From: Eledone cirrhosa
Lineage: Eukaryota
Assembly: GCA_964016885.1 (NCBI GenBank)
Contig: OZ024740.1
Location: 190,340,001-190,404,000 of the forward strand
Direction: 5' to 3'
DNA length: 64,000 nucleotides
Below, in pieces: positions 1-64,000 of this stretch. Below the pieces are notes generated by a model. That model worked only from the letters and a program-made list of their open reading frames with translations. It searched no databases and was not told the origin of the DNA. Made by a program: the position numbers and the translations under genes. Position 1 is the first letter of the stretch; each line of letters opens with the position of its first letter.

Positions 1-991
1 AGAAAAACAACCTATACAAATACGTGACCTATAGTAAGGAGCCAATGCTCAGAACTGTACTGAAGGAGGGGACAGTAGGCCAGGGGATGTCCAAGGAGGA
101 AATAACATCAAGGAGGAAGAGCAGCCTTAAGGGAAAATCCCTTCATAGTACCTTCTTTGAGAAAACTGAATTTAGAGATCCACAGACATGGAACTGATTG
201 AGAAGAGGAGACCTCAAAATGGCTACAGAAGGAATGCTAATGGCTGCGCAGGAGCAGGCCCTCAAAACGAAGTGGTTGAAGCACCATATCTACAAGGAGG
301 AGGCTAGCCCACTGTGCAGGATCTGTGGAGAGAGAGAGGAGACTGTGGCTCACATTGTGTCCGAGTGTAAACACCTAGCCCAGACCCACTATAAGGGCTG
401 GAGACACGATGTGATGGGCAGGGTGATCCACTGGCACCTGTGCAAAGTAAACAATCTACCACATTCTGAGAAATGGTATGAGCATAGGCCAGAGGCGGTG
501 ATGGAGAACAGTCAGGTGAAGGTGCTGTGGGATTTTAGGATACAGACGGACAAAAAACTGGAACACAATAGACCTGACCTGGTGGTTGTGGACAAAGAAA
601 AAAGATCGTGCCTGATTGTGGATGTGGCCTGCCCGTTCGACACGAGAGTGCAAGAGAAGGAGAGGGAGAAAATTAACCGATACCAGGACCTAAAGTGGGA
701 GGTGAAAAGGATTTGGAACTGCCATGAATTCAAAGTGATCCCGATTGTCATAGGCGCACTGGGGACTATCTCCAAAGGTTTCCAGGGATGGTTAAAGAAA
801 ATCGGCCCCTTCACGCTTTTTGGAACGCTTCAAAAGGCATGCTTGCTTGGAACAGCAAGAACCCTCCGATACGTCCTGAATATCTGAGGCTGCAGGTAGT
901 GGCTTGATATTCAATCCAACGGACTTTCCAGTTAACCAACATCAATGACTGAGATTCAAGGAATAACAATACCAATAATAATAATAATAAT
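1..991 (+). mobile_element. R4/Dong-type non-LTR retrotransposon, family A, 3' portion (CCHC finger + restriction-like endonuclease, 3' UTR, (AAT)n tail)
   Basis: ORF to the stop at 887 has CRICGEREETVAHIVSEC, RHD, RPD..D and K..RY RLE motifs, ending in IPIVIGALG...LQKACLLGTARTLR. 3' UTR 888-~970 is followed by aataataataat. Confidence 0.9.
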
Positions 992-3900
992 AAAGTCAGC
1001 GAAGGGAAAATGAAACATGTGTCAGTGAAAACGAGGTAAACTGTAACACTTCGAATTCCAGGGTTGGGGCGGAATCACTGGCAACAGAACAAATTAAAGA
1101 AAGGATCGAAAAAGTGGCGGGAGTGCATGCTCAGGATGAAACTCCAAATGAAAATAATGAGATCGTAAATGATAAAGAAATGAATGAGAATGAACTTGCC
1201 AACTTGAAGGATAAAATTATGTTCGAATGGATGAAAATGAAAAAATCTGACATGGGGCAACGAGACGCCCTCCCTAAAATCCAGAACTCCAAACAGAACC
1301 AAAAGATAATACACAAGACTAACATAATTCTCAAAAACATTATCATCACAAACAAACTAAACATTACAGATTTAAATCATCTCTATTATGCATCGGCTAA
1401 AGTCACCACTCACTTATGTGGAGTGAAGATGAAAAAACAAAGGAATTCCCACAAGAAATCTACTTGGCAAGAGAACATCAATCGCCAACTAAACCTTCTC
1501 CGATCTGACATAGAAAGTTTAACAAACTATAAAGTAGGTGAACATGTTAAATAAACAAAACTTAGAAAATTGAAAAAAAAGTACGGTATAAAATCAACAT
1601 GTGACATAGACATGCTGATAGAAATAATCAAGCAAAAAGTGTCGGCCAAAGCTGCTCGTATAAGGCGCTTTGAAAAACGATCTAGGATCTATAAGGACAA
1701 TAATATGTTCAAAAACAACCAAAGAAACATCTCCAGAAAAATTGGTAAGTCAACAATAACTGCTAAATCAATACCACCCAAGGAGGAAGCGCAAGAATTC
1801 TGGGAAAAGATCTGGGCCGAAGAAAAAGTTCATAACATACATGCCCCATGGATAGACAGACAAATGAAAGATACAGGGAAAATATAACAGTTGAACAGTT
1901 GCGCTTGGCTCTAAGAAAAACCAGCAAATGGAAATCCCCAGGAAAAGACAAAATAGAAAACTTTTGGATAAATGCCTTCACAGAGTCTCATGAGATGTTA
2001 GCCCAACTTTACAATGAAATAGTTAAGGAGCCAGAAAAGATACCATCATGGCTAGTTAACGGCATTACATTCCTGCTTCCGAAGAATGATGAGACAAACA
2101 ATCCCAAAAATTACAGACCGATAACTTGCTTGACCACAATGTATAACATTTTAACATCAGTCCTAACTGAATACACATATGACCACCTGATAACAAATGA
2201 CCAATTTCCCATTGAGCAGAAAAATTGTAAACGAGGCTCATATGGCTGTAAGGATCAGCTTCTGGTAAACAAAATGATACTGGAAGATTGTCATAATAGA
2301 CACAAAAATCTATCGATTGCTTGGATAGATTATAAAAAATAATTCGATAGTTTGCCACACATTTGGATTGAAAAATGTTTAGAGATTTTCAAAATATCCC
2401 CCGTTGTCAGGAGGTTTTTGTCATTCAGTATGAAGACATGGAAAACGACACTCCTTTTGAATAGTGAAACAAAATCACTGGAAGCTGGAGAAGATAATAT
2501 TAATTGTGGAATTGTTCAGGGTGACTCTTTATCACCGCTTTTATTCTGCATCGCGCTTATACCATTAAGTAAAATGCTCAATGAAACAAAACATGGATAT
2601 AAAGTCTATGACAAAACCATTAATCACCTGTTCTACATGGATGACCTGAAACTATTTGCAAAAAATGATGAACAATTGCAAGGGCTATTATCCACTGTGA
2701 AGCAGTTCAGTGATGACATTAAAATGGAGTTTGGACTAGATAAATGCGCCAAAGCAACGTTCACCAGAGGAAAGCTGCAGAATTTAGACATTAATCTTGA
2801 TCGGGGGAACGTGATAAGAGAACTTGATCAAGAAAAAACTTACAAATATCTAGGTGTTTGTGAAGGAGACGGAATCAAGCACTCGACACTGAGGGAAAGG
2901 ATAAGGAAGGAATGTTACCGCAGAGTAAGAGCAATCTTAAGAACGGAATTGAATGCAAGGAATAGGATCGATGCCATAAACACGCTTGCCATACCAGTAG
3001 TAACCTACAGTTACAATGTCATCAACTGGTCAAGCACAGAGATCCGTAGGCTCGATACAAAAATTCGAAAATTCTTAACCATGCACAGAATGCATCCCCC
3101 TAAGGCAGATATAGAGAGAATATATCTCCCTAGGAAAGAAGGAGGACGTGGGTTAATCCAGTTAGACATTGCGTTGAAAACTGCAACAATTGGATTATCT
3201 ACATATCTAAGGGAATCACATGATTGGATGATCAAACTCGTTTTGAAACACGAAAGCATCAAAAGATCATATTCCATTACAAAAGATGCACAAAGATACA
3301 GTAATGGACTACAAATTTCAGAAGTCCCATTTACTGCTGAAATGGAAAACACAGAAAAAGCAAAGCAGGTAAAAGTAACTGCAAAGAAAGAACTGCTACA
3401 GAAACTGGCTAAGAAATGGCAAGAAAAGCCTCTGTATTGAAAATACCCAGATCGAGCTAACAATCCTGATGTTGACAAAACTTTAACCCATCAGTGGTTG
3501 GCATCCTCTGGACTGAAATCGGAGACTGAAGGACTGATTATATCGGCACAAGATCAGTGTCTGCCATCAAAAAATTACCAAGCCAACATAATAAAAAAAT
3601 GGGTGCAGCCCATTATGCCGTGTATGCAAAAAACAACCAGAGACCATTGAACATATAATTTCAATGTGCAGTCCTATAGCTCCAACCGAATACCTAAACA
3701 GGCATGACAGAGCTGCACAATACATACATTGGATAATGTGTAAGCATTTTGACCTGCCCCATCAAAATAATTGGTGGAAGCATCAACCACCTCCCATACT
3801 TGAAAAAGATCACATCTCAATCTTGTGGAACTTTAGAATCCAAACAGACCGAAAAATAGATGCAAATAGACCTGATATAATATTGAAGGACTTTCAAAAG

Positions 3901-4325
3901 AGGGTATGCCTGCTAATTGATATGTCTGTTCCAATAGACAAGAATGTATCTATAAAAACATTTGAAAAATTGAGCAAGTATAAGGACCTGGAGATAGAAA
4001 TTGGAAAAATGTGGAAATTGAGAACTAAAACAATACCATTGGTTGTAGGCGCTCTGGGAATGATACCTAGGGGGTCTAATGACTATTTATCGCACATACC
4101 AGGAAACCCGCGTATAGGAGAAATACAAAAGATAGTACTAATGGGAACTGCCCATATACTGAGGAAGATTCTGTCAATATAAGTACATCACAAGTCTAAA
4201 CACTAAAGATGCATGTGTGAATATGTATGTTCTTTCTTGAACATGGCGGACCTAGTTGTCTCTTGAGGTCACTGGTTGTGACTTGGTGATAACTCGTATG
4301 AACATAAAGCAAGATAAATGCAACT

Positions 4326-4327
<2 letters not shown>
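992..4327 (+). mobile_element. R4/Dong-type retrotransposon, family B, copy 1 (5'-truncated, stops and frameshifts)
   Basis: Starts right after the family A (AAT)n tail and is colinear with 5901-9255. RT motifs QGDSLSPLLF and YMDD; RLE end at 4182; ~22-bp deletion near 1875. Confidence 0.92.

Positions 4328-4380
<53 letters not shown>
4327..4380. repeat. (TAA)n microsatellite, tail/target of the Dong element
   Basis: Direct read of the sequence. Confidence 0.97.
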
Positions 4381-5311
4381 GGAAGAAGGGAAGAAGACGC
4401 ACGAGGTGGTAGAACGTCACGAAATTGCTCCCGTAAGTTTTTTGATTTTTAACATATTTAAATCAATTGTGAAAGAACAATTCTTAGCACAAATGTTGCA
4501 TAAAGGCACCGAATGAGGTCCCATAAAGTTTCGGATCCATATTATATTGTTGTATCGCTCAAATATTCAATTTTGTATTATATATTTTGTATTCAAAAAA
4601 AGAAAATGGTTATAAATGGAACAAAACACCCTCTGTCTACACTATATAGAACAGCGGCAATTTCAATTTCACCAACACCAGAAACTTGATACACTACCTA
4701 TCCCATCACACTAAATATAACGGCAACTTCACCGGCATCATAATAATAATTACTATTATTATTGTCTCAAATTTAAAAAAATGTTTAATTCAAATTTTAC
4801 GGGAATATGTCAACACAAAATATAATGAAAATATATATTAAACATACGAACACAAACTCATAGATACTATATCAGTAACCACAACACCACCACATCCATC
4901 ATCGCCGCCACCACTCATTCAATGCTACTGACACTATTCCCCTGTTAACTTGAGAGAGAAAAGGGAAGGTGGTGGTAGCACTAGACAAGAGAGAGGCTAG
5001 CAAAAGATATAAATAGATTGACTTGGTAACCTTGCCACGGACAAATGTCTACATCAACAATTATGGGACTGCTGGCTCACCCCTTCCTCACCAACAATAT
5101 AAAAAGCCCCGGCACCACCACCGACATAGCCAGCAGCAAAACAGCCAACTACAACAAACAGTATATTATATTATTGTAATGCACTGGGTGATTGCTGGCC
5201 TGGAGTGGAGACAATTATTAATAATTTCATTCTTAAGCCACGCAATGCTCACATTAAGGAACCACTCATGATAATAACAATTTAAAAAAAACAACAAAAA
5301 GAAAACCCCGT
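4381..5311 (+). repeat. ~0.9-kb non-coding leader, copy 1 (repeated at 9285-10283)
   Basis: gacgcacgaggtggtagaa...gaaaacccc occurs twice, each time between a TAA tail and a family B 5' end. Confidence 0.88.
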
Positions 5312-8300
5312 GACCAAGAAATACCGGGATGGCGGCCGGCGGAGAATAGCCATGTCTCTAGGGGAGAACGACCCCTCTAGTCTTGGTTGACACTCGTTCT
5401 AGAAGTGGTAACACGAAAAGATTACCCCTTGGCGGATAAGGATAAAACGCGACAAAATAAAGTAGATGTCTAATGATGAAATCTCATACCGGATCGGCCG
5501 TCACCCGGGTAAAAAAGGGCCGCGTCCCTCAGAGAGGAACCAGACTGGGGTCGAAAAATCAGCTAATGGTTCAAACCTTCCCATCACTTCGGAGCTGGAG
5601 ACCTCCCATAACCGGAATACTCCTACTGTTGGCCCTCCATGCTCACCACCAAGAAATCCAAAGAAAAAGAGAGAAAAATGGTCAAGGGAAGATAATAAAG
5701 AAGTCCTTGAGGCTTTCTACACTGCCATGTACTACCCATCAAATACATCGAATACAGAGCAAACATATATCAACTGGAAAAAGAAACATCCCGAAAACAG
5801 AGGCTATATTGACAGTAACAAACTAGCCAATATACGAAGAAATATTGTAAGAAAAAAGTTACTAACTGATATAGAAATTGATCAGATCAAGCTAGTAGCA
5901 CAAAGTCAGCGAAGGGAAAATGAAGCATGTGTCAGTGAAAACGAGGTAAACTGTAACACTTCGAATCCCAGAGTTGGGGCGGAATCACTGGCAACAGAAC
6001 AAATTAAAGAAAGGAGCGAAAAAGTGGAGGGAGTGCATGCTCAGGATGAAACTCCAAATGAAAATAATGAGATCGTAAATGATAAAGAAATGAATGAGAA
6101 TGAACTTGCCAACTTGAAGGATGAAATTATGATCGAATGGATGAAAATGAAAGAATCTGACATGGGGGAACGAGACACCCTCCCTAAGATCCAGAACTCC
6201 AAACAGAACCAAAAGATAATACACAAGACAAACATAATTCTCAAAAACATTATCATCACAAACAAACTAAGCATTACTGACTTAAATCATCTCTATTATG
6301 CATCGGCTAAAGTCACCACTCACTTATGTGGAGTGAAGATGAAAAAACAAAGGAATTCCCACAAGAAATCTACTTGGCAAGATAACATCAATCGCCAAAT
6401 AAACCTTCTCCGATCTGACATAGAAATTTTAACAAACTATAAAGTAGGTGAACATGTTAAACAAACTAAACTTAGAAAATTGAAAAAAAAGTACAGTATA
6501 AGATCAACATGTGACATAGACATGCTGATAGAAACAATCAAGCAAAAAGTGTCGGCCAAAGCTGCTCGTATAAGGCGCTTTGAAAAACGATCTAGATTCT
6601 ATAAGGACAATAATATGTTCAAAAACAACCAAAGAAACTTCTACAGAAAAATTGGTTAGTCAACAATAACTGCTAAATCAATACCACCCAAGGAGGAAGT
6701 GCAAGAATTCTGGGAAAAGATCTGGGCCGAAGAAAAAGTTCATAACATACATGCCCCATGGATAGACAGACAAATGAAAGAAACAGCTCACCTTGAAGAA
6801 CAAACATGGGAAAATATAACAGTTGAACAGCTGCGCTTGGCTCTAAGAAAAACCAGCAAATGGAAATCCCCAGGAAAAGACAAAATACAAAACTTTTGGA
6901 TAAATGCCTTCACAGAGTCTCATGAGCTGTTAGCCCAACTTTACAATGAAATAGTTAAGGAGCCAGAAAAGATACCATCATGGCTAGTTAACGGCATTAC
7001 ATTCCTGCTACCGAAAAATGATGAGACAAACAATCCCAAAAATTACAGACCGATAACCTGCTTGACCACAATGTATAACATTTTAACATCAGTCCTAACT
7101 GAATACACATATGACCACCTGATAACAAATGACCTATTTCCCATTGAGCAGAAAGGGTGTAAACGAGGCTCATATGGCTGTAAGGATCAGCTTCTGGTTA
7201 ACAAAATGATACTGGAAGATTCTCATAATAGACACAAACATCTATCGATTGCTTGGATAGATTATAAAAAAGCATTTGATAGTTTGCCACACAGTTGGAT
7301 TGAAAAATGTTTAGAGATTTTCAAAATATCCCCCGTTATCAGGAGGTTTTTGTCATTCAGTATGAGGACATGGAGAACGACACTCCTTTTGAATAGTGAA
7401 ACAAAATCACTGGAAGCTGGAGAAGTTAACATTAATTGTGGAATTTTTCAGGGTGACTCTTTATCACCGCTTTTATTCTGCATCGCACTTATACCATTAA
7501 GTAAAATGCTCAATGAAACAAAACATGGATATAGAGTCTATGACAAAACCATTAATCACCTGTTCTACATGGATGACCTGAAACTACTTGCAAAAAATGA
7601 TGAACAATTGCAGGGGCTATTATCCACTGTGAAGCAGTTCAGTGATGACATTAAAATGGAGTTTGGACTGGATAAATGCGCCAAAGCAACGTTCACCAGA
7701 GGAAAGCTGCTGAAGAGTTCAGACATTAATCTTGATCGGGGGAACGTGATAAGAGAGCTTGATCAAGAACAAACTTACAAATATCTAGGTGTTTGTGAAG
7801 GAGACGGAATCAAGCACTCGACAATGAGGGAAAGGATAAGGAAGGAATGTTACCGCAGAGTCAGAGCAATCTTAAGAACGGAATTGAATGCAAGGAATAG
7901 GATCGATGCCATAAACACGCTTGCCATACCAGTAGTAACCTACAGTTACAATGTCATCAACTGGTCAAGCACAGAGATCCGTAGGCTCGATACAAAAATC
8001 CGAAAATTCTTAACCATGCACAGAATGCATCACCCTAAGGCAGACATAGATAGAATATATCTCCCTAGGAAAGAAGGAGGACGTGGGTTAATCCAGTTAG
8101 ACATTGCGTTGAAAACTGCAACAATTGGATTATCCACATATCTAAGGTAATCACATGATTGGATGATCAAACTCGTTTTGAAACACGAAAGCACCAAAAG
8201 ATCATATTCCATTACAAAAGATGCACAAAGATACAGTAATGGACTACAAATTTCAGAAGTCCCATTTACTGCTGAAATGGAAAACACAGAAAAAGCAAAG

Positions 8301-9275
8301 CAGGTAAAAGTAACTGCAAAGAAAGAACTGCTACAGAAACTGGCTAAGAAATGGCAAGAAAAGCCTCTGTATGGAAAATACCCAGAGCGAGCTAACAATC
8401 CTGATGTTGACAAAACTTTAACCCATCAGTGGTTGGCATCCTCTGGACTGAAATCGGAGACTGAAGGACTGATTATATCGGCACAAGATCAGTGTCTGCC
8501 AACAAAAAATTACCAAGCCAACATAATAAAAAATGGGTGCAGCCCATTATGCCGTGTATGCAAAAAACAACCAGAGACCATTGACCATATAATTTCAATG
8601 TGCAGTCCTATAGCTCCAACCGAATACCTAAACAGGCATGACAGAGCTGCACAATACATACATTGGATAATGTGCAAGCATTTTGACCTGCCCCATCAAA
8701 AGAATTGGTGGGAGCATCAACCACCTCCCATACTTGAAAAAGATCACATCTCAATCTTGTGGAACTTTAGCATCCAAACAGACCGAAAAATAGATGCAAA
8801 TAGACCTGATATAATATTGAAGGACTTTCAAAGGAGGGTATGCCTGCTAATTGATATGTCTGTTCCAATAGACAAGAATGTATCTATAAAAACATTTGAA
8901 AAATTGAGCAAGTATAAGGACCTGGAGATAGAAATTGGAAAAATGTGGAAATTGAGAACTAAAACAATACCAGTGGTTGTAGGCGCTCTGGGAATGATAC
9001 CTAAGGGGTCTAACGACTACTTATCGCAAATCCCAGGAAACCCGCGTATAGGAGAAATACAAAAGATAGTACTAATGGGAACTGCCCATATACTAAGGAA
9101 GATCCTGTCAATATAAGTACATCACAAGTCTAAACACTAAGGATGCATGTGTGAATATGTGTGTTCTTTCTTGAACATGGCGGACCTTGTTGTCTCTTGA
9201 GGTCACTGGTTGTGACTTGGTGATAACTCGTATAAACATAAAGCAAGATAAATGCAAATAATAATAATAATAAGG
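5312..9275 (+). mobile_element. R4/Dong-type retrotransposon, family B, copy 2 (full length)
   Basis: Structured 5' UTR, single long ORF, 3' UTR 9117-~9256 and a short (TAA)n tail. Confidence 0.93.
5466..9116 (+). pseudogene. Dong/R4 polyprotein (N-terminal domain, RT, CCHC, RLE), 1216 codons with two in-frame stops
   Basis: ORFs 5466-6659, 6699-8150 and 8163-9116 share one frame. Motifs NYRPITCL, WIDYKKAFDS, GIFQGDSLSPLLF, YMDD, CRVC...H....C, RHD and RPD. Confidence 0.93.
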
Positions 9276-9284
9276 ATAATAAAG

Positions 9285-10283
9285 ATAAGGGAAGCAGACG
9301 CACGAGGTGGTAGAAGGTCATGAAATCGCTCCCGTAAGTTTTTGATTTTTAACATATTTAAATCAATTGTGAAATAACAATTATTAGTACAAATATTGCA
9401 TAATCAACCGAATGAAGTGCCATACAATTTCGGATCCATATTATATTGTTATATCGCTCAAATATTCAATTTTGTATTATATATTTTGTATTCAAAAAAA
9501 GAAAATGGTTATAAATGGAAGAAAACACCCTCTGCCTACACTATATAGAACAGCCAAATAACAGCAATTTCACCAACACCAGAAAGTTGATACACCACCT
9601 ATCCCATCACACTAAATATAACAGCCAGATAACGGATATTTCACCACCACCACCATCAATCCCGGCATGATAATAATAATTACTATTATTATTGTCTCAA
9701 ATTTTAACAAAATGTTTAATCCCAATTTTACGGGAATATGTCAACACAATATATATTAAACATACGAACACAAACTCATAGATACTACATATCACAAAAC
9801 CCAGTAACCACAACGCCACCGCCGCCACCACCCCATCCATCATCTTGCTACCACTATCCCATCGCCGCCGCCCCCACTCCTTCATTGCTACCACCACTAT
9901 TCCCCTGTTAACTTGAGAGAGAAAGGGGAAGGTGGCGGTATCACTAGACAAGGGAGAGGCTAGCAAAAGATATAAATAGATTGACTTAGTGACCTGGCCA
10001 CCGGCCAAACGTCAATGCAACAACTATGGGACTGCTGGCTCACCCTTTCCTCACCAACAATATAAAAAGCCCCGGCACCACCACCGACATAGCCAACAAC
10101 AATAACAGCCAACTACAGCAAAAAGTATATTATATTATTGTAATGCACTGGGTGAATGCTGGCCTTGTGCCTGGAGTGGAGACAATTATTAATAATTTCA
10201 TTCTTAAGCCACGCAATGCTCACATTAAGGAACCACTCATAATAATAACAATTTTAAAAAAAACAACAAAAAGAAAACCCCGT
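9285..10283 (+). repeat. ~1-kb non-coding leader, copy 2
   Basis: Colinear with 4381-5311, with several indels. Confidence 0.88.
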
Positions 10284-11693
10284 GACCAAGAAATACCGGG
10301 ATGGCGGCCGGCGGGGAATAACCGTGTCTCTAGGGGAGAACGACCCCTCTAGTCTTGGTTGACACTCGTTCTAGAAGTGGTAACACGAAATGATTACCCC
10401 TTGGCGGATAAGGATAAAACGCGACAAAATAAAGTAAATGTCTAATGATAAAATCTCATACCGGATCGGCCGTCACCCGGGTAAAAAAGGGCCGCGTCCC
10501 TCAGAGAGGAACCAGACTAGGGTCGAAAAATCAGCTAACGGTTCAAACCTTCCCATCACTTCGGAGCTGGAGACCTCCCATAACCGGAATACTCCTACTG
10601 TTGGCCCTCCATGCTCACCACCAAGAAATCCAAAGAAAAACAGAGAAAAATGGTCAAGGGAAGATAATAAAAAAGTCCTTGAGGCTTTCTACACTGCCAT
10701 GTACTACCCATCAAATACATCGAATACAGAACAGACATATATCAACTGGAAAAAGAAACATCCCGAAAACAGAGGCTATATTGACAGTAAGAAACTACCC
10801 AATATACGAAGAAATATTGTAAGAAAAAAGTTACTAACTGATATAGAAATTGATCAGATCAAGCTATTAGCACAAAGTCAGCGAAGGGAAAATGAAACAT
10901 GTGTCAGTGAAAACGAGGTAAACTGTAACACTTCGAACTCCAGGGTTGGGGCGGAATCTCTGGTAACAGAACAAATTAAAGAAAGGATCGAAAAAGTGGA
11001 GGGAGTGCATGCTCATGATGAAACTCCAAATGAATATAATGAGATCGTAAATGATAAAGAAATGAATGAGAATGAACTTGCCAACTTGAAGGATGAAATT
11101 ATGATCGAATGTATGAAAATGAAAGAATCTGACATGGGGCAACGAGACACCCTCCCTAAGATCCAGAACTCCAAACAGAACCAAAAGATAATACACAAGA
11201 CTAACATAATTCTCAAAAACATTATCATCACAAACAAACTAAACATTACTGATTTAAATCATCTCTATCATGCATCGGCTAAAGTCACCACTCACTTATG
11301 TGGAGTGAAGATGAAAAAACAAAGGAATTCCCACAAGAAATCTACTTGGCAAGAGAACATCAATCGCCAAATAAACCTTCTCCGATCTGACATAGAAATA
11401 ATCAAGCAAAAAGTGTCGGCCAAAGCTGCTCGTAGAAGGCGCTTTGAAATCAAGGTCGTCCCGATTGTCATAGGCGCACTAGATACTATCTCAAAGAGTT
11501 TCCAAGGATGTTTAAAGAAGATTTGTCCAGCCCCGCTTTTTGGAACACTACAAAAGGCGTGTTTATTGGGAACAGCAAGAACCCTCCGATATGTCATAAA
11601 TGTCTGAGGCTGTAGATAGCGGCTTGATATTCATATCAACAAACATTCCAGTTAAATAACATCAATGAATGGGAATCAAAGAACATTAATAAT
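10284..11693 (+). mobile_element. Chimeric Dong element: family B 5' UTR and N-terminus fused in frame to the family A C-terminus and 3' UTR (ORF 10438-11607)
   Basis: 10438-11449 matches 5466-6585 with an internal deletion; 11450-11693 matches 730-970. Confidence 0.88.
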
Positions 11694-11695
11694 TA

Positions 11696-11765
11696 TGAGG
11701 TCACTTGTTGTGACTTGCTGAAAGATTGTATGAACGGAAATCAATATAAATGGAAAATAAATAAA
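11696..11765 (+). mobile_element. Diverged stub of a family B-like 3' UTR
   Basis: tgaggtcacttgttgtgacttg...gtatgaac...ataaatg resembles 4264-4322. Confidence 0.6.
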
Positions 11766-11969
11766 AGGTACAAGGCGAACAATTCGGCGAGAGGGGAAAG
11801 TCGATAAAATCGACTCTAGTGCATTACATGTGCTTTATTTCATCTACCAAGTAAGGATAAATAGCAAAGGTGCCATCGGCGGGATTTGAACTTAGACCGG
11901 AAAAGGGCAATATGGCTATGCCCCAAAGCAGGGTGTCCGAAACTCTACCAATTCTACCAAACTAACACC

Positions 11970-11970
<1 letters not shown>
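11766..11970 (-). mobile_element. tRNA-derived Deu/Nin-domain SINE, diverged, alternative tail
   Basis: Minus strand has B box gttcaaatcc and a degenerate tttatccttacttggtagatgaaataaagcac core; tail resembles 18295-18325. Confidence 0.65.

Positions 11971-12022
<52 letters not shown>
11971..12022. repeat. (TAA)n microsatellite
   Basis: Direct read of the sequence. Confidence 0.97.
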
Positions 12023-12024
<2 letters not shown>

Positions 12025-14801
12025 TTTCATTTATTAGCCAAAGGGCCGACATGTAGGGGACAATACAAAGACAGGGACAGTGGGGGTTTACACTAAGGTC
12101 GAGTAAAAGTGCACAATGGCAAGACTAATTTAACAATGAAAATATAAAAACATAAAATAAACTATGCATAAATATAACAAAATAAATTCCCCCATAGGGG
12201 GTGGACGACCCTGGAGTGATTCGGGTACCCCACCAATCCTGAACCCCCCTGCACTTCTAGGGCACCCAAGGAGAGCACCCCTCTCCTCAAGTTAGCCAGC
12301 CTATAGGCGCATGGTCAGAGTAGGCCCATTCACACGAGCCATTCTCGCCACATTCACCCACCTTTTAGCAAATGTACTGGGGGGCAGCACTTCTCTCTCC
12401 ACCCTCACCCTCCTTTCCAGGTGAAACTTGAAGAAGTTGATGAGGGACTGGCCGAAGAGAAAAGTGTCTGTCTTTAGTCCTTTCAACCTGGTCCACCATA
12501 TAATTTCTTTCGCAACTGCCACCAGACAGAGGAAAATGTCCTGCTTTTCCTGACCTAAGGAAGGTGGCGGCTCGATCTTCACCATGGACTCGGCCGATAG
12601 CCGGATTCGTTCCACACGCGACAGTAGCTGTTCGACATAACTCCACAGGTCAGTAATGCACGGATATTGGACAAGTGCGTGCAGACCGGTTTCGTCGTTC
12701 TGTGCGCATCTTGGGCAGGTCCGTCTGACAGCACTTCCGTACCTGTAGAGTTTATCCCGAACCGGCATGCCCCCCGGTAGCACTGCCAAGCGAGGGATTT
12801 CTGGAAATTGTCCATCGTCCCCGGCTCAAAAGTCCTCTGGTACAGACTGGTCAGTTCGACTTCGTCGATGCCCAAAGCTTCTCCGAGTGCGTCATCGCAC
12901 TTGCCCACCACTAATCCTCTATAGAACTCGAAAGTGGAAGTTCCACTGATCGCATTGCCCGCTTGGTAGAGGGCAGTGAGTGCCTGGCAACATTCCAGGT
13001 GCCAGTCACCCAGTCTCGGTTTCTTCTTGACCCAGGACTGCAGCTCAGTCAAAGAAATGAGCTGCGGAAAGGCCCGTCTGATAAACGGCGACCACACCTG
13101 TTCACCATTGAGGCAGAATATCTGGAGATGTCGCAGCCTCAACGCATGTCTGCGCATCATTAGCCACGGCATGCCCAGCACTCCGCGTAGAGGGTGCTGG
13201 CAGCAGATGGACCGCCTCACCAACGGAACTTGTCCCTTCCACAACAATTTGAAGAGGAGCCGTTCCAACTTGACGAGGCGCGGACGGGGGCAAGGCACGA
13301 CGGTTAGGCGGTAGTAGATGACGGACGCGATGTACGCATTCGCCACCTCCGCGCGACCTTTCAGTGATAGCTTGCTCCCAGCCCATTTTTAGGTGGGACT
13401 GGCTACTCTGCTCGTTACCTCGTCCCAATTCTTTTCCACCTGGAAGTCTGGACCTAACCAAACCCCGAACAACTTTACCGGTCCGTCCGTCCAGCGCCCC
13501 ACGACGCTGTTGGACGGCATGGGCCTGCCTCTCCAGGTTCCGAGCTGCAAGCCCACCGACTTTTCCGGGTTAAGTTTGGCTCCTGTCAACCTTTCATATT
13601 CCTTCAATAAGGTGCCGACCACCTCGATATCTGAGGTGTTCGACACCATCACGGTGATGTCGTCCGCATAAGCAGACACCGCCTTTCCACGTCCCGGTTC
13701 GAGCGGGATGCCCTGCAAAGTCTCCAGCTTCCGCAGTAAAGGCTCGAGAGTCAATACGTACAGAAGGGAAGAGATAGGGCACCCTTGACGGACCGATCGG
13801 GAGAGCCGAAATGGTTCCGAGAGGTGGCCATTAACCTTGACCACCGAGCGTGTGCCGCTGTGCATTGCAACGATCCAGCTTCTAAAGACAGGGCCGAAGC
13901 CAGCTGCTTTGAGGACAAACTCCAGATACCGATGGTCGACCCGATCGAAAGCTTTCGATTGATCTAAATTGATCAGTGCCCCACCGAAGCCAGGTTTACA
14001 CCCTACCCTCTCTATGATGTATTGCATGAGGTGGAGATTGTCGTGTATGGACCTGGCTGAGATTGCGCAAGTTGCGCCTCCCTAACCAAATCCTCGACTA
14101 CAAGCGCCAATCTCTTTGCTAACACCTTGGCCAAAATCTTAAACTCTGTGTTGAGCAGATTTATGGGCCTGAAGTTGTCTAATGTATCCCTCTTGTTCTC
14201 GTCTTTCCTTATCAGCGTCACCACTCCCCTGCTCACAGAACTGGGAATACTCCCATTCTGCTGCCAGTTGCAGTAGAGTGCTTCGAGGAGTTCGGAGAAC
14301 AAGTCTGGCATATTTACGTAAAGCTCGTAGGGCAGGCCATCCAAACCGGGTGACTTTCGCCTCATGCAGCCGACAAGGGCGTCCTGAATTTCGGCTGAAG
14401 TAATCGGCCTTTCGCAGCGCTCAGCGTCGACCGTCGAGGTGCGCGGCAAGCCGTCAAGGTAGGGTCTGAAATCCGCTACTCTCTCTGACTCGCCACTCTC
14501 CCTGAACAACCGAGCAAAGTGCTGGCGAAAGGCCTCACACATCCGCATGCAATCGCTTATCTCGTGTCTGTCTCAATCCACCAAAGACCGAATTGTGGTT
14601 TTATTACCACGCTGCGGCTCCGCCACGCGGGCCCATCGAACAGCATTAGTTCCCTCGTTTCTCAGCGCATGCGCCTTAGCGCTGACAATGCAACCTTCGT
14701 GTTTGGAGTTGAAGAAATGGTCTAATGCCATTCTCGCCGCTAGCACGTCAGTTGCGATGCCACTACAAATAGCCTCGTCTAACTTATCTACCAGCTCCCC
14801 C
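12023..14801 (-). mobile_element. L1/Tx1-clade LINE, 5'-truncated ORF2 (RT + C-terminal zinc finger), frameshifted
   Basis: KSPGLDGLP, NFRPINLLNTEFKILAK, DQSKAFDRVDH, RQGCP, YADD and CPRC...ET..H motifs; minus-strand 3' end aataaatgaaatcat(tat)n. Confidence 0.9.
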
Positions 14802-16520
14802 TGATTTCTTTATTAACCACAAGGGTTTACATAAAGTAGACATTAAAGAGAGTGCAGGACAATACAGGACGGTACAAATGGGCATTCCTGCCTGTAAAAA
14901 GCAAAAACAGGATGTAACAAAAAACAACAATGACAAATTCCCCAATAGGGGGGTGACTTCGGAGGGACATTTGTGGAGAAAGCCCAGTAAAAGGCCACAG
15001 TGACCCTGACCACCAAGGCAAGTGCCCTCTCCCAGTTTTCCACCTTTAATTTACAGATACGTACTCAGAGTAGGCCCATTCACTCGGGCCATTCTTGCTT
15101 CTCTCAACCATCTTTCAACAAAATGCTGGGAAGAGAGCACTTCCCTCTCTACCCTGATTTTCCTTTTCAAATGAAATGTGAAAAAGTTAATCAGGGCATC
15201 ACCGAAGAGGTAAGTCCGCGTCTTCAGCCCTTTCAAACGTGTCCACCATACTATCTCTTTCGCCATGGCCACCAGACAGATAAAAACTGCCTGCCCTTCC
15301 CGGCTAAAGGAAGAGGGCGGGGCAATCCTCACAATGGGCTCAGATGATAGCCGGATCCGTCCTACACGTGACAGCAGGTGTTCGACATAAACCCACAAGT
15401 TAGCAATATTCGGACACTGGAAGAGTGCGTGCAGGACGGTTTCGTCGCCCTGCGCACATCTCGGACATGCCCGGCTGACGGCACCTTCATGCCTGTAGAG
15501 TTTATCCCGAACTGGCAAGGCTCCTCGGTAGCACCGCCAGGCCAGAGATTTCTGCATCTTGTCCATAGGTCCCGGCTCGAAAGTTCTTCCGAAGAGATTG
15601 GCTAGTTGATTTTCGTCGACGCCTAGTGTAGTGCCGATCGCCTCGATGTGTTTGGCGTTCGACACTACTACGGTGACATCGTCCGAATATGTTGACACGG
15701 ATCTTCCGCATCCTAGTTTACGCCAGATCCCCCTCAACGTCTCCAGTTTGTGCAGTAGTGGCTCGATAGTGAATACGTACAAGAGGGACGAGAGGGGACA
15801 TACTTGGCGGACCGAAGCATGATGTTGAACGGTTACGAAAGGTGACTGTTCACTCTCGCCACAAAGCAGATGTCGCTGTGCATGGCAGCGATCTAGCCTC
15901 TGAACACGGGCCCAAAGCCAGCCGCCCTCAGGACTGCCGCTAGGTAACGATGGTCGACCCTATCGAAAGCTTTCGAGTGATCTAAATTGATCAAGGACCC
16001 ACCCGTGCCAGGTTCCCTAGATACCCTCTCTACGATGTATCGCATGAGGTGTAGGTTGTCGTGGATGGATCTGTCGTGAATGGCGCATGTCTGCGTCTCT
16101 CCCACCAGACCACCAACGACAAGCGCCAACTTCTTTGCTAGCACCTTGGCCAAAATCTTGAACTCTGTGTTTAGCAGAGTTATGAGCCTAAAATTATCTA
16201 TGTTTTCCCCCTTGTTCGGATCCTTTCTCAGCAGCGCCACCGCTCCTCGGCTCACAGAGCTGGGAATTCTCCCGTGCTGTTGCCAGTTGCAGTCGACGTC
16301 CGTCAAGAAGCCTTCGAACAAGTCTGGCATTTTTACGTAAAAGACTATCCAAACCAGGCGAGTTAGCCCTTGTGCAGCCAGTCATTGCCTCCCGTACTAC
16401 GGCGGCTGTTATCGGCTTCTCGCAATACTCCGCCTCAGTGGCCGAGAGCCGCGGCAGTCCGTCGAGGTAGACACTAAAGTCCATCCCTCGATCCGGTCCG
16501 CCGCTGCCCCCGAACAGCTG
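14802..16520 (-). mobile_element. Second L1/Tx1-clade LINE fragment (related subfamily) with internal deletion
   Basis: DHSKAFDRVDH, YSDD and CPRCAQGDETVLHALFQC. About 0.74 kb present in the first copy (12875-13612) is missing at ~15627. 3' end aataaagaaatcag. Confidence 0.88.
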
Positions 16521-16539
16521 AGTGTACGAAATCCTATGT

Positions 16540-16593
16540 AACTTTCCAGTTGAATAACATCAATGACTGAGTCTCAAAGAATAATAATAATAA
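16540..16593 (+). mobile_element. Extremely 5'-truncated Dong family A 3' end plus (AAT)n
   Basis: actttccagttgaataacatcaatgactgagtctcaaagaataataa matches 923-970 and 32808-32860. Confidence 0.75.
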
Positions 16594-16778
16594 TTGTTTC
16601 TACTTTAGGCACAAGGCCAGCAAAACCCAGTGCATTACTGGTACTTTTATTTTATCGACGCCGTAATTATGAAAGCAAAGTCAACCTCGGAGGGATTTGA
16701 ACTCAGATCGTAAATGGACGTAACTATGCTGGAAAGCATGGCGTCCGATCCTCTACCGATACTGCCAATCCACCGCCC
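16594..16778 (-). mobile_element. tRNA-derived SINE with Deu/Nin-like core
   Basis: A box tggcagtatcgg, B box gagttcaaatcc, core ...gtcgataaaataaaagtacc and (TAT)n tail. Confidence 0.85.
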
Positions 16779-16801
16779 TTCCAAAATAATAATAATAATA
16801 A

Positions 16802-16888
16802 TTGTTTCTACTTTAGGCACAAGGCCAGCAATTACCCAGTGCATTACTGGTACTTTATTTTATCGACCCCGTAAGGATGAAAGGCAAT
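16802..16888 (-). mobile_element. 5'-truncated copy of the same SINE
   Basis: gcctttcatccttacggggtcgataaaataaagtacc core plus tail. Confidence 0.8.
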
Positions 16889-16957
16889 AATAATAATTGG
16901 GAGGAGGATTAGAGAAATGAAAGAATAAGAAAACAAATATATCACACAGTTTAACTA

Positions 16958-16959
16958 AG

Positions 16960-17010
<51 letters not shown>

Positions 17011-17035
17011 GATAATACTAATACTACTACCACCA

Positions 17036-17090
<55 letters not shown>

Positions 17091-17207
17091 CACTACCACT
17101 ACCACTACTACTACTAATTCTACTACTACTACAACTACTACTACTACTACTACTTCTACGACGACGACGACGACGACTACTACGACTACTACGACTACTA
17201 CTACTAG
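16958..17207. repeat. (TAC)n microsatellite with CAC/GAC variants
   Basis: Direct read of the sequence. Confidence 0.96.
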
Positions 17208-17798
17208 TTCTTAGAAAATAATACAAATAATGATGAAGGCTAATTATAATCAAACCAAAGCAATTCTTTTGAGAACTTATGCATTAATGTAATTTGAAAA
17301 GAAACATAATTTAATTATCATTTCCGTTAAAGATGATGTGTCTGCTGGGAATCTGTTTTATCATACTGCCTCAAATTGATCTACTGCCCTATAGTAAAAT
17401 TCATTTATCGGAAATTTTTCAGAAATCTCTACCTGATATGAAGACGAAACCATTGAAACTAATCTCTTTGGTAATCTGTAAAGTGCTAAATCAGTAGGTT
17501 GAATTAGTTATGCGCTTTACAATTTGTCGTCGCGTTTTGGTCGCCATTGTTTAATATAGTAAAAAGAAATTTCATTGCCGAACTAGGCTACCGACGTGGC
17601 ACATGTATGCAAATGTGGTCTGCCGTACATAATTTTAGTTAATATTTTAATCAACATATATCAGCTTCTAATATAGTCGGCATTTTGAGGAAGGAAGTTT
17701 GAGAAATTGTGATTCATTATTAAATAGCAACATATCTGTTCGTTTTCCTCCCTATCCCAAGCTTTCTAAAGGTCATCTGCCACCAGCTATTTCGGCAG

Positions 17799-17861
<63 letters not shown>

Positions 17862-18204
17862 CAAATATGTTGGTTGTATTGGTAATAAATTTTAATACTA
17901 TTATAGTCCAGAACTTCCCGTTACTATAACCTTTGGTTTGGTTGAAAGAGTAGCGTTCATTTTGAGGTATGTAAAATGAAATGGAAACTTGTCGGCACGA
18001 TTCTCCAGCTGCCAGCAAAATCACATCAAAATGTGCCTAATTTCACAACATGTTATATAGTAATGTAAAAATTGGGTTTTGAGCGTTATTAAATTTGTTA
18101 TATTGAAAGTTATATACAGGTGATTATTTTGACTTGACGGTAGCGGATAAAAATATATAGAATTATTAAATATATGTGTAGATCAAATTGTTGTTATTAT
18201 ATGT

Positions 18205-18330
18205 CTGCCACTGTGAGCTCAAATCCCGCCGAGGTTAACTTTGCCTTTCATCCTTATGGGGTCGATAAAATAAAGTACCAGTCACGCCCTATGCTCGATT
18301 TAATCGACTTTCCCTTTCCCAAAATTTGTT
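18205..18330 (+). mobile_element. Deu/Nin-domain SINE, partial
   Basis: aaatcccgccgaggttaactttgcctttcatccttatggggtcgataaaataaagtacc. Confidence 0.8.
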
Positions 18331-19231
18331 CAACATATAATTAGATTCATTTTTAATTTATGTCAATAATCTGAAATATGATGCCAAATTTCAATTCTGA
18401 AATTAGTTTGCAAAATATTTCTTGAGTTTCTCCTTAAATTTATATGAATAACCTCATTTAAGGAATCCTTTCCTTAGGCATAATACACATTAATGAAGCG
18501 TGAAAATATATCTTAGCCTATTGAATAATTTAATCTTAATTTTCGTGTTGAATTATCTGAATATCTATGCCATGAATAAAAAATAGCGTTTCGTTTTCAG
18601 TAGTTCATCGTTTAACAAAACAGAATTCTTCTATCTATCTAAAATATATATTAAGAACATAATAATATAATAAATCTAAGTGAAAGCCATTATATTACTG
18701 CCATAATAAAACATTATTTCTCGTTGGCTTTGAGCATAAATTCCGTGATACGATTTGCGATGTTATAGTAGTCTAATTACACCAATTGAAGGATATTGAC
18801 TCAGTAATGAAATGCTTGCAAACAACTATAATGTATACTAATACAAGTAAGTGTTTTGCAGTTAATATAAATGAAGCCACATAAATGAAGCCATACCAAT
18901 GTACCTTAATCTTCTTAGTGATGTATTGTGCAATTTCCTTTATATAGTTTGTAGCTAATTATAATACATAATGTTTAATCAGAATTCATTAATCGGAAAA
19001 GCGGCAGTCGCTTACAATGACGTACAACACATAACAACATCCTTATTGCATTCAAAATACTATAATAACATTTCATGAATACAAGGCATTAACATGAGGA
19101 AACATGGTTTGCATTTAAGGGTGAAATGTATTTAAAATTAATGTACTTTTGGCACAAAATACGAACGCTCAAATAGATTACAAATTACTGATATAGGAGT
19201 ACCAAATATATAAGGCAATACACATGTGTTT

Positions 19232-19706
19232 ATGTATGTATGTATGTTCTTCTGGTTTTATAATTTCTCAGAATTTTACGAATAGAGAAAAAGCGTCGGT
19301 TCCTCACATAGATACAAATCTCTCTCATTGAAATTTAGACACCACCAAATACGTAGATATATCTGCATGTATACATATGTGTTCAAGTATGGGTGTTATT
19401 GTATGTGTAGATGTGTATGTTTTGAGTTATATGTCTGCATGTGCATATATTTTGTATGCGTACAAGCAGATATTAGATGCAGACATTTTTTGGATATTTC
19501 ACACATTTTTACTGTTCCATTAATGGATTGTATTTGTAATTTCCTAAATGGTCTGGCTCTTTCTGATTCTTTGAAGCCCAGCTTCTCTACATTTCTACGG
19601 AGGCAGTTACTTACATATCCAATGCCCCAATAATCACAGGTATAAATCGGAAGGTATAGTCATGTTGGAGTATCTGCAGATTTCTCATTAGTTCTGCATA
19701 GGTATG
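19232..19706 (-). mobile_element. RLE-type non-LTR retrotransposon, family C, 3' end with (TACA)n tail
   Basis: Minus strand translates to YAELMRNLQIL...FIPVIIGAL, then after a frameshift VSNCLRRNVEKLGF...RKLQIQSINGTVKMC. 3' UTR ends ataaaccagaagaa(cata)n. Confidence 0.7.
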
Positions 19707-19966
19707 TATGTATGTACGATTGAATTTATGTATGCATGTTCGCATGTATACATGTATGCATGCGTGTATGTATGTACGTACGATTGTCTGGTTTTATTTT
19801 TCAATTAATTTCTAGTTACTATTGAATCAAACCAGGTATCTTGCATCGAACAAAGTTTCATTCGCTGGTTTCTAGATATCCACTATGCAATTATGTGTGT
19901 ATGTCTACATTATATGTACCTGTGCAGGTATTGATACAGTTGAATATGTGGATCTCTCTATAGATG

Positions 19967-20163
<197 letters not shown>

Positions 20164-20326
20164 GATAACAAATTATCGTTATATGTAATACAGTTAGAGG
20201 TTGTGAATACTCGTTATTGTGGATAGTTTTAGCGTATGGCGTTGTTTGACTCAACAACAGGTTTTCCCTATGTAGCGAGTTTGCGAGTTCTCGGGAAATC
20301 CTATGCAGGTTAATCTTGAAGTAATA

Positions 20327-22192
20327 ATAGTAAAAGAGTGAAGAATAACATGGTCAACAGTACAAAAAGGATTTTATTTACACTATTAACAATTGTTTCA
20401 TTGATTAAGTTGTCTAAAAATTGCTAATCTCTTCAAGTTGTTTCATTCAAATCATCGGAATAATTGATTAAAATTATACACGGAGTCTGTAATATACTAG
20501 GAAAATTCAAATCACAACATTAGTAATAAAGGAAGAAGAAAAAAAGAAAGAGAGAGAGAGAGAGAAATAGAAAAAAGAGAAGAGAAAAGAAAAGAGAAAA
20601 GAGATAAAGAAAAAATAAAAAAAAAGATAAAGAAAAATATTAAATAAATAATAATAAATAAGTTAGAATGAAGATGATACTAAATAAGTAAAAAAATGTT
20701 ATATGTGGGTAAAGAAAAGAGATCATAATATGATTGTTGAAAATAGTTGTGGTGATGGTGGTGGTGGTGGTTAGAATATAAATATGTGATGGTATAAACA
20801 TGAACATACTAAATATATACATATATGTATTGGTTAAATTAATAAAGTAAGAAATTGGAAGTTATGTTAGGAGTGAAGACAACACGATAGGATATAATGG
20901 AAGAGGTGAAATAGATTCAGGGAAAGAGAGTGAAAGAAAGAAAAGTTAGGCGGTTATGATGTTGAAAACAGTGATTAGTTGTTTTATTGACAGTTAATAA
21001 TAATTGTTTCTACTTTAGGCACAAGGCCAGCGAATACCCAGTGCATTACTGGTACTGTATTTTATCGACCCCGTAAGGATGAAAGGCAAAGTTAACCTCG
21101 GCCGGATTTGAACTCAGAATGATAAGGGCTGTAACTCTATGCGTCAATGCATGGCGTCCGAACTTCTACCGATACTGCCAATCCACCGTTAATAATAATA
21201 ATGGGTTATTATAATAGACTCAGGTGGTACAGTTTGAATCATGGAATTGTTGGGTCGAATCAAGTTGGTTTGAAATTAGCGAATGTAGTAGCTGCTTTAT
21301 GCCTACAGAACATTGACCGTTCTATTTTGCTGTCAAGCAGCATTTTGTCATATTTTAAAATATGGAGCAACTCCATATTGCAAAGTCCGCAATGGGATAT
21401 TCCATTTGTGTAGGTCTTTGGCCCTGACAAATTCGACCAGCTAATCCAGTATTCCCGGTTTGTATCTTTAAGCTGCCACATTTTATTGGCGAGAGCTGTT
21501 GTGTTCATTAGTTTACGGTTCTTTATAGAGTGTGTGTGGACGTACCATCTCTTTTTGAACTCCCCCTGCCATATAACCTATGTAGTGCCATGCTAACTTG
21601 CCTGAAATTATAGTACACAGGCACACTATATTTGACTCCAGGCATCTATTTTGTAGTGGGCACTTATCAGGTAAGTGACAGTTACATTTTGAGGCCTTCC
21701 AGTGTGCCGGTTAATCTATGCGGTGTTGTATGTTGTTATGTGTTTGTGTTTTGTATTTGATGTTATGGTGTTTGTTTGTAGGTTATTTTCATTAGAGATT
21801 ATTTTATAGTTAATTTTATGTACGTGTGATTCTATGTTGGCTGCAGTAGAGTAAGATAGTTTGATAGTATTTCTATTAAAGATTGTATTTTTTTTTCTGT
21901 TTTCTCTTTTATTTTTCTTCTCTTTTTTCTTTTCCTCTCTCTTTTTTTTTCTTTTTCTTTCTTTCTTACTGATGTTGTGATTGGGATGTAATAGTATATT
22001 ACAAACGCCGTGTATAATGTTAATCATTTCTTCCGATGATTTGATTAATCATACATTGTACTTAAAATTGAGTGACACAGCTTCATGTGTTTAGCAATGT
22101 TTAGATACCTTAATCAATGAAACAATTGTTAATACTGTAAAATCAAACTCTTTTTGTACTGCTGACCATTTTATTTTTCACTCTTTCACTAT
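20327..22192 (-). mobile_element. Penelope-like element (Naiad-like), 5'-truncated GIY-YIG end with inverted terminal copy
   Basis: Minus strand 21260-21885: IKLSYST, KCNCHLPDKCPLQNRCLESNIV..HYIG, CGLCNME and CRH. 20327-~20600 is the reverse complement of ~21900-22192. Confidence 0.8.
21004..21188 (-). mobile_element. Full-length SINE with 11-bp target-site duplication
   Basis: A/B boxes and core; gttaataataa at 20993-21003 and 21188-21198. Confidence 0.88.
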
Positions 22193-22426
<234 letters not shown>

Positions 22427-22461
22427 CACATGAATCAAAGTTCTGTTCAAACCATTTATTA

Positions 22462-22506
22462 GCTTACAATTATTTCATCCAAACCGAGGTTTGGAGTCTT
22501 CGGAGC
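22462..22506 (-). ncRNA. Minimal hammerhead-like motif (U4C core variant); a more decayed copy lies at 26666-26710 (+)
   Basis: gct CCGAAGA c tccaaacc tc ggtttgga t GAAA taattg TA agc. Confidence 0.55.
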
Positions 22507-23401
22507 AATTTTTCAATGTTTATTTACATACACGACCTCCTTTCCAACACAAGAGACATACAGATACATATGTATATATTGATGCACAGTGAGGTACATC
22601 CATTATGTTATTTTTGTATGCCAATTTATATTCAAAAATTTAAATCGTATTAAAACAGAATCAAAGCAAAATTAAAATTAAAATATAACATCGGCAGTTT
22701 ACGAAGATAATGCAAGAGGATAGTTTGTTAGTCAGTTGTAGTACTTATTGCATGCAATGGTTACACGGGGCATGCACGTGTGTCTTATTTATATATGATT
22801 ATTTAGTTACAGAAATCAGCTGGTTACCTCCCCTCACGCATTAACTCCCCTTAATCACACACATACTTCCGGAATATAAAACGATGTAAGTTCCCGCAAC
22901 AAAAACAACCTGCTATATAAAATTGGATTAACGAACACTGAGCCGCAACAAGCTGTAATAATTTAACTTAATACATCAAACATACGATACTGAATCATTG
23001 TTAATTATGTGAAGGACATATAAAATTTATATTACGTTTCCTGAATTGTTGAAATGGTGGTGTATACAAAAACCATAACATTATTTTGCTTCTCATTTAT
23101 AATATTTATCTGCACACAAGCTTCTTTATCATACACAAAAAATACTTTACCACTACAACCACCATAATACTCTTGATTACCCGCTTAAAGTGCTTGTATT
23201 GCATATAACACCTAGCCCTATAATAATCATATATAAATAAGACACACGTGCATGCCCCACGTGTAACCATTGCATGCAATAACTACTACAACTGACTAAC
23301 AAACTATCCTCTTGCATTACCTTCGTAAACTGCCGATGTTGTATTTTAATTTTAATTTGGCTTTGATTCTGTTTTAATATGATTTTAATTTTTGAATTTA
23401 A

Positions 23402-25163
23402 ACAATGGGGAAATACGGGTGAAGTTATTGAAAGGTTCAAAGATATCAAGGAAAACAAGGATAAACAATTTATTCAATTTGATATGAATTCATACTATAC
23501 CTCTATTTCCCCTATCCTATTAAATAAGGCACTAATCATGGCCATGAACTATAGTGACCTGACTAGACCCCATATTGATGTCATACTTGCGGCCTGTAAA
23601 ACCGTAATCACCTTTGAAGACAAATTATGGACCTGCAAGGATACGCAAAACAACTTCTACATAACCATGGGATCTAGTGACTCGGCACAGGTCACGGATT
23701 TGGTCGGCCTATATTTACTAAACGAAATCCATAAGGACCTTCCATACCTCAACGGTGGTTTTTACGGCGATGTTACACTTCTAATTATAGACTATAAAAA
23801 ATTCAATATACAAAGAACTAGAAAACTATTGCACAAGACTTTCAAAAACTATAACCTAAGTATCACCATAGACATAAACACTAAAAACGTTAACTTCCTA
23901 GACGCCACCCTCTACATAGACTCAAGGATATATACACCATTCCATAAACCTAACGAAAAACTCATTTACGTAGATACCAAGTCTAACCACCCTAGATCTA
24001 TATTAAACTCTATCTCTAAGGGAGTATCGAAAAGAATCTCTAATATATCCTATGACGTAAACATATTTAGCAAAAACTCGCAATATTATAATCAGGCATT
24101 AGCTAGATCAGGCCATAATAAGGAGATCGAGTTCCTACCTACATAAACACATAGCTACATACTTATTTCGCACAATATGTCCATGAGGAAAAATAGTAAT
24201 AAGAATAGCAACCACACACACATTAATACGAAGGATGCCAACAAACGTAACCCACACCACAGAAGTTACCATAATACCATAAACGGAAACAACTCACCAG
24301 ACATAAAAACAAAAATAGAAGAAGAAATAATACATTTTTCAATCCTCCTTTCAATCTAAACGTCTCTACCAACCTACCTAAGGCTTTCTTCTCACTCCTA
24401 GATAAACACTTCCCATCTGGCCACAAGTACCATAGCCTTTTAAACAAAAACACAATTAAAATCTCCTACTATAGCACGCCTAACATAGCATACCACATAG
24501 CTAGTAGCAATAAAAGAAAAAAATAATTCTTACTTCCAACAAACTAAATCACAACAGGAGGTAAACCTTCAAAATAACATGATATCAACTAACCCTGATA
24601 ACAATAGTAATAATAGTAATAGCACTAATGTAAGCAATAACGCTGGGAACAACGACCCCCATAACCATAATCCAACCGCTACTATCCAGACTTCTACACA
24701 ACATAATAACCGGCAGGCTAACATACGAAATAATTGTAACTGTAGATCTAATAGAACCTGCCCTTTAGATAAAAAATGCTTAATCAAGGATATCATATAC
24801 TCATGCATCGTCACAACTAGCAACTCCTCTGAAACCTATATAGGCTCTATTTCAAACTGCTTCAAAACCAGATACAATTCGCACCTCCATTCTTTCAAAA
24901 AACACAGTCTAGCCAACTCCACTTCACTATCTAGCTACATACACTATATAAAAACTAAAAATAGATCTTATACACTTAAATGGGAAGTGATAGATAAGGC
25001 GCCATCGTACAAACCACCTAATAAATTTTGTAACCTCTGTCTACTAGAGACCCATACTATTATCTTCTCAAACCATAATCTGCTTAATAAACGATCAGAA
25101 GTGTTCGCGTCATGCCAGCACCGCTTCCGACACTCCTTCCAAAACTTTAAACCCAATATATAG
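23402..25163 (+). pseudogene. PLE reverse transcriptase + GIY-YIG endonuclease (disrupted)
   Basis: FIQFDMNSYYTSI, MGSSDSA, FYGD (YRDD degenerate), NFLD, SNHP; CNC...CPL...C, IIY...YIG, CNLCLLE, LLNKRSE and CQH. Confidence 0.88.
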
Positions 25164-26918
25164 CAATGTCAGACTTGAACCCCTCACCACTTCTAGCAAC
25201 ACACCTCAAGGGCACACCTTACACCACAACTCCACACTCAATTATCCACCCTATCTTAACACAATTCGTGACTTCTATCTAAAACATTTTACCCTAGATA
25301 TATCCCTATGTGCACCTATCTTTAGTATAATTACTTTCAATTACTTAGACTGCATTATATCACTATATAATTTACATGTAAATTTTAAACACCGAATTCA
25401 GCATTGAATTTGTTGTGCAAATGTTGCTGTATGTATGGAGTGCTATCATTAGATAAATAGAAGATTAAGTTATTAACATAAAAGAGCTATATAACCTATA
25501 TGTTGAGTACAATGAATTATGTACAAGTGGTATGTGAGTTATACATACATGTATAACTTCATAGACAGATTAATGACATTATAAGTGAGAATTGCTCGTT
25601 GGTCTACCCTAGAGATATTTAACTTTGCCATGCAATCAGCCATACGCTAACCCAGAGTTTACCAGGGGTTATATATAGACGTGGTTCTAATAAGACCCAG
25701 TCAGGTTCTGTGAGTAGACTACATTTACAAAGAACATTGATATGGAGATCTGACTCTTCGTATGGAATATTCAGTTGTAGCATTCTATGATAGGGAGTAA
25801 TCATCCTAATATATATATATTTAGTACTTCATGCATGATACAGTAGACTGTAATTTAAAGATAGGATACTTACATTTGGAAACTGTATATAACCATATAT
25901 ATGAGGGACTCAATTGAGACACCTTTTAATTTACATTGGAATAATAAATTTAGTTACAGAAATCAGCTAGTTACCTCTCCTCAGGCACAACTCCCCTTAA
26001 TCACACACATACTTCCGGAAAATAAAACGATGTAAATTCTCGCAACAAAAGCAACCTGTTCTATAAAATTGGATTAAAGAACACTGAGCCACAACAAGCT
26101 GTACTAATCTAACTTAATACATCAAACATCCAATACTGAATGATCGTTAATTATGTGAAGGACATATAAATTATATATTACGTTTCCTGAATTGTGAAAA
26201 TGGTGGTGTATACAAACACCATAACATTATTTTGCTTCTCATTTATAATATTTATCTGCACACGAGCTTCTTTATCATACACACAAAATACTTTAGCACT
26301 ACAACCTCCATAATACTCTTGATTACACGCTTAAAATGCTTGTATTGCATATAACACCTTGCCGCACAATAATCATATATAAATAAGACACACGTGCATG
26401 CCCCACGTGCAACCATTTCATGCAATAACTACTACAACTGACTAACAAACTATCCTCTTGCATTACCTTCGTAAACTGCCGATGTTGTATTTTAATTTTA
26501 ATTTGGCTTTGATTCTGTTTTAATATGATTTTAATTTTTGAATTTAATTTGCCATGCAAAAATAATATAATGGATGTACCTCACTTGCATCAATATATAC
26601 ATATGTATCTGTATGTCTGTTGTGTTGGAAAATAGGTCATGTATGTAAACAAACATTGAAAAATTGCTCCGAAGACTCCAAACCTCGGTTTGGATGAGTC
26701 AATTCTAAGCTAATAAATGGTTTGAACAGAACTTTGATTCATGTTAATTCTATATAACTGCTCTGTAGAACAACTGATGTTATTACATTGAGCTATTTAT
26801 CTTACTGGTAATAAGGTAGTAATATATTACTGTCTTTCACTGTTTAGGGTTTAAAATATATATAACTATAAACAGTTTTAGTTTATACATAACCATAAAT
26901 AGTATCCTTAATACTATA

Positions 26919-26961
<43 letters not shown>

Positions 26962-26987
26962 AATGTGGAGAGGAGGCACATGAGTTA

Positions 26988-27045
<58 letters not shown>

Positions 27046-27049
<4 letters not shown>

Positions 27050-30000
27050 ACAGGTAGAAAGAAACGATTATGAGGAAGGAAAATATTTGTTTTCCATTTT
27101 TTTGTCTCTCTCTCTCTCTCTCTTCTGGGTTAGAAAATGATTAAGACGAAATGTTTTGCTTTGTGTGAAGTGTTAATGTATTAGTTAATTTATTTATTAT
27201 TTAATAATGGCATTTATTTATCTATTTATATATTTAATTATTGTTTATTACCGGTTTCTGCATTTATATGTATTATCAAATGATAGTGACATGTATTAGT
27301 GTGGTGTCGCACATGTTAAACAGAAGGTGCAGAAAGAATAATGTTATATGCAAACAAGGTTTAAGAAATGAAAAGAAACAAGAAAACGGAAAAAAAACGT
27401 GCATAATGTGGAATGTAAAAAGTTAACGTGGAAGAAAAGTTAATGTTATTTACAAGCACAGTCATTGAAGTTAAGCAGTTCAAAATGTGTTAATATAGCA
27501 AGAGTGTTTAGTTGAACCATGGTTCCGTGAAGGAGGCAAATGGTGGACTGTGGTTTGATATGATTTCCCTTTTTAGAGAGTTAATATGCAGGGGAAGCAA
27601 TTCTTGCTGGGTGATATTTAATTTATTTAAGAAAAAGGATTAGGTAGGGCGTGAGTGAGGTAACTCTAGTAAATGTTTGATGGTTTGTTTCAGTTTTAGA
27701 TAGGTCCGAATTTTAGGACATTGACAACTGGTTGAAATTTATTAATGAAATATGTTTACTTATTGTTGCGTTGGATGAAAATAGCGTTGTCTATGAATTT
27801 GTAAATGGGGGAACATTTTAAAGTTTGGAAGTTGGTAGAGAGCACAATTGGCGATATGTTCACTAAATGCAATCTTTCTGTATTCCTGTATTTTAATTAA
27901 TACGTTGACGGAGGCTGTTTTTTGTCTGTCCTATATAGTGCTCTAGACAACCTGAGCAAGTCAAAACATAGATAAGGTTTTCAGATGCACATGTAAAGTT
28001 GTGTTTAAGTGTGAAACGTTGTCCTTGTTTAAAATGTAATGTTCAACCTTCTATTAGATGTATGCATATCCCACAGTTGGGCCTACGGTATTTTGTTACT
28101 GTAGTGTTTATTGTGAAGTTCTGTTGGATTTTGGCTTGTGTGAGGATGTTTTTTATGGATTTGGGTTGTCTTTTGCTCTTTATGATGTTGTGTGTTTGGA
28201 GGATATTATTCATTCTTGGGTCTCTTTTTAGTAAAAGAATGTTCTGGAGTATGGTACCGAATGCCTCATTGTTGAGGGGGTTGTATGTGAAGATGTATGG
28301 TAGAGGTTTTTTGTTGCGGTTCACTCCTGGCTTTGGGGTGTCTGAGTTCCTGGATGTCTAGTTTTAGGGCACGTTGGAATCCATTGGTGATAAGGGATGG
28401 TAGGTAATTTCTGCTGATAAGTGTGTTTTTTAATTCTTCTAGTCGGGTGTAGCATGTGTATTTATCCGAAACTATTGTGCAGATCCTTCTTGCTAGGTAA
28501 TTGCCATTTTGGAGTGTCTAGGGTGGCACGAGTTGAATGGAAGGTATTGTTTGGAGTCTGTGGGATGTAGTATATGTCTGTTTCTATTTTGTTGCTTGTT
28601 TTCTTGATGAGGATGTCGAAGAAAGGGAGTTGTTTATGGCTGTAATCCATTGTAAATTGTAAGTTTGTGTTGAGTCCATTCAGAAGGGTTTTAAACTCAA
28701 ACAGTCTATCTATACTTTCATGCTAGAGGATGAAGCAGTCGTCCAGATATCTCCTCCAGTTCTTTTCTATGTGTTGGTAGAAGTGGTTGCCGTATTTGTC
28801 TAGAACTTTGCGGTAGAGAATCGTTTCCAAAAATCCCATGACAAGGTTGGCGTATGAGGGGGCCACTTTCGTGCCCATGGCAGTCCCAGATTTCTGTCTC
28901 TAGTATTTGGCATTGAATTCGAAGAAATTGTTTTCCAAGATGAATTTGAGTCCCTCCAACACAAATTTTTTAGGATGCGCTGTGGAAGTTCACTAGGGAA
29001 ATTTTCCATCCATAATTGTATTGCCTCTATACCTAGGTTGTGTAGGATATTGGAATATAAATTGATGACATCAAAGGTTACTAGTAGGGTATGTCCGTTA
29101 TTGAGTGTTGTTGGGAGGTGGTTGAGCATGTCAAGATCGTCCCTTATGAAGCTTTTTATATGTTTAAGGAAAGGTTTAAGCAGATTATCTAGGAAGTTGA
29201 TATGAGATGGGTTTCACATGTGGAGCCTGCTATTATGAGTCTTAATTTAAGGTCATCACGAGGGGCTATATTGATGCAAACGTCTGTGGTTTGCTTGCAG
29301 GCCCTGCCTATTACTTCCCTTTTGTGTGTCTTGGTGATACCGTAGAAGAGGCTGGTTCTACTTTTGAAATTGGTGATGTAGTTGTATTCCTTGTCTGTAA
29401 GGCCTTCTTTGTAAAGGGTTGTTAGGGATTTTAGGTTTCTCATTATTTTCTGTTGTGTGTAGTGTTGGGCCTTTTCATAATATGTTTGGTTTTCTAGAGT
29501 TGAGAGTACTAGAGTTGTGTAATAATCTGTCTCTATAAGGACTACTGCACTCCCTTTATCTGCAGTTTGATTGTTAAGATTTTGTAGTTTTTTAGACTGT
29601 TAAGACCATTCCATTCTTTTTTGTTTAGGTTTTGTTTTTATATATGTCTGTGTAGATTGTGGTATGGGTAATTAGTAATGTGTTCGCAGAATTGATCGAG
29701 GAATTTATTCTTGCCTTTTGGTGGGGTGTAGTTGCTTCTATTTCTGGCTATTGAATCATCCTCATTGTATTTGTTGTATAGTTGTTGGCTGAGTCTTAGT
29801 TTTCTACAGAATTCTGCAATATCTTCCTTCATTTCGGGGTAGTTTGGTTGTTGGGGAGTTGGTGTAAATTTTAGACCTTTGGAGAGTATGTTGATTTGGT
29901 CTGTTGTTAATTATTTGGAGGTTAAATTGACAACTTTCATTGCGTTTTGTGTCTCCTGTGTGTTTTGTGTTATATTGTGACCATATTGTGACCATGTGTG

Positions 30001-30450
30001 CTGTGTCTAAAAAATGATTACGGAAGTTGTGATGGCTGTTGAAGTTTGGATGTCTCTTATAGTTGTATTGGCTCCTGCTGTTGTTGTAAGATGGTGTGTA
30101 GCTGTGGTGGTTGTTGAGTTTAGGTTGTATCGTGCGGTTGTATTGAGCCTTGCTGATGTTGTTTTAGGGTGTGTAGATTTGATGGACGTGGTTATAGGGT
30201 GTGAATTTGTGGTGGTTGTTGAAGTTGGGTTGTAACGTGTGGTTGTGTTAAGCACTGCTGTTGTTGTAGGGTGTGTAGACTTGGTGGTAGTTGTAGTAAG
30301 GTTGCCTTGTTGGTTCATATTGAGTCCTGTTGTTGCTGTTATATGGTGTGTAGCTATGGTCGTTGTAGTGGTTAGGGTGTTTGGTGTAGTTATATTGTCC
30401 CCTGCTGGTGTTGTTTTAGTAGGGTGTGGTAAGTGGGGGAGTGTAGATTA
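27046..30450 (-). mobile_element. Penelope-like element (Neptune-like), decayed RT + GIY-YIG with Thr-rich N-terminal repeats
   Basis: LVTFDVINLYSNI, GTAMGTKVAPSYANL, RRYLDDCF, LPFFD, RPNCGIC and FTCASENLIYVLTCSGC..HYIGQT; 3' UTR runs into (TA)n. Confidence 0.88.
27246..27283 (-). ncRNA. Minimal hammerhead motif, U3-A8 core
   Basis: tcat TTGATAA tacat ataa atgca GAAA ccgg TA ataa; stems I and II each carry a mismatch. Confidence 0.55.
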
Positions 30451-30455
30451 GTGTA

Positions 30456-32188
30456 GATATAAAGTTTATGACAAAACCATTAATCACTTGTTCTACATGG
30501 ATGACCTGGAACTATTTGCAAAAAATGATGAACAATTGCAAGGGCTATTATCCACTGTGGAGCAGTTCAGTGATGATATTAAAATGGAGTTTGGACTAGA
30601 AGAATGCGCCAAAACAACGTTCACCAGAGGAAAGCTGCTGAAAAGTTCAGACATTAATCTTGATCGGGGGAACGTGATAAGAGAACTTGATCAAGAGAAA
30701 ACTTACAAATATCTAGGTGTTTGTGAAGGAGACGGAATCAAACAATCGACAATGAGGGAAAGGATAAGGAAGGGATGTTACCGCAGAGTAAGAGAAATCT
30801 TAAGAACGGAATTGAATGCAAGGAATAGGATCGATGCCATAAACACGCTTGCCATACCAGTAGTAACCTACAGTTACAATGTCATCAACTGGTCAAGCAC
30901 AGAGATCCGTAGGCTCGATACAAAAATTCGAAAATTCTTAACCATGCACAGAATGCATCACCCTAATGCAGATACAGATAGAATATATCTCCCTAGGAAA
31001 GAAGGAGGACGTGGGTTAATCCAGTTAGACATTGCGTTGAAAACTGCAACAATTGGATTATCTACATATCTAAGGGAATCACATGATTGGATTATCAAAC
31101 TCGTTTTGAAACACGAAAGCATCAAAAGATCATACTCCATTACAAAAGATGCACAAAGATACAGTAATGGACTACACATTTCAGAAGTCCCATTTACTGC
31201 TGAAATGGAAAACACAGAAAAAGCAAAGCAGGTAAAAGTAACTGCAAAGAAAGAACTGCTACAGAAACTGGCTAAGAAATGGCAAGAAAAGCCTCTGTAT
31301 AGAAAATACGCAGAACGAGCTAACAATCCTGATGTTGACAAAACATTAACCCATCAGTGGTTGGCTTCCTCCGGACTGGAATCGGAGACTGAAGGACTGA
31401 TTATATCATCACAAGATTAGTGTCTGCCAACAAAAAATTACCAAGCCAACATAATAACAAATGGATGCAGCCCATTATGCAGTGTATGTAAAAAACAACC
31501 AGAGACCATTGACCATATAATTTCAATGTGCAGTCCTATAGCTCCAACTGAATACCTAAACAGTCATGACAGAGCTGCACAATACATACATTGGATAATG
31601 TGTAAGCATTTTGACCTGCCCCATCAAAAGAATTGGTGGGAGCATCAACCACCACCCATACTTGAAAAAGATCACATCTCAATGTTGTGGAACTTTAGCA
31701 TCCAAACAGACCGAAAAATAGATGCAAATAGACCTGATATAATACTGAAGGACTTTAAAATGAGGGTATGCCTGCTAATTGATATGTCCGTTCTAATAGA
31801 CAAGAATGTATCTATAAAAACTTTTGAAAAATTGAGCAAGTATAAAGACCAGGAGATAGATATTGGAAACATGTAGACATTGAGAACTAAAACAATACCA
31901 GTGGTTGTAGGCGCTCTAGGAATGATACCGAAGGTGTCTAATGATTACCTATCGCAAACCCCAGGAAACCCGCGTATAGGAGAAATACAAAAGATAGTAC
32001 TAATGGGAACTGCCCATATACTAAGGAAGATTCTGTCAATATAAGTACATCACAAGTCTAAACACCTAAAGATGCATGTGTGAGTATGTATGTTCTTTCT
32101 TGAACATGGCGGACCTTGTTGTCTCTTGAGGTCACTGTTTGTGACTTGGTGATAACTCGTATGATCATAAAGCAAGATAAATGCAGCT

Positions 32189-32242
<54 letters not shown>
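30456..32242 (+). mobile_element. Dong family B, copy 4 (5'-truncated at the RT YMDD region) plus (AAT)n tail
   Basis: Colinear with 7528-9255; several stops; tail 32191-32242. Confidence 0.92.
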
Positions 32243-32244
<2 letters not shown>

Positions 32245-32868
32245 CACCTCGTCCAGACTCACTATAAGGGCTGGAGACATGTTGTGATGGACGGGGTGAT
32301 CCATTGGCACCTATGCAATGTAAACAATTTACCACATTCTGAGAAGTGGTATGAGCATAAGCAAGAGTCGGTGATAGAAAATGATCAGGTGATGGTGCTA
32401 TGGGATTTTAGGATACAGACGGACAAGAAACTGGAACACAATAGACCAGTCCGGGTGGTTTTGGACAAGTAAAAAAGATCGTGCCTGATTGTGGGTGTGG
32501 CCTGCCCATTCGACACTAGAGTGCAAGAGAAGCAGAGGGAGAAAATTAACCGATACAAGGACTTAAAGTGGGAGGTAAAAAGGATTTGGAAGTGCCTTGA
32601 AGTCAAAGTGGCCCCGAGTGTCGCATTAGGTACTATCTCAAAATGTTTTCAGGGATGGTTAAAGAAAATTGACAACGGCACGCTTTTTGGAACGCTTCAA
32701 AAGGCATGCTTGCTGGGAACGGCAAGAATCCTCCGATACATCCTGGATATCTGAGGCTTCAGGTAGCCACTTGATATTCAGGTAGTGGCTTGATATTCAT
32801 TTCAACAAACTTTCCAGTTAATTAACATCAATGACTGAGACTCAAAGAACAGTAATAATAATAATAAT
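32243..32868 (+). mobile_element. Dong family A 3' fragment abutting the family B tail
   Basis: Colinear with 370-970; short duplication in the 3' UTR (caggtag..cttgatattca twice); (AAT)n end. Confidence 0.9.
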
Positions 32869-32940
32869 ACATTAAAATAACAGATTAAAGTTTAACAAAG
32901 TATCGATTCTTTGCTTAAACTTTAATCTGTTGTTATTTTA

Positions 32941-33004
<64 letters not shown>

Positions 33005-33010
<6 letters not shown>

Positions 33011-33610
33011 CGTAGTTAAGGAAGCCGCAACAATGCATAGGGAAATCTCGAGGTAGGAAGTGAATGATAGACAGGAGAAACAGGAGAAAGTGAAAATTGA
33101 GAGAGACAAAGATGAAAACAAAACAAAGGTAGAAGGGTTACCGTAGTGGAGATTTAAACCCAATATTTCGGGCTCACGCCCATCAACGGGGGAAAGTTCC
33201 AAAAGGGGGGGAACAGGCCAAGCGGAGAAAGTTGTGATGTCGTTAAGACAGGAATGCCGTTATGGGGAGAAAATTATTTAACATTTATTTAAATTTTAAA
33301 TAATTTTCTCCCCATAACGGCATTCCTGTCCTAACGACATCACATCTTTCTCCGCTTGGCCTGTTCCCCCCGTTTGGAACTTTCCCCCGTTGATGGGCGT
33401 GAGCCCGAAATATTGGGTTTAAATCTCCACTACGGTAACCCTTCTACCTTTGTTTTGTTTTCATCTTTGTCTCTCTCAATTTTCACTTTCTCCTGTTTCT
33501 CCTATCTATCATTCACTTCCTACCTCGAGATTTCCCTCTGCATTGTTGTGGCTTTCTTAACTACCTATTTTACACATTTCACAATGCTTCAAGCAAACTT
33601 TAACACCCTC
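33005..33610. repeat. Near-perfect palindrome (arms ~275 bp, ~14-bp spacer) between (TA)n tracts; PLE-terminus-like
   Basis: 33005-33281 is the reverse complement of 33296-33572. Each arm has a decayed hammerhead (gggc gtga gccc GAAA ta tt ggg). Confidence 0.9.
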
Positions 33611-33614
33611 TTAT

Positions 33615-33759
<145 letters not shown>

Positions 33760-33819
33760 TAATACATATATATTTATATATTGTTACTTTTCACGCATGT
33801 CATAGCATTATCATTTTAA

Positions 33820-33896
33820 CAGGGTGTCCCAAAGATGTATACCCATTTGAGCCATAGTCTTATGAAGTGTGTATCCATATTTTGGGGACATCCTTC
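33820..33896. mobile_element. ~77-bp MITE-like element with CAGGGTGTCCC ends (second copy at 35700-35776)
   Basis: Imperfect ~27-bp inverted ends resembling Tc1/mariner TIRs; two similar copies sharing a short left flank. Confidence 0.5.
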
Positions 33897-34045
33897 ATAT
33901 ACATATATATAAATACACAAATCACATTCATATGTGGCTGTGAATATGTGTGTACTTGTATATATCAATCGATCCATCTACCTATCTTATCTATCTCTAT
34001 ATATATCTCTCTGACTGCCTGTGTATCCATATATATACAAACATA

Positions 34046-34810
34046 CGGGCTGTTTGAGAAAAGTAATAGGAATTAGTGTGCCGTGTGAACTATGATTAGG
34101 AGTTTGCTTCACTGCGTGGAGTAATGTCCCGGGAGCATATACCTTCGATCTCAGCTCTCTGCAGCCATAATAATTTTTTAAATGCTTTCATTAAAAGCGC
34201 ATCTAAGCCGTCGAACGTTCGATATACAGTAGTGAACCAGCTTATAGCTTCTGGTCCGTATGGGGAAATCTCCGTCAGAAGCCGTCGCATATGATAGGAC
34301 ATCGCGCATACAGGCTTAGAGGAACAGAAGAGGTTCAAATAGGGGTGCGGTTATGGGGAAGACGAACCCATAAATGAAAGGCATTTAATGAGTTAGGACC
34401 GACTGTGAACAATGTTGAACACGCCAAGTGGTACGTGGCGCTCGACGGCTGACTGTTTTATTGATCGTAACTGTGCTTGGCATGAACCGTGACAGCGTTT
34501 CGAAGATTAACACCGAAGGTTTCGGCATGCGTAAAATCTGCGTGAAGATAGCGCCGAAGCTGCTGAACCAGAAGGAGTCGTGCATGCTGGAGGAACTTGA
34601 AACCGAAGAACAAACGACGGAGATTCAAGAGAGCCATGACAACGAAGCTGCTGAGAAATCCGGGTGAATGTGTTCAGCAGTGTAGGGACGGAGAGGGGTT
34701 AAAGATGAAAACGTGTGTTACACTCGTGCTGGATTATTTCCAAATTATTTTTAATTTGATTAAAAATACTTATTCTGGGATACCAGGTCTTTATCTTTCC
34801 TGACAAACCT

Positions 34811-34812
<2 letters not shown>
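34046..34812 (+). mobile_element. Internally deleted, decayed mariner-family DNA transposon
   Basis: TA-flanked imperfect TIRs; RRLT...GMNRDSVSKINTEGFGMRKICVKIAPKLL matches the mariner HTH2/linker (WVPxxL region); KRFK.G...EDEP upstream. Confidence 0.7.
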
Positions 34813-34877
<65 letters not shown>

Positions 34878-34881
<4 letters not shown>

Positions 34882-35395
34882 AAGTGTGCTTGAAGCATTG
34901 TGGAATAATAAGGTAAATTTATTTAAGTCGCTTGGATGCCTCGACAATGCAGATGGGTAAATCTCCGGGTAACAAGATCTTGTGGTGGAGAGAGAGATGT
35001 AAGTGGTTGTACGTTGAGATGCGTGGCGTGTATAAGACTGTAACCTGTGGTAGAATGAAGCAATGAGCGTAAAGGATAAAAAATAAAAATAACAACACGT
35101 GAAAGAGTTACCTTGGGAGAGATTTAATTGTCCCTATATATATCGGATTCACATCCATCAACTTGGTTTTTTTCCGGGGGGGGGGGGATTGTCTGTCGGA
35201 AAGGTGCGAAAAGTGTCCTCCGCTGTTCGTTGGTTTGATGTTTATCTCACGACTTTCAAATGTAGAATTAAGATAGATGGTTTGTGGGACAAACCACACA
35301 TCCTTAATCTTAATTCTACATTTGAAAAGCATCAGAGCTGGGACACCGTTAAAGGAATTAAATAAATATTCTCAAAAATATTCCAGTTGCATTAT
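34878..35395 (-). mobile_element. Probable PLE 3' terminus related to the 33.0-33.6 kb palindrome, containing a long hairpin at 35255-35327
   Basis: Minus-strand end gagattt...ctgcattgt...cacaatgcttcaagca matches 33527-33595. Confidence 0.45.
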
Positions 35396-35424
35396 CCTTA
35401 CACACACACACACGCACACACACC

Positions 35425-35471
<47 letters not shown>

Positions 35472-35525
35472 ACACACACACACATACACACACACACACA
35501 CACACACATACACACTTATATATAT

Positions 35526-35647
<122 letters not shown>

Positions 35648-35772
35648 TTACATTTATATATTATTATTTTTCATGCATTTCATAGCCATATCTTTTTCAC
35701 AGGGTGTCCCAAAGATGTATACGCATTTGAGCCATAGTCTGTTGAATTGTGTATTCATACGTTGGGGAAATC

Positions 35773-35818
<46 letters not shown>

Positions 35819-36802
35819 CGTTTCTGAATTTGTTTAGCAAGATTCTTTACCTGAAAACGTGTGTTGAAACCGATATTGTTATACTTTGGGAGGGTCATGT
35901 TGCCAATAAGAAACACACGCTCCACATTCTTTCATTTCAATTTATTATAAATAAAATTTAAAAATTTAGGAATTTATAAATTTCCGATTGGTTTGTTGGT
36001 TCTACAACCAGACGATTGTTCATATATTGTCAAAGTTCTTTCGTTCTATTTTAGCATGTTAGTAGAGTACAGATGATTCTTTACTATCCTGAAGCTCTCG
36101 CCAGTGTTCATTTATCCGTTCTCCTATACTACGAGCTGTCTCACGTATGTACACTATATTCTAATCTCTATATTGTCTTTCAGTACATCTTATGCTATAT
36201 ACTACATTTCTAGTTGTACAGTTAATATTGGGGCTTAGTTTACAGATTATACATTTCTTATCTATACAGGGAGGTCTTTAAACATGGTATGTATCGCTAA
36301 TAAGTGTTTTTATGGAGGTACCTGGTCTTCTACTATCTTAATATTGAGATTATGTTTATCTAGGGCCCTTCTGAATTTGTAAGCTAATTCACATCTAGAG
36401 GATAGTAAAGAATCCTATGTACTCTACCAACATGCTAAAATAGAACATAAGGGTAAATTAGAGAACATAGAAATACAAATAGAATCTACACACAGAAAAG
36501 ACGCAATGATTAGACAAATCAAAGAGGCAATAAACATAAATGAACTCCAACCAAAATTAAATAGAAAGCATGAATGGAATAGCAATATCACAACTTACAA
36601 TTAAGGACAAAATGAAAACACAGTTACACATAGAACAAACGACCAACCATTAACATGTAAATAAACAAATAAATAAACAAATATAAACACACACCGACAC
36701 CCGGATGTAACACAAGCGCAATCTAAGCACAAAACACACACAACAACAAGATGGCCTAGGACAGAACAAAGGAGAGGCACAAAACAAAGAAAATAATCAA
36801 CA

Positions 36803-36845
36803 GTCACTGAAGAGGTCACATAACGTGTGGCGAAAGAACTTTGAC
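36803..36845 (+). ncRNA. Minimal type I hammerhead ribozyme motif in the 5' pLTR
   Basis: gtca CTGAAGA g gtcaca taacg tgtggc GAAA gaac TT tgac. Confidence 0.72.
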
Positions 36846-37550
36846 AATATATGAACAATCGTCTGGTTGTGGAACCAACCAACCAACCGGAATGTTATAA
36901 ATTCCTAAATTTATAAATTAATTCATAATAAATTGAAGTGATAGCAACTGGTATGTGTGTTTCTTATTGGCAACATGACCCTCCCAAAGTATAACAATAT
37001 CGGTTTCAACACACGTTGTCAGATAAAGAATCTTGATAAACAAATTCAGAAACGAAATATCGTAAGCCTTAGCCGGGCTAACAAGATACTGAAAACTACC
37101 ATGTTCTGTTGTCTACAAAAAACAATAACATCTTGACAACTACAGTTCATAATAGAATGTGCTTCGTCCCGAGTTTACACCAACACCATCAACATCGATG
37201 TAAGAAGATTACAACTCACCAAAAAGCAAGCAGATAGGCTAAAACTAACACTAATTATAAACATTATAAAGAAGATTTACAGAGAATTAAGTCAAGAAAT
37301 AACTAAGATCACCACACCAAGAGAAAAACTGATGTTTATAAACGTTATATGTCTTGAAGAAAAGTACATTGTTCAGGAATGTGACAAGCACTTTAACAAG
37401 AAACTAAAATGGCTCAAACAGATGAAACTAAATCAAGATACTTTAGAAAATATCGATAGATTTCCTGAGAAAATCGACGGTCTAAATATGGCCGACATCT
37501 CATTAACAGATGAATTCAACAACAACAACACAAATTTATACGACAACACT

Positions 37551-38327
37551 TCAAAGAAGTCTGTCCGCTCGGTCGGTCGGTTGTTGACCCATATATAATG
37601 ATGCAATAGAATCGGCTTCATATTGCATCATTATATCTGGGTCAACAACCGACCGACCGATCGGACAGACTTCTTTGAGCAGTGCAATATCGCCTTTTTT
37701 AATATTGCACTGCTCAAAGGAGTCTGTCCGGTCGGTCGGTTGTTGACCCAGATATAATGATGCAATAGAATCGGCTTCATATTGCATCATTATATCTGGG
37801 TCAACAAACGACCGACCGACCGGACAGACTTCTTTGAGCAGTGCAATATCGCATTTTTTTTATATATATGAAAAAAATAAGCGACCAACCGACCATTAGG
37901 CCAGCTGATCGCTATTTCTTTTTATATATATTTAAAAAAGGCGATATTACACTGCTCAAAGAAGTCTGTCAGGTCGGTCGGTCGGTTGTTGACCCAGATA
38001 TAATGATGCAATAGAATCGGCTTCATATTGCATCATTATATATGGGTCAACAACTGACAGACCTACCGGAAACTCTTCTTTGAGCAGTGCAATATCGCCT
38101 TTTTTTTATATATATAAAAAGAAATAGCGATCAGGCGGCCTAATGATCGGTTGGTCGCTTATTTTTTTCATATATATAAAAAAAGGCGATATTGCACTGC
38201 TCAAAGAAGTCTATCCGGTTGGTCTGACGATTGTTGACCCAGATATAATGATGCAATAGAATCGGCTTCATATTGCATCATTATATCTGGGTCAAAAACC
38301 GACGCACCGACCGGACATACTTCTTTG
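37551..38327. repeat. Concatemer of four ~125-bp palindromes joined by palindromic linkers (period ~243 bp)
   Basis: Units start at 37551, 37714, 37956 and 38201; ~57-bp arms around the loop gaatcggcttca. Confidence 0.95.
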
Positions 38328-40897
38328 GTGGAAAAAGAAATAGAAACAACATAATTAACAATAACAATAGTAATAGTACACATAAAGCAGCAGCCTGGAA
38401 CTCTACCTTTTATAATCCTTCCGATAAGTCTTTCGAACTGCGACGAGTCCACGCCACGATTTAGCTTTTAACAAACACACGCCATTGCCGTTGCAGGTCG
38501 ATGAACAAACAGAAGCACAATTTAGTATAGTTAGATCTAAACTTAGAACAATTATAGAACAGTATAGTAAGAAGCAAAATAGAATCGAGGTCCAGAAACT
38601 GGGAGAAAGATCTGCAAATGACTCACGTAAGCTCATGCAGCGCTCGTATAATGCATATATTGCATGCTTTCCAACAGACAAGTCTGGCAGAATGTCGGTT
38701 GACAGTCGGTCAAACTCATGCAACCCCACATTACTAACACAAGAGAAGTACCACCACAAGAGCATGAGGATAAGGAAAAAACCCTCAATGCCCATATGAT
38801 GATGTGGACAAACAGAATGCAGCCCAACAAAAGGACTGCCAACAACTTCCAGGCCTGGAACAATGACGTGCCAGTGTTGTATGGGCTTCTAAAAGACCAT
38901 AAAACGAGCAGTGACCCTGTCACAGGACCACCAACACGGCCAGTCTGTGGAGCTAACATTGCTAGTAACTACAGACTTTCCTACTTCCTCTCCCTGATCA
39001 TACGCCCCATCATTGAAATGTCCCCAGGTATATGTGACAGCACGGAGGACCTCCTCAGCAGAATCCATCTATTGACGAGTATTTTGCTGTGGAGATATGC
39101 GTAGAAATGATCAGTGAGAGTAATGTTGGATTCCGTGGGATAGATACCAGTGAGCAGGGACTCCTACTTAAAATTACTTATAGTAATAATTATCTAGACA
39201 CATATGATCTTAGCAACATGTAGCCTACAAGACCAGCAAGAGGCAGACCACCTAACATTACCTCAATGGCTAAGAAAACCCACACAGATAGAAGCAACGG
39301 GTAGACCAGAGCTATGCGGACCCCCGAAAGCCACAATGAACTAAAGAAAATGATTGCACATGCGGTGGGTATAAAATTAACCCTTAAGGAACATATGTTC
39401 AAATTTAATGGAAAAGCATATGCCCAAGAGGAGGGCCAGCCATTGGTGTTAGCTTGCAGGTGACATAGCTAACATATCCATGGTATGGGGGGACAATAGA
39501 CTTAAAATTAAACTTAAAGAACAAATAGAAGACAGCAACGTCTTAACCCTGATAATGTACTCCCGCTACGTTGATGATATAAACAACGTAGTAAATACTC
39601 CCCCACTAGAGAACAGTCAGAAATTAGAGAAAAACACCATGGAAAGCATCCAACAAATAGCTAACTCCATCCACCAGAGCATTAGAGTTACTATAGACAA
39701 CCCAAGCAAACACGCCAACCATCGATTACCTGTACTAGACACAGAGCTCTGGTTAGATACTATCAATAACAAAAAACAGATCCTCCATTCCCATTATGCC
39801 AAACCCATGACTTCCAAATATCTAATCCACCGAAACTCAGCTGTTTCTGACCACACGAAATCAACATACTGATTGCGGATTTGGTACTGGTGATGAGAAA
39901 CGTGGCCCGCATGTGCAACCCCAAAGAACTAGAGAGACACATACAACACTTCATCCACCGTATGCAGTTCTCTGGTTACAATCAGTGAGATAAGATCAGA
40001 GTATATAGTGGAGCCAGAACCAAATGGGGGAAAATGGTAAATAATGATACAAATGGGACCTGCCCCTTGTATAGGAGCAAATTTTGGAATATAATAGAAA
40101 GAACTAGGAATAAGGTTAATAGAATAAACTCATGGTATGATAGCAATAAATACTGGAGTGTAATGTTCATCAATACAACTCCTAGAGGTGAATTAGCTTA
40201 AACATTCAGAAGGGCCCTAGATAAACATAAACTCAATATTAAGATAGTAGAAAGACCAGGTACCTCCATAAAAAAATATTATTAGCAATAAATACCCTTT
40301 TCAAAGACCTCCCTGTATAGATAAGAAATGTATAATCTGTAAACTAAGCTCCCATATTAACTGTATAACTACAAATGTAATATATAGCATAAGATGTACT
40401 AAAGGACAATATAGCGATAAGAATATAGTGTACATAGGTGAGACAGCTCGTAGTATAGGAGAACGGATAAACGAACACTGGCGAGAGCTTCAGGATAGTA
40501 AATACTCATCTGTACTCTACCAACATGCTAAACTATAACATAAGGGTAAATTAGAGAATATAGAAATACAAATAGAATCTACACACAGAAAAGACGCAAT
40601 GTTTAGACAAATCACAGAGGCAATAAACATAAATGAACTCCAACCAAAATTAAATAGAAAGCCTGAATGGAATAGCAACATCAGAACTTACAATTAAAGA
40701 CAAAATGAAAACACACACACACATAGAACAAACAACCAACCAGTAACATGTAAATAAACAAATAAATAAACAAATATGAACACACACAGACACTCGGATG
40801 TAACACAGGCGCAAACTAAGAACACAACACACACAAAAAAACAAGATGGCGTAGGACAGAACAAAGGAGGGGTACAAAAACAAAGAAAAGAATCCCA

Positions 40898-40940
40898 GTC
40901 ACTGAAGAGGTCACATAATGTGTGACGAAAGAACTTTGAC
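40898..40940 (+). ncRNA. Minimal type I hammerhead ribozyme motif in the 3' pLTR
   Basis: gtca CTGAAGA g gtcaca taatg tgtgac GAAA gaac TT tgac. Confidence 0.75.
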
Positions 40941-41082
40941 AATATATGAACAATCGTCTGGTTGTGGAACCAACCAACCGGAAATTTATAAATTCCTAAA
41001 TGTATGAATTTAATTTATAATAAATTGCAGTGAAACACTGGTGCGTGTGTTTCTTATTGGCAACATGACCCTCCCAAAGTAT

Positions 41083-41151
<69 letters not shown>

Positions 41152-41152
41152 T

Positions 41153-43853
41153 AGGAGAAATGATTACAAAGGAGTATATACCGTTAAAACATGTTTATAT
41201 AACAAAGCACCTACGTACGTGTCGGCCAAACATGGCTTCTCACGGGCATAGACAACAACAAAAAAATGATCAGTACGTGACACATGAGATTCCATTTACA
41301 TCAGAGTTCATTCTTCGTTTAAGTACATGTGTTGTCTTTGCCACAGAGCAAGGGGAGTAACTCAGGCCGGTGTGGATAATTGTCCCCACTGCTTTTTTAC
41401 CCGTTCACATGATGGTGTTTTGCGTTATTATTTTGTTGATGCTGCTTTACAAATGCCGGTTCGAGCCGGGTCTGTGATGTATATTTAGTTCAGAGATGTT
41501 TGTTTGCGCTGCCTGCCCACCGGAGTGTTATGGTTTGTTCAGGGGGACCCAGTTTATAGTTGTCATGCCACAGTCGGTTCCCACCCGAAATAAGTCACAT
41601 GTATTCGGTACTTGCAGTTTATGACTGATTCGGCTGTGCTATTTTTGAGTTCAAGGGGTGTTCTTATGATATAGTGAAGCTCCATGAGGCAAAGCTCGCA
41701 CTTCCTCTTAAAATTGTAGGGTGCAGCCCTGCCAATAATATCCCAGTGTGTGGAGAAGCTGATGTCGGCGTCTTTTAATGTAGTGACGTAATTGGCAAGT
41801 GACGTGGAATGACTTACTTTTCTGTTTATGAAGAATGGAGATGTGTTCTAAATCTAGTTTTGAACTGGCCAGAGGTGGCCCCTTTATAGTGTTTAACTCT
41901 ATTAAGATGTTTGTTTGCGCCGCCTGCCCACCGGAGCGTTGGCGGAGAGCCTCGAGGCTCTCCGCCAACAAGGATATCTTCAACTAAGCGGCCTAGTACT
42001 AAAATAACGCCTTACTAAATGCCGGATTTAACCGGAGAATCTCGTAAATCCTTAACGCTGGCTCTAGAAACCAGCCCCATCATAGGACTAATGTAAGCCA
42101 TACCTATATCAGAGTACGCAGCGGCCAAGATAGAGTCAAGAACTATAGTATTGAGAATAACTCTAAGGAATTTGGCCGCACCGTTAATTGCAAAAGTGGC
42201 GGCCATGAAAACCTACAGCACAGTAAGAGTCACCAGATGGGTAACGCTAGTGCTGTAGCATGTAAGAATTATTCCCTAACAATAAGATTAGCAACGGCGG
42301 TGGCCTATTACCAACGCCCGCCAACCGGCGTCTAGCTACACATAAAAGTAACGGAAGGAAAACGCGGCCACCTGAACATAAATAGAAGGGGACGCATAAC
42401 TGGCTACAGCACAGTAAGAACCATAAGTACAGTCAACTAGGAAGCACAACCCGTAGCAATCCCACGGTGAAGTCGAAACGACACCGTAATGTCCTATGAT
42501 TTCACCCCCACCGCTACTCTCGGAGTGTGACCTCCGACCTACCGAGGATATTCTTCGAAGCATTAGAGAAGGACTTCCCACCCATTCATAAATACAGGAA
42601 AATACTTAATAAGAAAAATATTAAAATATCCTTCTCTACCACCCCCAATGTAGCAGGCATCATAGGAGCAACTATTCACAGTAAGATCACCAAAACAAGG
42701 CACCTTAGCACAGGTACATCTAGACCCTAAAGCAACATTAATAGCCTTAATGTCTCCATAACAGCACCCAATAGTGTTGGTGGTAGCCCCAACTGACGAA
42801 ACCGACATAAACAAGGTGAGGAAGGCGAGTATGCTGGTAACCTGCACGGGTCACCAACTGGCAACGGAACGGGCGGTGGAGTGCGGCGATATAATGGTAC
42901 TACTCTGCACGCCTTGAAATATAACAGTACCAATGACCGAGATAGAGGCATATATGGCAACATATGTAGCAATAGTAATAGCTTTACTTAAGGAGCTAGG
43001 AGCGACCGTGACAGAAAATGCAACTCTCGTGACAGGGGAAGCTGCCCTCTCAGGGGAAACTGCCTGACTGATAATGTTATTTATAGGTGCACCATAACTA
43101 GCCATAATAGTATTAAACACTATATAGGGGCCATCTATGGCCAGTTCAAAACTAGATTTAGAACTTATCTCCACTCTTTCAGGAACAAAAAACTAAGACA
43201 CTCCACGTCACTTGCCAATTACGTCACTATATTAAAAGACGCCAACATCAGTTTCTCCACACACTAGGATATAGTCGGCAGGGCTGCACCCTACAATTTC
43301 AAGAGGAAGTGCGAGCTTTCCCTCATGGAGCTTTACTATTTCATAAGAACTCCCCTTGAACTCATAAACAGCAGAGCCGAATCAGTCATAAACTGCAGGC
43401 ACCAAATACAGGTTTTATATTTCGGGTTGGAACCGACTGTGGCATGAACACTATAAACTGGGTCCCCCTGCCAAAACCATAACACTCCGGTGGGCAGGCG
43501 GCGCAAACAAACATCTGTGAACTAAATATGCATCCCAGACCTGGCTCGAACCGGCATTTGTAAAGCAGCACCTACAAAATAATAACGCAAAACACCATCA
43601 TGTGAACGGGTAAAAAAGCAGTGTGGGACAATTATTCAAACACTGGCCGGAGTTACACCCCTTGCTCTGTGGCAAAGACAACACTTGTACTTAAAAGAAG
43701 AATGAACTCTGATGTAAATTTAACCTCCTGGGTCGCGTACTGGTCATTTTTTGTTTTCTCTGTCCTTGAGAAGCTCTTTCGGGGCGAAACGTACGTAGGT
43801 GCATTATTATATAACATGTTTTAACGGTACATAATCTTTTGTATTCATTTCTC
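41153..43853 (+). mobile_element. Penelope-like element (Naiad-like), truncated GIY-YIG end with ~750-bp inverted arms
   Basis: HKYRKILNKKNIKISFSTTPN, CPLRGNCLTDNVIYRC...HYIG and CRH; 41153-41904 is the reverse complement of 43104-43853. Confidence 0.87.
43762..43802 (+). ncRNA. Minimal hammerhead motif, U3-A8 core (decayed mirror copy at ~41207-41250)
   Basis: cc TTGAGAA gctc tttcg gggc GAAA cgtacg TA gg. Confidence 0.62.
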
Positions 43854-43911
43854 TTGTAACCGCTCTGCTTGTATTCTCGCCCGCTAGATATTAACGTTCT
43901 AATATTTAAGG

Positions 43912-43997
43912 CTGTACGGCTTAATTCGGGATGTCTGTTTACAAACACACCGAGCATTATAATAAATGTTCGGTGAATCCATACGTACATGTATATA

Positions 43998-44045
<48 letters not shown>

Positions 44046-44533
44046 CTACTGTATGTATGTATACATATATGTATGTACGTATACATACTTATATATAAGT
44101 AACAGCCGTACTAAAAGTGAGAAATGAAATTTCGTTTCATTTTTTCTGTTTATCGTTTTCGGTACCCAGGCCAATTAACTAACTCAATATGCAAATTAGG
44201 CTGCTCAGCCGTTAATATGCATAAGGAAAGTATATACTTTCAGACGTTCAATCATCTGGCAGGAAAGTATACGTTGCTGACGATAGCTAATAAGCTTGAA
44301 ACTAGTACAGCGTTCCTTTGTCAGTGTTGAACAAATGAGCAACGATGGTTGCTAGACACTGTACGGCTTAATTCGGGATGTTTGTTTACAAACACACCGA
44401 CCATTTAAATAAATGTTCGGTGAATCCATATGTACATGTATATATGTGTGTATGTATGTATATATATATATATATATATACATACTACTGTACGTCTGTA
44501 TACATATATGTATGCACGTATACATACTTATAT

Positions 44534-44535
<2 letters not shown>
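43912..44535 (+). repeat. Partial tandem repeat (43912-44097 / 44359-44535) enclosing a hammerhead motif
   Basis: ctgtacggcttaattcgggatg...catacttat occurs twice, period ~447 bp. Confidence 0.85.
44271..44313 (+). ncRNA. Minimal type I hammerhead ribozyme motif, canonical core
   Basis: acgttg CTGACGA t agct aata agct t GAAA ctag TA cagcgt: 6-bp stem I, palindromic stem III, GUA site. Confidence 0.8.
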
Positions 44536-44624
<89 letters not shown>

Positions 44625-45648
44625 CGAAGGAAATGTGGTAAGGAACCAGGTGGACCATAACGCACCAAAGTACTCAATACTTAGGGTAGTAGTGTGGGTA
44701 ATATGAACCAAATAAATAATATATATATATATATATATATTATTTATTTAGTTAAACTATAATTAGTATTTTACTACTGAGAACTTCAGAATTTTATTTC
44801 CTTTTTACAGCTATCTTTTCTTTAAATTAATACCTATAAGTATACACTTAAACTATTTTAATTTCCTGATATGAATTTAAATTCCTTGTAGTCTATATAC
44901 GTTTGTTATTTCTCACTAATACATTTATCGTCCCCCCACAAAAAAACAATTTTGTTTTCCTTCGTTTTTAACATTCTTTAAAACATCTAACTCTTATTTA
45001 TCACATCTATATGAATTAATATAAAGTTATCCCGATAAATATATCTATGAATTAAATTAATTTAATTTCTTTTTATAGATCTAAATCCATTATGTTTTAA
45101 ATAAGACTGGTATTTCTCACTTAAATATTTATTCTAAAATGTTATTCTCTTTCGATTTTAACATTAGCATTATTCTTTAATAACATCAAATTTTCGTGTA
45201 CCTTTCACCGGCTTCACCTCTTTTCATCCCTAAAGTAGTCTTTTCATTCAAAATATTCTTTCCATTCAAATTTCTACTACGACTATTCTATCAACTTGAC
45301 CACTTTTCTATTGGTCAATTCAAAACCTGTTCCCAAATAGACATATCATATTAAATCTTTGTTGGTTTTTTTCAATAAACAAATATCATTATTTCTGAAG
45401 ACAGCATATATATGTGTAGGTATGTATATTCCCTCAGATAGTTTGTAAAGTTTTTACATAGATCTATATAATACATATACCAACACACACATATATATCC
45501 TAGAAACGATCGTAAAATGATGAATTTTTTAATATAAGGAACTGTTTCTTTGGTTTTATTCATTGTTTTTATTAATTTTATATATATATATATGTATATA
45601 TAAGACAATGCGGTTTTTTTCCAAAATGAAAAATATCGCGAGTGAAAG

Positions 45649-48317
<2,669 letters not shown>

Positions 48318-48323
<6 letters not shown>

Positions 48324-49081
48324 TAAACGGAATAGAAAATGCTGACAAATTGTTCACAGTTGAAAAATGGTTTAATTAGGAATAAAAGAGTATTAGTGAT
48401 TGTATGGGTTAGTATTCAGTTGTGGTTTTAAGTTTTTAAGTTTTTACCGGTTGCGCATTTCTAAATGCTTTTCAAAAATAATTTTGAGATAGAGTGTCCG
48501 TGCTGTTTGCTCTGATCTGATTAGTTTGGAATTCTACCTGTTTTTATGTTAAAAAAGTGGCTCCAATTTGCAAAAATTCTTGTGGTCAAAACAATTTTGA
48601 TTGGTCGGTAGAGGTCATGTGAATGTAAAAAATTGATTTTGCGCCAAGAGTGTTTTTATGTTAAAAAAGTGGCTCCAGCAAAAATTCTTGTGGTCAAAAC
48701 AATTTTGATTGGTCGGTAGAGGTCATGTGAATAAAAAATTGGTTTTGCGCCAAGATTGAGAAATGACTCTTTTACTGAAAAAATCGAATAATGTACACCA
48801 TTTTACCAGGGGGAAAAAAATACTGGTCCACCCACACACACACACACACACGCACACATATATATACACACACACATACACACGCGTACATCAACATACA
48901 AAGAGACTTATATATACACACACACATACACACACGCACTTCTCCGTATAAGACAAAAGCTGAAAAATATCTTTTGACATGCTAAAATGCCCCCCATTGC
49001 TTTCAGACACATTCTTACTGACCATCCCTGCCACCATGAATTACTCTGCTATACACACACACACACACAAACACATACACA

Positions 49082-49133
<52 letters not shown>

Positions 49134-49209
49134 TATCTTAATAGCCATTTGACACACATCGCTGCTAACCATTATCACAACCTCGAACACCTTACTACTA
49201 CTACTACTA

Positions 49210-49271
<62 letters not shown>

Positions 49272-49661
49272 TTGTTGTGAAAGAGTCATTTCTCAATCTT
49301 GGCGCAAAACCAATTTTTTATTCACATGACCTCTACCGACCAATCAAAATTGTTTTGACCACAAGAATTTTTGCAAATTGGAGCCACTTTTTTAACATAA
49401 AAACAGGTAGAATTCCCAAAACTAATCGGATCAGAGCAAACAGCACGGACACTCTATCTCAAAATTATTTTTGAAAAGCATTTAGAAATGCGCAACCGGT
49501 AAAAACTTAAAAACTTAAAACCTCAACTGAATACTAACCCATACAATCACTAATACTCTTTTATTCCTAATTAAACCATTTTTCAACTGTGAACAATTTG
49601 TCAGCATTTTGTATTCCGTTTACCAATATATAATAACTTGTGTGTTACACCTCTATTCTTT

Positions 49662-49665
<4 letters not shown>
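48318..49665 (+). mobile_element. Fold-back PLE-type terminus (arms 48318-48772 / 49279-49630) with a ~110-bp duplication in the left arm
   Basis: Reverse-complement match of the arms; (TA)n on both sides; hammerhead-like motif in each arm. Confidence 0.8.
49468..49504 (+). ncRNA. Hammerhead-like motif with U3-A8 and GCAA for GAAA (also 48442-48478 on - and 57945-57980 on +)
   Basis: ttt TTGAAAA gcattt ag aaatgc GCAA ccgg TA aaa. Confidence 0.5.
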
Positions 49666-49738
<73 letters not shown>

Positions 49739-50829
49739 TTATTAAAATTGATTTCAATATGTTTATATGGCGAATCTCAGAATAATTTACTATTTACTCA
49801 AGTATTTCATTCACCCTTTAATAATGCAGTTATGAAGTTGCTTCATTGTGTAATATGAACTGCAATAATATATTTGTTTTTTCGGGATAATGTTCCACTC
49901 ATCTTCATCTGATATTATCGGGTTTAGATGAATTGTATTTCTCTAAATTTTACCTAAACAATTCATCAGTGGATATTTGCTAAACTACAAGTATTATATC
50001 GTTCAATACTTTCAATACGTATATAGAATTATTACGTAAATATCTGAGTCGATATGAATTGAACATGTACAGGATTGTGTCATTGTGTCCTGGCTGCTAT
50101 GGTCTTTTTCATAGGGGATGTTAGTGGGGAAGAATAAAATTAAGATTTTCTTCCATATTCATGAATATAGTTTTGGATATTCTGATGTAAATTAAAATAG
50201 AAAGATGTAGAGATAAAGAAAGTGCATGTAATATGACACGTAACTGTTTATGCTTAAAGGTGTATTCTCAATTGTTTATCCCATTATTTGAAGATTTCAC
50301 AGCTATATTTAGAGTTTAGATTAAAATAATATAAGTTACATTTAGCTTATGTAACATAATTAAAGTTTCGTTAAACTCAAAATTAGTTAAAGGCCATACG
50401 TCATGATTGTTGGAATTTCAACGTGTCTCTTCGTTCATGTATATCAGTTGATAAAATTGCAATTTAGATCTTAGTCATGAATTTAATTTTGTTATAAACA
50501 AATTTTTCAATTAATAATTTGCGCTGTCGCTTATGATAAACTATTTAGTTGCTGGAATTATATGAAGCCTATTGCGAAATCATTCAAGATTTGGTTATGT
50601 GATGAATATATAAATGAAACTAAGTAATTTAAGGCATATCATTCCAAGATTTACTCCCTAGTATTAATGAAATCATGTTTGGAAGCAAATAATATGCTTT
50701 CAAATTTGTGCTAGTTGTTCTTGTAACAGTTATGCCCCATATATTCAATAGGGCGTTAATACTGAAGAGTTCTTTCAAATGAGACAGTCCTTGTCCTGTA
50801 GACCTCATTGCTATGTAATAAATATGGTT

Positions 50830-52094
<1,265 letters not shown>

Positions 52095-52174
52095 GCATAT
52101 ATCTTCTTTTTGAGTCATTTCTCCGTCGATACGCACAAACACATAAACACACACACACACGAGCACACATACAG

Positions 52175-52211
<37 letters not shown>

Positions 52212-52744
52212 TACACACATACACACACACACTCACGCGCATATATATATATATATATATATACATATATTAAACTTTAAGTTTAAGAAAATAATCGCTG
52301 CTTTCACCCTTAACAGCATTTTCTGAAATATATATGTATGTGTGTGTGTGGGTGTGTGTATGTGTGTGTGTCTATGTATATATATATATATATATATTTG
52401 TATGTGTGTGTGTGTGTATGTGTGTGTGTGTATGTGTGTATGTGTATGAGTGTGTATGTGTGTTGATTTTGCAAGTGCGTGTGTGCATTTGGATTTAGCT
52501 ATAACATTTTATTCTATGGAATTGATAAATAGGATTAATGAGTCGAAGTCTGATAGGTCTTATGATTGCTCCTACAAAACATTTGTATTGTGGTAGTTGA
52601 GCCGACTCCAATAAATCCACACTTTGAAACAGAAATAAACGAAAGCTAGGAGAATCAATATACGTGACTAAACTGATTGCATTAAAAAAATAAATATATG
52701 ATATAAAGAAGGTTACTATATTTTACGATGGATAATATTTCGAA

Positions 52745-53505
52745 AAACATCATATAATTTTTTTCCAATGTAGGAATAAGAACATAACATACATAGGTGA
52801 AACCGCCCTTAGCATAGGAGAAAAGAGATCTGACAACTGGCGAAAACTCCAGGATGGAAAACTCATCAGTATTCTTCTAACATGCCAAAATAGTATATAG
52901 GGGCGCATTAAAAAACATTTAAAAATGATATCCACACATCCACACACAGAAAGGATGCAACGCTCAGACAAATCAAACAAGCGACAAATCTAAATGGTCT
53001 CCAACCAAATTTAAACAGAAAACATGAGTGTATTGACAACACCACAACTAGTAATTAAGGACAACATGAAGGCAAGCAGACACACAACAAAACCAAACTA
53101 ACAAAACAGATCAGAAACACGGATAGAACAAACAACCAAATAGTGACAAATAAATAAACACATACATAAATAGACATACACACACCCGGTTATAAAGCAA
53201 GCGCAAACTAAGCACTCAACAGACAAAAAACATTTTGGTGTAGGACAGAACAAGGGAGAGACGCAAAATAAAAACCTAGTTATTGATGAGGTCACAGAAT
53301 GAATGTGTAACAAAAGAAATTTGACAATATATAAATAACCTTCCGGTTATCGAACCAACCAACTAACCGAATATTTATAATAAATAATTTATAATAAATT
53401 GAGGTGCGTGTGTTTTTATTCGCAGCATGACCCTCCCAAAGTATAACATTATCTGTTTCAGCACACGTTTTCAGATAAAATATCTTGCGAAACAAATTAA
53501 AAAAA
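52745..53505 (+). mobile_element. Diverged PLE 3' fragment related to 40380-41090
   Basis: YIGETA.SIGE motif at ~52790; pLTR text catgaccctcccaaagtataaca; decayed hammerhead at ~53278-53325. Confidence 0.78.
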
Positions 53506-53540
53506 GACATACACACATATATATATTTATACACTTATAC

Positions 53541-53589
<49 letters not shown>

Positions 53590-53590
53590 C

Positions 53591-53738
<148 letters not shown>

Positions 53739-53900
53739 CATGGTACTTGTAGCAGACATCAGCCTGAGCTCACCGAACTATATATTTTATATATATAGTA
53801 ATAACAATACATTTGAAGACTAAAATCCAAAGAGGGCTCGTTAAGGGCGAAAGCAGCGATTCTTTGCTTAAACTTTAATCTGTTATATTAATAAATATTT

Positions 53901-53963
<63 letters not shown>

Positions 53964-55845
53964 CTCAGTGAGGTCAGGCTGATATCTGCTACAAGTACCA
54001 TGTAACACAGTACACGCTGCTATATGGTTGACTGGTTGGCGACTAATACGGCTCTCACCCCAGGCCCTGTCGTTGTAAGGAAATTAAGTAGAAACACACC
54101 AGCACAAAAATGAAAAGCAGTTAAAAGTTTGGATGATCACCATGAGGCCACGTCCATCCACACTATGCTTGCGTTAAATAGTTTCACCAACAATCAATCG
54201 GTTAAGCGTGCTGAATGCAGCTATACACCTAACATGACAAAAAAACAAACAGAAATTGAGGGAGATCAACCAGGGAGGGGATCCTTCAACAGAAGTGAGA
54301 AAGCCACTGATCGCAATGGTTTGGAAGCGAATATATTATCAGGTGACGTGAGTAATGGCAATCAAAACATCACTACATGCTTCTTTTATTTTAGAGTAAA
54401 TGTACTTCTCCGTTATCCAGCATTGACATTGTAAATAGTAGTAGCAGGTGTGAGATTCCCCAGCAATTTGTAGAATGTAGTGAGTACCGCTTATAAGTGT
54501 TTTATCCACATATGTATTACCTTTGTTATGTATATAGTGTTTATTAGTGTTTATTAGTGTTATTAGTGTTTTCCATACCCAAAGCTTTTCATTCTACACT
54601 TGAGAGTCTGAATTATGTTGCAATATTGTCTGATTCAACTAGGGTTTCTTCTTTTTTTTTACCTGTTTATTTAATTTTTAATCTTTTGTTCCTTCTTTCC
54701 GGAACAAACTAAAATCACATTGTATGTATTGTTTTTATGAAATGCTCAAATTGGGTAGAGAGACTAATAGTCTCGTTGTGTTGCATGATCTCTTCCTGTA
54801 TCCTTTTCCAGTTTGATTTGGGGAGGTGTAAGGTAGATAGAATCATCTTGCTTCTTGCCGGGCGAATTTGTACAGTTTTCCTCGTACTATATCATGTTAG
54901 TTCCAATATTTTAAGATCCAAGAAAGTCGTCGGTGTCACTTTTATATTATGGATGAGTACCGTATTATTGTGAAGCAGAGATCCAGGATATACTCACGTC
55001 TTGTTTGGTGTAATACCATTTCTTTTTTGTGCGATCATTTTGTAAAGTACAGCAGGTTTTCTAGTTGTCTTTAAATCGAGTCTGATATGGACACATATTA
55101 CGACTTTATCTCGTATTTCTGTGTCAAACATTGCGTAGGTGTGTTGCAGCAGTTCGACGTGTGTGCTATCTTCACAAATATACAACTCAACTAAATCAGG
55201 TGATGCTTCATGCTTGTCTGTACGAAATTCGATTTAGATGAATACATTTATTTCGACATCGCTTATGCTAGCTGTCAGGTGATTTTCAATTATTTTTCAT
55301 ACATACTGCACGATTGGTTGTGGCTAGGTCTCTTTGTGTGTGCATTTCACTCATGCATGTAATTTTAACAGGATTCTGGCATTTAGCAGATGTTATATTT
55401 GGGGGTTACAACAGTGGCCTCTGTTATGACATTTGGGTGTGAGTCTGTAGTAGACCTCCAGTGTCGTTTATTGGTTGTAGTCTTGAATGTAGTCGTGATT
55501 GAATTTGGATCTGTAATTAATATAGCTAAGACAATTACTTTACAATCTTTTCTGCAATGTCTAGTAAAGAATATTGCTCACATGCTACAGTCGATGCGTT
55601 TCCAAAATAAAAATGTCTGAATATTCTCAAAGATCTACACAACTGTATGTGCGTGAAGATTCAGAATCTTGAAACGTTGTATTAATGATTCAAGAAGCTT
55701 CAATTTATAATAAAATATAAATACATGTCTATATTATGAATGTATATTGATGTGTATACAGGCATGGACATATATAGACACAAACATTCGGATATATATA
55801 TATATATATATATATTTATATGTTCCAAGGCCCTGATACCATCAA

Positions 55846-55892
<47 letters not shown>

Positions 55893-55961
55893 CGTGTGTG
55901 TGTGTGTGTGCGTGTGTGTGTGTGTATGTGCATGTGTGTGTGTGTGTGTGTATGTGTGTGT

Positions 55962-56034
<73 letters not shown>

Positions 56035-56100
56035 CGTGTCCCAAGGCTCTGATACCATCAACACTATAAACACAGAGCTGGCATATATAAGAACTGACTA

Positions 56101-56156
56101 ACTGTCTGATGAGATCATAGCCATTCAATTGTTATCATCGAAATATATATAGCAGT
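56101..56156 (+). ncRNA. Minimal type I hammerhead ribozyme motif, canonical core
   Basis: actgt CTGATGA gatcatagc cattcaatt gttatcatc GAAA tatata TA gcagt. Confidence 0.78.
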
Positions 56157-56201
56157 AAATAAAGGATTATGAGTTCATGCAATTGACTTATGTTTCGTCA
56201 C

Positions 56202-56242
<41 letters not shown>

Positions 56243-56249
<7 letters not shown>

Positions 56250-57195
56250 AAAAAATGGGGAGAACAATACTGCAGGTTGTACATGGATAACGTGTTATAA
56301 AATGAGTCCCTCATCAGTGATTTGCCAACGATCATGGATATTTCATTGCATTAAAAATCATATACCTCACGTTGGTGCAATAATAACTAAATTAAGTTAT
56401 TGGGATAATTAAAACGCGTAAAGCGAGTGAGACAAGTAAACAAGAAAGAGGAAAGCTAACCGTAGATAGGAAGGGCACAAGCTACATAGTTATTCTATCA
56501 GCATAAGCTGGGTGAATATATGAGCGCGTAGAAAATAGACCTTTCGAGATGAATCCAAATGTAAGAAAGAAGGAAATTGTTTTCGTCGCGAACGGGTGAA
56601 GTGAGAAGGGGAGAAACAGTGAGTGAGTGAGTGGAAGTGTGAGGAAGAGGTCAGTAGAGAGAAAGTGTTAACTGACATGACAGAGGGGGCGACAGAAAGT
56701 AAGAGAAACAGAGAGAACGAGGGAGCAGTAAGAGAGAGAGAGAAAAACAGAATCGCAGTTTAGGTAAATATATGTGAAAAAATGGGGAGAAGAATACTGC
56801 AGGTTGCACATGGATAACATGTTATAAAATGAGTCCCTCATCAGTGATTTGCCAACGATCATAGATATTTTATTGCCTAAAAATCATATACCTCACGTTG
56901 GTGCAATAATAACTAAATTAAGTTATTAGGACAATTAAAACGAGTAAAGCGAGTGAGACAAGTAAACAAGAAAGAGGAAAGCTAACCGTAGATAGGAAGG
57001 GCACAAGCTACATAGTTATTCTGTCAGCATAAGCTGGGTGAATATATGAGCGCGTAGAAAATAGACCTTTCGAGATGAATCCAAATGTAAGAAAGAAGGA
57101 AATTGTTTTCGTCGCGAACGGAGTGAAGTGAGAAGGGGAGAAACAGTGAGTGAGTGAGTGGAAGTGTGAGGAAGAGGTCAGTAGAGAGAAAGTGT
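56243..57195. repeat. Direct repeat of ~425 bp (56243-56668 / 56769-57195), period ~526 bp
   Basis: atgtgaaaaaatggggagaa...agagagaaagtgtt occurs twice, near-identical. Confidence 0.92.
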
Positions 57196-57738
57196 TGAGA
57201 AATGTCTGTTGATATAAACCAGAAGTTGTGCCCATACTTTAAATTCTAAATATTTCAGCTCCCTTTATATTGTCTAGAGTATGTAATTAAAATCATATTA
57301 AATTGATAGTATTTTGCAGATTTCCTTCGCGATTAAACTAATATATTTAACGAAAAAAACACCAAGGTTGCCTTAGCTAAAGTAGAACATAAATTAAAAG
57401 TGACACGTGGAAATTAAATCACGTTAATACGATTTTTTCAAACATGTTCTATTAGAATATATGTAATGCTTTTTTGAAGGGAAATATAGTGAAAACAAAC
57501 ACAATAGAGAGACATAGGGAGCCTATTATCAGATTTAGAATCTGCTATTAAGTTAAATTCAACCGAAAGAATATACTGCTTCTTAAATTAAATAGCTTTA
57601 AAGAAAAATATTGAATCACTTGTAATTTGGAATCAGTCTTATAATACTGCACGCACCGAATACACACACATACACACACATAGACACACACATACACATA
57701 CACACATACACATACACACACACATATATATATATGTT

Positions 57739-57773
<35 letters not shown>

Positions 57774-57824
57774 ATCTATGTATATATATACATATGTATA
57801 TGTATATACATATATATATATATA

Positions 57825-57865
<41 letters not shown>

Positions 57866-57871
<6 letters not shown>

Positions 57872-58130
57872 GAGATAGAGCGCCCGTGATGTTTGCTCTA
57901 ATCCAGATTAGAGCAAACATCACGGGGGCTCTATCTCAAAATTATTTTTGAAAAGCATTAGAAATACGCAACCGGTTAAACTTAAAACCAAAACTGAATA
58001 CTAACCAAAACTATTACTAATTTTCACTTATTCCTAATTAAACTATTTTTCACTGGTAACAATTTGTCAGCATTTTCTTTTCCGTTTACCAATATATCAT
58101 AACTCGTGTGCTACACCTCTATTCTTTTAA

Positions 58131-58132
<2 letters not shown>
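57866..58132 (+). mobile_element. Short copy of the 49.4-49.7 kb terminus beginning with a 78-bp fold-back hairpin
   Basis: 57866-57943 is self-complementary; 57905-58130 aligns with 49425-49665. Confidence 0.8.
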
Positions 58133-58170
<38 letters not shown>

Positions 58171-58195
58171 TTATGTATGTATGTATATATATTTA

Positions 58196-58242
<47 letters not shown>

Positions 58243-58298
58243 ATGTATGTATATGTATGTATGTATATATATGTGTATGTGTGTGTGTATATATATAC

Positions 58299-58399
<101 letters not shown>

Positions 58400-58677
58400 C
58401 ATATATATATATCTATATATATATATACACACACATACACACATATATATACATACATACATATATATATATCGATACTGTTCAAGCAATATATATATAT
58501 ATATATACATGTATGTATGTATGTATATATATATATGTGCGTGTGTGTATATATATATATATATATAATAAAGAATTCATATCTAGTAACATATATATAC
58601 ATACAGATGCATATCAATGCTTGCAAATGTATAGCTTCCAGTGTCCTCGCTTTGCCTGGAAACTTACATGAGAATAG

Positions 58678-58760
58678 ACTTTCCTGACGACGGACTGCTT
58701 CTCAATATTATTCTTCGGAAAATATATTTACTCCATTCCAGAAACTAATTAGTTGGAAGT
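58678..58760 (+). ncRNA. Type I hammerhead motif with enlarged loop II
   Basis: actttc CTGACGA c gga ... tcc a GAAA ctaattag TT ggaagt: 6-bp stem I, palindromic stem III. Confidence 0.62.
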
Positions 58761-58806
58761 GATGTTTTAGTAAGTTAATTTTATAATTTTCTCATTTTAT
58801 GTCTCT

Positions 58807-58930
<124 letters not shown>

Positions 58931-59699
58931 TATATATATATATATATATACACACACATACACACATATATATATACATACACACATATATATATATCGA
59001 TACTGTTCAAGCAATATATATTCATCTGCATCAATCAATTGTAGCTTCTATTATATTCATAAACTATTATATTATTATTATTATTATTATTCTTTCAACA
59101 ATCTATATCTGTAGCTTCAGAAGTTGTTTACGTTGATTATTGTAATGCACTTGCCTCTTGGTTTTAGGTTCGGTCAGTACCATTTTAGTATTGATTCTAC
59201 TGGATCTGTCACAGGGTGATTTATTCTGTTCGTTGTTATATATGGTGATTTTGATATCTCCTTTATTTTTGCCACTGTACTTCTTTGTATATTGGTTGCC
59301 TTTATTTTCTTGTATTCCAATTTTTGATATGCGTGATTTAGTTTCCCGTATTTCAAGTAAAAAAATAATGTATTTGCTCAATAATGCCGTTAAATGAATT
59401 ATAATTATTATAATATTCACTTAATCAGGTGTTTTCTTTTATTAGATACGATATAGCAGTTATTTATAGCATTATATATCAAGTTAATAGACTGGAGGCA
59501 TGGTTGAAATGATTGTAGTAGAATATACTCAATTAAATTCACTTCAAACAATGTTACTTCAGAGAGGTTGTGTTGTTAGATTTGGGAACTGAATATGTCT
59601 ACTACCTACGTTTTGAGACGATTAATCCTGTTGGGTTGTACGCCGTTTCTTCTGTAAACACATTTACTCATAGAGATTGACAACCCAACCCACTTTATG

Positions 59700-59779
59700 G
59701 CGAGGCCACTTACCCAACTAGAAACGAACCAAAATCTACGTGGTTTTGAACCGATCTTCTTAAGCACACAGTCATGCCT
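59700..59779 (-). mobile_element. Decayed head of a second tRNA-derived SINE family
   Basis: Minus strand aggcatgactgtgtgcttaagaag...ggttcgtttc resembles A/B boxes. Confidence 0.4.
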
Positions 59780-60736
59780 CAGTTGAATTATTCTAGCCGA
59801 CGAAATGTTATCGGTTTAAACCAAATAAATAGTTTCCTTTTTTTAATAAAGGAAGGATAATTCCTTATAACTTTCCTAAGGAAATTGAACATAATGTTAC
59901 AAATTACAGACATTTTTTAAAACTTTTATTGTCGTTCGTATTAGTAGTATACTTTTCATTGGACGCAACTCTGATTGGGCTCTGAGGCATGACTGCAGAG
60001 AAAGAGCATCTGATGAAAAAATAGGCTAGAGTCTTAGAATTGTTTAACAATTTAAATGCAATATGCCCAAGGATAATTATTTATTCCTTTTTCTTATATA
60101 ACGTTTCGCAAATCAATTTCTATTTTCCAACCACATAAAGAAAATTGTACATTCCCGAATTCAAATAAGAGAAAAGGTATATTAGTTCTTCAATTCAAAA
60201 ACATGTCATGTAGTATGTTGAAAGTACCCTTTACTATCACTGTTTAGTTTCATAGACAATGAGTACAATATATTATTTTCTTTATAGTAATCATAGTATG
60301 TAAATGAATCTCATTAAATCGTATAAGCATATAGTATGAATGAACTGCCAATGTTACCTGCATATCTTCAATGGAATCATTGCTTCCGTTCTGATGGAAT
60401 CTGTCTAACGCGAGTTATTTTTCTCGTTCATTTTGTCCTCATTTTTTTATAAGATTATCTGGAATATAATGCTAGCATGAGCAGATTTGTCGTGTTATTC
60501 TGATTATTTATGACATATTTAGGGTTTCCTCCAAAAGGTTTTCAATGCACACAGGAAAAACATTTTTTTACATATAAGTTAATTTTCAAATTCGGGAATC
60601 TCATTAGAAATGTGTGTGTGCTTGATTTTCAGTAGTAGTTTTAGTTTTGTACAGGTAATTTTGTTATGTTATAGTGCGATATATTCATTTTTGTATCACA
60701 TGTACTGAATATTGTAAAGCTCATATTTCTAGTAAT

Positions 60737-60926
60737 CATTATTTCTCCCTTTGGCACCAGGCCAGCAATTACCCAGTGCATTACTGGCACTTTATTTTAT
60801 CGACCCAGTAAGGATGAAAGGCAAAGTTAACCTCGGCGGGATTTGAACTCAGAATGGCAAGGGCCGTAACTCTATGCGCCCAAGCGTCGTTTCGACCCTC
60901 TACCGATACTGCCATTCCACCGCCCT
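60737..60926 (-). mobile_element. Full-length SINE with 14-bp TSD
   Basis: A/B boxes and Deu/Nin-like core; atatttctagtaat at 60723-60736 and 60927-60940. Confidence 0.9.
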
Positions 60927-60940
60927 ATATTTCTAGTAAT

Positions 60941-61122
60941 AATTGTTTCTACATTTGGCACAAGGCCAACAATTACTCAATGCATTACTGGTACTTTATT
61001 TTATGGACCCCGTAAGGATGAAAGGCAAATTTAACCTCGACGGGATTTGAACTCAGACCGTAAAGGGTCGTAACTATGCTGGAAAGCATGGCGTCTAACC
61101 CTCTACCGATACTGCCAATCCC
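60941..61122 (-). mobile_element. Full-length SINE, tandem with the previous one
   Basis: Same A/B boxes, core and tail. Confidence 0.88.
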
Positions 61123-62104
61123 CATGAAATATGACACAACACCAGGAGATATTATATTAATGCTTCATAGTATGAACCAACGTAGTGTATTATATAAGGA
61201 GGTTCGTTTCCACCTATCATTTTCTGTTTCATCCTACATCATTGTACATTACGTTTCCCAGTGAGACAAACATACAACTGAAAAGCCATCATTAATTATT
61301 AGATATTTTACTCTTGTTTATATGAGACACAATGCTCATTGAAAAGTTCTATGATCACGGTCATTGCAGTCCATCAGTAATGTGTATTGGAAATGAGTGT
61401 TGACAACAGTTTTCACAGGTCGAACAAACAAGTAGAGGTTCATCATTGACTAGAGAGTTAATTGGTATTAGTCGTACACAAGCAATAACTCAATACATGT
61501 AGCATCAGCTGTGCCTCAGCCCCACATTTCATTCATTAGGTGGGTGCTCCGGAAGATGTCTAATTTTCCATTATTTCTTTAAACACTAGTGGGATATATA
61601 TGTGGTATTTGACTTTTATTTCTAACCGATCGAGCATCAACGGAGATACTAATTTATTCGTTAGTTTGTTATCCAAAACTTCGAGAGCATTCAATTAATC
61701 GATCCTATTCTGCTGTTGGTGCTGTGATGTTTCTCTGGTTACGAAATCCTTTTCTTTAAACATCAGTTACACTCAATTAAAGCAGCAATTCTTTAACTTG
61801 CAGAGTAGAATTTAACTGGTTACAGAATGATAGAGGTTTCAGTATTACTACTATTAGGAATGATTTAATGGTGTAAATGCTATGAATATTACTGAGTCTA
61901 ATAAACGCTAGATCACACTAAACTGAAAATCATTTCGAGTTTAAAATTCTAAATTGAATTATGTAATGCCAAATCTCTTCTATTAGGGAAGAGGACTGGA
62001 TATTACCGACTGTAATTCCTTTAATAACAACGTATTTCTTATCAGTGCATACTTGTGGCTAATCAACACCAACCGTGTTTTCTTTGTATTATGTGTACGC
62101 ATTA

Positions 62105-62225
62105 GTGTTACGGTCCTTTACGTTGTGAGTTCAATTTCCTCCGATGTTAACTTTGCCTTTCATCCTTATGAGATTGATGAAATAAAGCACCAGTAAAGCA
62201 CTGGGATAAAATTGCTGGCCTTTTT
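62105..62225 (+). mobile_element. Diverged partial SINE
   Basis: gagttcaatt..gttaactttgcctttcatcctta...aataaagcaccagt. Confidence 0.75.
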
Positions 62226-63803
62226 GACAAACGTAGAGACAATTGTGTCTACGCAGGAAATATGATTCATTTTTTGAGACCATTACAGCACTGGGAATAC
62301 CAGAAATAACATATAACATAAAATTGTATTATACATTTACATCTTATGAGTTTCCACATTAAACACTATATTTGTACTCCATAAATTACAGTAGAAATAT
62401 TACATGTTCATGCAAATGACAACATCTTTTCAAACACAAGTTTAAGTGAAAACATTTTATAAAGAAAGCTTAGGCATATCTTAACATACCAAAGTATTTT
62501 AAACCATAACCCAATATGTATAACCATACTAGTTTCTTTAAAGACATTTCTCAATTGTACGTCATTAAGACAACAAGTGATGGCATGCTTACATAATCAT
62601 TAAGTCTACTAAATATATCATCCAGTAGACTGTTCTTTCTCAACACATACCCACCCATCTTTGAAAGTAATACTAGGTACTCTTCGTTTTACACAATACG
62701 TATTTGATCGAATCTTAACTAATTGAAATAAATAGAACAACGAAATGAAATAAAAAAATTAAATAAAACTTATACATTGTGTTAAAGTGCACGTGTAATT
62801 AAATTACGTATATTTTAGAAATGTGGTAAATTAAAATTTGGTGACAATTTAATTAATGCGGAGGCTTAAATATAATGCTTTTTAATATAATGAAAATTGT
62901 GTAATCGGAATATATGTATGAGAGATGTAATGGGCATACAAATTAATATATATTCTTTAATTAAATACAGTAGTCAGCATTTTGAAAACAGTAATAAAAA
63001 TAATTTTTAAATATTTTGCTTTCTAGGCAAACCTATATTTATTAAAACACAAACTCAAGTCGGAAAATATAAATAACTCTTCTGTTGTAACAGATGAATT
63101 GTTGTAGAACATATTTGTCATTCAGATATGGGGAAGGAAAAAAACAAGTTGCTCCCGGGTAAATAAACCGATGAAAACAGAAACGAAACCTACATTTAAC
63201 GAAACCTACATTTAATCAGTTCAGGAATCTATTTTTTTATAAAATGTTGCTTCTGAGTACTACGATCATGAATATACTCAGGTGATGAAACGTGATGGAT
63301 GAATATCTATAATGTTGAATCGGAAATTAATGCTTTTCAATCGAGGACATGTGTAATGACGAACATTTCAAAATATTTAATACAAATAACAAATTATATA
63401 GGTGACATAAGTCAAATCTATGTGTTATATTATATTCCTATTCATTATAGTTTTTGCCGAGTTTTGCATTTGCTCATGCGGCTATGTAGGGAGATACTGT
63501 AATAGCAATCTCTACTGCGTGGCGGACAGATATAAGCAGTGTCACGATATGATTGCTCTCTGCTTGTTTTCTACACTCTCTCAATGGCGCATTTCCAGGA
63601 TCCTTGTACGTCTGGAAGACTTTCAAATGACTGCATATCAATTTGTGTACGTTTTATCTTTCAATTCCAGCTGGTGAAGATCTAGCGACTTGGATCCCAC
63701 TGATCGTACCTCGCACAGCCAATCTTTACTAATTCGGCAGTAATTCATTCGGTGAACATGACCGAGAAACCAAAGACGGCATTGGCTAAGAAGGGAGAAG
63801 ATA

Positions 63804-64000
63804 CAGGTGGGGCATAAAAACTGTTACAAAATAAAATGCAAATAGTTCTTGAAGAAAACATTTATTTCAAGATCTGACTAAAACAAATAGTAAGTAATAT
63901 ACTATTAAACAACTGCACACAAATGTATTCGAAATACTTTCCTCTAGCTCTCACTACTGCTCGAAATATTCTAGGAAAGTCTTCGATGGCTGCACGAACA
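63804..64000 (-). mobile_element. Right end of a Tc1/mariner-superfamily transposon (runs off the window)
   Basis: Minus strand VRAAIEDFPRIFRAVVRARGKYFE resembles Tc1/maT transposase C-termini; terminus TA|CAGG at 63802-63807. Confidence 0.6.

Follow-up and report, generated by a model that had tools for sequence, protein, structure and literature searches.

Anatomy of the palindromic array

The window analysed here is a stretch of 64,000 nucleotides from the genome of Eledone cirrhosa (contig OZ024740.1, positions 190,340,001 to 190,404,000). Inserted in it at positions 37551–38327, with no strand assigned, is a palindromic array of 777 bases which consists of four telomeric hairpins (A1–A4, all on the forward strand) and three linkers, and which is traced below to the NS1 end of a parvovirus, without any coding remnant. 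The left arm of hairpin A1 (37551–37702, loop at 37609–37620) begins exactly one base past TGCACTG, which is also where two further endogenous copies terminate. In linker 1 (37679–37716, no strand assigned) the subterminal hairpin B is gone, and what remains are stem ends and a T run. Both arms of hairpin A2 (37702–37860, loop at 37768–37779) carry the motif TGCACTG and CCGG/TCGG tetramers. Linker 2 is formed by a copy of B on the reverse strand (37861–37931), running against the viral NS1 sense, and linker 3 by a copy on the forward strand (38107–38177), running in that sense; when aligned to B of the endogenous locus L020, the former scores 104 reversed and 80 forward, and the latter 98 forward and 68 reversed. 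Between the two lies hairpin A3 (37932–38106, loop at 38014–38025), the centre of a 91% palindrome of 159 nt, about which both copies of B are mirrored and which resembles the bridge of a tail-to-tail dimer such as the one found in locus L060. The right arm of hairpin A4 (38178–38327, loop at 38259–38270) stops 1 nt before the point that would mirror the left end, and shares the three nucleotides TTG with the host sequence.

An earlier note, made from the sequence alone, had described the array as a concatemer of a ~243-nt dumbbell in which loop A keeps one orientation in all four units, whereas hairpin B is deleted from linker 1 and oppositely oriented in linkers 2 and 3. The array and its arrangement were confirmed, albeit with a monomer of 245–246 nt rather than 243 nt. 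The 12-nt loop A is identical in all four hairpins, in one orientation (starts at 37609, 37768, 38014 and 38259; start-to-start spacing 159, 246 and 245 nt), and B of linker 2 aligns to the reverse complement of B of linker 3 with a score of 155, against 111 in the same sense. The nearly fully paired rod predicted for the monomer was likewise recovered when the B-centred unit was folded (z −25.1, with none of 200 shuffled sequences as stable; z −15.7 for the A-centred permutation). The array had been judged to lack coding capacity, and indeed no remnant of NS1 or VP was detected in the window. The array gave 32 matches in Rfam, all under the gathering score and nearly all to generic miRNA-like hairpins.

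Support for the array in sequence data

The four hairpins provide eight arms, which over 57 columns differ from each other by 10.5% on average and carry private differences. Such divergence argues against the reading that a shorter palindrome was wrongly assembled into units of false number or orientation. The same is true of short-read contigs from one sample (runs X1–X3), possibly the assembled sample itself, which match linker 1 with no differences and also match linker 2 with its B, and among which the right host junction was found in independent contigs of the three runs. On the other side, among the longest pieces listed for the short-read data there is none that bridges the left junction, linker 3 or the array as a whole; the bin 38024–38087 has zero depth in all four short-read runs, and the array is barely covered in the RAD-seq run X4. 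One contig of run X3 has a joint that skips 37694–38101; behind it may be either a shorter allele or an artefact of the assembly graph. Taken together, we consider an assembly artefact very improbable.

Integration site

The array interrupts a degraded Penelope-like retroelement on the forward strand (36399–40979, GIY-YIG domain at 40272–40535), which has lost ~640 nt at the insertion. The element contains long direct repeats (36399–36884 and 40492–40979) that are 89–93% identical. None of the 24 paralogous Penelope copies contains a match to the array, so that it cannot be regarded as a normal structural part of these elements and is, as previously supposed, unrelated to the element surrounding it. 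Alignment to uninterrupted copies, which the earlier note had suggested, defined the junctions: in the 21 Penelope paralogues, out of 24, that were measurable, the flanks of the insertion lie 609–751 nt apart (median 639 nt). The array has therefore replaced that stretch of Penelope sequence. Since both flanks correspond to the Penelope element in 21 of the 24, the array is integrated into chromosomal host DNA.

The left junction is blunt, whereas the right one displays a 3-nt microhomology. There is no target site duplication at the array, in line with the earlier note, and a deletion is found instead. A deletion without target site duplication fits end joining; integration of AAV is described in the available part of PMC12031541 as proceeding via NHEJ. 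The insertion thus looks like the outcome of end joining at a break and not of transposition.

Homologues of the array and the identity of hairpins A and B

When the unit was searched against the whole 3.0-Gb genome, as had also been proposed, two further matches were retrieved: one on contig C18 (83% identity over 155 nt) and one on contig C4 (77% over 75 nt), counts that for a DNA search are lower bounds. Both are located directly downstream of Parvo_NS1 hits, at 2 of the 29 NS1 loci, and thus at the ends of endogenous parvoviruses. A 28-mer comprising the A loop occurs four times in the genome when up to two mismatches are allowed, always within the array (control 0), and a second tight pattern, run genome-wide, returned the same three loci only (control 0).

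These results bear on the null model put forward in the earlier note, namely tandem amplification of a MITE with B inverted by recombination between its arms. The inverted-repeat anatomy is all that a tandem non-autonomous DNA transposon of the MITE or fold-back type has in its favour. Dispersed copies were not found in the 3.0 Gb (again a lower bound, albeit two patterns uncovered nothing further), the insertion caused a deletion without target site duplication, and both homologues abut NS1; we have rejected this origin, which appears hardly credible. Homology of the unit to the NS1 end of endogenous parvoviruses of the same genome supports the parvovirus-type termini and tetramer iterons proposed previously as well as the capture of a concatemer of a tiny hairpin-ended replicon, and makes both a novel fold-back element and a rod-like circle unnecessary. 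We have little doubt that the array was derived from a parvovirus. No coding copy was recovered that would represent the exact parent of the array; the closest is 83% identical.

The endogenous copies disclose what A and B are. Locus L022 (contig C4) has the layout hairpin–VP(PLA2)–NS1–B–stem–A loop, all within ~4 kb. In L060, a hairpin with TGCACTG, tetramer repeats and the shared loop core forms the axis of a 1425-nt, 99.5% palindrome, which is a tail-to-tail dimer of the NS1 end. Since an A-like hairpin occupies the axis of this viral dimer, A is the NS1-end telomere. Hairpin B follows the AATAAA signal of NS1 in L020, L022, L053, L054 and L055, and is missing from the young dimer L060, as it is from linker 1. 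Lying between the NS1 poly(A) signal and the telomere in these relatives, B is subterminal and not a viral end; its earlier interpretation as a flip/flop terminus is therefore not supported, the real telomere being A. Locus L061 is a 99.87% head-to-head dimer, and together with the tail-to-tail palindrome of L060 it indicates that integration of palindromic replicative forms does occur in this genome. Searching the genome for a second mini-concatemer with the telomere of the young L060 type recovered L060 only.

The manner in which individual copies end is variable. In L053, L054 and L055 recognisable viral sequence stops just after hairpin B and the T run, while L057 ends at ~2300–2370 in an A run placed right after AATAAA, like a retrocopied transcript.

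The parental virus family

In 13 of the 26 long loci (L022 at 947–4908, L053, L054, L057, L060–L062, L067–L069, L072, L242 and L244), all of them endogenous copies, VP immediately precedes NS1 and shares its strand. The order NS1-then-VP was found in none, and the 13 loci with neither order are partial or belong to other lineages; the 26 loci are not all independent, several being near-identical. Both telomeres are seen in two loci, L022, which measures ~3.96 kb from hairpin to hairpin (~4–6 kb in Parvoviridae), and L060, so that the VP–NS1 order is not an effect of permuted concatemers.

The NS1 proteins of the family contain an SF3 helicase domain (PF01057, E 6.9e-16), and their profile matches the structures of AAV Rep and parvoviral NS1 (E 3e-11). 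An HFH motif at residue 83 and the Atlas look-alikes, which are Rep nickase clusters with scores under 0.8, only suggest that an HUH nickase domain may be present as well. VP is a single 522-aa frame combining PLA2 (PF08398, E 1.3e-13) and capsid regions; its best sequence match among solved structures is 6wh3, the capsid of Penaeus monodon metallodensovirus (PmMDV; E 5e-8), and its top Atlas clusters are parvoviral VP1 proteins (0.93–0.94).

Protein homologues of the family (lengths 301–961 searched) are six in number, unnamed and 40–78% identical, and the family is known here from these and from integrated copies alone. No relatives were retrieved from IMG/VR with one NS1 or an NS1 alignment as the query, or from JGI metagenomes with the NS1 alignment. 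A loose telomere pattern recovered 121 stretches from IMG/VR, none of them related to the family by tblastn or blastn. The family does not share the parvoviral layout with NS on the left and VP on the right, in which NS comes first in monosense genomes, and is placed in no described genus; the parent of the array possibly represents a new viral lineage.

Several copies are very young and have integrated in palindromic form, tail-to-tail or head-to-head (L060 at 2580–4003, L061 at 1459–4587, L062 at 1665–7026 and L242 at 5921–6229); their proteins are ~99.7% alike where compared, which suggests recent entry into the germline. More distant NS1 lineages, 25–48% identical to the family helicase, are represented by L056, L058, L059, L063, L064, L065 and L070 and by second NS1 hits in L053 and L054; some adjoin inverted repeats of their own, e.g. 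L063 (4656–4789 and 6236–7781). In the region G000:C12:9072000-9086000, which includes L053 and L054, NS1 hits of two lineages, at least four in all, are clustered within ~10 kb. Short coding pieces of NS1 and VP are tandemly amplified inside the endogenous copies L066 (2730–3529) and L068 (6400–8311).

Orientation of the telomeres and position of the viral terminus

The hairpin at the VP end has TGCACTG and the tetramer repeats in common with the NS1-end hairpin. Its loop, compared in 12 rows, is oriented one way in five and the other way in four, three being unclassifiable; at the NS1 end, L022 and L060 have loop A in forward orientation and L020 has it reversed. Flip/flop telomeres, a feature of hairpin transfer, are consequently present at both ends of the parent family, and the fixed orientation of A in the array is no family trait. 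A comparison with MVM, with one fixed and one flip/flop terminus, had been drawn previously; it does not hold for a family in which both telomeres occur in both orientations, and simple arithmetic gives p=1/8 for four loops of four being alike under random flip/flop. B, in turn, shows the alternation to be expected for the body of a palindromic concatemer, with only two copies informing it.

Five VP-end hairpins have kept their outer arm. Two of these (L232 and L239, each on a contig of its own) have their end exactly one base past TGCACTG, whereas the other three run past this point as mirror copies, for ~10 nt in L226, ~70 nt in L228/L242 and kilobases in L231. The left end of the array is also one base past TGCACTG, and the right end lies 1 nt further in, or up to 4 nt given the microhomology; the probability of such a coincidence of ends is ~3e-4 by a rough, post hoc estimate. 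Judging from these sequences, the position one base past TGCACTG may be the resolved terminus and a putative nick site of NS1. The coincidence of the array ends with viral ends seen elsewhere suggests that the inserted molecule was likely a processed linear duplex with viral termini. L241/L245 (contig C37), considered as a further exact viral end, were dropped because they have no viral context.

Origin of the array

The array is a self-complementary molecule from one genome end including the telomere, as in snap-back defective interfering genomes. Its likely origin is a gene-less snap-back mini-genome, a replication concatemer of which was trapped at a break in the host DNA. In the scenario we propose, a strand made inward from the telomere would have folded back at B, possibly with the aid of an inverted, degenerate version of the stem motif, which is present upstream of B in some relatives (clear in L022, 10/11; weak in L054 and L055, 8 and 7; absent in L020 and L053, 5). 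By copying its own telomere, the folded strand would have given rise to a telomere–B–telomere molecule that lacked genes but had origins at both of its ends. NS1 of a helper virus could then have bound the tetramer repeats, nicked one base past TGCACTG and amplified the mini-genome in trans by rolling-hairpin synthesis, after which a linear duplex with two resolved ends would have been end-joined into a germline break. B may have been lost once from linker 1, either before or after insertion. For AAV, replication of 3' snap-back genomes with Rep in trans is described in the available part of PMC8235507.

Only two variants are shared among the arms of the array, compared with 1.08 expected (P=0.29). 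Sharing at the level of chance fits a simultaneous origin of the arms and gives no sign of later tandem duplication, yet it is no proof of fold-back either; the variants concerned (R3+L4 and L1+R3) had been considered as such a proof and were dropped. Several observations speak against the mini-genome. Pure fold-back doubling mirrors the loops, so that by our own derivation four A loops pointing the same way around alternating B copies require additional terminal resolution or recombination; three bodies correspond to no standard monomer, dimer or tetramer form; and three of the five retained VP-end outer arms overrun the proposed terminus. No episomal form of the mini-genome was seen.

The loops of one orientation are accounted for directly if a viral telomere–B–telomere piece integrated and the array then grew by unequal crossing-over, during which A stays fixed, with recombination between the arms accounting for the inversion of one B and the loss of another. 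Long palindromes are unstable, which counts for such growth after integration, as does the joint in run X3 that skips 37694–38101 if it marks a shorter allele. However, the eight arms contain no left–left or right–right shared variants, the two that are shared being at chance level, and separate duplication, inversion and deletion are needed in addition to a two-ended snap-back molecule as the starter. We hold this course of events to be doubtful, though still worth considering.

A mini-genome that never replicated is invoked by another explanation, in which free viral telomere fragments were stitched together at the break by end joining or recombination of the host. AAV ITR concatemers arise by host repair according to PMC12031541, linker 1 resembles a broken join in which a T run is fused to a stem end, and several endogenous copies (L061, L062) have scrambled junctions. 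Linkers 2 and 3, on the other hand, are one precise stem–B–stem structure and its mirror image, and repetition of the same junction by independent ligation is not to be expected; this explanation seems unlikely.

Returning to the replicated mini-genome, the reading in its fullest form is that the array is what the germline has kept of a parvoviral mini-replicon of ~245 nt, without genes, which replicated by means of helper NS1, that it records the nick site of this enzyme, and that its parent belongs to an undescribed capsid-before-NS1 lineage still entering the germline as replicative-form dimers. For this composite claim we see the chances as evenly balanced.

Comparison with known parvoviruses

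The closest parallel is provided by the AAV 3' snap-back genomes (PMC8235507, in the part available), which are likewise self-complementary, come from one genome end with its telomeres, form dimers and depend on Rep supplied in trans. The array differs in that the turn-round lies within ~100 nt of the telomere, so that no gene or promoter is left, in that it turns at a natural subterminal hairpin, and in that a concatemer with four telomeres has been fixed in a host genome; moreover, its parent is not a dependoparvovirus. Endogenous densoviruses of Echinococcus (PMC6880638) resemble the present case in that a single invertebrate genome harbours over 20 integrated parvoviral loci, which have ITRs and are often concatemers. 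In the accessible text of that report the concatemers are head-to-tail and gene-containing, with VP downstream of NS1, whereas here the integrated forms are palindromic, the array is gene-less, and VP lies upstream.

Imperfect terminal palindromes with internal inversion both ways, a ~4-kb genome, an SF3 domain in NS1 and PLA2 in VP are shared by our family and the Parvoviridae as outlined in the available section of PMC12297876. The layout given there has NS in the left half and VP in the right, unlike the VP-then-NS1 order on one strand seen here, and the two different hairpins of our family share TGCACTG and tetramer repeats, in distinction to the telomeres described there. PmMDV (PMC11357303, as far as available) is comparable in its short stretch of capsid similarity, ~4 kb genome and invertebrate host. 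It is without PLA2 and has 416-nt ITRs, whereas the family has an N-terminal PLA2 and unlike left and right hairpins. The lineage resembling Swazi bat megaparvovirus (PMC13426907, part of the text) also has a PLA2-bearing frame upstream of NS1 and endogenous copies, but its capsid frame still follows NS1, whereas in our family only the telomere does.

Parvovirus-related sequences are present in many invertebrates (PMC5013282, available part). In the portions available of PMC11357303, PMC9896142 and PMC11822035 no VP-first parvovirus is mentioned, and neither a VP-before-NS1 parvovirus order nor a telomere-only endogenous concatemer was found in the main texts, some of them partial, of the literature searched. 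Reports of endogenous parvoviruses from cephalopods or octopuses were not found in the literature searched either.

Endogenous parvoviral elements are usually found via their proteins, and a telomere-only insertion would pass as an odd palindrome or a MITE; the array shows that telomere-only parvoviral fossils exist and are readable. If our interpretation is true, it would represent a natural minimal origin of ~245 nt, with a terminus one base past TGCACTG common to both viral ends, and snap-back defective genomes would be known not from AAV preparations alone but also from a wild, invertebrate-type parvovirus, in the germline. Copies of the family retain telomeres in both orientations and palindromic dimers, structures that are seldom obtained for uncultured parvoviruses.

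Other repeats in the window

The remainder of the window also contains repetitive sequences. Positions 198–11607 and 30452–32472 are occupied by tandem, head-to-tail copies of a non-LTR retroelement, which has a reverse transcriptase and, at the C-terminus, a restriction-like endonuclease, and which terminates in (TAA)n. Additional reverse transcriptase elements, all degraded and including other Penelope-like fragments, are found at 12301–16559 and 28800–30447 on the reverse strand and at 23367–25163 and 50752–51162 on the forward strand, and a 108-nt unit is present twice, with 93% similarity, at 48539–48755.
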